Source of the DNA: Takakia lepidozioides
Taxonomy: Eukaryota > Plantae > Bryophyta
Assembly: GCA_030704615.1 (NCBI GenBank)
Contig: CM060733.1
Coordinates: 41,602,001-41,666,000, forward strand
DNA length: 64,000 nucleotides
Direction: 5' to 3'
Shown here: piece by piece, positions 1-64,000 of the stretch
Layout of the letters: every line of letters starts with the position of its first letter
Position numbering within the stretch: the first letter of the stretch is position 1
Program-made: the position numbers and the translations under genes
The notes under the pieces: model-generated
What the model was told of the DNA's origin: nothing
The model's database searches: none
Seen by the model: the letters and a program-made list of their open reading frames with translations, nothing else

Positions 1-3000
1 ACTATATCAGAAACATTATCCTGAGTGACACAAAAGGTGGGTGACCATCAGACTTTCACATCACCAATTTATTATTTCAGACAGGTCTGAAATGCAAAAA
101 AACTGAGATGCTGATCGATGCTTTGTAAATTAACATACACATTCCAGAATGGCAGTGCAGACTGCTTACCTCATTGTCCGCCAGACCATATAGAGCAAAA
201 GCAGCATTATGCTGCAAGGATCCATTTTTGGAGTCAAGAAGCTCAAGCAAGGGCCTCAGCCCACCATCATGTACAATGCCAGCTTGATTGTGTGTGTTCT
301 GCGAGGACTATAATCCAAGTGTTAATACTACAGCAAGGATTGGCCAAAGACTTGAGAACTAGAGGACTGTCAAGCAAATCCGGAATAGAACTCTCAAGAG
401 GAACAGGAGAACTGCAGTAATCAGAACCTGAGCCAAGCGCCCCAAAGCAAAGGCTGCCATTTCACGAAGTTGAGGATCGGTAGCTTCAAGCATCCGTATG
501 AGTGGTCGCACTGCGCCACGTTGCACAATATGTACCTGACGTTTCACAGAGTTAGGTGTAGAAGGTCACATGACAGGTCCCACACGCATTGTTCTCATGA
601 CCACGAGACTGCTGAAAGGCTACCAAGAAAAGCTCTCAGGGAACATGACTTTAAAATCTGCTCCACCTAATGATCTTGACTAAACATTCCACACATCAGG
701 CCTGGGTGACTGACGGGGCACACTCATTCTAAAAATATCTGATCAAGACTCGAGGCTAGTCTCCCACATATCAGAGCAAAAATAAAGTTTGCCAGCATAT
801 ACCATACTGGAAAGGCCAATTAGACTCTCAAATCACAGTAACACGAGGCTCTCACAACTGTTATCATTCTCAAATACATCACACCCGACACACATTTACA
901 CAACAGAGAGTTCAAATCCTTAACTACATGGTTCACACGAGCTGAGACATAAGCACAAAGTATCCTTTGCCCTTGGACAGGCTCCTCATGAGCCCAAGAG
1001 AGTACTATCTACTGGCCTGCATTTTGAACGCCCCATTAGTGTAGATTTAAGGTGAAAGAGAGAGGTCCACTGACGAAGGACCGAAACAAGTACCTTGCAC
1101 TCTGGATCTGTTGTTGCAAACTGTCCTAACAAGAGGGCTGCCTCCCTTTGACTTTCCTGGCACCTTGAGCTGCAACAACAGGTAAAGAGCAACATTAGAG
1201 CGGGATCTAATGGAACAGCTAAAGAAGACTCCCTCACAAAAGAATGTGTGGACATCCTGTAAATCCTAGCGATTAATCCATTACCCTGCCATTTTGAAAT
1301 AAAGCTTTTGCAAGACCCAGGCCATGTCCAAATTGAATGGTACATTAGGACTGATACCCTGTTTGCTGCATTGTACCCGTGCTGGGCGATCTCCTGGGGA
1401 TGCGCAATGGCGGCGCTTTGTTTTTTAAAGTTTTCTGTGGTTGACAATTGAAAGTGTAGGCTGTTGTGGGTATTGTGAGTTGCTCTGAGTAGCCTAAGCT
1501 TCCCATCCACAGGAATGGACATCAATCCAAGGACATATGGCTAAGCGACATATGAACCTTAGAAGGCCAATGACAGGCTGGAGTGCTCCTGCTGCAAGAA
1601 CTTCTTTCTTGATATTGACTGAAGAATGCACCAGATTGCCAATTACTCCAACCTGACACAATGAAAAGATTGAAAACAGACATCAAGCCGGAGTAATATC
1701 AATTTGGCACTGTAAGTAAATCTTCGAACAGCATCATTGCGGTGTGGAAAGCAACTCGGACCTCAAAGGTTTAACAGCCACAAATACTACCAATAGTTCC
1801 TCACCATGATCCGTACAACGACAACGCAAACCACAGCTAAATCAAGCAGACACCACGGTTAAGCCCATTCTGTCATGTCAAAATGGCCATCCCCGTTCAA
1901 GAGAACAACAATGCTAGTTCTCAGAGAAGCTTGAGAGTTACATACCGCCTCATAATGGATCCCAACATCCTCTGAACGGAGCATGAATATCAGAGTTGGA
2001 AGCGCATTCTTTTCCACAATCTACAAAGCAATGTATGCATGTCAGTTCCTTTGGGTTCTACCAACACTCACAACTTTTTCTCCAACCTCCATCTTTTCAG
2101 GACGTACACAACTAGGCAAGCAAAAGACACCTGGTTTAATACGCCTGATACAAAAGACATCGCATCTTCTATTGAAATGTGTTCAGACGGACATGACCTG
2201 CAACTGCAGATAGCTACCAAGCAGATTAGATATATGTGGAGCATAATTTCACTATGCTTTCACACTCTGCCTCACCCTCAGTGGCAGCCACATGTGACCG
2301 AGGACAACATACAGTACACAACCTAGCAACAGTACACCAATACACATGGCAGTTTACAAACCTGGTTCTTGTTAGCCTCATTCTTGAAAGCCAACGTCCT
2401 TAATGCCCCGGCTGCCGCCCTTTGTACCTTACTATCGGTGGATTCCAAGAGTTCCACCAATGGGGGGATGCCTCCTTCAGTCCTGTGAACAAACTAACAC
2501 TTTGTGAATCTCAATAGTCAACAGAAGTATCTCACAAAAAGTGACTTTGGGACAGTGGAGGGGCAGAGCATTCTTCCTGACTGCCCAATCAGGGAACACA
2601 AGGGTCTTACCTCACACGGGTCTTAATATGTGCATTCTCATGCGCGAGATTTGTTATAGCATCCGCAGCTCGACGGACAACACCATTTACAACACGGCCA
2701 TTGGGGCTGCTACCTTCTCGCCTTAATAATGCAACAAGTGATGGAAGTGCCCCGGCGTCTGCAATCAGCCGTTGATGCTCCGGCTGTACCACAGAGGTGT
2801 ACAATTTTGAGAACAATTCCCATCTTAACCCTCTAAGAAATAAGGTGCAATAGCAGGCTAAAGGTCAATACCAAACCTGTCATCTCTGCATAACACAGTA
2901 TTAGCACAGCTAGAGAATAGTTGTGCCCCAATTTGCATTGCAATCAGTAGCTGACCTTAACTGCAAGGAGACCCAATGCAAATGCTGCATCTTTTTCAAC

Positions 3001-3626
3001 TTCGTGTTCACAAGCGATAGGACCTTCCTCCTCCTCTACCACCGGCGCATGGAGATGAGGAACTAGGGCATCCACAGCTCCTTCATCGACAATTGTGTCA
3101 ACATGCTCTTCTGCACATGCAATGTGACTTTTGTAAAGCAAGTGACCAAATGAGCAGGAGAAGGGCGCAACCACGAGTCAGAAAACACAAATGACAAGGT
3201 CTCACCAGAGTAAACAGGTCAGACTGATTTCCTTCTGGTCTGCCACAAGAACATGACATGCACAACAACCACAAGAAGGGGCCAAAAACATGAACAATCA
3301 CCATAAACTGAGAAGCAAAGGTAGGGATATATCAAGACAGGGACAGATACAGAGCAAATTAGATGTCTTTTACCATGCTTAGCGAGCTCTGCTAGAGCAT
3401 GAGCCGCCCGACGTGCTGCGGTGCGATCACTTTCCCTCCAAGAAAGACAAATCTTCAAGATCTCGACCTGGGCTCTGACATCCAATATAAGAGCATTGTT
3501 TGGCCCATCCACGGCCGTTAACCCTAAAGCAGTGTCTGCCAGCTTTCGTTTATGACCCTTTCTCTCACTGCCAGAGAGGGACTTTGTGTCCATGCGCTCG
3601 TTTCCCACTAAGGATCTTGTCTCCAT
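1..3626 (-). CDS. ARIA: ARIA-like Armadillo-repeat (ARM/BTB family) protein, 5' part; continues beyond the left edge
   Basis: GT-AG exons read by eye: 3626-3374, 3110-2956, 2783-2611, 2482-2362, 2020-1946, 1652-1558, 1169-1094, 535-428, 298-170, 20-1. The spliced peptide (ERKGHKRKL...EHEVEKDAAFALGLLAVKPEHQRLIADAGAL...RRAADAITNLAHEN...TEGGIPPLVELL...QREAALLLGQFA...EMAAFALGRLAQ...LQHNAAFALYGLADNEDN) matches ARIA/ABAP1. The start could be 3626 or 3593. The BTB domain is outside the window. Confidence 0.93.
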
Positions 3627-5039
3627 AGAGTATTCCAGGGACAAATGTGAAAGAATGTGAAATTTCAATCCTACCGCAGACTAAAGGCAGGAGTCTGGAA
3701 AAAGCTTATCATCATAAGAAAAAAATGGTTAGGTAACAGGAAGGGCAATCAATAGATTCTATCTCCCCCTCGTTCAAAATGTGGTGAATGCATGTAGTAT
3801 TTCGAAACCGATGCAAAACAGAGTGACTAGAGCAAGAAAACCACAAGGCCCTCTCTAACATGGCCAAAATCAGAAACAGTGAAAGCCACAACAAACAACT
3901 GTAGCCTCCTCAAGGCTATTGGTCGGATGAAGTGTAGTTGGAAAGGAGACTGAGTCACGGACCTAAGAGCAAGGGAGTGGAGGATGTAATAGAAATAGAA
4001 AGACAAGAAATTGATATGCATCAAAGTAGAGGCTGCAGAGAATAACTTGAGATAATCACGCACACCAGAAGGTCGTATGGAGAGGGATACAGAGACATAC
4101 AGGCAGCACCGCAACTCCAAACGGGCAAGGGAGTAGAAATTGTGAGACTGAAAAGGAAGGAGGCAAGGGGTCGAACAGGAAAGGAGTGGGGAGAGGACCT
4201 AAACCACTAGACAGTATAAAGGCGTATTACCGGGAGACAAAAGTAAGTCCATCAGAAGAAAACAGAGAAGAAAGCTAGGAGAGTTGAGAGGCAAGGATAG
4301 ACAGGCGATGGAAAATAGGGCAGCGAGGAGGAGGTAGTATGATAATAGAGAGCTACACAAACAGTCTTTGGCTCGAAGCTTCGATCTCATCGGAGCACCT
4401 CCGGAGAATTTTTTTGATATATAAACAAAGGAAAAGGATGTAGAGATGTTCGGTATTCGCGTCCAGCAAAATACTTGCAACGGAAGCAGAGAAGCCCAAG
4501 TTTCCGAGAGGACACCTGCTCAATGGACATGTGCGAGAAATTCGATGGTGCCTAGAGCGTGCGGGGAAGACAAGTGACAGTGGGAGCGGGAGCGGGGAAG
4601 GAGAGGACGATGCTTTCCAGAAAGAGTCTTAAGCTCATAGGGAACAAAAAAGCAGATCAGGGGGGCAAAGACACCTAATCAAAACTTTCCAAGACAAATT
4701 TGAAGAGGAACAGAAGGACCCGGGCAAGATACTTGGTCTAGATGTCCCCAAAAAGTCTTGGCTCAATGGCACAAGGACAGAAACAACTTACAAGATTAAG
4801 GCCTTAAGGAAAAGTATCGCAGAAAAATTTCCATGAAATATTCAAGGGCAAGGCACTTTCTTCGTATCAAAGTCCGGAAATAGCTTACATCTATGGGACC
4901 AGGGTTAACTGACCTAATGCATACCCCCCTCTGAAAAAAAAAAAAAAATAGAGGAGCAACGGCAAGTGGAGCAGGCAGCTTGCTTGCTGCTAAAGTCCCG
5001 CAACAGCCTCCGGCTCAGCGGGGGCAGACAAGGTTAACA

Positions 5040-5400
5040 TGGAACCTACAGAAAGGGCACCCGCATAAATGGGGAGAGGAAAGTGAGGCAAGCGATGAGC
5101 TCGGCTGGGATGCGAGGGGAGGGAGACGGCCGTGCACTGCGCACCCCAGCTCCGTTCTCCGCTCGGTTTTCTTGCCCCCTCCTCCGCCCGCCATTTCCTC
5201 CGCCCACCCCGCGCTCGCTCGTCTCATCCGCGCGCCCGGTGACTCTTGGTATCCGCACGCTCGCACCGCGCGCTTGGCCGCGCAGTTGCCACTGACTTCT
5301 CGTCAACTCCTCCTCTTCTTCCGCTTCTTCTTTCAAACGTAAGTTCCCAACAACGTCTGCATCCGTCAACGACTCTCACTCATAACTCATCTCCGCATTC
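5040..5400 (-). promoter_or_regulatory. Probable promoter/5' UTR first-exon region of the ARIA-like gene
   Basis: GC-rich island with a CT-rich tract on the minus strand, about 1.4 kb upstream of the first coding exon. Pyrimidine-rich AG acceptors lie just upstream of the ATG (about 3670-3700). Confidence 0.4.
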
Positions 5401-5873
5401 AAAATTTAAACCGAGGGTTTCACTGTAGGCTACGCTACTGGTAGGCATGCGGGGTGCTGTAAGGATTTTACTTGGTGGATTGCGAGGGGAGGAAGGAGCC
5501 CATGGATGGGTCCACTGAGACGGGCAAACGTCCCACAACACCACCACAATACCTTGCCTCCCTCCACTCCTTGAGTCCTCCCCTCTGGGCTGCCTGCCTG
5601 CTTCACCGGCACGATGTCTCGGTGTCCGTCACCGTGGACGTGACGGCTCACGACGTCCGTCACCATAGATGACAACTTTTGAAACTGGCTCCTGTATGTG
5701 CAAACTTTTATCAACTTGCACTGCCCACTTGTTGCCAATCACATGTGCTAATAATTAGTGTTGGTTTAGCAGGATGTAAAACGTAGTTTTACTTTCTCCA
5801 AACAAACAAAATATATCTGAGATCATTTACAGCATATATTTCATTTAATAGAAAAACAAAGTGGGGGACGGAG

Positions 5874-8330
5874 CAGTGTTGTACGGGTATTGAATTTTTA
5901 ACATACCAGCCGCGTCCGGGGCTTGATTTGCTTAGAAATGTGAACACTGGTATGCAGGGTTTGGAATTGTGCAAGACCATACACATATCAACCCGGGTAG
6001 AAAGTTTATTTTTACCACAGAGATAGGCTCAACTCCATGTCATGACATCAAGGGTTTCCAATGCATACAGAGGCAACGTTATACATGCAAAGCATGAATA
6101 CAAAGATCACACAACAAAACTCAAACATCATAAAAGATCACAACACAATCAAATTGCTCATGAATCATCACATAGTCCCAAGAAATACACATTCTATTTT
6201 GAAAAAGATGACATTGAAGTGGCAGAAAAGTTAAGTAGCCTAGATCTGATTGTCACCAAGGCAACTATCTTAAATCTGATCTTCAAAGTACCGAGCTTCT
6301 TCCAAGTCTTCTTCATAGTCATATAGTGTTAATCATGATAAGACTACCCAAACTGGAAAGCCCAAGCCGACAATGCCGCAAGCTGTATGAACACTAGCAA
6401 CACTGAAAATTCGCTCCGTTCCATTGTGAGATCCTTGAATGGCAAGAATTTGTCGAGCAAGATATGACAAAGAAGAGAACCTATTGGCATTAACATGCCA
6501 CCAAACTAAAGGAGCGTCAGAGCGATCTGCTGGTAAAGTAAGGCGACGAAAAACTCGTGACAATTCAGTGACCAACAACCCCTTGCAAGATTCTTCATTG
6601 CATGTCGGAGCACCAAACAAGGCATTGGCAAGGATTGGTTGTGCGGGTGGGGCACTGTCTGTCACTGTAGGGTTCAGCTTTGCATGCACCTTAACCAAAA
6701 AAAGAATCAACACCATCCTATCATATTCTTGCACAAATATGGCACGAGCCCTCTCAACGCCAACATATTGGGTGATGCACTTCAGCCCCTTGAAGCGGAG
6801 ATCAAACATGAGGGCCAACATATTGTGGGCCTTACCTACATCAAATGTCACAGCAAATTCCAATGAAGGTGCCATCACCTTGATCTCAGAATCGAAATCA
6901 CCACACCTCAGTGGAGGATTAGCAGTTGCACCACGATTATACATAGTTCACAGCTCAATAGACATGCCAACTGTTGCAACCAAAGCATTAGATAGTAACC
7001 AATACCCATACGTTCACATTGTTTGACTACAGGTGTTAAGGTTTGGGCCACTGCATTGGCAATTGCCCAAGTCATCCCTAAGGGCACACAAGCCTTCAAA
7101 GTGAGGGACTGCTGACTGTAATAGACATTTATGGCAACTGCATACTGCAAAGTCTCTTGGAGAATGACCACTTTGAACGCGAAGCATGTTTTTACTCGCG
7201 TTTTCAGCTTGCAAGCAGGCAATCCAGCTTCAATACAAGCTTTCTTCCACTCCTGTCGTCCCTCGCCGGACTTCTTAGTCCAGGTAATGCAAAGATTGTA
7301 ATGTTGTAATGTTGTTTGTTGATTGAGGAGGTCATGACAACTGACAATATTTTGCAAAGCTTTCTCTAGTGTTGACAAATTGGCACCCTCATCCTTGACA
7401 CAACAAATTATGATCTTATTGGTCCATTGGAATTGTTGTAACAGAGGTTTTACTATCTCTGCTAATGCAACACCAGAGGTGTCTGGGGCTTCGAAGAGCC
7501 CAATTGTAAAGTACTTGGACACCCACGAATCATCCAAAAAATTGACCACAAATGCAAAGGTATTGTCAAAGCCGCACCCTTGACATCCAGAGATCAAATG
7601 TAATGTTGGTTGTTACACATGTGGCCCCAATCACGGGAAGGACATACCGATCCATGGTCTTCTTTAGAATAGCGGGGATCATTGACGAGCTGCGTTTTTG
7701 TAGTGAACACCACCTTTGGATCTCGACGCATCACAAACCTTCTCATCCAAGAAGTCTCCACCTTCTGAAAAGCCTCATACGTCCCCTTCACGATGTACAA
7801 TACCTCTCAAAGAATTTTTTTTATTGTATATCACATTTTTTGTACCGTTATTCAATGCCAGAAAAATTAGTAATGGGGGTTGACAAGTTTCCACTTCTTA
7901 CTCTTCTGCCTCACAGATTTGTTCTCGACACTCTTGGCATGCAACATGTACTTTCTAAAATCTTCCTTATGCTCGTTTACAAGATGTTTTTTCATGCCGG
8001 TGATACCATGATTAGGATTGTACCTCACTATTTGTCTTTCCTAGATCGTGTTGTGGTGTGAGAGGCAGAAGATTCAGCTTGATGGGGGTGGCAAAGAGTG
8101 CATCAGCGCATTGTCTGCGACTCTTTTGTGTCGAAGGCCATGTTTGGGTCCCTCAATCGGAAGAATGCCTACACTGCTGAGTTGCGATGGTACGATAGCC
8201 ATAATTTGCAGTTCGTTTCCATACCTCAAGTTGCACCAGCCACTCTGCTCCAACTTCCTTCATTAAAATGGTGTCCACCCAAGACGGACCACCTTGCCTT
8301 TAATCAAGGGTCGTTGTCTCGTCTTCATTA
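5874..8330 (-). mobile_element. Degenerate hAT DNA transposon (transposase pseudogene)
   Basis: 6333-6944 encodes a hAT C-terminal dimerisation-like motif (PLVWWHVNANRFSSLSYLARQILAIQGS..TERIFSVAS). 6908-7597 has VKDEGANL (second catalytic D region). There are frameshifts and stops. A CAGTGTT possible terminus lies at 5874; no partner TIR was found. Confidence 0.8.
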
Positions 8331-8404
8331 CCCTTGCTTGTGAAACCTACAGTCACAGCAGATCGGGCAGGATCAAGTACTGACGACGACATGGCCACCA
8401 AACG

Positions 8405-8923
8405 TTTGGCCCTACCACTGGGTCATAATCTTCCCGGAGTCTTTTCCTACACGCTTCGCACCGCTGGAGAGTCAAAGCTTCACCGTGAAGCTACTGATCG
8501 CCGTCTGCTCCGATGCAGCATTTCGCTTTGTCGCGATATTTCATCGTTGTATAGGTTGTTTCTTCCAATTGCCAAGCTCCTCGCCATGTGTTCCTACTGG
8601 ACTTGAAAAGCGGAGAACAGGGAGATTGCAATCTGGGACTTGAACAATCATCTTGTATTGTTCGAACAGGTACACTTTGTCGTTACTAGTACCGATTTGG
8701 CAGCCTAATCTGCTGTTGATGTAGCTTCATACGGTCATCTTGACGCCAGAGCTCCTCTCCATGGTTGTCGCAGACACTGTCTAAGTTCCTAAGTGCTTTA
8801 CCAAGGATTTCGAGATAACTAACAAACTATATCATGTTTTTGGCAGTACAATGTCGAAACTGCCTGTCATGAGATAAAAAAACGATCTGAAAAGAGAAAA
8901 TTATACCACTATATGCATCTACA
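8405..8923 (+). repeat. LTR fragment, inverted homolog of 18848-19365
   Basis: Reverse-complement similarity over about 500 bp (e.g. ttcctactggacttgaaaagcggagaacag vs 19145-19175). It ends in ...tgcatctaCA, matching the LTR end at 18848. Confidence 0.75.
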
Positions 8924-9880
8924 GTGGGCCCAAATCTGTCAAAAGAAGAAAAGGGGTGGCCTTGGTGTGCTGGATCCGCAAGCTCAAATAACTGCTCTCT
9001 TGACAAAAAGTGGATCTCTAGAGTTTTTACCAACTTATCCAGCCCATGGAGTAGGTTGGTCAGATGTCATCTACTTAATGTCACTCCCAAATCTAGCCCC
9101 ATGTGGTCTCCCCCCCTGCGTTGGACAGTTCAAGGTGGAAGCTCCAATTCGAAACCAGGTATCGGTTCCAATGCTTGGCAATCCATTTGGACAGCCCGGT
9201 GCAAGTTAAAGTAAAGCCTACTTCTTTTGATGAAGTCATACGGCAGTATTTTTTGGTAACTTCAATCGTGACTCAGAGGCTTACGTTCATTGTGTGGAGA
9301 GGTGGGCGCATTGGGAATCTGCAGGTTTGTCCCATATGCTGCATTTATAGGACTCTCAAAAGCAGTCCATCATTGATCCAGCAATTGCCTCAATTGCTCT
9401 CTCCAACAGAAGAAGAGCCTCAGGGTGGGAGCTAGTCATTGGCAATTTGCCTCCCTTCTGGTCTGAACTCCTCGCCAGGAGACATCAATTTTCCCTTCCC
9501 GGATGGCTGGGGTTCTCTGATGGTGCAGATATTAAAGCTCTATTCGCCTCCTCTAAAGCTGGGAATCATTACGACGGTACCTGCTTCAAAATTTTGGCAA
9601 ATGGTCTTCTAACTAAACTTGAGGTGTACTAGTTGCCTGATACTTTTGAATGTTATGATATCCGGGTGGTCTGCCACAGCTCTGGTGATATTCAAGAGTA
9701 CAATTACTCCTTATATTGGTTTCTTTCTGCGCCTATTTCATTGCTCCAGTTCAATCCAAGAGAATGGTTCTGGATGAACAAGAACCATGACCATTTTTTC
9801 TCCTATTCCGTGAAACTTGGTTATTCTCTGCTCATACCAAAGTAGAGTTTTGATAAGAAAATGTAGATAATAACAAATGG
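8924..9880 (+). pseudogene. L1-like LINE ORF2 fragment (post-RT region)
   Basis: WAQICQKKKRGGLGVLDPQAQITALLTK matches the plant L1 WxxxCxxKxxGGLG motif; frameshifted and with stops. Confidence 0.75.
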
Positions 9881-9904
9881 AGCCACGTCGCTGGTCACCC
9901 TATT

Positions 9905-11650
9905 TCCTAGAAACATGTCCGGGCAGACGTAAGTGAGATGAACCTTAAATGGACAATTTACCTAGTGCTCATGGTTAGAATGAGTGGAGGAAAATGGACA
10001 AAATTTTCATGGATTAGCAAATGAAAAAGAAACGAGATGTAAGTGGTTTCATGAATATAATTGAAACTTGAAATTGATATGATTTTCCAAAGTTTGGACT
10101 GATAGACACCTATTTCTGACACATATGCCTCCCCCAAGAAGTGAACAACATTCATCCTATTATGGTTACTATGCCATCCAATTATAATTCTACGTTGTCT
10201 TGAAATAGACATAAAAATAGGCTAATTATGAAATTAACATTAACCTTAAATGGACATCATCTAACCCTAAATGACTATCCAGTATGCTAATGTGGCATGC
10301 CAACAAACCTCTATATGATGGTGCACGTCTCAATATCTGGGTTATAATATACTAAAGGAACACTAATATGGGCTACATAATGGACAATACAATATCCTAA
10401 TCCTAAAATAAAACTTCCTATTGAGATTAGCCTCGTGTCCTTGTCATCATGAACGGAATATTTTTCCCGCCATCTCTAGTGCTGGAGTAGGCGATGCATT
10501 CCCGCGATATCCTCAAGCTTCTTTGGAGAGACAGGTAGGATGCACAGCTATATCGCACATGATATAATTTGTAAAGGCTGAACTTGGAGAGGACTTGGAG
10601 TTGGAGTATGGCTGCAGGCAATGTGTGCAAGAGAAGTACAGAGCTTGCAATGCTAAATTCCGGTGATGAGGATTACTTGGTTCTTGGGGTGGGTGCGATC
10701 TTACTTCTCTACGTTGGGTGTGCTCCCTGTTGCGGGCCCGTTTGCTTGTGTGCATGCAACTTGAGGTACTGGAGCTCATGCAAAATTTCACTATCCGATG
10801 GATTTCCTTGTGCCCATTGAAAATCAGAAGCATCTGTATCTGATTCCTCACAATTGGAGTGTACTTCACCATCTTTTGTTCACTGTCTGTGTCACTCTCT
10901 AGAATTTGGTCTCCTCCTTTTACTGAATCAGGAAGGAGCCTCCACATTGGACTAAGTCTGAGATCTTCCTCCATTGTCCAGAGTCTTCACTAATCACAAG
11001 ACTAATCATAAGACTAATCAGACTTTTCACTAACAATCACAAGACTAATCAGACTCTTCAGTACTTAGATCACGAGACTCTTCACTAATCAGGAGACTAA
11101 TCAATCTCTTCACTAATCAGACTCTTTCAAGATACTCTTCACTAATCTGCTGAAAAATGAAACTGGTCATCTACATTGGCCATCTTAAATTATTGATCAA
11201 CTTGATATGGCATGGCAAAGTATCATCTCTACATCCAACAGTGAGCTTTGTTATATCTCATCATGACTAATTCAAAATATATCTTCTCCCTGCCTTAATT
11301 TAAACTTTGAATTTTATCGTAATAAATATGTTTAGTTAGTATAAGTAACATGGATGAATGTTGAATTTAACATTGGTTGTCTAATTATTCGACAGTTTCT
11401 TGTACGCGGCCTTGCAGGCCTGCTGTCCCATAAATGCAAAATATCTACCTCCTTTAAGTTTGTTTGAACCTAAAATGGTCATAGTGTCGAGTTAGTGTGG
11501 GCCCCATTTGCTTGTTATCATCTCAAGGTCAATGACTGCCACTTTTAGATACAAAAGTAGGTGTCCATTTAAGATTCATCTCTCTTATGGAGGAAACATA
11601 GACCTTAAAAAATATCTGCCTTCTTATGGACGGTTGCGAACAGAATTTTA
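9905..11650. mobile_element. Non-autonomous DNA-transposon-like insertion splitting the LINE
   Basis: 26-bp inverted repeat (24/26) at 9930-9955 and 11562-11587. Internal cttcactaatcagact-type tandem repeats at 10985-11150. LINE coding sequence lies on both sides. The exact ends and TSD are unresolved. Confidence 0.5.
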
Positions 11651-11659
11651 CCAGTATGG

Positions 11660-12100
11660 GCCGTTATATCTGATCCCCCTTCCCCCTGTGTCACATGTAA
11701 TATTAACTGCACTGAGGATATTGAACACTTTCTTGTACAATGTCCCTTCGCAGCTGTAGTGTGGACGCGAACTACTTATCTCTACGCTCTCTGGAACAGA
11801 GACTTATCATACTCTACTTTTGCTTTTCTCCTCAACTCTAAAAACAACAGCCAATTCTACACTTGCCCTGTTTGGGGATCTCTGAGAATTGTTATCCTCT
11901 GACACATTTGGAAAATGCGTTGCTTTGTTATTTTTCATAACTCTCTAGCTCATTCAGACTTATTGTCTGAAACAAGGAAATCGTGGTCTGTTCTTATGGC
12001 AGCTCAGGTGTGGCGAATCAAGGAAAGCCCAGTTCCTCAATTCCTTCGACAATTCATGGGGAAAAACTGGCATCTTCTGTATAATGATTTCAGATTCTCG
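11660..12100 (+). pseudogene. L1-like LINE ORF2 C-terminal fragment (zf-RVT CCHC)
   Basis: Translates to CVTCNINCTEDIEHFLVQCPFAAVVW...HIWKMRCFVIFHN, typical of the L1 zinc knuckle and WxIWKxR motif. Confidence 0.75.
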
Positions 12101-12397
12101 TGTCATGGTTTTAGTCTAACTAGAATTACCTACTTCTAGTTAATTATGACATTGTGGATATTTATATTTGTATTTTGTGTGGTGGGACTTCATTTGGTCT
12201 CATATGTCAAGTGAGGTGTCAAGCCTCACTTGGGACATGGGGATGGGTTTTCCCCTTATAAGGGTTGAGGAGAGCTCATCTTCTCCCATGAGCCTCTCTC
12301 ACCTAGCCTCCATAGCTCATAGCTTTATAGGATTCTGTACTTAGAATGTGTGGTGGACAGCGATGTATGTTGTGGCACGATGCTTGGGTGCACAACA
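12101..12397 (+). repeat. Solo terminal repeat (X-Y order, internally deleted) of the element A family
   Basis: Starts tgtcatggttttag like 24752/55508 and ends gcacgatgcttgggtgcacaaca like 55960. No matching TSD (ctcg vs ccta). Confidence 0.8.
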
Positions 12398-13086
12398 CCT
12401 AGGTTTTCTTTATTAAGAAGAAACAAAATCATAATTCAGGTTTTTTGTTTTTTCCCTTGGGTAGCTTAAAAAATGACTTTTATAATTTAGTTTTTTTTTC
12501 GGGAAAGCTTAAAAAATCATTAAGTGAAATATGGTAAGAAAATAATTAAAAATGGTGCGAGCAAAGACCATATAGCCTAACTGAAAATGACGACAATGAC
12601 ATGGCAATAATGATGAGCTGGCACTATGGCACCCTCTACACTAAATCCAATCTCCGACCTTCGGTCATCACTATATAAAAGTCGAAGGGGATGAAGACCC
12701 TGTATATCATATAAGAGAAACATGGAAAAATTTAAAACTTTTTACTCTATAAAATACCAAATTGTTCTATATTAATAATACCTTGGGCTGGGGAATCATC
12801 AGTGTTTTTATTTCTGGAGAAATTTCGCACATTTTTTACCTCACGAAAAAAATCGAATGTTCTATGGTAAAATCCCTATTTTCTCATGGATGAAATTGCC
12901 AAAATTCTCCAAAAAAAAATAAACTGAGGATGAATTCGCATAATATGGATGATATACATGGATAAAAGTACAAAGGATGATGATTCTGTCGAAATTTCAG
13001 TGGATTAACAGAAAATATGGCTATTTCCTGCAAAACTCAGTAGCCACTCCGTTATTTCCAAATTTGAAAAAAAAAAACACACCAAC

Positions 13087-13250
13087 AGTCAGTAGCTCAG
13101 TTGGTAAGTGCACTAAGTGCCACCCAGATGATTCTGGGGTCAAATCTTGCTACTGACGGGTGTGGTATGGTTCCTGGGCGGTGTCCCACTCATTTGCCTC
13201 CATGGCGCATAAATGAAAGAGGTTATTTTCTCCTCTCTGTTGAGCGGCTT
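13087..13250 (+). mobile_element. tRNA-derived SINE-like remnant
   Basis: A-box tagctcagttgg and B-box-like gggtcaaatc; similar to 61655-61885. Confidence 0.5.
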
Positions 13251-13779
13251 TTACTTACCCATCCCTTAGCCATCCGAGGTGGAAACTCCAAGATAGAAGA
13301 GTTGGAAATCTCTAAGTACTCAGCCCGCTCAGAACAATCAGTCATGTTCTACAACTAGTGTATCATGGGGGTGTGCTTCTTTCCTTCACCTTGTTTACCT
13401 TCATGTTGTGGAACTCAAGCTTAAGGTTAAGTCACTGCTTGCTTATGCAACCTTCTGGTTCATTTCTCCACCTCTATCTAAGCATTCCACGGCTTCACTC
13501 GATTTTCTCTACACATGTGTATATGGAATAAATATCTGCATTTATATCAGTGCCAAGAGTCAGGCTGAAGCCTGTAATATCCCTAAGTCTACAATACGAT
13601 GATAACACTACAACTTGCATGCATCAAGCTACACTCCATTGTCTCATCCTCCGTGTACTCTACGTGGCTGTCATCCAAAAGTCATCCAAGAAGTAATCCA
13701 TTCCATGTAGCTACTATGCATAATGTATCTGCAAGTTGTTCTAACCGCTTAACGTTCCCTCTGGTGATGACAGAACCCT

Positions 13780-14007
13780 ATGACCTGTGTACGCTGTGAC
13801 GGCTGTGACATCTGTGATGTGTATCGCACTATGATGGACTGTGTCGGGCTGTGATGGTTGTGCCCTATGTCACACTGTTACTGGCTGTGATGGGCTGTGA
13901 CCTGTGTCAGGCTGTGTAAGCCTGTGACTGCTGCCCGTGTGAGCCTGTGACTGCCACACCCTAAGCCTGTGTTGGCTTGTGTCTGCCATCCTTAAGGCCT
14001 GTGCTGG
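13780..14007 (+). repeat. Degenerate ~10-bp tandem repeat (ggctgtga/cctgtg units)
   Basis: Repeated ctgtga/ctgtg units. Related sequence resumes after the CACTA insertion at 15234. Confidence 0.7.
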
Positions 14008-15233
14008 CACTACAGAAAAAGGGGGGATTTTCGACGCCGCGGCGTCGTAAAACAGCCTTTTTCGGGCTGAAAAAAAAACCAAATTTGCGACGTCCGGGCG
14101 TCGCCAAAAAAACGTCGTAAATTTGCGACCAATGGGGGTCGCAAATATGCGAAACTGCAATTTGCAACGCCGACGTGATTTGCGACGCCCGGGCGTTGGA
14201 AAAAAAAAAAAAAAACTATCTACAATGCAGAATTAGCACCGTCCGGGGGTCGCAAAGTGCGATGCCCGGACGTCACAATTTAAGGGGGTACATTTGAATT
14301 TAGGCGGGAAAATTTGAATTTGAATTTTGAATTTCAAAAACTTGTTGACCATTGACTCCGGTTCTATCTAATGGCGATATGTTCATTATCAAACATATAT
14401 TATGCAACGCATACTTGAACTTAAGACCTCCACGTTATAACATTTCTAAGACACTACAAACTAACCAACACACCTACACTATATCTATGTATCACAAAAC
14501 AATCTAAATATATATATATATATATACATATAAAGAGTTCTTTCAAGTTCTTTCCAAGTTCTTTCAAGTTCCTTCTAAGGGGGTCTCTCTTGTGACGCCG
14601 GGGAGTTGCAACCTCCACAGCCTTAGTGCCCAGCCCCAGCTCCAACATTGTCGTCGTTGTTGTATCCCCCCACCGTCAGGCGCCCCAAGCGACGTCTTTG
14701 TGTGGACCTAAGCTGACCACAACACCATTGCGACCCCCTGTGGCGACGCCGTTGCGACCCCTGACGCCGCAACATTGGGCGTCCCAGCTCAGGGTGCCCC
14801 CAGCGACGTTTTTGTGAAGTACAGGGCCGCAAAGCCCGAAAAAAAAAAAAAAAAAAAAAAAAAAACTCCCACTGTGGTGATGCTGTTGCGACGCCCTGGC
14901 GTCGCAGAGGCGTTGGGGCACCCTTAGTGACGCTTTTGCGACGTCGAGGCGTCGCAACGTCTATATATATATATATATATAATTTATTATTTTATTTTAT
15001 TTTTGGATTTCCGACGTCGGGGCGTCGCAAGAAAAAAAATCTGTCGCAGCGAGGGCCCTCTTTCCTCCTTCATGCCACCTTACGATGGTTGGGCGTCGTA
15101 ATGGTGTCGCAGCAGGGGATTGCGACGCCAGAACGTCGCAAAAAAACGCCGCAGGCTCGGCGTCGCGGGCTTAGCGCCGCGCGGGGTGTGGGGGCGCGGT
15201 TGGCGTCGCTAACCCCCCCCATTTGTTGTAGTG
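14008..15233. mobile_element. Non-autonomous CACTA (En/Spm) element
   Basis: Ends CACTACA...TGTAGTG with a 3-bp TSD TGG (14005-14007, 15234-15236). Many gcgacgcc/ggcgtcgc subterminal repeats and no coding capacity. Confidence 0.92.
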
Positions 15234-15319
15234 TGGTCTGAGTATGCCACACATTAAGGTCTGCGCAAAATTAAGGGTGCCCCACAGAACCCGTAATTCG
15301 ATTAAGTCCTGAACAGCCC

Positions 15320-18300
15320 TGTAACATTATCCCATCCTCTCTCAAAAAGTCGTGTCCTCACTGCTGCGTAGGATCAGGAAACCGCTGTGAACGAGCACCT
15401 TTTTGCTTGTGAGAGTCCTTCTGAGGGCTTAGTGCATGAGCACGAGCCTTGGCCTTGGCTGCTGGAGATGTCTGTATGCTCGCCGAAGCAGATTGGACTG
15501 TCGTTGAATCAGGTGGGGGCCGTCTGTCAGTCATGGCCCCGTCATACTCTTCTGACATGTCAAGGATATCAGTGGCCACTGCACCAGTGGTGTTAGAGTC
15601 ATTTTCCCACCGTTGGCCTTTCTGTCTTCTGACCTTCTTTCTCACCTCAGGAAGCTTGACTGGCATACAATGTATGCCCACCATGTCAGAACATTATGTG
15701 ATAAGACTTGTGCCAACTTCTTTCAGGCAAGACCAGTATATGCTCGTAGCTCCTCATCTGTATAGTTGAGTGGCGTGCCTATCACCTTTGAAAATTGCAG
15801 CCATTTCCTGGCCTCATGCCTCTTGGGAAAAATGTGGTCAAAATCCAAGTTCTCCTTTTCTAAATGCTCAAGAGCAGAAGAAAACCAAAGACGGAGTTGT
15901 GGATCTCGTTGAAGCATGAGCCTCACATCATACAGGTATTTGTGATCTGGAACCGGAGGTAATGTCCAATGCTCCCCATTGGAATAAGTCTGGTACCTCA
16001 TCTGCATTTTCTGCTCCTCCGTGTGGTAGCGTAAAACAAAGCAAGCAGCACAGTACATCTCACAGCCCATAACAATACTAGCTACTTCCCTGGTCTTGGT
16101 GAAGATGAACCCATGAATGACCTGGAATGCCAGTTATTTCTTGAGCATGGTTCCAGCCTCATGCCAGTGACGTGCAAAATGGTGGTCTGCAATGGGCCTA
16201 TCTGACGGAAGGACTTTGTTTCGTGTTGCCAAAGGCAACCAAATGCGCATGATTTGGTAATAATGTGCTAGGCACTCAGGAGAACTCAATTCTTTCCAAA
16301 CCACATCCATAATCAAGGGAATATGGTTGAAGGGAAGAATCATGGCAGTGTTGTACTCAAGATCAGCATGAGTCTTAGGTGGATTAAAAGAAGAGTCACC
16401 CCAAACAACAGGAATTGTTTGCAACAGTGTCAGTATCCATGGTGGCTGCCGGTGACTGCTGTGAGGTCGATGCACCCCCAACAAATGCCCTCTTGTCAAT
16501 GTTTGAACTCAAGTCCTCCACTTGAGTCTGTAATCCCATCACCTCCTCTTGCAACTCAGCTATCTGCCCATAGACAGCATCTATGGTGTTTGTGGCAATT
16601 TTCTGCATCCTTTGCCTGAGATCTTGCATCTCATCCTTAGTCAATTTCCTCGGTGCCTTTCCCTCCACTGGTCCTTCGTTTAACCACACCTGCAGGAAAT
16701 GATCATCAGCCAATTTCTCTGTAGACCCCCTGATAACTTGCTCCTCCTTTTGTTTGTATGTCTCCAAATGTTGCTCCAACTTCTGGATGCGTTGGTGATA
16801 GGGATCTTTCAATGTTGCAAAGGCAGCCATCAGATTGTTGGCTTCTTTCCTCCCCTTCTCAGCCACTGAAAGTGTGTCCTTGAATATCTTATTATCCTGT
16901 TGCAAATGCAACATGTTCTGGTCTGCCTTCTCTTTGTAGAGTCTCAACTCCTTGAGGAAAACTTCCTGGCGACTGATGGTGTCCTTCATGCCAGTAATCA
17001 GCTCATTTTGATGAATGACTTCAGCTTTAGCCTCTGCACACAAATTGGCTTTACCCCTGAGCTATGTCTCTATCCCTTGGAGTTGAGCTTGATGATTCAC
17101 TGATTGTATAGTAAGTTTGTGGTTAGCCTCTTCTAACCATGCAGCAATAATTTTCTTTGATGCCAAAAGTTCCTCATGATTTTTCTGCAACTGATATAGT
17201 TGTTGAGTGTAATCCTTCTGCATGATCTGCTGCTGTACTTCAAGGCCTGCCTTGATCAAATCTTCTTTTGCAAGATGCAGGGCAGCTGTGGTCTCCTCCA
17301 ACTCCTGCTTAAGCTTGAGGCTTGCCTCAACATCAATCTTGGTTGCTCTCTCAGCCAAAATCATGACCTCATACTCTTGTTTGAGTTCCTCCCTCAGTGC
17401 TACTAGTTGTTCCAAGTGAACGTGAGTTTTAAAATAATTCCCTACAAGATTAAAGGTTCTTCCTATGGAACTTAGAACCATAGCTTGCTGAGGGATCATC
17501 CTGTGGAGTCTTTTGTGTCTCTAACTGGTCAACAACAACCTTGTGCCTTGCAAACCACTGAGACCAATCATCCATAGGGTCTTGCACTTGAGTAGGCTCA
17601 ACTCCTAATGGTCCAACTCCAGATTTACCCTTACCCTGAACTTCTTCAACCTCAATCACAAGTATGGATTTAGTCTGCATTGTCGGAGCCTCCATAAGTA
17701 AAAATGGTACCTCTGGTACCATGGGAGGTTGGACCCCTGGAAAGGTTTCATAGAGAAGATCACCCCTCTCCATCTCCTTCACTACTTGCTCATTAGTGGG
17801 AATTTCCAAGCCCTCCCTTTCTGAGGAAATGGGTTCAACTGTATCAACAGGACCACTCTGAGTTACCTGTTAGGTGACTTGGATAGTAGGTTGTGTGAGT
17901 TGGGGTAGAGAAGCGACCTCGTCCTCCCTCTCTATTATGTGCACTTCCTGCACTGGCAACCCCTACTGTTGCTGAGCCACTTCTTCTGTAGGCGATGTGG
18001 AAATATCATCCTGCACAGCCGACTTGACTGCCAGTGGTTGGACAAGATGTACTACCCTGTATCACCCATTTTTTGTCTCTTCGTTTTGGGCTGCTGCTCC
18101 AGTCCCCCTTTACCTTGAGAGGAGCCCTATGCCTCGTTCATTGTATATTCTTGTTCAAACAACCCCATGTCCTTGCGCTCTTGCGGTGTGAGTAGGCAAT
18201 AATCGTGAATAATCTGCACAATTAGAGGAGCTGCAACAATAATCGTCTCCTTCATGGGTAGGGTCCTCGGGTATGCAATCTTTTCAACTGTTACGGGAGC

Positions 18301-19365
18301 CAGTGATTAGAACTCCAAGAAGCATTATGTTTAGGAGCTTTCTTTTAGACCCTTCCGGATTCGAGTCGAGGTCGTAGTTCACATTGAAGTGTTTTACAAT
18401 GAGCTTTGCGAATCCAGGAGAGGTCCCTACAAGCCATGTCAAGTAGTGTAGAACCAAAGTCCTTCCAAGGCTATTTTAGAGTAGAATCATCAATTTGCAC
18501 CGCGCATATCTCTCTTACATCATCTAGGGGATTCAAACCCAGTCCGGTGGGGAAAATGGCAGTTTTGAAGTATTTTTTATCTGGGAACTCCAACTCTCTC
18601 CGAAGAGGGCGAGTTAGGTGGTTTTGAAACATTATTGGTTTTTGCTTTATTTTCCCTTCTCTCTCCCGGAAGACTTGAACTCTCTCTGAAGAGGAAAAGC
18701 CTAAGGAAAATTATTCTTCATCTTTTCCATTTCACTCAATTGAGTCGTTGACTCCAAGGGATATCAGGATACCCTAATAGGGAGATTGTACGAACCAAAG
18801 ATTTTGGATTCTCTTCGGGACAAGTGTTCCCCATTGGTCGCCATATATGTTGATGCATATAGTGGTACAAATTTCTTTTCATATCGTTTTTTATCATAAG
18901 ACAAGCGGTCTCGGCATTGTACTGCCAAAATACGATAGTTTGTTAATTATCTGGAAATCGTTGGTAAAGCACATAGGAAATTAAATAGTGTCTGCGACAA
19001 CCAAACAGTAGAGCTCTGGCGTCAAGATGTCCGTAGGAAGCTGCATCGACAGCAGGTTAGGTTGTCAATTCAGTACCATTAACGGCAAGGTAATCTTGTT
19101 CGAACAATATATGACGACTATTCCAGTCCCAGATTGCGATCTCTCTGTTCTCCCGCCTTTCAAGTCCAGTAGGAACACATGGTAATGAACTTGGCAATTG
19201 GAAGAAACAACATGTACAACGATGAAATATCGCAACAAAACGAACGGCTGCATTAGAACGATAGCAGGTCAAGACGACTTCAAAGGGCGAAGCGTGGACT
19301 TGTTAGCGGTGCGGGACAATTGGAGGGGACTCCGGACAACTACGACTCAGTGGCAGGGTCAAAGA
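15320..19365 (-). mobile_element. Degenerate Tat/Ogre-like LTR retrotransposon 5' portion with a long accessory coiled-coil ORF
   Basis: On the minus strand, the LTR end ...CA at 18848 is followed after 4 nt by PBS TGGCGACCAATGGGG. Downstream are fragmented ORFs (17809-17450, 17499-17062, 17043-16396, 16499-16134, 16070-15723) rich in E/Q/K/L heptads. No gag-pol motifs or 3' LTR were seen. Confidence 0.55.
18829..18843 (-). promoter_or_regulatory. Primer-binding site, tRNA-Arg-like
   Basis: TGGCGACCA is complementary to a tRNA 3' end ...UGGUCGCCA and sits adjacent to the LTR end. Confidence 0.6.
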
Positions 19366-22300
19366 CCCCAGAACCACCACCAAGGATTTGATTTCCAGAA
19401 AAACAACAAAATCTTTATGTAACGAAAATACGACGAATGGCGAAAGAAGCAATTTTTAACCACCGATGGACCTGAGAATCGACAAGCTGATACGGGGTAT
19501 ATAATTGTAGTTTGTCACCAAGTTTGGTGATTTGTGGAGTAGATTAGCAACAGCACCAAATTATCGAGTCGACGACACTCACGGGAGCCGATTCTTTGAG
19601 TTTTTACTTCATGGATGGATGAAAAATCCTAAATTCGCCTTGAGGAGCTGGATGGATGAAATGACAACTCGTGCCAACTGGTCATCCATAGGGATGGATG
19701 AAAAGCCAGCTTTCATTGGCCTCTACAACTTTTCATCCATATTGAATATTAAACTATAGATCCTTCAAGGATACAATAGTTTAATGAATATTTTTCATTA
19801 GTTTATTAGGCCTAAAAACAGTATAAAAGAAGAGCAAGGCTCTCCTTGATCTTCATCTAGTTCATTTTTGTGTAGTTTCCCTTTGCTTTGTTGTTTAAAT
19901 GTTTGCTAGTTTGTGGCTTGAGGAAGCCTAGGTCTTAGGGAGTGGAGCTTGAAGCTCCCTAGTGTAGAAGGATTGGTAGAGGATTAAGGCAAGGAGCCTA
20001 GTCCATTGATTGGCCTTGAGGCCCTATTGAGTTTGACCAAGGAGGTAGTGTAATCTCGTGTGGGGAAAAGAAGAATTGGAGACGAGTAAGAAGGTCGGCG
20101 TGGACCTAGTGACGATCACCAAGGAAGGGCCACATAGAGTACCATTGTACGAGTCATTAGAGCATCACATGCACCTCCCATAGAGCAGGTTGACACTCCA
20201 CTCACTTGCTGTTCATGCATGTGCATTGAATTATTTTCCAAGCTAAGACTTGAAGTTGAAGTGATTGATAGGAAAAATAGCCCTCTTAATGAGGTGATTG
20301 GCAATCCAAGTTCACTATGATGTGATTTGTTGTTCGCATTTAAGTTGGGGAAGACCCATGATATGAATAGCCACATAGGCTTGGCACCATAGCAGGTGAA
20401 ATGAAGCATTAAGGCTTTGATTGATTTTTTATGATTTTCAGGAGAAGACATATATCTATGCTCTAAGGGGTCTTTACCCGAGCTAGACTAACTAGTGGGA
20501 GGCCAGAGAGGGCCATCCTAACCCCCTTAGTAAGTCCATTAAGGGAATTTGAACATAAAAATGAGGGAAGGAGTGTTCTTTTGTTTATGGTGTTTTTACG
20601 CTGGTGGGAGACTGCCCACGGGCTGCCAAGGGCACGGGTAGGCCCGGCTGGTGCGCCGAGAGGTTACTAATTCAACGAACTGATCAAGGGGAGCAGCCTA
20701 CCCACGCCTAGGCGCTGAGAGGCGGGGAACGCTGACCCTATGTACGTGCACAAAAGGACGGCCGCGTGGCCACACGGGCGAGGGAAAAGCCTCGCGCCCA
20801 AAAGTTGCTAGTTTAACCGCTGGATAAAGGCCCTATGCCACGGACCGGCGGTCTCAGCGTTTACCCAGCGCGCTCCGCACCTTTGTCCGGGCCGTGAGGC
20901 TTCATGCCCCGCCACGTGGCGAGGACGCTTTTATCCCGCGGGCACAAGGGGTCAATCAGATTAAAGGGGGTTGTTCTCAACCTTATGCTATTACAATTAA
21001 TGCTGACCCCTTTAAGCTTTGGAGGGGTGATTCGGGAGATCTAGAGATAGGAAAATTGTGGTTTTTGGTGAAGGAGAGAGCCCTCAGCGAGGCCTACACG
21101 GCAAGCCATGAGAGGGACAGAGTGAACCTCCAAGCAGAGAGTAAGAGAGCAAGCCAGAGACATGGATCGCACAAAAGTACTCTGCCGCGGCTACAGTGCC
21201 ACACGTGTTTACGACGACCATTTCCCCATAGGGAAAGGCGCGGGGGTTGCTTATTTAATATTAGTGGGGGGCGGAATAGGCTGGCCCCACCATGGGGAAG
21301 ATCTTAGGCTGGCGACAGGTGCGTTTTGCGCGTGGATGAACGGACAGCAGATCCGGACGAGACGAATATCATTCATCCACGGGGGTGCGGCAGTTCCCCA
21401 CTGCGGGGAGTGGATCTCGTGCAGTTCCCGGCGTTCCATTGAGTTCCCAGGGGGTTCCCATGTTCTAATGGGGGGTGCTAGTGGCATCTTTGGATTTCCC
21501 TCATGGTCCTTTATTGGGGAGGTATTTTTCCTGAATTTGATATTTTCTATTATTTCCTGCATATTCTGGATGGCGGAAATTCCCTAAGCAAATTAGGACG
21601 CATGTTTGAACTTTTTGAATTGTTAGAACTTGAAGTACTTAGGGGATTAAGGAGTGAACTTCTTGAACTTATTACATTGGTGCATGGGCATGATAATGGG
21701 CTCTTCTCCCTAAGTCTAAAACGAGCTGAAAATGGGTAAAAATTTAGCCCTTCGAAAGGGGTGGCTTGAGAACTCAAGCACTCGAGTGAAGGAGGGGCAG
21801 TGGGAGAGGGACGCGGTTCCCCTCCTCCCTAAATCCGGGAAATGCTTTGTGAAGGGGTAAAGGGATACCCCGGCTATTAGCGTCTCGGGGATTTATGCAG
21901 TAGGACGTAGCAATAAACAAGACTTGGAAGGCAGTTACGTTTTAAAAAGCTAAAAATCGTAAACAAATCGTAGGACTAAAACACGCAAATTGCCTATAGA
22001 AGGGAGCATCTGAGCTTCTCTTTGCCTATAGGATATTAGAATTGATAGTTTAGGCCCCCATCCTTGCTGCGAACCCTGCACTAACCGCAGCCGGGTAGGC
22101 GGTTCATTGAGCCCAACCTACACCACAACTTACCACGACCCCACTAGGCTAGTATGTCGTCGCCCTGGCCGCGCGCGCCCAGGGCTCGTCAAGGACTCTG
22201 GTCGAAGCCAGCATAACTAAGAGCCACTTCGTCTTGCTACTACTGCCCCTTTAATTCAGGGGTGGGCCCTATTACAAAGGAAAGTTTCAAAGTTTCAATG

Positions 22301-22634
22301 TCGTGGCTCTTTGCCTTTAGGGCGGGGGGTGGGGCCGACACAAGAAGGCTTGCCCCTATGGTGGGGGCATTGGCAGCAGTAGTGAAGGGGGCTGAAGCAC
22401 CCTTGAATGCCTTTGCAGATGCGCTCACTAGGTGGAGCCCAGCCGCAAACCGGGTTGCGGTGGGGGCTCCACGTGGGGTGGTGGTAGCTTAGGGAGTCGT
22501 AGTGGGGGTGGTTTAGGCCGACTCACCACTGCATAGGGATGAGGCCTTGTGGTGGGAGTCGGGGGAGTCTTGGAGCTCACCGCGGTCCATTGGGGCCATA
22601 TAGTGGATGGGCCAAAACTCACCACGACTCATCA

Positions 22635-23290
22635 CAGGGAGGCTTCCCACAAAGCCTGAATGCAACGACGAGTACCTTTAATGATCTGAATAGAAACCAC
22701 TACCTTGAGCTTTATGCCTGATTTGTGGAGGGATATCTCTGCCCCCCCCCCAATCCCTGAAAATAACGATAACATCTTGATGCCATCAGGGTTGAGTGGC
22801 CATAGCACTGAGAAGTGAAATGCAACTGTGTATACAGAGAAGTTGTTACCCAATGCTGCAAATCGTACACTAGAATTGAAGTTTGCCCGCATGTGATCCC
22901 TATCAAATCCCAAACATGTCTGATCACAGTGACACATTAAAATGGTACAATGTCAGTTCAATGGACGACTTCTAATGGACAATAGGTGTTGGCTCTTGCT
23001 CACTACAAATCTAGGAATAGACTGCTATATACACATACAGTGGGTATCTGAAATTTGGATGCGCCTGGCACGTACTTCAATCACGTTCTCTGAGATGGGT
23101 GTAGGAATGTTAGGAATTGTCCACACCAAATTCCACCTTCTGCACCACATCATGATTTCTTTTTGTGCATCTGGGTATTTCACGCGATACAACCGCGGGT
23201 TTTCATTCTGTACCTTACCTGCGCCATGTCTTCCACTCCGCAGAATTTACAACATTTCGTCATTTGAACTCTCTGACACCTCCACCTAGT
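22635..23290 (-). pseudogene. DRM: DRM-type (domains rearranged) DNA methyltransferase fragment with an intron
   Basis: Exon about 23290-23076 (WCRRWNLVW..PISENVIE), GT-AG intron 23075-22920, exon 22919-22635 (CLGFDRDH..ALGNNFSVYTVAFHFSVL..GIKMLSLFSGIGGGAEISLHK). The motif order IX-X-I is diagnostic of DRM. Confidence 0.85.
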
Positions 23291-23310
23291 CAACTTGCAG
23301 CAAGCTATGT

Positions 23311-23720
23311 CTAGCCTGCCCCCATAAACTCACAGACGGTTAAAATAACCCGTATTGAGAACTTGAAAAAAACAGTGAAGTGCTTTCCCTCCAGCCCAAT
23401 GTGGGTGACGTGGTTGTTTTCAGAGAGATTATTACGATGACTGCCCCCAACAATCAAATCGAAGCCATTGTACTTCCTAGCAAGGTTGAATAGATCTCTC
23501 CGTCTCAGGGAGATTACATCATGATAGCTCTGGTACTCAAGAACACTAGTCTGCTTGCTTGATTCCCACCACACTTGAATGCAACGACGGGTATTTTCAA
23601 CGATTTGAATAGAGACCATTATCTTGAGCTTTATGCTTGATTTGTGGAGGGTTATATGATCTGCCCCCCCAATCCCTGAGAATAGCGATAGCACCTTGAT
23701 GCCATTTGGGTTGCGTGGTC
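23311..23720 (-). pseudogene. DRM: Second DRM fragment (motifs I-V to the C-terminus), catalytic PC lost
   Basis: LSLFSGIGG...KYNGFDLIVGGSHRNNLSENNHVTHIGLEGKH aligns with DRM2 GFDLVIGGSPCNNLAGGNRVSRVGLEG. Confidence 0.85.
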
Positions 23721-23877
23721 ATGATAGCTCTAGTCACTTGTTCTCTCCCGTTATGCCCCGGTGAGCAGCCGAAGCTCCGAGTTGGCCCAGTGGCTAGTTT
23801 GGGAGTTAGGCGTGCGACCAAAGCGAGTAACTATGACCTCGTGGGGAGTTTACGGAAGTGATATGCGACATTCAATG

Positions 23878-24135
23878 CAAACAAAAATCATTTGGATGGG
23901 CAACCATCCGTTGGCCCAGTGAATGAATTTCGTATTTGTCTAGGACATGTTGGATGGTATGCAAAACATACTTGCAAAGTTTCAAAGCAAACAAGAATCA
24001 TTTGGATGGGAGACGATTTAATCGCCATTTGAATGAATTTCGTTTGATGTCATATTTGTCTGGGACTTGTCAGATGACATACTGAACATACTGGCAAAGT
24101 TTGAAAGTAAACAAAAATCATTTGGATGGTGAACT
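23878..24135 (+). repeat. ~110-120-bp degenerate tandem repeat (3 starts)
   Basis: aaacaaaaatcatttggatgg recurs at about 23878, 23988 and 24108. Confidence 0.75.
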
Positions 24136-24751
24136 GTTCGTTCCCTCTTTAAATGGACATGTACGTGTTATGGAGACGGAAAGTTGCATTTCGCCTGCAC
24201 ATGAATTTTTTTTAACTCCATTTTTTAACCATATGCTTAATGACAGCATACACAATGTACCTACACAATTTGGGAGTGAACAAAAGTCATCTGCACCCAA
24301 AACCATATTTTCTGCCCCATTTGCACTCCAAAGTTGATTTGAATTCAACTTCATGCACTCTTCATAGAGAGTTCTGCAATAATGACCCAAGCAAACACTT
24401 ATTTATTTTTTCATTTTTGTTTGGTCCGAAATTTTGCATGGATGTAATATTGTGGGGTTTGAATTAACAAACAAATTTGAGCCAAAAACAAAATCATTAT
24501 GTAGCAAAAATCCACAATCATAGTCATTCTAAATCCAATTATGTATTTAAATTTCATTAAAATTCGATTTAATTCAAAATTGGTTGAGGGGTGAATGCGT
24601 CGTTGGGGAGGCTTTTTATTTTTATTTTTATTGAATCTTTGCATATGTGTTACACATATATTCAAGCATATGCGGGCAAAAATTGAGCTTGAACCACATC
24701 CATTCATGGGTGCAATAGCCGTTTACCCATGAGAGGATTTTTTCTAAAAAT

Positions 24752-25112
24752 TGTCATGGTTTTAGTTATCTAGAATTACCTACTTCTAGTTAACTAGGAC
24801 ATTTTAGATATTTATAATTATATTTTGTGTGTTGGGACTTCATTTGGTCTCACATGCCAAGGGAGGTGTCGAGCCTCACTTGAGACATGGAGATAGGTTT
24901 TCCCCTTGTGAGTGTTGAGGAGGCTCATCTTCTTGTGGTTGAGCCTCCATGAGCCTCTCCCACCTCCATAGCTCTAGGTATTGAGAGGGAGTGTGGTGAG
25001 GGCTTTGTAAGGTGGATTCCTTTAGTAAATGTACCCTTGGCTTGACTTAGTTTATGTGATTGAGTGGATTCATGAGTGGAGTGTTTCCATTGTGTGTTCA
25101 CTTCCATTATCA
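24752..25112 (+). repeat. Element A 5' repeat X1
   Basis: Near-identical to 55508-55874; runs tgtca...ttatca. Confidence 0.92.
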
Positions 25113-26483
25113 CTACAAGAAGATCTCATTATGCTTGTGAGTGCGGAGTGTAAGGGTTAGTTTAGCACTTGTGTGTTGGAGAGAGCTTGATAAAGAGCTC
25201 TTGTGTTGCAAGGTGTTGCAAGTTTTGCAAAGGAAAATCCTTATGGCGTGGAGAACATGGATGTTAGGGTTTGAGAAGCATTATTTTGCTCTATAGAGGT
25301 GGAGAGCTTTTGAAAAGAACTCTTGCATCACAAGAGAAGCGTCTTGTGTGTGGAGAAGATAGACACTAGGGTTTCAAGAGCAAGCTCTAGTTGTTCATGG
25401 TGTGAAAGAGAAGCCAAAGAGTCGCACATGCTTGGGTTGGAATAGAAGGAGTACAACAAGGGTAGTTGAGGAGCATTGAGTAGCTCAAGGAGAAGCTAAG
25501 AAGTGGTTGTTCTATCCATGGTGAAATGAAGCCAAGTGGGGTTTTATTTGGTTGACAAACAAGCAAGCAAAGGCGGCGCTAGAAGGGAGTGTTTTTGCTA
25601 GTTCTATGAGTTCTTGGATTGCTCTTGGTGAAGCAAGTGGTTGACCAAGCAAGTGACGCATGTGTGGGGCATGCTTTCCAAGTGTGGCTTCCAATTCAAG
25701 CTTGAGGAGAGCTAGAAGGTGAAGTGAGCAAGTTCATTCCTTGTGTATGAGGTGGTGCATGTTTTGGAAGAAAAGCCAAGGAGCTATATAGGCTAGGGCT
25801 TGAAGACAACAAAAGCAACCACTTGGAGAGCATCAAGAAGCTCAAGATGACTCTAAAGGGAAGCATGTGGGTGAGATCCATGATGATGTGAAACCAAGCC
25901 TACAGTATTGAAGAGCTTGGAGCACATGTGGGAGATCATTGGAGGTGGTCTTCATGTAGAAAGGAGATTGTGGCTCACGGCATGCATAGCAACTTCAACC
26001 ATACATTAGCATGTGACAAGACAAGGAAGGGGAAGGTGAAGCTCATGTATTGATTCCCTTTTTGCTTAAGTTTTGTGGTGGATGGTTGATCAAGCAAGTG
26101 ATGCTTATGTGGAGCATGCTCTTTAGGGCTTGTGACTTCAAGTTTGAGAAGATGAGCTCTTGAATAGAGGTTGGATACACATTATGATGAATGAAGACAA
26201 CACCTAGGTCAAGAGGTGGAAGTGTGTGAGACTAGCCCTTGCAAGGGAAAGCACATGGAAGATGGCATACAAAATTCAAATTCAAGCAAGGCTTGGCGCT
26301 TGTCATTGGGCACATTAGCTTGCTATGAGTTCCAAGGAGATCAAGAGGAACTTGTCAATTTGGGATGAATGCATTGCAAAGTAAGATAATGCAATCTTGC
26401 ATGCATATTAGGGGGGAAGATACCATGAAGAAGATGTTTCTTACTATACTCTACAAACCTTAGTTTCCATACTCTTCAAGAAA

Positions 26484-26700
26484 CTGTGTATGGGCTCCCT
26501 CTGCCCATCATACACTTTTGTGAACATAGTATGGAACCCCTCTGCCCAACATACACTTTTGTGAACAGAGTATGGGCCCCCTCTGCCCAACATACGTTTT
26601 TGTCAACAGTGTATGGGCTCCCTCTGCCCCACCATACTCTTTTGAGAGCAGAGTATGGATACAAGTGGAGAGACTTTGCCTACCATACGTTTTCATTAAA
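26484..26700 (+). repeat. ~41-bp tandem repeat (4-5 copies) in the element A leader
   Basis: Unit gtatgggctccctctgcccaacatacacttttgtgaacaga. Confidence 0.85.
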
Positions 26701-26775
26701 AGTGTATGACATCTAGGGTGTATCTGGAGGAGTATTGCCTTTGGAGGATCTTTGGGGGGTCCTTGGTACATAAGA

Positions 26776-29700
26776 TGAGGTGTGCGGTTTAGGCCATTTT
26801 CACCTTCAGTGTCTTCTGAGGAAGGTTCAGACTCGGAGTCAGGAAGATTCTCGCCGAGGGTGCAATTCATTTCCATGCCATTGTTGTGGGACACGATGGA
26901 GGAGATGTATGGAGCTACCAAGGGGCCACGTAGGTACTCTAGAGCTGTGGGCACCATCGAGCTTAATGACTTTATATAAGAGTTTGACAGTTGGTGTGAT
27001 TTGCAGCAAATGCGCAATCCACAACTGTTTACGCCCTTTATGGCATGGAAGGGGCTATTCCAGCACCTTGAGGGGCCGCCCATGGATGATTACCATGAAT
27101 TTAGGCGGGGACATGCAGTGGAGATTGAGGAGTGGCGAGAGTATTGGTCACCTAACTATGTCTCAATCACTAGAGGCACAAGGGCAGCGGTGACACCAGC
27201 AGCTACACAAACATCTCCAACTACAAGTACTAGTAGTGGAATAAGTAGTGTCGGTACTTCTGCAGGTGGTACCAGTTCAAAAAGTGCTACTACTCCTCCT
27301 GCCACGACTACAACACATGTGCCTAGATTCAACCCGGTGCTGGAGTTCTTCTAGGAGTTGCGGAGGAACTACCAAGGTGTACGGACAGAGAAGCTGCGAA
27401 GTTTGCAAGACTTCCAGTGCAAATCCAGTGAGAGCTTGCGAGAGGCCTACACTCGTATGAGGCGCTTGATAAGTGTGACCCAAGGGGTTACTGAAGCTCA
27501 GGCAGTCCAGTTGTGGTATGGAATTTTGGACAATGAGCTCAGGAGAAGGGTGCGGGATGCAACCCTGTTACAAGCGGCCCAACCCACATTAGCGGATGTG
27601 TTTCTGCTGGCTGAGTGGATTGAGCTCGACATGGTGGAGGAGCGAGTTATTACCGTTGAATTTGGCAAGGACATGCCTGCACAAGGCGCAGCTGCCAGCC
27701 AACATATACAAGGGACTGCCCAACAGCATGGTCAGGGGGGCAAGGTTGCCCAACCCAAATTCCATGGAGCTTACAGGGGACCTCAGGTGCAGAGGCCAGT
27801 AGTTTCTTTTGCAGGCCAACAGCAACCAGGGGTGGTATGTTGGACATGTGGAGGACCCCATGTCAAGAAAGATTGCCCAGAAAGTGGCAAAGGGCCAGCA
27901 CAAGCACAGCCTGCACAATTGCAGTGTGGGCATTGTGGCAAGTATGGGCATGGAGATGCCCAGTGTTATGACTTGCACCCTGAGTTGCGGCGAGGCCAGT
28001 TCCAAGGGAACGATGGTGGCCGAGGGCAAAGTGGAGCACCTCAGAGAGGACAAGGTGCTCAGGCACAAGGTGCAAGACGAGGGCAAGCACAGTATGGCCA
28101 AGGACGTGGAGGTCAGGGCGTTGACCAAGGTATGGCCAACCGGCTTCAGCAACGGCTCGCTGCCATGGCCACAGCTCAGGTGGTACCAGCTCCAAGACCT
28201 GAGGGTCCACCTTCTGTTCCTCCTCAGCAGCGTCATCCTGACGGAGGAGACATGGGAGGCATGGGATTTATGTGTGGGGCAGCACTACCACTAGTGCAGG
28301 TGGAGTCTGTTGCAGGCGTCACCCGAGGAGTAGCACGAGTTCTTGAGCCACGAGGTGCAGAGGTGGAGTTGGACTCACAACGTGGGGAGGCAAGCCGTCA
28401 GGCTAGGTTGCCTCAATCATTCATCTTGGCGGAGACAGTGTCGACGACATCCATGGCACCTAATTCTCGCCCCACGGATACCGAGGCGGAGGTTATTGTG
28501 CCATTGGGAAGAGCTACACGTGCAGCACTGACACCTGCTGCCAAGGCTAGTGCAGCCAGTGTGTTGTTGGGGGCGGCCACCTTTGTGTGTCAAGCCCCAC
28601 TGTTCTCGGCAACCATGATTGCGACGCCGGGGGTAAGACCAGCTGCAGTATTCAGACTAGCAGCAACACTCTGTGAGAGTGAGGAGGTCACTACATCTTC
28701 TGCGGAGTTAGTGGAAGGTGTAGTGGCAGAGGGATCCTTGGATTTGAGGGTCAAGACTGCCACGGCTACGCCATGGCAAGCTGCAGCTGCCAGGTTGACG
28801 GAGTTACCAGCTAGGCCAGCCTTTGAGCGCGCCATGGTGACACCTAGAGTTGTCTTGTTAGACAACCAGGATGACATTTTCTCTTTGAATGGACCGGCAG
28901 GCAAGAGGTACCGGCCACTGCGGGTCTTGTTGGACTGGGGAGCTCAGCCACTGATGTTGGGCAAAGCCGCTATTGCAGGTTTGGGCCTCATGGAGGCGGA
29001 TATGGAGCCTTGTCCTTTCCAGATACAGACTTCTCTAGGAGGATCAGAGCAGGCTCGGGGCATGATACGGTGTGAGTTGGCCATTAGACTACAGCCGGAT
29101 CATCCTATGTATGGCTCAGTGATGTGAGCCAAGGTCATTGTGACAGACGCGGTCTTTTACGATGTCCTTGTTGGTGGGGCAGTGTTGTATCCCATGGGCT
29201 TCACCCTGGATTTTTGGGAGGAGTTAGCATCCTACAGGCCTGGATGGCAGTCAGGGGATGGTCGTCGTGTACAGCTCCCTGTGACGTTCATTGGGGGTGT
29301 TGTTGTTGCCCAACGGGGCAAGATGCCAACACTAGCAGCCTTCACAGCTGCAGTTAGTTGGCCTGGAGAGTTGCTGGAGGGCAATGCCCATGCAGAGGAT
29401 GTGCCACCTCCAGCAGAGCAGGATGACATGCATGGTATGGCGGAGTTGCTTGCCATGGTTGCTTACACTCCATTGTGGGGTACGAGCAAGGATTTGCAGC
29501 AGGCTGCTGATAGACGGGTGCAACAAGCCTGGGTAGAGGCCTTTGTACCGTCAGGAGAGGAGGAGAGTGCGGTGATTGCACCAGGACCACCTCAGTTGTC
29601 GCCATTGGACACCACACCTCTTGTGTGGCAGTGCCCGGATGAAGGCATATGCCTTCTGGACTTGTTTGGCGGGATTAGCAGTGGATTAGCTGCAGTGCTG

Positions 29701-30898
29701 CAGGCAAGTGTACGAGTACGATGTTACCTATATGTGGAGAGGGATGAGACTGCATGACGCGTCTCACTGCGTTATGTTGCTCAGTTGGTGCAGCAGTACC
29801 CTGATTTGTTGCCAGTGTCTGCAGTTTGTGGATACCAACAAGCATTGCCAGTAGATATCTCCTTGCTGGGGGCGCATGATTTGGAACGGGTTGGCCCTAT
29901 TCACTTAGTAGTGGCAGGTTGGCCCTGCCAAGGGCTTTCATCAGCTGGGTATGGCAATGGGTTACAAGACTCAAGGTCACGCCTGTTTTGGGAAATATTG
30001 AGGGTCCTGCGCTATTTACAACTTCAGTAGTCAAACTCTCCGGCATATATGTTGGAGAATGTGCCATTGATGGGTGATTCTCGGGCCAAGGTGATGGCCA
30101 GTGTACATCAAGTGCGGTCTTGGCTTGGGTCAGCAGTGTTGCTGGATGCAGCTTCAGTGGGGTCACGGGCTCATCGCCCACGACTATGGTGGACCACCTT
30201 GATACCACCTGCATTGCTCAAACGTGCATTTAATGGGGGTGCAACGGCCATCAAACCTGACGGTGGATAGCATTTTGGACATAGGGAGGCAGTCTGAGCG
30301 TGTGAGACACGATGACCGATCACCTTTGGCAGTGGTCAATAAGGTGGGTCACCCACGAGCAGCATTGCCTACACTGCTCAGCTTTCCAGGATCTCATGCT
30401 TTCTGGGATGGTGGACCTGGCCTCTTGTGGGATAGCCAGTTGCAATAGTTAGTGGAGCCCAATGCTGACGAGCGCGAGCGGGCAATGGGTTTCACCACTG
30501 GTACCACGGCGGTGCCATCTCTTTCTGAGGCATCACGTCGTCAGGTGTTGGGGCAAGCAATGGATCTCAATTGCTTGACATGGATTATTAGCTTGGCTAT
30601 GGCTGAGCAGCGCAAAGTACGGAGTACACTTCCCTTGATGGTCTCCCTGCCTACCGAGACGATACAGGCAGCGAGTGGGGGCGAACAGGTGAGGACCACA
30701 AGGTGCAGGCCACATCCATGGCACACGTGGGAGGTGCTCGAGGTTCAAAAGGAGTTGGCAGCTAAGGCGGCCGTGATGGATGAGGTTGGGGATTTTTCTC
30801 GGGTTGAGGAGGTCCTCAAGGATGGGATGATGGGGCAGGATGAGACATTGTCACTGACAGAGGAGGCAGTGGTTATTACTCAAGAGGTTGCAGCATAG
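26776..30898 (+). pseudogene. Element A Gag-protease-DNA methyltransferase polyprotein (premature stops, one frameshift near 30235)
   Basis: ORFs 26782, 27001, 27358, 29140, 29785 and 30049 share one frame. Zinc knuckles CWTCGGPHVKKDC and CGHCGKYGHGDAQC; protease LLD(W/S)GAQ; DNMT motifs follow. Confidence 0.88.
29641..30600 (+). pseudogene. C5 cytosine DNA methyltransferase domain (DNMT3/DRM-like), element A
   Basis: Motif I LDLFGG, II YVERD, IV VVAGWPCQG, VI MLENV, VIII AHRPRLWW, IX ERERAMGF, X RRQVLGQAM. Confidence 0.92.
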
Positions 30899-32290
30899 CA
30901 ACCACGGGACGCGTCTTCTACCTCTAAGCCTGCTGGACTCAAGGTTGCAGTCACAGAGGACAATTGGGAGCCTGATGTTGGACCTATAGTCACCGGAGGA
31001 GAAAGACGACGTATACGGCGGTTCTTGAGGGCTTACAGGAATTGCTTTACCTTCAGTTTGAAGGACTTAGGAGCACTGAAGGGTCAAGAGTTTCGCATTG
31101 AATTGGCTACTGATACGCCAATCTTTCGGAGACCCTATAGATACAGTGACATGGAGAGGTCCTTGATTCAGATGAAAACTCAGGACCTTTGGGAGGCTGG
31201 TTTGGTGGAGTTATCTGGGGGAGAGTATGCTTCAGCCACAGTGATGCAGCCAAGAAGGATGTCTATGGCAATTGGACGGAGAGACGTATGTGTGTTACCG
31301 GCCTGTAAATCGTCAGACCAAGTCCGATAGGTATGCCATGCCGACACCAGAGGAGATCTTTGATGCCATTGGGCATGCCAAGGTCTTTAGCACTTTGGAT
31401 TTACGATCCGGATATCACCAGTTGCCGATCAAGGAGGCGGATAAGCAGAAGACGACATTTTGGGGGATCAATGAGCACGGGAAGGATTGCCTATACCAGT
31501 GGCGGTTCTTACCATTTGGGCTGAAGAACGCTCCGGAAGAGTTTCAGAGAGTCATGGACAGGATTCTAGCAGGGGTGGAGTTTGATCGGTGCTACATAGA
31601 TGACATCATCATCTTTAGTGCTACGGTGGAGGAGCATGAGAGACACCTTCAGGTGATATTTGAGCGCTTGAGGGCGCACGGATTGAAGTTACATCCGGGG
31701 AAGTGCAAGTTTTTCCACAACCAAATTGAGTATCTAGGTCACATGATATATCCTGGAGGATTGGGGGTATAGCAGACTAAGGTAGAGTCCATTGCACAGA
31801 TTCCACGCCCCACGGATGTGAGCCGAGTTCGAGCTTTCATGGGGTTAGCAAACTATTATAGACAGTTTGTTAAGGGATTTAGTGCCATTGCAAAGGCTCT
31901 AACCAAACTGACCAAGGTGGACTAGGAGTGGCAGTGGGAAGATGAGCAAGAACAAGCTTTTCAAGAGCTCAAGGCGAGGTTGACCTTGGCGCCCATCTTG
32001 AGACGACCTATCAGGGGGCGTCCTTTTCAGCTGCATACAGATTGGAGCATGCTGGGGCTTGGAGCGGTGCTCACACAGGTGGATGATGAGGGAAGAGAGT
32101 TTGTAGTAGCTTATGCTAGCCGCTCGAACAATGCTGCAGAGTCTAAGTATAGCTCATATGAGGGAGAATGCTTAGCTGCAGTTGGGCCGTGGCACACTTC
32201 AGGTGCTATCTATACGGCAATCTCTTCACCCTTGTCACGGATCACCAACCACTCAAGTGGTTGATGGAGTCAGACAAGCTTACGGGGAAG
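30899..32290 (+). pseudogene. Element A RT and RNase H (cut by the P-like insertion at 32290)
   Basis: LDLRSGYHQ, LPFGLKNAP, YIDD, TDWS, AYASR, YEGECLA motifs. Confidence 0.92.
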
Positions 32291-32669
32291 CCTGGGGGGT
32301 GCACTCCTCATTAAATGTACCAGCCACGTGCGTGCACAGGAGGGGGTATTTTAAACCCCCCCATGTACAACATTATACATACAGAGGGGGGTTTAAAACA
32401 CCTTAAATATAATTTTACAGGAGGGGGTTGTTGAGTTTTAAGGGATAGTGTAGTGGTAAGAATGACGATTACGCCGCGATGCACCGCGGGATCGTCGTTT
32501 TGTTTGTTTGTGTTTTTTTTCGCTCCACGATCTTTCTCCCCTGACCTCCCGCGGCTTTCTCTTTTCTTTCTCCTCCTCTCCCGCGTTCGCCTTCCCTTCC
32601 GCGGGCTTTCTCTTTTCCCTCCTCTCCTCTCCCCTCCTCTCCACAGGGCATGGTAGGACAATGTGGTGA

Positions 32670-35600
32670 GGGCACCTTCTTCTTCGACCTATTTCAGTAA
32701 GCTCATTTCCCTTTGAATGCCTTGCTGCATAGGCTCGTTGCTGTGCCTTCTGTGCTGAACCTACACTGTCCCGCAATGTGCTTTGAAGCTCATGAATTAG
32801 CGTGATCTCTTCCTCCATCATCCTTCGCCTTGCTGCCTGGTCATCAGTGAGCTCCACTAGCTCCGCAATCTGTCGACACCTGTTGTCTTTTGGTTTTCCA
32901 TGAATTGCAATTATTCTCTGCCTCAATCTTCCGGTCATGTGTTCTACCAGATCGTCGGGCAGATCGTTGTAGTGTGGGTAACGTAGCGCCAGGTGCGCCC
33001 AACATCCTTTCTTTTGTGTCCAATATCCATAGATAAACACAAATGGCAGTTTCTCCGCTCCTCCGTATTCTTCCGTCACTGAGTGCATCAATCGCGTTTG
33101 TAGTTCAGTTATAACTGCTGCCCCCCATACATTCTTCCCTTCACTGCACGTGGTGCTCATGCTTGACGTTTCATGGGTATGTTCTCCAGTGCTCGTCGTG
33201 TATGTTCTACTTTCGCCGTTTTCCGTTGCATTTCCGCTTGTGAGATTTTGCCCTGCTTGCCTTCTCGTTCTTCCCTTGTGTAATTAGGCTCTTCACCAGT
33301 CTGAAAATAATACCCTTCTGCCTTCAAATGCACCTTTTCTTTACATCTTTCGGATCGTGTTTGAACCATGTTGATTCGGGACAGGTCTCTCTCCTCATTC
33401 ACCATATGTCGCAGCTCCTTGCCAACCAGCATCCCTCGGCAGATATTCCATGCTGCCATCATGTTGCTCCACTTGTATCTTTAGTTGTAGTGACAGTTGC
33501 TTGGTTCGCCGTTGTGTTTGCAGCCCGAAGGTCATCCCACACCTGCTCAGCTGCTCTTCTGCTTACTGGGTACCCCTGTTCCCTTCTTGTGATCTCTAGC
33601 ATATCCCAATTAGCAGTAAGTGACCTCCTTGTGCCTCCCTTCCTTTTGCACTTGCACCGTATTACCCTCCTTTCACATACAAGGACTATAGTTTCCTTCC
33701 CTTGCTTGTGTAATTGCTGATTTCTTCAAAAGAAAGTTGTTTCATTGCCCCTAAGCAACTCACTGTATCAGGCCTATTCTCCTCCTTATTCCCCTTTCCG
33801 TTGGAATGAGCTGCACGTGTTTTCCATGCAGACATACCATTTCTTCTTCTTGCAGGACCCTTTGCCCAACCCTGTTATTTCTATCATTTGTGCCATTCTC
33901 TTTGCGTTTCCACAACCTCCCCTCATTGCCAGTGAAGTGTTTCCTTCTCTTCCCTGTGTCTTTAAAGACACTCCAACTCTTAGCTGCAGTACCCTTCGCT
34001 GATTTCTTATTGCCTTTGACCTCATGTATGTTTTCAATCATGTTTGAAGGGTGATCACTTGCTGCCATATGCATGACTGTGTCCTTGACTGCTTCTCTTG
34101 TCTCAGTATGATGTTTAATTGTTGTCATGTCAGGCCGTGCTCAGCTGCACCGTGGTGTCTTCGTGGTGGTTTGGAGTGACTTTGCAGATACTGTCGATGT
34201 GGCAGCAGGAAAGTACCCAAAAACAGATAACAGAGATGAAGATAAGCTTTGGAATGAACACTTTTCTGACATGCAATTTAGAGTTGGAACTACTGTAATA
34301 AGTAGGGTTTGGGGTGTTTACTGAAAGAACTTCACGCCGTGAGTGTCAGCTGCTAACAGCAAGGCTGAGGATATATTCATGATTTGTTCACAGGCAGGGA
34401 TAGCTGAAGACCAGGGATAGAGGTCCAGATTCATCCAAGAGGGCCGGATTTCACACACAAGATTACGTCTGATTCCCTGTGGATCAATAGCTACAAGAAA
34501 TCTGTCTGGGTAGATGGTCAACTGGAAACAACAGCGGCAACAACGGTTGTAGAGCAAGGACTACTGATAAAGGTACCTTCTTCAACACATTTGTGGTGAG
34601 GTCACCTTCTTCTTCGACCTATTTCAGCCTGTTTTTCCCTCTCATCAGACTCATTAGCTCATTGGGATGATCTGTGGTGGTTTGGAGTGACTTTGCAAGT
34701 TACTGTCGAAGTGGCAGCAAGAAAGTACACAAAAACAGATAACAGATTGTACTCATAAGACGTTGTTTGCCGTAGCCTTGTGGCCATTGACCCCGCGCAC
34801 AGTTTGAGCGGGAACAAAAGGGACAGAACCTACCTCTGTCAGGGGCTGCTGTGTGTGATTTGCCCAAAAACTAGGCCTCAGGAGGGCCTAGGCTTTTGGC
34901 TCAGCCTCAAGACTTCCAAAGTTGGTAAACAGGGGTACAGGCACAATTCCCTTGATAGATTTGAAGAGAGCGTCTCTTTGGTGAGAGAACCCCGGACACT
35001 GTATCAGAAAATGAATATTGTCTTCAGATTGCCCACACAATGGGAAGTGCACTCCCCCTTTCCTCTCTGCTTCTGTTTGCTCTTCAAAGGTAGGCTTCCT
35101 TCCCTGAGTTTAAATTTCAGTCTAGTGCCGAGAGTGGGTGGACCCTTGAGGTCATCCAAGATGTCCTCCCCCATGTCAATGACTAGAAACAAGTTCAGGG
35201 AAGTTTTCTGCCTAACTTCATTTTCATCAGACAATCTCATGGCAACAGACATGGCTTTGGACACTACAGCCTCTAAGTCGGATTTATCTAGCAGGGTCAA
35301 GACTTGCGGATCCAGGTCCAGGTCCTTGAGAATCTCTTCTACTCTGGTGTTGGGAAAACACCTTTTGATCTCAGTCCAAACCAGGAAGTGGTCAGAGGTA
35401 CCAATATCAGTTCTGTCGATCAACACATTGGCACACTGGGGGAACAAAATTTTGTCCATTATGATATAGTCCACAATGGAACGTTCCCCAGTTTGGGATT
35501 TCTCACGAGTCCACTGCACTTGGTCACCTCTTGTCTTGTTATTCAAGGTCAAAAGCTGAAGCTCTTCCAGACAGTTAATTAACCGTCTGCCATTAGAATT

Positions 35601-35690
35601 CAGCTCGTCCTCACCAGAAGACCCAATGATATCGTCCTGATGGAGCCCTTTGCCCACTTGGGCATTGAAGTCACCCTGCAATAGCACCAC
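32670..35690 (-). pseudogene. Scrambled LINE fragments carried inside the P-like element (AP endonuclease pieces)
   Basis: 35690-35300 LQGDFNA...SIVDYI...TSDHFLV matches APE motifs. 33462-33300 AWNICRG..ELR..INMVQT resembles the APE N-terminus. Confidence 0.7.
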
Positions 35691-36310
35691 AGAGATGAAG
35701 AGAAGCTTTGGAATGAGACACTTTTCTGACCCCAGTCAATGGTGGGACAATGTGGGTGGATGGTCAACTGGAAACAGCAGCGGCAATAGCGCAATTGATA
35801 GAGCAAGGCACTGCTGATGAAGGTACCTTCTTCAACACATTTCAGCCTGAGGGCACCTTCTGGTTTGACCTGTTTCAGCCTGTTTTTCCCTCTCATCAGA
35901 CTTAGCCCTGAAGCATATGTATTGAATTCTGTAAGTTAGCTTGTTGGGTGGATCTGCAGTGCTTTGGAGTGACTTTGCAAGTTACTGCCGAGGTGGCAGC
36001 ATGACAGTACCTAAAAAAAGATAATAGAGATGGAGAGAATCTTTCAAGGAATGGATACTTTTCTGACCCCAGTCAGTGGTGGGACAATGTAGGAGATGGT
36101 CAACTGGAAATAGCAGCGGCAACAGCGCAATTGATAGAACAAGGGACTGCTAATGAAGGTACCTTCTTCAACACATTTCAGCCTGTTTTTCCCTGTTATC
36201 ATAGTCGTCCCTAAATTTCCAGATGGCCGGATTCCAAGCTCCAGATTACCTATGATTCCATGTGGAAGGATAGCTACAAGAAACCTGCATGGGTAGATGG
36301 TCAACTGGAA
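34150..36310 (+). repeat. Shuffled modular repeats
   Basis: ttggagtgactttgca..gtggcagca at about 34170, 34680 and 35965; gatggtcaactggaa at 34513, 35759, 36096 and 36297. Confidence 0.7.
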
Positions 36311-36831
36311 GCCACTGTAGCAGCTGCAGAGGCATGATGTACGCATTGTTAGTGTGGAGGGAGGGGTAGCTGTTGATGCAGGGAGAGGATCGTGGGTGCA
36401 AAAATCATCCAAGAGGGCCAGATTTGGAGCAAGGAACAGTGCTGGCAGGAGTTCTATAAATATGATCCACAGTGGTGGGACAATATTGTCAACAAGGTGA
36501 GCTTTCTTCATGCAACATCATAGGGAGTTGACAGAACTTTGTATTTAAATATGTTAGTGTGGAGGGAGGGCTAGCCGCTGATGCAAGGATGGACTGTGAG
36601 TTCAGGATCACCCAAGAGGGCTACCAGCAGTGGAAGTAGCAGCACTTGGTCAATAGCAGCAGCAAGAATTAGCAGCGTCAAACTCATCAATCAGGTACTT
36701 GCTTCTGTACACATTTCATCCTCTTATCAACGTAGTCCCTGCTTGGACAGCCTATAGGGCTGTATAAAACAGGACTTTGGAACCTTCCAACCCGGGTGCT
36801 TTGTTATTGGTCTATCAAGGTCTGATTTGAA

Positions 36832-39800
36832 ATGTTTTCATTGCATTTTGCAGGTGAACTCATCATGGAAGAAGAGTTGGAAGTAAAAGTCCTGCTCATT
36901 GGAGGAGATGCATCACCAAACAGGCTTGGTTCTGTGTTCACTATGCAAGGTGTCACATACAAATGCATCCGAGCAGAAATTCTAGGTGATGAGCTTGTCT
37001 CAGGAAAATTTCCTTTCCTTTCCATGGGGGGTAGTGTCCTTTCAGCCAAGCAGGAAGAGATGATGGTTCTGAAAGGGGATACTATACACATTAAGATTTC
37101 AGACCAAAATGATGGGGACCAAGGATTGAAAAGACCTCTATCTTCGAGTGGCTCTACGATCTTGCATGAGGACAGACCAGGCGAGGACCCGGCACCAGTG
37201 TCTAAAAAGATGAGGATGGACCCTGATACACCCTTTGCTGGCGATGGTGGAAATGAAGACCATGCACATGAGCATGCACTTCAGCAAAGATATGGTAGAT
37301 TGTGCAGCACGTTGGCTACATCCAGCGATATTCAAAAATGGCAGAAAGAGATTAGAGCCGTTGAAAGGAAAATCTCTGCAGAAGGACGATGTGACAAGTT
37401 TGAGCTCATGACAAAGGATCAACAAGGACAAGCAATGTTCCACATATGGTGTGTTGAGTGTGAGGATGTTTATGCACGGTATGGGAAAAACAAACCATAT
37501 GATGCATGTGCAAACTTTATGAGATCTCATTTGAGGAGTGAGGGGCATCGCATAGCCTATGAGAGGCGTCATGGGAAGGGTTCATCACAATGTGTCATCA
37601 GCCCTGTAAATGCAGATGAAGCATTAGATGCAAAGAAGAACAGGGTGAAGGAGGCATTAGAGGAAGTCACTCGGTTTTGTGAGGACAATCTTGGACAGAT
37701 TGAGATTGTGGAAGCCACAATTGGAGACTATTCGCAGTTGGGTTCCATAAGGATTAAGTGCGCACTTGATTCGAAGTGGCTACTCTTGTTTCCAAGGACA
37801 GGTTCTTTGCAATCTTCTTTGACAGAGCATGTGAAAGGAAAAACTCATGTCGATGCAGAGATTTGCCAGAAGGTTGGCAGTAGTGAAGGACTGTGCAAAA
37901 AGAGAGGAAGGCCTCCAAAGCCTATGATTGCCAAAGATGTAAAGCAACGGGATCTAAGCTCTTTCTTGGTCAGTCAACTTGTGTTGCCGTCCCCACCACT
38001 TGACAATCCAATTGTGGCATCAACAATGGGAGCATCCTCGTCACAAACTCCATACACTTGTGTTGACGCTACCCAACGGGCAGATCTGATTGAGGATTGA
38101 CAATTACAGCGACGGTCCCAATGCAACAAAGGAAGAGACAGTTTGTGTTGGGGCCTATGGGATGAATGGTGGGAGTACAACCACAAGAGAATAAGTCTGA
38201 AACCATTCCTTCAAGATAGCAAGGGAGGAAAGAAGTGGTATGTCGAGCCGTTGACACATGCAACCATCACTCTAAACAATCAAGAGCATAAGGTTGTTGG
38301 TACGTTTCGGCACGCGGATTGTTTTAGAGTGTCATTGGATGGGGAGCTATTTCCAAACTTGAGGTGTTCAACATGTTCTTCCATTCCCTTGGAAAATGAT
38401 TTCAGAATGAGGGTATATAGAGAGAGAGGTGCCATGGAATGTAGAGGGGAGAGAGATACTGGCAAGGGAAGAAGGTTGTCATATCTTGGAAATGCCGAGA
38501 TTGTCAAACAAGTTTACAAAAACAGACAGGAGTTGAGGTAGTTGAGGTTCAAATTGTGGGAGGCCAGGACCAAAGTGGCATCCTTGTCTGTGCGATGTAG
38601 GAGTTTGAAGGAGTCTGGGATTGAGGCAATTGAAAGAGGAGACATTCTCAAATTTTGTCGTGATATTGTTGATGCACATAGGAGGGAGGATTTTGAAGGA
38701 AAAGAAAGTTTGTGGGATTTTCTTGTTGATATGGGCAAGAATATTGACAGGTCTCCACAAGAGAAGAGGTATGGTACTAGCACAAAAACAATGTTTGAGA
38801 CTGTGCAGCTTTGGGGGGGGTCCGAGATTGCATCATTTTGGCTTCAAATGTGGGGGGTCCTTCTATTGATACTACAAGACGGTCTTTGAGGAAAGGTTTG
38901 AAGTATAGAGCGGGAGAAACATATGATATATTTCAGCATGTGGCTGGAATTTACAGAGATGTGATGGAAGATGCAAATATTCCAATGGGAAGCATCCCAG
39001 TGATGGTGGCCAAAGATGAAACTGTTGTGAAGCGATTGGTACGTTGGATTGCTAGGGATGACACCCTTCTCGGGTTTTGTGGGCTTCAAGACAACCATGT
39101 ATGTATTTCAAATTTTGTGGTGCAAGTGGGAGAAGGGGAATCAGGGTACGAACATATTGTGGAGGCATTAAAAAACAATGTGGTTGTCCATTACGCCAGA
39201 GTGTTGATAGCAAATCCTCTACATGTACGGTTACCTCGATTGGTATTAGTAATCCAGCTCACTTGCAATAGATTTGACAACAATTTTGTGAGATCACAAT
39301 GGGAAGTGGTGAGATAGTTGTGGGACAAATATGTGAGGGACGTGGTTGGGCCTATAATTGGGCATGCTTCAGACGGAGATAGTAGGAGGAGAAAAGTGAT
39401 GTTAGAAGATTATGCCAATGGGGCTGGAAGTAGATTTTGCATCCTTTGGGAAGGATGGTTGTTTACAGGTCGAGTGTGCAACGGGGGAGATATATACGGA
39501 CTCCATGATCAAGACTTCATCCACAAAGAGAAAAAATTGGTAAATCCCTTGGACAGTGCATCACGGACTTTGGTGTTGGGTGATGAGGTTGCTACATTGA
39601 ATCATGTGTTATTGGTCTACCATTCATTTTCAATGGACAAGCATGGACTTCGGGAATGTGATATCAAAAGAGAAGATCGACAGAATTGGGCAGCAGCTCA
39701 ACGACTGGCATCTCGGAAGGTGCAAGCTTGTTTGAGGGAGTTACAATCAACTGTGAATCATCGAAGAGAGAGGACCAAAAGTACTGAAATTTACCTATAC

Positions 39801-40303
39801 ATCATTTCATGCTACATCGACATTTTTTTGTCTCCTCACATGTCATTGTGTGAGAGGGTACAATTTGCTGCGAAGGTATCGTTTTTTTTCAGATTGTGGA
39901 AGTTGTGGCTATTCCACCACGAGGTGTATAATCTGAAATCCTTCTTCATTAGCAGGGAAGCATACTTGGATTTACAAATTTCATGCCACTACGTGGTTCT
40001 ACTTATCAAATTGTTCAAGGATAAGTTTAATCATGTGCAAGTTCTTTTGAGCCTTGTTGGTTCAGATGTGTGTGAAATATTCTTCAGCAAAGTGGGAGGT
40101 ATGTTACGGAATGAGAAGACATATGACGGGTGTGATTTGATTGAGAGTGCGGGAGCATTAACACGCATATCCAAGTTCGAGGTGAATCCAAAAGGACCCA
40201 AGTTCTCAAGAGCTCACAAGAAACAAGAACACATTTGGTCTTCTTTGGAGAAGAAGCCAGGTATCCCCCTTGCTGATTTGTCCAACTTTTCTACTGTCCA
40301 ATC
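36832..40303 (+). pseudogene. P-like transposase, N-terminal and catalytic part (stops and frameshifts)
   Basis: C2H2-like fingers (CVEC..H..H) and an AT-hook KRGRP. Catalytic-type motifs KDET, ASDGD, DFIHKEKKLVN (DxxH..K), DRQNWAAAQRL and SDVCEIFFS. Confidence 0.75.
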
Positions 40304-41329
40304 TGTCAAGTTAAATAAGCACAGTGTGAAAACAGCTAGAATAAAACTAGTTATTTGTATTTAACACTTGGATTTAGGTCAAGTGTTAAATCAGGTGTCA
40401 AGTTTAGTTTGACACCTGGTCCGTCTTATCTTCACGAGAGCGGCAGTCGCGCGGCTCATCTTTCTCGAGTTGAGCCTACGCGACCGAGCTCCTTCATGCG
40501 TTTAGATTTGAGTGTGCTTATGATGGGAGTGTAGGTTGTTGTGGGGTGGAGTCCCCATAGCTTGGGGTGCCCCTGGCTCGACTTCTGTTTTAAAGAGTGA
40601 TAGCGATGGATTCATGTTGTTTCTGGTGTGAGCAGTGTGTTTTCTAGTTTTCTTATCACTCGAGAAAGATGCTCTCTTACCTGTGAGTGCAAGGTAGGAG
40701 TTGAGGGTTAGCACTTGCAAGATTACCTACGTATAAATAGTGCTTAGTTTGAGAAGCATATCATTGAATGTGACCACAAGATTCAGCGTGCCCTGAAACG
40801 CCTGGAGGATGACGATGCCAGAGCCGCCACTGTTATTGCAGTCGCTGAAGCTACCAAGTCACTAGAGGCTTTGGGGTTCACAAGGAGATACTTAAAAATG
40901 CAACAGCAAATGCTAGTTGGCACCTATGCATGATCCTTGAAGCTGGATGATCGTTTCACCAGTAAGCTTATAGAGGAGCCTGCTGTTGCAATTGTTTCTT
41001 GTATCGGGGTCGGTCTTGGACCAAAATTTAGCTTCAGCTTCTTTGTCAATCATTTGCTTTGATCATGCAAGAGCGCCATGCAGCGGGTTAAGGGGCAGGG
41101 CTATGGAGCAGAAAAGCGACATCCTCTTCGCAATGCGCAGAGGACGGAGTTCCGTGTATATGGTTGCTATGGAGCCTCGCCAACAGTAGAACTTTGCGCT
41201 TTCCGTTCTTGGGGTTGCTGCATTGTATGCGCCCTAGGATCCGGGCTTGGAATTGTCTTCTGACCAATTCAGCAGAAACGAACGACGAACGTACTCTGGC
41301 CTGATTCCCTACAGTAAGCAGGAGATATA

Positions 41330-41969
41330 TAGCTCAACGCCATCAACGAGTACACCTAAGGAGGTTGTACACCACAGCAAGTGCCGTCAGAATCTTGTCG
41401 CCAGAGGATCCAGGCTAAGCAGCATACGATGGCCACCTCACGGCCAAGCTTGGAACGGCTCTTACCATACCATATGAGGAACTTGTCGAAGTAGAGGAAA
41501 AAACTTTCACAGACATGTCTGGCGAGATTTGAAAGAGTAGTTTTCTTGCTTTGACGTTGTTTCATGTCCTCTGGTTCATGGAGCTCATGACAACAAAAGT
41601 CGAGCGGCAGCGGACGTACTGGGCGCCGAGCAGAAAGGATGGTCAGGGGGACGACTGTTTCCCTTGCCCAGCAGCTAAAGTCGTAGTTAAGGCCACATAA
41701 CACTTGACGGTGGTGCTAAGGTCACCTGCAGGAGCTTCATGATAAGTGTCCCAGGATCCGTCAGTTCTCTGCAGGCTCCGAATGCAACGCACGACTTTTT
41801 CTTTCTTTGGGTCATCTGTAACGCCCAGGAAATGCATAGCCAGAATCCACTCCGCTTCCATTGTACAGCCTGATTCGACCTGGCCCGCCCAATAGCCCTC
41901 TGGATTCTGCTTACGGAAACTCCAGTCAATTGCATCGTTGATGACCTGATCAAGCGGTGTTGCATCCAT
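41330..41969 (-). pseudogene. shc: Squalene-hopene cyclase N-terminal fragment (intronless, internally deleted)
   Basis: QNPEGYWAGQVESGCTMEAEWILAMHFLG..QRTDGSW..GDLSTTVKCYVAL / YDFSCWARETVVPL / WILWRQDSDG..GVQPP*VYSLMAL show QW repeats and SHC-specific blocks. Confidence 0.85.
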
Positions 41970-44180
41970 GGACTCGAATGCTCCCATACACCCACTTCCC
42001 TGCAGTAAGCAGTTCACATTCACAAAAGTGCTAGAGTTTCAGCTGCAGGATGGAGACGACGGGTTTGGGAACGGCGGAGCCGAGCTACGCTGGGGATAGA
42101 CGAGCGATTCAGGAGCCAGGGCTTTCTCCCCCGTAACTGGAATGGGCCGGGGACCCGCAAGCTCCAGCACAAAGTCCAGTGCTTCCCGCTGGTAATCCTC
42201 CTCAGTGATTTTCGTTAGCCACCAAGGCCTCGAACAGACTGTGAGTGACCCCTCGCCTGTACATGGCGTCCATAAACATGTCCATAAACATGTCTTTCCT
42301 CCCCCTCTCTTGGTGCGCAAGCCTGCAAGCAATCACGGAATCCACTCTCTTTCACAACAAGACACTACTGAGTGCCACAGTTCCCTTCCTCTCTCTCTCT
42401 CTCACTCTCGGTATGCAGAAGACTGGAGCAAGGTGTGAATTATAGGGCACGTTGCCAGGGAACCTAGGAAACCATATAGAGCGTAGGGAACCGGGAACCA
42501 GTTACCAGATAGTTTAGGTGTAACTTTAAATTTTTAAATTTGAAAACCTTAGAAAAAAAAAAAAAAAAAAAAAAAAAACAGGGCATTTTGATCTAATTTA
42601 AATGATTTAAAGCCAAATTGGTCATATCTTTGTCAAATGGACTCTGTTTGACCCAGTTTTTGAGGGGATAGCTGCAGAAAGGGGAAATCTACCATTCTAG
42701 ACCTGGTTTTTGTTTTTAGGACTCTGCTAAAAATCATCTGGAATTTTTAGAGTGTGAGTGTGCCATGAAAGATCCACAATTCTGTTTCTAGAACCTGTGC
42801 TGGTCTATATGAGAGACAAATCTGTGGATGTACTCCTTGTATGGCTGGGGGAAATGAGGACGTAATTGAAGGGCAGGTCTCTTCTTCTTAGCCTGTGCAC
42901 ACAAGGGGACAGGATTTATGTTTCCCAAGGAACTCAGACTGATTTGAGTGGAGACAGTTGGACGAGTTGATTGCATACTGGGAGTCAGGCATTAGCAGTA
43001 GACAACAGACTCTGTAGTTGGCGTTGAGGGCCTCAATATCGCTTTGGACAGTCAGAACTCTGTTGGAGCCAGCAGTTCTGCAGCTGTAAGTGAAATACCA
43101 AAGTGGGTGAAAGCTAGGCTTGGAACACAGCCAAAGACAGCCCCGGGGACCAAGGTGTTCAGCCGCAAGGCTGTGGTGTACTGGAGCAGAGGAGCAGGAG
43201 CTACACAAGTTTGTGCAATCAGACAGCGTTTGCAGCCGGACACGCTCTGCACAAGGCAACCACGAGCGAGGGTTCATTAGCGAGGACAAGTTTGTTCTGT
43301 TTGAAGGAGATGCAGTCATTCGCAATGAGGACACCGCACCGTCTCAAAGCTTTCGAGTTGAGAGACTATCATACTCTACCTTTGTTTCTTAGTGTTCAGT
43401 GAGCGGGGAATAGCAGAGTGTTGCTTTGTCTCTACTTGGCAAAAAGAGGAGGAGGGTTGGTTAGAGCGAGCTACTGTAGCTTGGGACAAAGGTTAGTAGC
43501 AGGTTTCTGGACATAGATATACCTCCTACACCTTACCATCATGCAGAGCGAGGCACTTTGAGAGAAGTCTGGCAGTTGATAGCATAGATCAGGATTAGAT
43601 CTTGCTGGGTCGGGCTTTCTATTCTTCCCCCCATCTCTGTACTATTTTCATTACCTGTTACTTGTAGTTGCCAAAGCCTCTCTTGGGAGGCCAGTCAGTC
43701 CGGGGTTTTGGGATATTCTGCAGGATCAGCGTTGCTGCTGGATTTTGGTGTGGGGTGTTGATGTTTTGATTTCTTGTGTTGGATCCCCCCAACACCTGCA
43801 TGCTTGACTGTGCGCCATGTTTGTTTTGTGTGGGCGCTTGCTTTCATAGGGATTAGGCCGGATTTGATCACCGGTCAATCCTAGAGTATGCTGTCGGTGG
43901 TGAGGCTGGAGTGATGACCAGCAAGACCACCAGTGTTTCTTCTATGGTGAGGCTAGGTTGATGACCAACCAACCATAGGAGTTCTTGCGGTGGATGCAGG
44001 TGCAAGTGCCCTGAGCCATTGGGATATGACCCTTAGACTGCAACAGGTGCCCACCCGTGTCACTATTAGATTAGTACTAGAGACTTATAGTGTCACGTGG
44101 AGGAGGTGCACATTGTGAGTGTCATTACGGAGTTACCCAAGGGTTTTGAGGGGAGTACGGCTACAAGCAGTACCAGTGAG

Positions 44181-47100
44181 ATGAGGTTCACAAGACGAGG
44201 TATTCGGTTCAGACCACCTTCACCGCCACCCTCAACTACTGGAGAGTCAGACACAGACTCGGAGGCTTCATCAACAGGTGTGCACTTTCATTCGCCATTG
44301 TTCTGGGAGGAGATGTATGGAGCTACCAAGGGGCCTCGTAGGTACTCTGGAGCTGTGGGCACAATCGAGTTGGATGACTTTATCCAGGAGTTCGATAGCT
44401 GGTGTGATTTGCAGCAGATGCGCAATCCACAGCTATTCACCCCATTCATGGCGTGGAAGGGACTGTTCCAGCATTTGGAAGCCCGCCTATGGACGATTAC
44501 CACGAGTTCAGGCGGGACATAAGCAGAGATTGAGGAGTGGAGGATGTATTGGTCACCTGACTACGTCTCCATTACTCGAGGCACGACGCGACCAGTAGCT
44601 GCACTCATTCAGTACCAATAGCTCCCACTGCCAGCACTAGTAGTGGAGCAAGTAGTGCTTGGTACTTCTGCAGGTGGTACCAGTTCAAAACGTTGCTACT
44701 ACTCCTCCTGCCACGACTACAACACATGTGCCTAGATTCAACCCGGTGCTGGAGTTCTTCCAGGAGTTTGCGGAGGAACTACCAAGGTGTACGGACAGAA
44801 AGCTGCGAAGTTTGCAAAGACTTCCAGCGCAAACCCAGTGAGAGCCTGCGAGAGGCGTACACTCGTATGAACGCTTGATAAGTGTGACCCAAGGGGTTAC
44901 TGAAGCTCAAGCAATCCCATTTTGGTATGGAATTTGGATAAGGAGCTCAAGAAAGGGTGCGAGATGCAACCCTGTTACAAGCAGCCCAACCCACATTAGC
45001 ATATGTGTTTCTGCTGGCTGAGCGATGAGCTCAACATGGTGGAGGAGCGAGTTGTTACCATTGGATTTGGCAAAGGACATGCCTACACGAGGCGGTAGCT
45101 GCCAGCCCACAGGCCACAGGAACCGCTCAACAGCGTGGTCATGGGGGCAAGGTTGCCCAGCCCAAGTTCCATGGAGCTTACAGGGGACCTCAGGTGCAGA
45201 GGCCCGTGGCATCTTTTGCAGGCCAACAGCAACCAGGGGTGATATGTTGGACATGTGGAGGACCCCATGTCAAGAGAGATTGCCCAGAGAGTGGCAGAAG
45301 GCCGGCACAAGCACAGCCTGCACAGTTGCAGTGTGGGCATTGTGGCAAGTATGGGCATGGAGATGCCCAGTGTTATGACTTGCATCCTGAGTTGCGCCAG
45401 GCCAGTTCCAAGGGAACAATGGTGGCCGGGGGCGAGGTGGACCAGCCCAAAGAGGACGAGGTGGTCGGGCACGAGGTGCAGGCCAAGGGCAAGCTCACAT
45501 GGCCAAGGACGCGGAGGTCAGGGTGTTGACCAAGGCATGGCCAACGGCTTCAGCAGCTAGAGCAGAGGCTCGCTGCCATGGCTATAGCTCAGGCGGTACC
45601 GGCTCCCCAGGCGGGATGGTCCACCTCCTGCTCCTGAGGGAGGAGATATGGGAGGCATGGGATTCATGTGCGGAGCAGCACTACCACTAGAGCAGGTGGA
45701 GTCTGCTGCAGCCGTGACTCGAGGAGCAGCACGAGTTCCTGAGCCACGAGGTGCAGAGGTGGAGTTGGATCCACAACGTGGGGAGGCAAGCCGTCAGGCA
45801 GGCTTCCTCAGTCATTCACCTTGGCGGAGACTGTCACGCCATCCATGGCACCTAGTTCTCGCCCGACTGTTACCGAGGCGGAGGTTACTATGCCATTGGG
45901 GAGAGCTACACGTGCAGCACTGACACCTGCTGCCAAGGCTAGTGCGGCCGGTGTGTTATTGGGGGCAGCCACCTCTGTGTGTCAAGCCCCACTGTTCTCG
46001 GCAACAATGATTGCGACGCCGGGGGAGACCAGCTGCAGTGTTCAGACTAGCAGCAACACTCTGTGAGAGTGGGGAGGTCACTTCATCTTCTGCGGAGTTA
46101 GTGGAAGGTGTAGTGGCAGAGGGATCCTCGGATTTGAGGGTCAAGACTGCCACGGCTGCGCCCTGGCAAGCTGCAGCTGCCAGGTTGACGGAGCTGCCAG
46201 CTAGGCCAGCCTTTGAGCGCGCCATGGTGACACCTGGAGTTGTCTTGTTAGACAACCAGGGAGGCATTTTCACTTTGAGTGGACCGGCAGGCAAGAAGTA
46301 CCGGCCACTGCGGGTCTTGTTGGACTCGGAGCTCAGCCACTGATGTTGGGCAGAGCTGCTATTGCAGGTTTGGGCCTCATGGAGGCGGATATGGAGCCTT
46401 GTCCTTTCCAGATACACATCTAGGATCAGAGCAGGCTCGGGGCATGACACGGCATCAGTTGGCCATTAGACTGCAGCCGGATCATCCTGTAGATGGCTCA
46501 GTGATGCGAGCCAAGGCCATTGTGACAGACGCGGTCTCTTACGATGTCCTCGTTGGTGGGGCAGTGTTATACCCCATGGGCTTCACCCTGGATTTTTGGG
46601 AGGAGTCAGCATCCTACAGGCCTGGATGGCAGTCAGGGATGGTCGCCGTGCACAGCTCCCTGACATTCATTGGGGGTATTGCGCTGCCCAGCGGGGCAAG
46701 ATGCCAACACTAGCCGCCTTTACAGCTGCAGTTAGTTGGCCTGGAGAGTTGCTGGAAGGCAATGCCCATGCAGAGGATGTGCCACCTCCAGCAGAGCAGG
46801 ATGACATGCATGGTACGGCGGAGTTGCCTGCCATGGTTGCTCACACTCCATTGTGGGGTACGAGCAAGGATTTGCAGCAGGTTGCTGATGACGGGTGCAA
46901 CAAGCTGGGTAGAGGCTTTTGTACCGTCAGGAGAGGAGGAGAGCGGGATTGCACCAGGACCACCTCAGTTGTCACCATTGGACACCACACCTATTGTGTG
47001 GCAGCCGGATGAAGGCATTTGCCTTCTGGACTTGTTTGGCGGGATCAGCACCGGATTGGCTGCTGTGCTACAGGCAGGTGTGCGAGTTCGACGTTACCTG

Positions 47101-48260
47101 TATGTGGAGAGGGATGAGACTGCACGACGCGTCTCACTGCGCCATGTTGCTCAGTTGGTACAGCAGTACCCTGACTTGTTGCCAGTGTCTGCAGTTCGTG
47201 GATACCAACAAGCCTTGCCAGCAGACATTTCGTTGCTGGGGGCGCAGGATTTGGAGCAGGTTGGCTCCATTGATCTGGTAGTGGCAGGTTGGCCCTGCCA
47301 AGGGCATTCATCAGCCGGGCATGGCAATGGATTGCGAGACTCGAGGACGGGTCTGTTTTGGGAGATGGTGCGGATTTTGCGCTGCTTGCAGCTTCATCAA
47401 GCTGTATCTCCAGCATACATCTTGGAGAATGTGCCACTGATGGGTGATTCTCGGCCAGGGTGATGGCCAGTGTGCATCAAGTCCGGTCGTGGCTTGGGTC
47501 AGCAGTGTTGCTGGATGCAGCTGCAGTGGGGTCACGGGCTCATCGTCCACGGCTATGGTGGACTAACTTGATGCCACCCGCACTGCTCAAGCGTGCATTT
47601 GATGGGGTGCAGCGGCCAGCACACCTCACCGTGGATGGCATTTTGGACACAGGGGCAGTCTCAACGTGTGAGACACGATGACCGTTCGCCTTTGGCAGTG
47701 GTCAACAGGGTGGGTCAACCACGAGCAGCATTACCTACACTGCTCAGCTTCCCAGGATCCCATGCTTTTCGGGATGGTGGACCTGGCCTCCTGTGGGATG
47801 CTCAGTTGCAGCAGTTAGTGGAGCCTAATGCCGACGAGCGAGAGCGGCTATGGGGTTTTTCCACTGGGACCACGGCGGTGCCTTCTCTTTCTGAGGCATC
47901 ACGTCGTCAGGTGTTGGGGCAAGCAATGGATCTCAATTGCTTGACCTGGATTATCAGCTTGGCTATGGCTGAGCAACGTAGAGTGCGGAGTGCACTTCCC
48001 TTGACGGTCTCTCTGCCTACCGAGACGGTACAGGCAGCGAGTGGGGGCGAGCCGGTGAGGACCACGGGGTGTAGACATCCATGGCACACGTGGGAGGTGC
48101 TCGAGGTTCAGAGGGAGTTGGCAGCCAAGGCAGCTGTGATGGATGAGGTTGGGGATTCTTCTCGGGATGAGGAGGTTCTCAATGATGAGATGATGGGGCA
48201 GGATGAGGCCTTGTCATTGACTGAGCAGGAAGGGGTACTGCTCAAGAGGTTGCAGCATAG
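44181..48260 (+). pseudogene. Element B Gag-protease-DNA methyltransferase polyprotein (many single-base indels)
   Basis: Colinear with element A; two CCHC knuckles, LLDSGAQ protease; ends at the conserved TAG 48258-60. Confidence 0.88.
47011..47960 (+). pseudogene. C5 cytosine DNA methyltransferase domain, element B
   Basis: LDLFGG, GWPCQG (Cys codon 47296-98), ILENV, AHRPRLWW, ERER..GF, RRQVLGQAM. Confidence 0.92.
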
Positions 48261-51200
48261 CAACCACGGGACGCGTCCTCTACCTCTAAGCCCACTGGAC
48301 TTAAGGTTGCAGTTACGGAGGACAATTGGGAGCCTGACATTGGACCCATTGTCACCGGAGGAGAGAGACGACGTATACGGCGGTTCCTGAGGGCTTACAG
48401 GAATTGCTTTGCCTTCAGTTTGAAGGACTTGGGAGCACTGAAGGGTCAAGAGATCCGTATTGAGTTGGCCACTGACACGCCAATCTTTCGGAGACCCTAT
48501 AGATACAGTGACATGGAGAGGTCTTTGATTCAGATGAGGACTCAAGATCTCTGGGAGGCAGGTTTGGTGGAGCTCTCTGGTGGAGAGTATGCTTCAGCCA
48601 CAGTGATGCCAGCTAAGAAGGATGTCTATGGCAATTGGACGGAGAGACGTATGTGCGGTGATTACCGGCCTGTAAATCGTCAGACCAAGTCCGATAGGTA
48701 TGCCATGCCACACCAGAGGAGATCTTTGATGCCATTGGGCATTCCAAGGTCTTTAGCACGTTGGATTTACGATCCGGATATCACCAGTTGCCGATCAAGG
48801 AGGCGGATAAGCAAAAGACGGCATTCTGGGGGATCAATGAGCACGGGAAGGATTGCCTATACCAGTGGCGGTTCTTACCATTTGGGCTTAAAAACGCTCC
48901 CGCTGAGTTTCAAAGAGTCATGGACAGGATTCTAGCAGGGGTGGAGTTTGCTCGGTGCTACATAGATGACATCATCATCTTTAGTGCTACGGTGGAGGAG
49001 CATGAGAGACACCTTCAGGGGGTATTTGAGCGCTTGAGGACGCACGGATTGAAGTTACATCCGGGCAAGTGCAAGTTTTTCCACAACCAGATTGAGTATC
49101 TGGGTCACATGATATATCCTGGAGGATTGGGGGTACAGCAGACTAAGGTAGAGTCCATTGCACAGGTTCCACGCCCCACGGATGTGAGCCGAGTTCGAGC
49201 TTTCATGGGGTTAGCAAACTATTACAGACGGTTTGTTAAGGGATTTAGTGCCATTGCAAAGGCTCTAACCAAGCTGACCAAGGTGGACCAGGAGTGGCAG
49301 TGGGAAGATGAGCAAGAACAAGCTTTTCAAGAGCTCAAGGCGAGGTTGACCTCGGCGCCCATCTTGAGACGACCTATCAGGGGGCGTCCTTTTCAGCTGC
49401 ATACAGATTGGAGCATGCTGGGGCTTGGAGCGGTGCTCACACAGGTGGATGATGAGGGAAGAGAGTTCGTAGTGGCTTATGCTAGCCGCTCGAACAATGC
49501 TGCAGAGTCTAAGTATAGCTCATATGAGGGAGAATGCTTAGCTGCAGTGTGGGCCGTGGCACACTTCAGGTGCTATCTATACGGCAATCTCTTCACCCTT
49601 GTCACGGATCACCAACCACTCAAGTGGTTGATGGAGTCAGACAAGCTTACGGGGAAGCTTGCACGGTGGGCACTCATCCTTCAAGAGTATGACTTTCAGG
49701 TGGTGCATCGACCGGGTTTGGTCAATCGAAATGCAGATGGGTTGAGTCGCAATCCATGCACGAGCCAGCAGGATGACACTGGAGCTCGGTGGCATGGTGA
49801 GACGGACGAGGAGATGGTGCCCGGATGGCATGCATCTGCATTTCTGTGTATCTTGGCAGCGGAAGGCCAGGTTGGACCTGCAACAGGGATGACTGTAGAT
49901 CAAGTGTCTGAGGACCCTGAGGCCAGCAATGAGCAGGGTGGCGCCAAAGATATACATGAGGATTCAGTTGTGTTGGACTACCTCCGCACTGGAGACACGG
50001 CAGCCACTATGACTGCCACAACGAGCCAAGAGGTTCAGGTGGGAGGGACACACCTGCTCCGAGTGGGGAGGATGGTCGAGTGAGGATTGTGCCTCACCCA
50101 ACACAGCGGGCACGGTTAGTGCGGCATGCCCATGAGGAGTTGGGGCATTTTGGGGTGCGACGCACTCATAGTCTACTGCAGGGGCAGTATTGGTGGCGTG
50201 GTATGCACACAGAGGTGCAACAATTTGTGGCTAGGTGCATGGTGTGTGACAGGGTGCGTGCTTCATTCAACGCCCCTACTCCACAATTGCACCCTCTTCC
50301 GATCATGGGATTGGGCTACAGGTGGAGTCTTGACTTCGCAGGGCCGTTGCCACTGACCATGCGCCACAACAAGTACGTGTTGGTGATGGTGGAGCACTTT
50401 CTCCAAGTGGATTGAATTGGTTCCATTGCCTGATAAGGCTAGTGAGGGAGCTGCGTATGCATTCCTGGATTGTGTGCTTAGCCGATTCGGTGCTCCAGCT
50501 GAGGTACTCACGGACCAAGGAGAGAGTTCTTGGGGGAGTTTCAGGCTTTGTGTGACAAGGCCTTGATAGACCACCGCACCACTTCTCGGGATCATCCTGA
50601 GGCCGATGGCTTGGCAGAGAGAGTTGTTCAGACAGTAAAGAGGGGTTTGCGCAAGTATGGCTTGCAGAAGGGACACCTAGGAGATTGGGACCTTCAGTTA
50701 CCCTGGTTAGCCATGGGCTACAGGTTCAGCAAGCAAGCATCACTTGCCTCCTTCTCACCATACTTTCTTCTCTTTGGCCGAGAGCCGGATTTGCCTACAT
50801 CCATTCGCAGAGAAGCTGCTACAGTTCTTAACCTTGACGATCCGGACGTGTGGGCACGTGCATGTGAGCAGCGTGCAGAGTTGTTCAAGAGAGTCATGCC
50901 CATGGCTTTCGAGAACCTTGCCATTGCACAACACCGTGATACGTTGAGGTATGCTACCATACGTGGTGGGGGCTATCGTCCTGGGGTTCGGAGATTCAAC
51001 CCTGGTGACTATGTCTATCTGCAGCAGACTGCTCCTACGACCCTGGATGTGACTGCAGGACGTGTTATTTTGAGGGTTCGAGAGGTCTTGCCCTCAGGCG
51101 TCTTGGTCTTGGAGGTCGGGATGGCATAACTTGGAAGGACCATGTGCGTAATTGTGCGCCATGTCACCTTCCGAATGTCGATGGCAGGATTGACCCAAAC

Positions 51201-51371
51201 CTGGCAGTGGTATCTGCAGGTTTGAGGTGCATGTTGTGTGGGTCTGCTAAAGGGGCAGCCACCATGCTGGTGTGTGATCGATGCTCTAGAGGTTGGCATA
51301 TGGGATGCTTGACTCCACCTCTTGAGATGGTTCCGGATGGGGATTGGTTATGTCCACATTGCATTGGATAG
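48261..51371 (+). pseudogene. Element B RT-RNaseH-integrase-PHD
   Basis: YIDD; RNase H TDWS/TDHQPL; integrase HHCC (HAHEELGH..CMVC), WSLDF, LTDQG, AER; C-terminal C4HC3 PHD CMLC..CDRC..HMGC..WLCPHC. Confidence 0.92.
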
Positions 51372-51629
51372 TGGGAGTGGATACAACCATGGAAGGCTAA
51401 CAAGAAACGCAAGGCCCAGCTACTAGGAGACCTTGAACACACGAGGTCCTGGCTCAAGTTCACAGATTGCAAGACGGCGACTAACGATGGGGCTACTCTT
51501 GTACCGGCCTCTTGGTCTATAGAGTTTGAGTACAATAGGGACAGTGATAGAGGACTTAGTACGGCTGTGGCTATTACATCTTGTAGCTATCTGGAGGTAG
51601 AGGGACCTATCCACCAGCTAGGGGGCGAT

Positions 51630-52155
51630 TGTGGCAGACTACTTTATTGTGCATATATGTGTGGTGTGGTTTGGACAGCGATGTAGTTGTGTAGCGATAT
51701 GTATGCGCACGACAGCTGTCAAGTTAAATAAGCACAGTGTGAAAACAGCTAGAGAATAAAACTAGTTATTTGTATTTAACACTTGGATTTAGGTCAAGTG
51801 TTAAATCAGGTGTCAAGTTTAGTTTGACACCTGGTCCGTCTTATCTTCACGAGAGCGGCAGTCGCGCGGCTCATCTCTCTCGAGTTGAGCCTGCGCGACC
51901 GAGCTCCTGCATGCGTTAGATTTGAGTGTGCTTATGATGGGAGTGTAGGTTGTTGTGGGGTGGAGTCCCCATAGCTTGGGGTGCCCCTGGCTCGACTTCT
52001 GTTTTAAAGAGTGATAGCGATGGATTCATGTTTTTCTGTGTGAGCAGTGTGTTTTTAGTTTTCTTATCATTGTGGCAGACTACTTTATTGTGCATATATG
52101 TGTGGTGTGGTTTGGACAGCGATGCAGTTGTGTAGCGATATGTATGCGCACGACA
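51630..52155 (+). repeat. Element B 3' terminal structure Y-GC-X-T-Y
   Basis: Y' duplicated at 51630-51714 and 52071-52155; X' matches 40304-40658. Confidence 0.92.
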
Positions 52156-52159
52156 GCTC

Positions 52160-53136
52160 GGATGATTGCATTGTGGAGGCTTTGAAAACTGGATTTCTAG
52201 AAGCGCAACTTTTATGCCATAAACTTGGGATGAAACCAAACAAGCGACAAATTTGGATTGGTGGAATGAGCCATGGACAATTGAGAGACAAATGGAGGCC
52301 GAGCTATTCAAAAGCATGGAAGAGGAGGGTGATGATGTCGATGCCATAGATTCTATTTGTCATCTTAATGCAGATACACATATTCAAAATGAGGTCGTGG
52401 AAGATGAATTGGTGTGCAGGCCTTCGAATTCAATGGAGGATGTTTTGAGCCAACATTTGGATGATCATGCGGAAGAGGTACTTGTTCAAAGTGAATTGAG
52501 ACATACTCTGGATGTTGTCATTGATGAGTTTGAACAAGAGAAAGATGGATCAAAGGCGGTGGTTCCATTTGTCAAAGTAGACGGGAAGACCATATTCAAA
52601 AGCACTTTGGTTAGCCAACTCAATGGCAACCCTACTCTATCCAATGATAGATTGACACGAGTAAGAAGTGCATCGATGTTGTTTTGCCGAGAAAACAAAC
52701 CAACTACCAGCAACAAAGCCATGAGCTAGGGATTGGGTTCGGATTGTGCTGTATTTTTTGTTGATGAGGAGACTGCGATCCAAACTACAAACAGGAAAGG
52801 CAGACCAGGGAAAACCTGCAGGGGAGCAACCAAAGGTACTTGGTATTTGGGCAGGGTTCAAAGAATGCGGAAGAAAATCATAAACGGTTTGTAGAATGTA
52901 GGGATTCTGTTGATTTATTGGAGCGTCCTTCTCATATGGAGATTGGGTTAGCATGGTACCAAAAAATTCGAGGAGGGGTCTATACGTACGATTTGACGGA
53001 TAGCATGATGATTGATTTGGATTCCATTATCGCGTTAGCATGTTTAAAGTACAATGTCAAGTCAAACACATATATACTTGATGCAAATGACCGAAAAGTC
53101 TTTGACAACTTTATCAAAGGCAAATATTTTTTTTAA
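52160..53136 (+). pseudogene. P-like transposase C-terminal part
   Basis: Continues the 39318-40303 frame after element B is removed; acidic linker, LSNDRLTRVR; stop at 53134-36 precedes the AT-rich 3' end and TIR. Confidence 0.7.
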
Positions 53137-53428
53137 TTAATTTGTTAGATTTTATTATGTTTTAAATGAATAAATTCGATATAATATAAAAACATACATA
53201 TACATATTGGAGGGTTATTTTTAATGATGGAAAATGAGAATATACATACAGAAGGGGTACTTTTTAAAAATTGTAAATTTTTGTATATTTACAGGAGGGG
53301 GTTTTATAATTTTCAAAAAGTATGTACAGAGGGGTATAAATTATCCAAGGACCCGTATACAGGGGGTTTTTTTATTAGGCGACGAACGCACGTAATACGC
53401 ACAGTTTATAAAGAGTGCACCCCCCAGG

Positions 53429-55164
53429 CGGGGAAGCTTGCACGGTGGGCACTCATCCTTCAAGAGTATGACTTTCAGGTTGTGCATCGACCGGGTTTGG
53501 TCAATCGGGATGCAGATGGGTTGAGTCGCAATCCATGCACGAGCCAGCAGGATGATACTGGAGCTTGGTGGCATGATGAGACGGACGAGGAGATGGTGCC
53601 CGGATGGCATGCATCTGCATTTCTGTGTATCTTGGCAGCGGAAGGCCAGGTTGGACATACAACAGGGATGAGAGTGTCTGAGGACCCTGAGGCCAGCAAT
53701 GAGCAAGGTGGCGCCAAAGATATACATGAGGATTCAGCTGTGTTGGACTACCTCCGCACTGGAGACACAATAGCCACTGTGACTGCCAAGAAGAGGGATC
53801 GGATCCTACAACGAGCCAAGAGGTTCAAGTGGGAGGGGACACACCTGCTCCGAGTGTGGGAGGATGGTCGAGTGAGGACTGAGCCTCACCCAACATAGCG
53901 GGCACGGTTAGTGCGGCATGCCCATGAGGAGTTGGGGCATTTTGGGATGCGACGCATTCATAGTCTACTGCAGGGGCAGTATTGGTGGCGTGGTATGCAC
54001 ACAGAGGTGCAACAATTTGTGGCTAGGTGCATGGTGTGTGATAGGGTGCGTGCTTCATTCAACGCCCATACTCCACAATTGCACCCTCTTCCAATCATGG
54101 GATTGGGCTACAGGTGGAGTCTTGATTTCGCAGGGCCGTTGCCACTGACCATGCGCCACAACAAGTATGTGTTGGTGATGGTGGAACACTTCTCCAAGTG
54201 GATCGAGTTGGTTCCATTGCTTGATAAGGCTAGTGAGGGAGCTGCGTATGCATTCTTGGATTGTGTACTTAGCCGATTCGGTGCTGCAGCTGAGGTACTC
54301 ACGGACCAAGGGAGAGAGTTCTTGGGGGAGTTTCAGGCGTTGTGTGACAAGGCCTTGGTAGACCACCGCACCACTTCTCGGGATCATCCTGAGGCCAATG
54401 GCTTGGCAAAGAGGGTTGTTCAGACAGTAAAGAGGGGTTTGCGCAAGTATGGCTTGCAGAAGGGACACCTAGGAGATTGGGACCTTCAGTTACCTTGGTT
54501 AGCCATGGGCTACAGGTTCAGCAAACAAGCATCACTTGCCTCCTTCTCACCATACTTTCTTCTCTTTGGCCGAGAGCCGGATATGCCTGCATCTATTCGT
54601 AGAGAAGCTGCTACAGTTCTCAACCTTGACGATCCGGATATGTGGGCACGTGCATGTGATCAGCGTGCAGAGTTGTTCAAGAAAGTCATGCCCATGGCTT
54701 TCGAGAACCTTGCCATTGCACAACATCGTGATATGTTGAGGTATGCTACCATACGTGGTGGGGCCTATCGTCCTAGGGTTTGGAGATTTAACCCTGGTGA
54801 CTATGTTTATCTGCAGCAGACTGATCTTACGACCTTGGATATGACTGCAGGACGTACTATTTTGAGGATTCGAGAGGTGTTGCCCTCATGAGTCCTCATC
54901 TTGGAGGGTCGGGATGGCATGATTTGGAAGGACCATGTGCGTAATTGCACGCCATGTCACCTTCCAAATGTTGATGGAAGGGTTGACCCAAACCTGGCAG
55001 TGGTACCTGCAAGTTTGAGGTGCATGTTGTGTGGGTCTGCTAGAGGGGCAGCCACCATGCTGATGTGTGATCAATGCTCTAGAGGTTGGCATATGGGATG
55101 CTTGACTCCACCTCTTGAGATGGTTCCTGATGGGGATTGGTTATGTCCGCATTGCATTGGATAG
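53429..55164 (+). pseudogene. Element A RNase H end, integrase and PHD finger
   Basis: Resumes GKLARWALILQEYDF exactly after the TSD; HHCC, core D residues and a PHD at 55021-55160. Confidence 0.92.
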
Positions 55165-55420
55165 TGGGAGTGGATACAACCATGGAAGGCTAACAAGAAA
55201 TGCAAGGCCAAGCTACTAGGAGACCAACACACGAGATCCTGACTCAAGTTCAGAGATTGCAAGACGGCGACTAACGATGGGGTTGCTCTTGTACCCGGCC
55301 TCTTGGTCTATAGAGTTTGAGTACAATAGGGACAGTGATAGAGGACTTAGTACGGTTGTGGCTATTAGATCTTGTAGCTATCTAGAGTTAGAGGGACCTA
55401 ACCACCAGCTATTGGGCGAT

Positions 55421-55960
55421 TGTGGTATAGTTTTCTAGGATTGTGTGCTTAGATTGTGTGGTGGACAACGATGTATGTTGTGGCACGATGCTTAGGTGCA
55501 CGACAGCTGTCATGGTTTTAGTCATGGTTATCTAGAATTACCTACTTCTAGTTAACTAGGACATTTTAGATATTTATATTTATATTTTGTGTGTTGGGAC
55601 TTCATTTGGTCTCACATGCCAAGTGAGGTGTTGAGCCTCACTTGAGACATGGAGATAGGTTTTCCCCTTGTGAGTGTTGAGGAGACTCATCTTCTTGTAG
55701 TTGAGCCTCCATGAGCCTCTCCCACCTCCATAGCTCTAGGTATTGAGAGGGAGTGTGGTGAGGGCTTTGTAGGGTGGATTCCTTTAGCAAAGGTGCCCTT
55801 GGCTTGACTTAGTTTATGTGATTGAGTAGATTCATGAGTGGAGTGTTTCCATTGTGTGTTCACTTCCATTATCATTGTGGTATAGCTTTCTAGGATTGTG
55901 TGCTTAGATTGTGTGATGGACAGCGATGTATGTTGTGGCACGATGCTTAGGTGCACGACA
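55421..55960 (+). repeat. Element A 3' terminal structure Y-GC-X-T-Y
   Basis: Y at 55421-55505 and 55876-55960; X2 at 55508-55874; degenerate PPT at 55408-55419. Confidence 0.92.
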
Positions 55961-56309
55961 AAATGAACAAAATTGGAAGACATGGTGAAAGTGTCCTTCA
56001 GGGACAAATGATTTTGTTTTGTTTTGAGAGAGAAGACTCCGGTCGAAGCCGGCATAAGTAAGAGCCACTTTGCCTTGCGGCTACTGCATCTTTTCAGGCA
56101 AATCCAATTATGTATTTAAAATTCATTAAAATTTGATTTAATTCAAAATTGATTGAAGAATGAGTGTGTCGTTGGGGAAGCAAATGTTTTTTTTTGGGTT
56201 GAATCTCTGCACATGTGTTGCAAACATATTCAAGCACATGCAAGCAAAAGATGAGCTTCAACGGTCGGTCGTTCAGTTGGTCGTACCTTTTTTGTATTTT
56301 AGAAAATGC

Positions 56310-56550
56310 AAGTGACCATCATCGACGGAGGTCTCTCTTTTAAAAAAAAAAAAAAAAAAAAAGTGACCGCCAAACTAGCGGTCGCTTGATAGTTTTTATT
56401 TTTTTTAAATCAAATTTCAAAAATATTTAGCAACCACCATACTGGCGGTCGCTTGTATTTCTAATTTTATAAATATAAAGCCATATTGACGGTCGATATT
56501 TTTCTCATTTTAAAATTTTGAAGCGACCATCATATTAGCGGTCATTTGGA
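56310..56550. repeat. Cluster of gaccgcca..gcggtc palindromic repeats (TE subterminal type)
   Basis: 4-5 imperfect copies near 56313, 56365, 56433, 56480 and 56523. Confidence 0.6.
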
Positions 56551-57139
56551 TTCTATTTTTAAAAATATGAAGTGAAGATTGGAGGGCTCATTGTCAGAAT
56601 CAAATAGGGCGAATCAAAACACATGTACATTTTAGCCTATGATTAAAAATCTGCAATCATAGACATTCAAAATCCAATTATTTACTTAAAATTCATTAAA
56701 ATTTGATTTAATTCAAAATTTCGTTCTAGGATGAGTGCATCGTTGGGGAGATTTTTTTATTTTTTATTTTTTTCCAGTCAAATCATTGCACATGTGTTGC
56801 AGACATATTCAAGCACGCTAGGGTAGCCTGTGCCGTTGGCCCAAGTGTCCAGTGTCATCCCCTATGTATCCAGATGCCCCACTCTTTGGGATCTAGGGTA
56901 GCCTTTGCCATTGGCCCATGTGTAAATTGAAATCTAACCTAGTGTGCAATCTCCTATGTATCCAAGTATGTCTCCCATGTCAAGGCCCCATTAACTGTTT
57001 TCCATGAATTTATTGAATAGTAATATATCCAATGTCATCTAAGTCCAAATGCATTTTTTTTCCACAGAGCCTATGACCAGATTTGAACCGGAGACCTTTC
57101 CCTTGATACCTCTCTTGTCGAGGCTCCAACCATTGTCCA

Positions 57140-57460
57140 GAATTTATATCCGCTGTGGCACCCTTCAGCAGTCCTATGTCCCTCACGTCCACCTTCAAGA
57201 CAATGCAGTCCACCATGTAATGCCACTCGATATCTTGCGGATGCATTTCAGCTATGTACTCTGTCCAGGCAAGCATCATGTGGTTCCCGTCCCAGATGAA
57301 GAACATCTTCCCTGCCATGTGTCCGAATGTGGGATTAGTCTTCAGAGAGGCTTCAAACTCAGCATTTACAGTGTGCCAGTGGGGGCTCCAATTCTGAAGC
57401 TCTTCTGCAATGGGGCCCCTTGTGACACCTTGGTCATTCTCAATGGAGACGTAGAATGCT
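57140..57460 (-). pseudogene. ParB/Srx-like domain fragment
   Basis: FFIWDGNH(M)MLAW resembles the ParB/Srx hhDGxHR motif; embedded in TE repeats. Confidence 0.4.
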
Positions 57461-57480
57461 GCCGATCCCCGTCTGTATTC

Positions 57481-58790
57481 CGGAACAGTCCAGAACGCTG
57501 CACTTGGGCACATTTCATCCATATTTCGGCGCCAAAATTCATTGCTTCCCCAGTCCTCATCCGTCATGAGCACACTTGTCAGTCGGATATCGGAACCGTT
57601 TCGGAACAATGCAGAACGATGCACTTGGGCACATTTTATCCATATTTCGGCGCCGAAATTCATCGCTTCCCCAGTCCTCATCAGTCATGAGCACACCTGT
57701 CAGTCGGATATCGGAACCGGAATTAATTTTGGAACAGTGTAGATCGATGCCGATGGGCACATTTCATCCATATTTCTGCACCAAAATTCATTAAGAATAT
57801 CTCCGTCCGCGCGCATACGAGATGAAATCATCCATATTCCGGTGTCGAAATACATCCAGCCCGAAGAGTAAACCGGCACCATGCTACGCTTTGCTGCCAT
57901 CAGTGCCCCTCACGGTTGTTGTCCATGCCTGTTGGACTTGCCATGTTTGGACTGTTAAGCATAATTTCGGCGCCGAAATTGTACTTTATGTGCGGCAACG
58001 TCCGTACGAAAAATGACCACTTAATGGATACGGTCGGTTTCAAATGAAAACAACGACTGGAATGCAATTAATTTTCCCCTAACTTTAGAAAATATCCCCT
58101 AACGTCATTGGATAAATGGCATTTTGGAAGACATGATGATTAAATGTGTCGATTTCTCCATTTAATGCAGAATATTCGTGTTTTCTTTATCTGAATGGGT
58201 TCTTTCATCCGTTTTCGGAACCTTATATCATCCAAAAGCAAGAAGTAAGTGTCGGGTTCATTTGAGTTTCGGCGCCGAAATTCATCACTCGCAAACTAAA
58301 AATATTATTGGAGGGAAGACTTTGGATGAATTTTGGCGCCGAAATTCATCGTTGGCAAAGAAAAAAAATAATGAAGGGAGGACTTCGGATGAAATTTGGC
58401 GCCGAAATTCATCCATCGTCCTCTCTCCAAATAATTTTTTTCTTTGCAAACGATGAATTTCGGCGCCGAAATTCATCCCTACTGTTGTTTCAGGGTTACT
58501 GTCATCCGGATTTCAGCACCGAAATCCATACACGTGGTGAATCATGAATTTCATCACGAACACATTCAACCGTATTTCGGCGTCGGAATTCATCATTTAT
58601 GTGCAGAAACAATTTCATGAAGAACAGGTTTATCCGAATTTCGGCACCGAAATCCATTCGTCAGGTGCTAGCTCAGTTTCATTAGGTGAACTAATTCCGA
58701 ATTTCATCGCCGGAATTCATCCCGTCGCTTCCAAATCTGTTACATGACAGACACGTTCATCCGGATTTCGGTGCCGAAATTCATGAAAAG
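57481..58790. repeat. ~120-bp tandem repeat x3 plus dispersed tttcggcgccgaaa palindromes
   Basis: Units start at about 57481, 57602 and 57731; more than 10 ttcgg(c/t)(g/a)ccgaa copies up to 58790. Confidence 0.8.
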
Positions 58791-58949
58791 ACCTAATTTA
58801 TTGAAGCCCAAGTGGTGGTTCATCACAATTCAGGCACCCAATTTCCGATGTGAATTTGTTGTGGTCGTCCGTATTTGTCACGTACGTTACATTCCTTCAT
58901 CCATACCTGCACTGATCACCCATCCTGTTGGATACAAAATCCTCCAGAA

Positions 58950-60730
58950 AATGATTGTGGTATTATGTAGGACACACTCTTCTCATTGCAAGACTTTGCT
59001 GCGGAGCCTACCGAGAGTTGTTGTCTTCAACATGGAGTCTGGTGTTTGGGTAAACGTGTACTTCCATCCTGATTCTCTGAAAGCAAAAATACCCTGCGAC
59101 CAAGGATTTGCAGTTGTCATTGAGCAGTACTTGTGTGTGAAGTTTGGGCTCCGCCCAGGAACGGTGTTTTTGGAAGAGGAGACGAATGATGCTTATGGGA
59201 ATTTTTTGGAAAATGTCGTCATTCTGCATGCAGATTTTGGAAAGGGCAAAGAGTGGCGGCTCCCAGCTTCTGAATCCATCCGGTATAGTACACCAACAGA
59301 ACATGAGATACTTGTCATAACGCCAAATGTGTATGGCCATAGATGAGAACACATGTGTTCACACAGTCAACACAGCCTATCACAGGCAACACAGCCTATA
59401 CAGGATGCACAGGCCATAAGAGCAGTGATAGGTGGACATGGGTTAACGGCGGTGAAGTGGCCGGGAAGTAAAAAAACAGATTGGGAGTCAAACTCGGAGA
59501 ATGTGCCACGGGGACAAAAGAAGAGGGGGAAGTGTTTGAATTCAAACATGTGGCCTAAGGGGTGTAGTACTCTGCATTGCATGTATTGCAATAACAACCG
59601 CCATCACACAAGAAGACAAATAGGGCCACCGAAGTACCTACCCGGTACTTCAGCCGAAATCTATCACGAACCAATTAATGCACCAAGAGAGCAGGGGACG
59701 AAACATCTTACGCGTCCAGCAAATGGTAACCTTTGCCACATATGCAGTCATAGTGGTCATTCAAGGATGGAATGTGAACAGAATAAGGTATATAATGATT
59801 AAAAATTACCTGATGACGCAACAGCCAATCATCAACGGGAATTTTGTGCAAGGAACTCCATTCAAGAAACAAGAACAAGAAAATAAGAAGATCATGAGCG
59901 GAAGAATCTGTGTTATCCCGGATAACCAGTATCTCGACGGAAGGAGCAATCAAGGCTATAGCCTTGTAGCTATGGCGGGTATCCCGGACTACACACTAGC
60001 TCTACTTCTTACACAGTGGCGCAAGCAAGGACAAGACGAAAGTACTTTCTCTCTCACTCACTGTTTGCAAGCCCCGCAGGCTTACACACACCTACCTGTT
60101 CCATTCTGCGCTAACCACACTTTCATGTTGTATGTGTTGCAGAGTTTTTTGCAACTGTTCCAAACAAGACCCTCTTGTTTGCACAGTATGAAGCGAATTA
60201 GGGATATGGAGGATTTATGGGTGAAGAGCACACATGTACTCCAAAAGCACAAGATTGCCACTCCACAGGCAATGGAGCTTTTGAAGGATTTGCATACGGA
60301 GCCCCTAATGTGCAAGGATTGGACTTGGCACCATAAAGAATTGATGATGCAGTTCATCAAGAACTTTGATACGAACACAGGAAACACTCAGGTGAAAGGA
60401 GTGGACATACGAATCACGCCAGAGTATCTGCAGCAAGTTTTTAACTTGCCAGAAGGGCCGATGAAGGTGAACGAACACAGGGCAAATTTGCAGCTTGCTA
60501 ATCTTTTCAATGAAAAGAGCTTTTTCAAGAATAAGGGTTATACGTGCATGAAGGCAGAGTATCCAGGGCTGAGAGAAGTGGGCCAAATACTGAACGTTCT
60601 GTTTGCTATGAAAACGAACCAGATGTATTTGAGCAGATCTTTCACTGAAGCGATTTTGAATGCCTTGAAATGAGAGGATGTAGCCTGGGCAAGCATGATA
60701 TACAAATGCTTAGTGGAAGAGATGACCTTG
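58950..60730 (+). pseudogene. Transposon-associated ORF remnants (zinc knuckles; plant mobile/transposon-protein-like domain)
   Basis: CHICSHSGHSRMEC knuckle at about 59735-59775; QFIKNFD..VKGVDIRITPEYLQQVFNLP..*EDVAWASMI. Confidence 0.45.
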
Positions 60731-61654
60731 AAATGATTGGATTTTTTTTTTGAACCTTAGATGACCATACTCTGGAATAGTGTATCATTTTATCTATTTG
60801 AAAAGAGGTCACATGCCCTTTTGGGTTTTCTTGCACCTGACACCCTGCGGGAAGTCGCAATGCTCCATGCAGGGATCATCAGTATATTGCAGAATGCTTG
60901 ATACAACAAACATTTTCTTTTTCTCGAGATATGCTTGAGCAGACACAAATATATTCTCTGATAAAAGACAAATGATGATCGACAGTGTGCATTGAACAAG
61001 AGTGCATATATTAGCCAACCCATTGTTCCCATTCTTGCACCTGTGGTTCTTTACTTGGTGAAGAAAGAAAAGAAACTCACAACACGTGATTAGTAACGAA
61101 GATGTATGAAGTCTTCTTCTTGGCAATTGGATGGTCATAGCTTTCATAGCTTATGCCATATCAAACAAATTCTAATTCTACAACGTGGGTTAGATCACCA
61201 CACTCTATATGCCCCGCATCCCATAGGTCGCTGTTGGAAGCTCTATTAGCTCGAAGCTTTCCCCTTTCGAAGCTGAAGATTTGGAGGTAAATTGAAGGCA
61301 CAAGCGTATTATTAGAAATGACAAGTCAAAGGCCCAACTCTACTTTGATGCCCCGAAACGTAAGAGGGGCATTTCTTATTTGCTGGTTGCTTAGCTTGTT
61401 TGCTAGCTGCTTAGTTGATAGTTGCTCGTCTCTTTTTGATGCCTTGACCTTCTTTTCTGTTCTCCTGCAGTGACACCCCGTCCGTTCCAGCTTTTGCTTT
61501 AGCTTAAGCTTAGATTTGGTGTCTTGTTGCTGCTCCCCCCTCTTCTTCTCCCTTCCTTGCTTGGATTTTGTATGGCTCTGAGTGTTCATGAGGTTATTTT
61601 TTCCTTACTATCTAAATAAAGTTTCTAGGGCTACAATCCCCCAGTTTAAATAAA

Positions 61655-61885
61655 ATTAAAGCACAACAGCTGGTAAGTGCACAGTGTGTTGCCCCGGTGG
61701 TTCGGGGTTCAAACCCGCTGCCCTGCCTGGTGTGTGGATTGTTTGTGACCGGTTGGTCTGGTGGTGACGTTTCCTGGGTGCCTAATGGCTTATCTGAAAG
61801 GGGGTTAATTTCCCCCCCGCCTCAAAGGGCCTGAATTGTGCCAAGCAGTCGCTCGGAGGTTTCCCTTAAAAAAATAAAAATAAAA
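61655..61885 (+). mobile_element. tRNA-derived SINE
   Basis: cagctggtaagtgcac A-box region, B-box gggttcaaacc, A-rich tail at 61867-61886; similar to 13087. Confidence 0.6.
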
Positions 61886-62341
61886 ATGGTAATACATTAC
61901 ATGGCCCAAGTTTCATGCGGGATGTCTGTGAAGTTATTTGAGGTGGTAGGGAGCTAAGCTAGCCCAGGTAGATAGCCTTCTATAGTGTCTGTTTTCATGG
62001 ATGTCACATATGTCCTAAGTTAGATACTAATGGCCCTTTCCTGCGCTGGAAGTTCTGCAAGGTGAAGTGAGTGTCCCAGTTGCGTGCTAAGTTACAGAGT
62101 TGCGTGTCCGTTTGTGTAGACTGCAGACGCCTCACAAGTCAGGTGGATTCCAAGCAGCTCGCAAACAAACTTGAGGTTCATTTCATTCGTCTGGAGGACG
62201 CAAATATGAGTACCGAGCAATTTCTACGCTGCCTGTGGAGCACTGCAGAAACGTCTGGAGATTCACAGCTGTACATACGTCCTGGATCACCTTTTGCATC
62301 ATGCTAAAAGCATCGCAAGCGTCTGGGTTGCAGAGAGATAT

Positions 62342-64000
62342 ATGAGAATGGAACATGGTGGAGCTTTAGTCGCTGCTATACTCGTTCTCTTGGGGAGTTT
62401 GTTGCTTAAGGGCACGTTCGGGCAGGGAGACACTCTGAGCCGAAGCAAGGGTGAGCAGGTTGTGTGGGAGACAGCAGGAGTATTCACGGATTCCTGTACA
62501 CATGGGGAGTCTCCATATCGCCTTTCAAAGTTCCAGTCGCAGCAAGCTGCAGGGGTTTCAACGCTGCTTACGGAGGTGGCACAGATACTTGAAACTTCTT
62601 CAAAACATAGAGAAATATGGATTCACCATTCAGCTTCCGAGTTTCGAGGGGCTCCAAAGAGTGATCGGGAGGCGGCAGGAGCTTCCACGGATGATGATAT
62701 GCTTTCGAAATTCGTTTTCAGGCAGCCCAAATCCCAGCAAAGCCCATCAAAGGAAGTCCTGGAAGCCCCAGGAATTTTGTTCACACTCTCTGAGGCTGGA
62801 CTCACATACGTCAAGGAAGAATTAGTTAACCAAATACTGTCAGAGATAACGCCCCTTTACTTACCAGATATCCAGACGCGGGTGAATTCTCCCATTGGTC
62901 ACATTGACACTGAAATCACAGACATAGTTCTTTCCGGGGCGAATGTCTCCTACTCAGACATTGATTTGGGGAAGACAGGTATCACGGTGTTCGCTGAGGA
63001 TATTCGGGCCAGCTTAGGCCTCCACTGGAAGTACGAGTACTCAGCGAGCTATATTCCATTCCCTATTGGTGATGGTGGGCGGGCAGACGTTCAGGTTAGG
63101 GCCTTTTCTGTACAGTTCAAGCGTACCTACAATGAACAGGGTTTGTTTTGCTAGACTGGCACGCTCTTACCTGGTGGACTAGGATTTAACGGAAATGTTA
63201 CACAGGAGAAGTGGTTGTCTTGGAGGAAAGGGCCCTCTGACGCATTTAGATCAATACCCTGGGTCTGCAAAGTATTTGGTGACTCTATTAAACTCCATGG
63301 ATGATGCTCGATCTGGAGATGTTACCCCACGATACCGGGTGTGATTATTCCCGTTGGTGATTGTTGTGAAAGCCGAGTGCTACAGAATTGCAGAGTGATT
63401 GGTTGTGTCTTTTGTCAGTTTGGCAAAAATATCCCTACAAGACAAGGCACAGATGCTTGCCATCCGACTAAGTTACAATTGCCTCGGCCAGGCAAACTTT
63501 GCCAATATGCATTAGGAAATGGAAAAGACAGCTGCAAATTCTAACCATTGAGCAAAGGTTTAAGGGAGAGAGGGAGAGAGAGATGATCTACCCCTGGACC
63601 GTTGCCACTTATCATAGTCCCTGTGGATTCGAAACGGTTGCTGGGTTTCAACCCACCAGTGTACATGAGACTCAACTGTCCACAGGCCAACAACAATCTG
63701 ATTACAGGGAAGAAGTCTCAGCTGGTGTCTAAACAGTAGGAGGTTGATTCCAGCGCTGGGAATAAAGCCTCTAGCTGGAATGTGACAAACGCGGCTGTTT
63801 AAGTGGTTTCACTGATGGGTCACACCAACACAGAAAACGGCCAGAAGAGAGAGAGAGGATAAATTCTAAGGGGGATCGTCTGGTGGGTCCAGGTGACAGG
63901 TTTACAAGCAGGCGTGACATTCACTCTGAAAGAAGAGAATGGAACGTTGCGGTTAGCTGTGGTGGAGTGTGGAACTTACATTGATAATCTTGACATTGAA
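62342..64000 (+). CDS. BPI/LBP family lipid-binding protein, exons 1-2 (continues beyond the window)
   Basis: Signal peptide (ALVAAILVLLGSLLL). Exon 62342-63094 contains GILFTLSEAGLTYVKEELVNQIL..LPDI..WKYEYS..GDGGRADVQ. GT-AG intron, then exon 63893-64000 VTGLQAGVTFTLKEENGTLRLAVVECG. Confidence 0.88.

Follow-up and report, generated by a model that had tools for sequence, protein, structure and literature searches.

A DNMT3-like cytosine methyltransferase (DNMT) domain within a Ty3/Gypsy element is known from KnitGypsy-Dnmt3, described as an acquisition of the Klebsormidium nitens lineage within the Pol ORF (de Mendoza 2018, PMC5890265), and the fusion has been regarded as a Klebsormidium peculiarity. 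In the available text of that description, the domain is intron-less and lies in the polyprotein, DIRS-like repeats sit on a Gypsy body (by the legend of Fig. 4c), and the DNMT is under purifying selection (Ka/Ks < 0.2) (PMC5890265). The only published assay of an enzyme of this clade, with the K. nitens domain in yeast, gave no methylation and is inconclusive by the authors' own control; for SymbioDIRS-Dnmt3, likewise a split-repeat retrotransposon that carries a DNMT3, de novo CG methylation was demonstrated in yeast (PMC5890265).

The Takakia lepidozioides element described here shares the intron-less domain, the repeat layout, and the purifying selection with KnitGypsy-Dnmt3, together with the PR-DNMT-RT-RH-IN order of K. 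nitens KFL_009030040 (P0327), which was taken as KnitGypsy-Dnmt3. We tie the two because of their split direct repeats and shared domain order. Unlike KnitGypsy-Dnmt3, our element belongs to a lineage that also includes members in bryophytes, Closterium, and chlorophytes, and its DNMT is placed by a conserved stop in a Gag-level ORF that is not continuous with Pol; because of this stop between DNMT and RT, we regard it as a variant, not a plain member, of the KnitGypsy-Dnmt3 kind. SymbioDIRS-Dnmt3 differs in being a tyrosine-recombinase element of dinoflagellates (PMC5890265), whereas the element here encodes a DDE integrase and is flanked by target duplications of 4 bp. The DNMT–Gypsy fusion is therefore already known, and what is new is its range and its design for expression and replication: the available description of KnitGypsy-Dnmt3 makes no mention of a PHD finger, self-priming, or LTR permutation (PMC5890265).

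The window (the whole 64,000-nucleotide stretch that was analysed) contains two copies of the element, in which profile matches and motifs give the order Gag-PR-DNMT-RT-RH-IN-PHD (Table 1). Copy A/C is interrupted by a 21-kb insertion, within which element B is nested; A and C form one element rather than two, as they are contiguous across the 8-bp duplication. The aspartic protease of copy A had no Pfam match. The Gag-PR-RT-RH-IN order, DDE integrase, and 4-bp target duplications are Ty3/Gypsy traits, although two full flanking LTRs and a tRNA primer site are absent. The leader of element B holds a captured fragment of a squalene-hopene cyclase, an unrelated host gene. A sequencing run (X7, guessed to be RNA) covers 18 of 30 bins and was not accepted as evidence of expression. 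Contig depths were not read as copy number, and the 40 of 213 differences listed do not bear on the stop at 30896. CpG depletion was rejected as a trace of self-methylation, given that the elements (CpG o/e 0.44-0.57) are no more depleted than the neighbouring insertion (0.40).

Table 1. Positions of element features in the window.
Feature	Position	Strand	Remarks
Repeat A1, left end of A/C	24752..25112	+	starts TGTC, ends TCA; 4-bp target duplication AAAT
Likely self-priming site, A/C	25113..25124	+	12 nt that can pair with 24927-24938 and 55689-55700, both within repeat A
Gag, copy A	26896..28000	+	two CCHC knuckles, 27838-27876 and 27925-27966
Aspartic protease, copy A	28825..29292	+	catalytic Asp 28933; by motif and similarity to Marchantia P0003
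DNMT3-like C5 cytosine methyltransferase domain, copy A	29644..30613	+	broken: stops 29755, 30028, 30446; frame change ~30235-30290
Conserved in-frame stop ending ORF1 of A	30896..30904	+	TAG CAA CCA (CAR-YYA); likely readthrough site
RT and RNase H, element A/C	30965..32290	+	interrupted by the 21-kb insertion
21-kb insertion splitting A/C	32291..53428	.	16-bp terminal inverted repeats; 8-bp target duplication
Repeat A1, element B	40304..40671	+	A1 40304-40658, then 13 nt complementary to 40457-40469
Gag and protease, copy B	44313..46638	+	frameshifted
DNMT3-like C5 cytosine methyltransferase domain, copy B	47014..47979	+	catalytic motifs present; frame changes ~47453, 47604, 47654
Stop, copy B	48258..48266	+	TAG CAA CCA context; matches copy A
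RT, RNase H, integrase, PHD finger, copy B	48324..51368	+	PHD 51102-51368, PF00628 E 1.1e-11
Right end, element B	51618..52155	+	G-rich tract, B1 51628-51714, GC, A2 51717-52069, B2 52070-52155
Remainder of element A/C	53437..55161	+	RNase H tail, integrase 53899-54888, PHD finger 54895-55161
Right end of A/C	55409..55960	+	G-rich tract, B1 55419-55505, GC, A2 55508-55874, B2 55875-55960

The preliminary description of this DNA had placed a C5 methyltransferase domain at 29641..30600, and the same domain with its catalytic Cys at 47011-47960 in B. Both are real: the HMMER check that it proposed with PF00145 gave matches above the curated cut-off (22 bits) in copy A (E 4e-12, 46.6 bits) and copy B (E 2.3e-12, 47.4 bits), and the motifs expected of a C5 methyltransferase, namely I, IV (PC), VI (EN), VIII (RxR), IX, and X, are all present. 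In copy A these are I LFGG (29662), II YVERD (29731), IV GWPCQ (29917), VI ENVP (30055), VIII AHRPR (30169), IX ERER (30470), and X GQAMDL (30551); the same motifs lie at 47032, 47101, 47287, 47425, 47538, 47836, and 47917 in copy B, which retains the catalytic Cys. The motif set of A had been described as in frame with Gag-PR, which is correct for motifs I-VIII but not for IX-X, which follow the frame change and an extra stop in another frame; the Gag-PR frame is itself interrupted by stops at 26977, 27352, 29125, 29755, and 30028. Similarly, the domain does lie between protease and RT, as had been stated, but a TAG stop separates it from RT. The DNMT protein cannot be produced today from either window copy, and part of the many 1-base gaps of copy B may be assembly errors.

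The earlier assignment of the enzyme as DNMT3-like agrees with searches using L007, an intact relative. Against PDB sequences, the best 29 of 49 matches to L007 were all DNMT3A/B/C, led by DNMT3A (E 1.9e-11), with DRM-type and bacterial enzymes ranking below and all non-DNMT3 matches at 8e-5 or weaker; in a fold search with its predicted structure (pLDDT 86), the matches listed were all DNMT3A/B/C (TM 0.61-0.70). The motif order is unpermuted, unlike that of DRM. By motif order and by the closest sequence and predicted-fold similarity of L007, the domain is thus of the DNMT3 class. A search of viral contigs returned only 30 phage-type C5 enzymes, with 30-50% identity over short stretches, and enzymes of this type served solely as outgroup.

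Relatives comprised 34 proteins, 80 loci (retained of 113), and 512 clusters at E<=1e-30. The domain is therefore not confined to the two window copies: the DNMT-bearing family occurs in Marchantia, Calypogeia, Sphagnum, Closterium, Klebsormidium, and chlorophytes, and the nearest named kin of the window copies are bryophytes. In chlorophyte relatives, the DNMT sits between RNase H and integrase. This occurrence across chlorophytes, Closterium, liverworts, and peat mosses points to one old green-plant lineage. In a quick, midpoint-rooted RT tree, the window element and K. nitens fall within a 120-row clade (SH-aLRT 98, stem only 0.012) that leaves out the 16 outgroup-like rows, with no closer grouping of the two; K. 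nitens is not sister to the window copies there, nor in a quick DNMT tree of retroelement DNMTs and 7 phage enzymes only. Neither neutral drift nor loss of catalytic residues, which the preliminary description had named as refuting conditions along with restriction to the two copies, is seen in the DNMT: dN/dS is 0.167 for A vs B (248 codons) and 0.09-0.20 between families (a rough range, with dS near saturation), and of the 157 stored proteins in which the domain is strong, 149 keep HRxR, 125 EN, and 114 GWPC. Two decayed copies of a single family gave 0.58. On the A vs B and between-family comparisons, the DNMT domain is under purifying selection. Several unbroken Marchantia ORF1s (1278-1281 aa) end 76 aa past the DNMT domain and, with the good genetics of Marchantia, make the role of a transposon-borne methyltransferase directly testable. 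The ORF1s of Marchantia and Sphagnum are annotated as 'hypothetical' or as DNMT genes and can inflate counts of host DNMTs.

A TAG or TAA followed by a CAA/CAG-type triplet occurs at 50 of 53 DNMT-RT junctions (mostly of one family, some representing the same insertion), and ORF1 is therefore Gag-PR-DNMT. Over 3711 codons, the frame of the DNMT-RT linker contains 61 stops, whereas the two alternative frames contain 226 and 144. The conserved stop accounts for 38 of the 61, and in 31 of these 38 it is preceded by an HPW-type motif. Single in-frame stops are shared with the readthrough elements TMV (CAR-YYA), SIRE1, MuLV, and Tca2 (PMC2194720, PMC3441728), although the stop here follows Gag-PR-DNMT rather than Gag or Pol. 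CAR-YYA alone suffices for TMV readthrough (PMC2194720); of the 53 junctions, only 5 carry the exact form, and the Sphagnum-type family, which dominates the set, has CAA-CCC. A CAA-NNN 3′ context with no conserved downstream structure resembles the TMV type (PMC2194720): in four sequences, no conserved RNA structure was found 3′ of the stop (z +1.1 to -1.0), and a structural signal of MuLV type was rejected on this basis. We consider it likely that the Gag-PR-DNMT ORF1 is the main product, with RT-RH-IN-PHD made by readthrough. Dosage of DNMT at the Gag level is not required lineage-wide, because in 23 stored ORFs no stop separates DNMT from RT and the chlorophyte DNMT has its own position in Pol. 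Literature searches found no published account of such a stop and context after a DNMT.

The ends of the element have the layout A..B-A-B or A..B, and because paired LTRs are absent the lineage escapes standard LTR annotation. The A..B-A-B layout is that of split-direct-repeat elements of the PAT/Ngaro/TOC type, which are otherwise different in that the window element has no tyrosine recombinase; its integrase is of retroviral type (rve and H2C2 matches), with target duplication, setting it apart from DIRS, PAT, and Ngaro. Duplications of 4 bp flank 7 of 9 testable insertions (one via the pairing of L031 with L032), and element B has no matching duplication at its ends. A G-rich polypurine tract precedes repeat B, and from this and the 4-bp duplications the inserted A-int-B(-A-B) would be a circular permutation of a B-A LTR. 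Immediately 3′ of the left repeat lies a segment whose complement is found ~29 nt below the TATA box; this self-complementarity covaries across three families, and reaches at least 11/13 in only 7 of 17 left ends. Chromoviruses of the Tf1/Tcn1 type are self-priming. They also lack a tRNA primer site (PMC6317226, PMC2864245), but carry a chromodomain at the integrase C-terminus (as in Tcn1, Chlamyvir, etc.) and two full LTRs, whereas the window element has a PHD finger there, and split, permuted ends. The words 'methyltransferase' and 'Marchantia' have 0 occurrences in the available text of PMC6317226.

The B|A junction is palindromic (55502-55511 in A/C, 51711-51720 in element B). A symmetric 2-LTR-circle model is weakened, because it predicts A-B-A-int-B insertions and none of 15 distinct left ends is A-B-A. 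We lean towards self-primed reverse transcription, a true LTR of B-GC-A, and insertion of a circular form by integrase via a cut at the palindromic B|A junction. Insertion through a junction of abutted ends is found in IS3-family circles and in foamy-virus LTR-LTR junction cleavage. The end anatomy suggests a retroviral-type integrase able to work from a circle junction; if so, circle-based integration would be a replication route undescribed for LTR elements, delivering pre-methylated copies. No published account of the self-priming site, the polypurine tract before B, the 4-bp duplications, or the circularly permuted ends was found in literature searches.

The PHD finger at the integrase C-terminus, where no chromodomain match was found, has best matches in CHD4, PHF12, KDM5 PHD1, ATXR5, and BHC80, and Gly replaces the cage Trp in 113 of 124 sequences. 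It is somewhat probable that this cage-less PHD reads unmodified H3 tails and thereby steers integration. In working copies, on balance, the DNMT would be produced abundantly together with Gag, upstream of a probably leaky stop, and would methylate the new DNA of the element in the particle. Gag-PR-DNMT would be translated as the chief product, with RT-RH-IN-PHD following through the stop, and PR would quite probably cut the DNMT free inside the particle. The abundantly packaged enzyme would then, on the reading we mildly prefer, methylate the cDNA before integration, so that the new copy would arrive marked like host repeat DNA. Reverse transcription would be self-primed, the circular form would be cut at the B|A junction by integrase, and the PHD would guide insertion. 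The complete picture is offered only tentatively: an unnamed lineage of Ty3/Gypsy elements that matches green plants in age, with a chromatin writer (DNMT3) and reader (PHD), whose bryophyte branch combines Gag-dosage DNMT via a leaky stop, self-priming, integration from a circle that a DDE integrase cuts at a palindromic att site within the LTR, and pre-methylated copies.

Parts of this scheme could be otherwise while the role of the DNMT remained unchanged. RT-RH-IN-PHD could be expressed by splicing or reinitiation, and A-int-B could stem not from 1-LTR circles but from B1-B2 recombination in copies already inserted, which we regard as possible though rather doubtful. NCBI gene models of Marchantia and Sphagnum (P0015, P0032) do splice across the stop, but their predicted splice sites disagree, and the linker keeps its reading frame and coding character as far as the stop. 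A Met shortly after the stop in several relatives (Sphagnum-type and L053 families) would permit reinitiation, whereas the window copies and L007 have none. B1 and B2 are direct repeats ~350 bp apart, and their deletion would preserve the target duplication; however, 9 distinct loci have B-only right ends, against 5 with B-A(-B) ends, and the B-only ends do not look older. It is unlikely, in turn, that the enzyme acts on host chromatin once freed, at the insertion site, on rival elements, or on its own genomic copies (self-limiting), rather than on cDNA. Bulk production before the stop would yield free enzyme, the host DNMT3 of Physcomitrium acts de novo on chromatin (PMC10952607), and host-benefit and insertion-site roles are listed by de Mendoza 2018 (PMC5890265). 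Yet the DNMT domain itself lacks a targeting module, as the PHD lies on the integrase side of the stop, and the chlorophyte DNMT, next to integrase at Pol level, fits action on cDNA.

Still less probable is binding without marking in the above sense, in which the fold would bind or shield cDNA or RNA, or would mark one of two identical B|A junctions such that integrase cuts only one. The inactivity of the K. nitens domain in yeast, in an assay left inconclusive by the authors' control (PMC5890265), is compatible with this, as are retention of the domain wherever the PHD/split-repeat lineage is seen and the apparent asymmetry of the cut site (0/15 A-B-A left ends). A pure binder, however, usually loses catalytic residues, whereas most members here, whether chlorophyte or bryophyte, retain the catalytic Cys, the Glu, the RxR, and the SAM-binding loop. 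That the domain is a neutral passenger, a recently captured host DNMT3 fragment comparable to the cyclase piece in the leader of B, has a negligible chance of being correct: both window copies are broken and B did capture an unrelated gene piece, but this reading is refuted by the dN/dS of 0.09-0.20 and by a DNMT whose position is shared by Marchantia, Calypogeia, Sphagnum, Closterium, Klebsormidium, and Tetraselmis, in all of which it lacks introns and stays in frame.

Three-frame translation and motif mapping found motifs I, II, IV, VI, VIII, IX and X, arranged canonically, in both DNMT-bearing elements of the window, element A (or A/C, split by a 21-kb insertion) and element B, and in each the domain lies between the aspartic-protease motif and RT of a Gypsy polyprotein, as claimed in the preliminary description. 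The PF00145 profile suggested there matches both copies (E 4e-12 in A, 2.3e-12 in B), and Pfam also matches RT, RNase H and integrase, as well as a PHD finger at the C-terminal end. Neither domain is intact: copy A shifts frame near 30235-30290 and is interrupted by stop codons at 29755, 30028 and 30446; copy B shifts frame three times inside the DNMT. In a sequencing run with the same species label, 7,039 contigs match 1.5 kb of A, and at positions 30028 and 30446 they mostly show another letter; the lesions are private ones within a family of many copies. A and B are mosaic subfamilies: synonymous divergence between them is dS 0.39 in the DNMT (29644-30613 vs 47014-47979) but 0.105 in RT, and only distant likeness is left between their terminal repeats.

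Coordinates of features in the window
Feature	Position	Strand	Remarks
hAT transposase fragment	6336-6947	minus	
LINE zf-RVT fragment	11609-11899		
Solo A-B unit of A/C family	12102-12397		internally deleted; clear TATA box
Element A/C	24752-55960		single element, includes fragment 53437-55960; target duplication AAAT
DNMT motifs, copy A	29662-30568		
Stop after DNMT, copy A	30896		
21-kb insertion	32291-53428		splits A/C; 16-bp terminal inverted repeats; 8-bp target duplication
LINE endonuclease fragment	35007-35735	minus	inside 21-kb insertion
Long ORF	36826-40364		inside 21-kb insertion
Element B	40304-52155		nested in 21-kb insertion
Squalene-hopene cyclase 5' fragment	41359-42038	minus	PF13249 E 2.4e-26; TIGR01507
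DNMT motifs, copy B	47032-47934		
Stop after DNMT, copy B	48258		
Long ORF	52223-53133		inside 21-kb insertion

The domain is not confined to these two copies, a restriction that the preliminary description would have counted against its proposal: a profile search returned 512 clusters (50% identity) at E<=1e-30. DNMT-bearing kin (up to 76% identity) are named from Marchantia polymorpha, Calypogeia fissa and two Sphagnum species, and a Coleochaete transcript carries a close ORF2. In Closterium, Klebsormidium nitens and Tetraselmis the DNMT also precedes RT; in Hariotina, Tetradesmus and Haematococcus it lies between RNase H and integrase, which indicates that the domain moved within the polyprotein, and the related loci of this chlorophyte type (L067-L070, L072-L077) show no breaks wherever they contain the whole domain. 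Among the DNMT-bearing matches listed, a minority of which carry organism names, none is named as a fern or seed plant. The window sequences group with Marchantia, Calypogeia and Sphagnum-type rows in quick trees of both RT (136 rows, comprising a selection of earlier proteins and all complete RT-RH rows from one search; 7-row group, SH-aLRT 91) and DNMT (63 selected rows; 12-row group, SH-aLRT 99). Taken together with the cyclase fragment in the leader of B, this grouping makes a seed-free land plant, probably a bryophyte, the likely host. P0352, an ORF2 of this lineage filed in NCBI under an uncultured cyanobacterium, likely comes from plant DNA that was sorted into a metagenome bin.

The Gypsy-DNMT fusion itself is already known: in the accessible text of PMC5890265, KnitGypsy-Dnmt3 bears DIRS-like repeats and is presented as having been acquired in K. 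nitens, and that of PMC12344493 and bioRxiv 10.64898/2026.05.21.726589 cites its kind as 'streptophytes'; bryophyte copies may be among the supplements of the latter two. The accessible parts of PMC6453930, PMC11982613 and PMC10952607 contain nothing on element-borne DNMTs. The literature searched, which lies mostly outside subscription papers and Repbase, yielded no paper on DNMT-bearing Gypsy elements in land plants, no report of a conserved stop after the DNMT and, beyond a figure legend of PMC5890265, no integrase elements with split repeats. What is new and testable is the green-plant-wide range, the Gag-level placement of the DNMT by a conserved stop, and a putative permuted-LTR integration.

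In both copies TAG-CAA-CCA stands 94 codons after the DNMT region, and TAG or TAA in a CAA/CAG-derived context occupies the matching position in 48 of 53 DNMT-RT junctions (at least five families contribute; a single family, its linker matching named Sphagnum proteins, supplies most); the others have TAA-CAA-TCA (two), an unrelated stop (two) or no stop (one). Across 38 in-frame linkers, the reading frame holds 61 stops (38 being the conserved one) vs 226 and 144 off-frame, and an HPW-type motif ahead of the stop is kept in 31. Database ORF1s end 72-141 aa past the DNMT (Marchantia 1278-1281 aa, Calypogeia-type 1319 aa, further families 1228-1437 aa). CAR-YYA alone suffices for TMV readthrough, according to the accessible text of PMC2194720; no RNA structure was found downstream of the stop. 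Since exact CAR-YYA occurs in only 5/53 junctions and 23 stored ORFs (some of them spliced gene models) continue from the DNMT without a stop, the stop is a branch-specific design. It would place the DNMT at Gag dosage, with RT-RH-IN-PHD produced by readthrough.

For L007, an intact relative, the first 29 of 49 PDB sequence matches are DNMT3A/B/C (best E 1.9e-11), ahead of any DRM-type or bacterial enzyme, and its model (pLDDT 86) has only DNMT3 entries among the fold matches listed. Selection on the domain is evident from dN/dS, for which values near 1 across copies had been named as contrary evidence: A against B gives 0.167 over 248 codons, and comparisons between families, where divergence is near saturation, give 0.09-0.20; a pair of decayed copies within a single family gives 0.58. 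That the DNMT is a passenger is extremely improbable. In 113/124 relatives Gly replaces the cage Trp of the PHD finger, and the finger resembles those of CHD4, PHF12, KDM5-PHD1 and BHC80, which read unmodified H3, in parallel with the ADD domain of animal DNMT3. Action on host chromatin is unlikely as the role of the enzyme, and a binding or marking role quite unlikely. The accessible text of PMC5890265 reports that the K. nitens domain gave no activity in yeast, nor did human DNMT3B in the same test. We lean slightly toward methylation of the element's own cDNA: the DNMT would be packaged into the particle, released by PR and act on cDNA that would integrate via a circle junction.

Neither window element has two LTRs; both read A1-body-B1-GC-A2-B2 (copies of terminal repeat units A and B), a layout found also in the related loci L024/L047, L040 and L055, and partially in L016, L021, L030 and L079. 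Four-base target duplications match at seven of nine testable insertions (A/C, L024/47, L040, L055, L062, L029, and L031+L032 taken as one), with none at L036 and element B. A G-rich tract directly precedes B1 in 10/10 right ends among those listed, and the 12-16 nt following A1 are complementary to a site inside repeat A, ~29 nt below the TATA box; the pairing letters vary between A/C, B and the Sphagnum-type family, yet complementarity is kept. At least 11 of 13 Watson-Crick pairs form in 7/17 left ends (each in at most 1 of 200 shuffles), the ten below this being decayed. The same self-priming design is known from Tf1/Tcn1 elements (PMC6317226 and PMC2864245, in their accessible text), and this lineage would prime its own reverse transcription from these nucleotides.

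With the primer after A and the purine tract before B, the product should be B-GC-A-body-B-GC-A. The inserted forms would be circular permutations of it, cut at the palindrome GACA-GC-TGTC, where a one-LTR circle would give A-body-B and a two-LTR circle A-body-B-A-B. Right ends are B-only in nine distinct loci vs B-A(-B) in five (setting aside L057 and the rearranged L023/L029 and L034), and L062 preserves the whole A-body-B form together with its target duplication. A-B-A occurs in 0/15 distinct left ends, which speaks against a simple circle model, and B-only forms could instead stem from B1-B2 recombination. Whichever role the DNMT has, splicing or recombination in place of readthrough and circle integration is rather unlikely.

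The right end of B is followed by GCT at 52156-52158, similar to how the internal junction begins; this is perhaps a truncated tandem. The cyclase fragment lies antisense in the 3.6-kb leader of B, is apparently intron-bearing and is a captured host gene piece; squalene-hopene-type cyclases occur in seed-free plants. Neither long ORF of the 21-kb insertion, possibly an unclassified DNA transposon, has a Pfam match, nor an NCBIfam match where scanned. The solo A-B unit has no matching 4-bp duplication in its flanks. L030:14712-17318 holds another element, more distantly related, that has a PHD finger and the same B-A-B right end.

Follow-up and report, generated by a model that had tools for sequence, protein, structure and literature searches.

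Putative self-priming and a proposed integrase site inside the LTR in Gypsy-DNMT3-type retrotransposons with split direct repeats from Takakia lepidozioides

The two decayed retrotransposons A and B were found in a window of 64,000 nucleotides from Takakia lepidozioides (assembly GCA_030704615.1, contig CM060733.1, positions 41,602,001 to 41,666,000 of the forward strand). The organization of their termini and of those of their relatives suggests a replication cycle in which a self-primed transcript, the joining of both cDNA ends and an integrase cut at a palindrome inside the LTR would together generate split ends, a model to which we assign a probability of about 0.6. One of its parts, the priming of A and B in cis by their own transcript, Tf1-style and without a tRNA, is very probable. 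It had been proposed in an initial annotation of the sequence and gains support from a family-specific pairing in seven terminal types, from a TATA element at -29 in 6 of 12 sequences and from a primer complement retained in the related locus L037.

Layout and coding content of the elements

Comparison of the window with itself revealed two elements with the arrangement X1-internal-Y1-X2-Y2 and a single solo X-Y remnant, copy C. A 21-kb TIR element (32291-53428) interrupts element A (24752-55960) within the RNase H region of the latter and in turn contains element B (40304-52155), inserted in a long unnamed open reading frame of the TIR element (39318-40364, resuming at about 52158). The features of the three copies are listed below.

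12101..12397, + strand: copy C, old A-type solo X-Y remnant with deletions in the tract hairpin and over the X/Y joint; its flanks form no target site duplication (TSD)
24752..25111, + strand: X1 (5' repeat) of A; left terminus TGTC, 4-bp TSD AAAT at 24748-24751
24927..24939, + strand: putative self-primer tract of A, 13 nt, with one G:U to the PBS; its first base is the predicted transcription start
25112..25124, + strand: PBS of A, starting at the A of the apparent terminal CA
26765..32290, + strand: decayed coding region of A, 5' part (gag-like, protease-like, C5-DNMT, in-frame TAG at 30896-30898, RT, start of RNase H)
32291..53428, no strand assigned: TIR DNA element splitting A, with 8-bp TSD
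40304..40657, + strand: X1 (5' repeat) of B; left terminus TGTC, target AATC at 40300-40303
40453..40476, + strand: hairpin GGCTCA..TGAGCC around the tract of B, U3-dependent and predicted only with U3 attached (3' RNA copy, plus-strand DNA)
40458..40470, + strand: putative self-primer tract of B, 13 nt; its first base is the predicted transcription start
40658..40670, + strand: PBS of B; G40671 gives a 14th pair with C40457
44185..51371, + strand: decayed coding region of B (gag-like, DNMT (PF00145), in-frame TAG at 48258-48260, RT, RNase H, integrase, PHD)
51620..51627, + strand: G-run polypurine tract (PPT) of B, immediately 5' of Y1
51628..51714, + strand: Y1 of B, 87 bp
51711..51720, no strand assigned: palindrome GACAGCTGTC at the Y1/X2 joint of B, predicted integrase att site
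51717..52068, + strand: X2 of B, 97.5% identical to X1, its tract copy with C at 51877
52069..52155, + strand: Y2 of B, 98.9% identical to Y1; right terminus GACA, followed by GCTC and not AATC
53437..55161, + strand: coding region of A, 3' part (end of RNase H, integrase with H2C2 and rve, PHD)
55410..55418, + strand: decayed polypurine tract of A, preceding Y1
55419..55505, + strand: Y1 of A, from the window self-comparison
55502..55511, no strand assigned: palindrome GACAGCTGTC at the Y1/X2 joint of A, read from the sequence
55508..55873, + strand: X2 of A, 95.6% identical to X1; its tract copy at 55689-55701 pairs 13/13 with the PBS
55874..55960, + strand: Y2 of A; right terminus GACA, TSD AAAT at 55961-55964

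The decayed coding regions of both elements comprise gag-like, C5-DNMT, RT, RNase H, integrase and PHD parts, with the Pfam order RT-RNase H-integrase and with PF00145 present in A, B and the intact relative L147. The closest solved reverse transcriptase is that of Ty3 (PDB match with E 3.5e-65), and the integrase is of the DDE type, combining H2C2 with an rve domain which in L147 contains the D, D and E motifs. It is followed in A, B and L147 by a PHD and not by a chromodomain. A tyrosine-recombinase element was considered and rejected in light of the rve domain, since matches to tyrosine recombinase Pfam families were absent from the scanned open reading frames of the window and from 8 of the 16 listed for L147, including its three main ones. 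In 6 of 9 sequences viewed (A and B at 30896-30898 and 48258-48260, L147, L024, L028 and L080), the DNMT frame is separated from the RT frame by an in-frame TAG with CAA or CAG after it, likely a read-through signal that sets the ratio of gag-PR-DNMT to pol.

A search among longer proteins scored 7982 sequences, of which 2831 were relatives, and 120 were listed; among these matches the best named relative belongs to Marchantia (76%), and Klebsormidium, Closterium, Haematococcus and Tetraselmis contribute others. Taken by themselves, these matches suggest a bryophyte-like land plant as the probable host. In an RT-RNase H tree of 133 sequences (FastTree, rooted on one insect protein, with L079 and matches below 290 aligned residues excluded), the window sequences fall within a clade of green-lineage elements bearing DNMT and PHD, grouping with such proteins of Klebsormidium, Closterium and Marchantia, and the clade that unites them with P0078, P0088 and P0003 has local supports of 0.90-0.98. 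They are separated from the chromodomain-bearing matches, in a tree that contained neither a Tf1 nor a Tcn1 reference. Locus L152, with ordinary TG..CA LTRs, is located outside the clade.

Judged by their sequences, A and B are thus Ty3/Gypsy elements of the Gypsy-DNMT3 (KnitGypsy-Dnmt3) type. The element of that name from Klebsormidium nitens combines Gypsy domains with DIRS-like A-coding-B-A-B repeats (de Mendoza et al., 2018, PMC5890265), and the available text shows that it shares with A and B both the Gypsy pol with C5-DNMT and this repeat layout; which of the Klebsormidium proteins in our tree corresponds to it we infer. No primer, PPT, att palindrome, TSD, priming or integration mechanism is described in the available text and supplementary files of that study. 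Streptophyte Gypsy-DNMT3 elements are also named, in the accessible part without terminal detail, in a preprint (bioRxiv 10.64898/2026.05.21.726589), and in its accessible part another report describes such methylase-bearing elements as absent from land plants such as tracheophytes (PMC6338049), in contrast to which the Marchantia proteins carry a DNMT-RT fusion.

The initial annotation had treated A and B as separate families, which does not hold in the sense of independence because their coding regions are 89-92% identical, an identity that includes the 3' UTR and extends as far as the PPT. It drops at the start of Y, with the termini showing only 57% identity in X and 67% in Y. Their 5' regions also differ, and this pattern can be read as one backbone with swapped terminal modules and a switch at the PPT boundary. 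The long 5' region of B contains, on the minus strand at 41356-42038, N-terminal fragments of a squalene-hopene cyclase, either a captured piece of a host gene or a nested insertion. Elsewhere, the window holds further DNA transposons, seen as inverted repeats of about 410 bp located 10 kb apart (8513-8923 and 18848-19253) and, in their vicinity, a hAT dimerisation-domain reading frame (6333-6947). It also contains an array at 57478-58785, built from units of 121-128 bp and 63-64 bp in which a palindromic core recurs and accompanied by an inverted pair of 88 bp, and a LINE-like endonuclease fragment on the minus strand (35004-35735; PF14529, below cut-off).

Pairing between the leader tract and the primer binding site

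The proposal of self-priming was based on a complementarity between the sequence following X1 and a tract within X. All strings quoted in the initial annotation were recovered at the positions it had given, and there is, as it had reported, no TGG after the 5' repeat of either element. In B, positions 40659-40671 are the exact reverse complement of 40457-40469, and in A, positions 25113-25124 pair perfectly with 55689-55700 and, apart from one G:U, with 24927-24938. The helix turned out to be longer by one base (T40470-A40658 in B and T24939 or T55701 with A25112 in A), and the A of the apparent terminal CA is for this reason the first base of the PBS. We thus define a helix of 13 bp, formed in B by 40458-40470 and 40658-40670 and in A by 25112-25124 with either 24927-24939 (one G:U) or 55689-55701 (perfect). 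The number of 13-mer complements expected by chance within X is about 1e-5 in B and 3e-5 in A, and each PBS and tract string of both elements occurs only once in the window. Folding of the putative leader yields this helix in B (z -3.97, equalled by 0 of 200 shuffles) and in A (z -2.77, 1 of 200). In the 3' tract copy of B, the C at 51877 breaks one pair.

A hairpin GGCTCA..TGAGCC with the tract in its loop had also been described. The stem is exact in A X1, B X1 and B X2, whereas the 5' arm in A X2 carries a G>A change, and the tract is not confined to the loop since it overlaps the stem.

Whether the pairing extends to relatives was evaluated in loci retrieved with a 37-sequence alignment, comprising the best 80 of 311 metagenome relatives, 66 loci of a viral collection and 7 of a genome collection. 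Repeats were examined in 90 of them, with L084-L146 (28-37% identity) excluded from all terminal analyses; three further loci (L081-L083) show neither a PPT-att nor a self-primer signal and are located outside the clade. A complete Y1-X2-Y2 was found in 17 loci, equivalent to 11 distinct insertions once shared flanks were merged, and X1 is also present in three of the 17 (L006, L079, L080). Four loci (L024, L053, L069, L147) read Y-X-PBS and, taken as collapsed repeats or circles, were excluded from counts of arrangement, and in L149 a PPT, Y and the palindrome are present, while a PBS and a second Y were not found. Most loci originate from few related samples, and families 80 and 79 may thus represent few hosts. 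Several of these eukaryotic elements (L147, L148, L149-L151) reside in contigs filed as bacterial MAGs, likely a consequence of binning contamination.

For 17 of the 21 X copies, the homologous tract is the site of the best helix with the sequence following X, with a score matched in 0-4 of 100 shuffles; in the other four, the tract was lost through different deletions. When five families were tabulated by one representative each, all 65 cells pair (13/13 per family), a completeness that is partly selected because the representatives are the best-pairing copies of their families; other copies of family 80 contain distal mismatches. Nine of the 13 columns show two or three Watson-Crick pair types, and tract and PBS match at 13/13 positions within a family compared to 5-11/13 between families. 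Further perfect helices were found in L024 (16 bp), L053 (16 bp) and L069 (19 bp), and since L024 is close to L147, the helix is retained in a total of seven sequence-distinct terminal types, which extends to relatives the earlier observation that the sequences change while their pairing is kept. These counts were obtained from coordinates; a MAFFT alignment of leaders across families misaligned the tracts, and a de novo search for 12-mers missed L069 due to its distance limit and returned unrelated matches in L009, L028, L044, L061 and L069. The conservation of the pairing across related families suggests that copying likely starts without a tRNA.

As side observation, the tract hairpin is deleted in 4 of 10 5' copies of family 80 (L005, L006, L011 and L056 X1) and in 0 of the 7 3' copies seen, and a deletion of like kind is found in copy C (12278-12290). 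Such deletions may result from slippage across the hairpin during the copying of X1 on a single strand of DNA; the numbers are small.

The region upstream of the tract provides a second indication of its role. A TATA element starts exactly 29 nt 5' of the first A of the tract in 6 of 12 sequences (L080, L013, L147, L024, L069, L072) and thus in five terminal types; among the 12 sequences checked it is absent at this position in A X1, A X2, B X1, L053 and L079 X2, and in copy C it is located at -21. The first A of the tract (24927 in A, 40458 in B) is the putative transcription start and coincides with the start sites proposed in the initial annotation. In folding predictions, the presence of the preceding U3 determines the fate of the tract: with U3 attached, a local hairpin takes up the tract in 7 of 7 sequences, and with U3 removed the long-range helix forms in 9 of 9 leaders, a result that is favoured by the trimming of sequences at the helix ends.

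A third line of evidence is found in L037, which reads PPT-Y1-X2, continues into the complement of the tract and then into an inverted U3 of 94% identity to its forward copy, and which ends exactly at an att half-site. This would be the expected product of a plus strand that has copied its primer and subsequently folded back on its own tract. An aberrant left end in L038 (4571-4815), in which an inverted Y, PPT and 3' UTR are joined to a short end of X and the PBS, also stops at an att half-site.

The perfect complementarity found in B may not be typical for its type. In host DNA, a C at 40462 accounts for 528,438 of 670,504 depth units (79%) in run X2 and for 543 of 598 (91%) in run X5, where depth does not equal copy number, the runs are contigs, the variants are unphased and the depth at the PBS region is far below that of X; no change is listed at the partner position 40666, in a table that omits differences near the ends of pieces. 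Many B-type copies may thus form 8 pairs, then a C-A mismatch at the fifth primer position and 4 further pairs.

Polypurine tract, repeat joints and integrated ends

The second pronounced feature of these elements concerns their ends, which deviate from the ordinary Ty3/Gypsy layout in an integrated form X-I-Y-X-Y with the PPT preceding Y1. A G-run is located directly 5' of Y1 in all 17 loci with complete Y-X-Y, and none is found before X2 or Y2 in the same loci. Together with a PBS that follows X, this position suggests that the replicated LTR likely consists of Y+X and that it is split at an internal palindrome. X alone as LTR was rejected, as no PPT precedes X2 and the TSD is located beyond Y2, and Y as a 90-bp target duplication was dismissed because it is family-specific and common to different insertions.

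At the X2/Y2 joint, an X that ends immediately 5' of the PBS is fused to Y from the base after a G-run-pyrimidine-purine sequence. This rule holds in A, B, L148 and, if G>A decay is allowed, in 6 of 8 family-80 joints, with L015 and L006/L054 as exceptions that retain PPT-side bases, in L006/L054 with a 17-nt insert. The joint thus appears to fuse a primer-defined with a PPT-defined end. In L031 and L049, Y1 and Y2 of the same element share sub-lineage variants.

The Y1/X2 joint is in A and B formed by the palindrome GACAGCTGTC, which is found exact or decayed in relatives, including distant loci, and which is symmetrically altered in L069. Its two halves constitute the integrated ends. Among 10 insertions with both ends visible, a perfect 4-bp TSD is found in seven (A, L006, L079, L080, L011, L019, L072), and it is imperfect in L064 (3/4), B (2/4) and copy C (1/4). 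The right flank of B (52156-52159) reads GCTC where the target copy AATC was expected, and its GC matches the centre of the palindrome and may be a retained 5' flap. About ten distinct insertions stop at Y1 without X2-Y2 (X-I-Y form), four of which show X1 and a TSD. At the 14 distinct left ends seen, those of 12 loci and of A and B, X was in no case preceded by Y.

A model of replication and its alternatives

In the model that we favour, transcription would begin at the A of the tract, and the first 12-13 nt of the transcript, whose complementarity to the PBS was described above, would pair with it, be released and initiate minus-strand synthesis at the final base of X. The plus strand would be primed at the G-run located before Y1, giving rise to a cDNA of the form Y+X-internal-Y+X. 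The two cDNA ends would then be joined, in the simplest case as a 2-LTR circle, to generate the joint found between X2 and Y2. Finally, the DDE integrase would cut both strands of the palindrome, in each case after GACA, compatible with the termini and the 4-bp duplication found at insertions. A cut at the site of the left LTR would result in X-I-Y-X-Y, and a 1-LTR circle or two cuts in X-I-Y, although the latter forms could also stem from later recombination between Y1 and Y2 or from assembly collapse. At the 3' end of the RNA and in plus-strand DNA, the second tract copy would, according to the foldings, be masked by the U3 hairpin.

Several observations stand against this model. A and B lack the TATA element at -29, host DNA carries the C at 40462, the tract is deleted in 4 of 21 copies and the TSDs of B, L064 and copy C are imperfect. 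Its main gap concerns a missing product: since a 2-LTR circle contains two equal palindromes, X-Y-X-I-Y should also be generated, yet this mirror form was not encountered among the 14 left ends, and a route without a covalent circle explains its absence better. Such a route, in which self-priming and the Y+X LTR are retained while the plus strand jumps from the end of X to the start of Y, or an initial cut at the left site releases a Y piece that is attached at the right end, with the integrase subsequently using the first start of X and a later end of Y, would account for the occurrence of both X-I-Y-X-Y and X-I-Y and agrees with the precise fusion found at most joints. We nevertheless consider it unlikely, because the 17-nt insert of L006/L054 and the retained PPT-side bases resemble end-joining, and because the GC after GACA at the right end of B, albeit a single case, fits a cut of both palindrome strands with a 2-nt flap kept.

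A different explanation is offered by elements of the Ngaro/PAT type, where the ends have been proposed to be rebuilt on a splint provided by the B1/A2-type joint. By analogy, the X2/Y2 joint would be inherited, with an RNA that reads into Y2, ends rebuilt on the Y1/X2 splint and the positions of PPT and PBS as relics. In favour of this reading, family-80 joints are mostly alike, and the layout is the same as the A1-ORFs-B1-A2-B2 arrangement described for VIPER, Ngaro and PAT in the available text of PMC6681497. However, the joint tracks the boundaries of PBS and PPT in each family despite their differing sequences, element-specific variants are common to Y1 and Y2, L037 has a primer complement after X2 and the pairing is maintained through double changes, which renders an inherited joint improbable.

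Alternatively, the primer might derive from the tract copy that the RNA carries in its 3' X, provided by the RNA 3' end or by a cut in the hairpin loop, instead of the transcript 5' end. The inverted U3 of L037 could be the copy of such a longer primer, and the hairpin, which requires U3 bases, forms for that reason in the 3' copy. The TATA at -29 in five terminal types, the closure of the helix in all nine 5' leaders and the fact that the U3 arm in foldings of L080, L147, L024, L053 and L079 buries the tract rather than presenting it make a 3' origin of the primer quite improbable. Priming by a host tRNA or tRNA half, with the complementarity as incidental hairpin, is very improbable given the lack of a TGG after the 5' repeats, the low chance expectation of about 1e-5 and a PBS that differs among seven terminal types and follows its own tract, even if the tRNA search with ARAGORN, which found none, had the 64-kb window as its scope; a search of Rfam returned a single chance match (E 0.35).

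Priming from the transcript 5' end, as assumed in our model, has precedents. The primer of Tf1 comprises 11 nt, compared to 12-13 nt or more for the putative primer in the clade of A and B. Accessible text describes self-priming for Tj1 and Tf2 (PMC4600332, PMC5341516) and predicts it for plant Tcn1 and the TAR lineage of Ty1/copia (PMC6317226), and Tf1, Tf2, Tj1 and Tcn1 share with A and B a transcript 5' segment complementary to a PBS beside the repeat end and the absence of a tRNA site. The likeness to Tf1/sushi elements drawn in the initial annotation is thus justified for the self-complementary PBS, but it does not extend to classification. A and B differ from Tf1- and Tcn1-type chromoviruses by a PHD in place of the chromodomain, the added DNMT, their split ends and a PPT that is located about 90-190 nt 5' of the att site instead of at this site, and without chromodomain they are not filed as chromoviruses despite their probable Tf1-like priming. 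In the TAR lineage, self-priming is likewise predicted in plants, but according to the accessible text this lineage belongs to the Ty1/copia superfamily and carries ordinary LTRs (PMC6317226).

Split direct repeats are shared with Ngaro, PAT and VIPER, where the available text also describes solo A-B remnants (SIRE) that are comparable to copy C (PMC6681497), whereas A and B contain a DDE integrase, a 4-bp TSD and a Gypsy RT, without tyrosine-recombinase match in the scanned reading frames. For the predicted integrase step, the closest parallels are foamy virus and HIV-1, where, in the accessible reports, integrase cleaves palindromic 2-LTR junctions (PMC1180852, PMC4372172) and a DDE integrase thus cuts an internal palindrome to obtain two processed ends. 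In these viruses the joining of the cDNA ends creates the palindrome; here the LTR already encodes it, apart from the end joint, and its cleavage would be the normal route. A literature search largely confined to papers outside subscription found no report of self-priming or of an internal att site for this Gypsy clade. Self-priming and the split layout are each known, and their combination, together with the proposed mechanism, was not found in the literature searched.

Collectively, our analysis would add a self-priming lineage beyond chromoviruses and TAR, with natural covariation over many families, and it would provide, in the literature searched, the first concrete account of how a Gypsy element acquires DIRS-like split repeats. 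LTR finders would take X as the LTR, so that Y2, the TSD and the PPT would escape them, and X-I-Y copies would go unnoticed entirely. The predictions of the model regarding start site, cDNA ends, circle joint and att cut are easy to test. In a wider sense, and at what we consider even odds, the clade may have separated the integrase site from the cDNA ends: its members would prime themselves, make a two-LTR cDNA, join its ends and cut a palindrome within the LTR, with the end-joined circle as normal substrate of a DDE integrase and the split direct repeats as its footprint.
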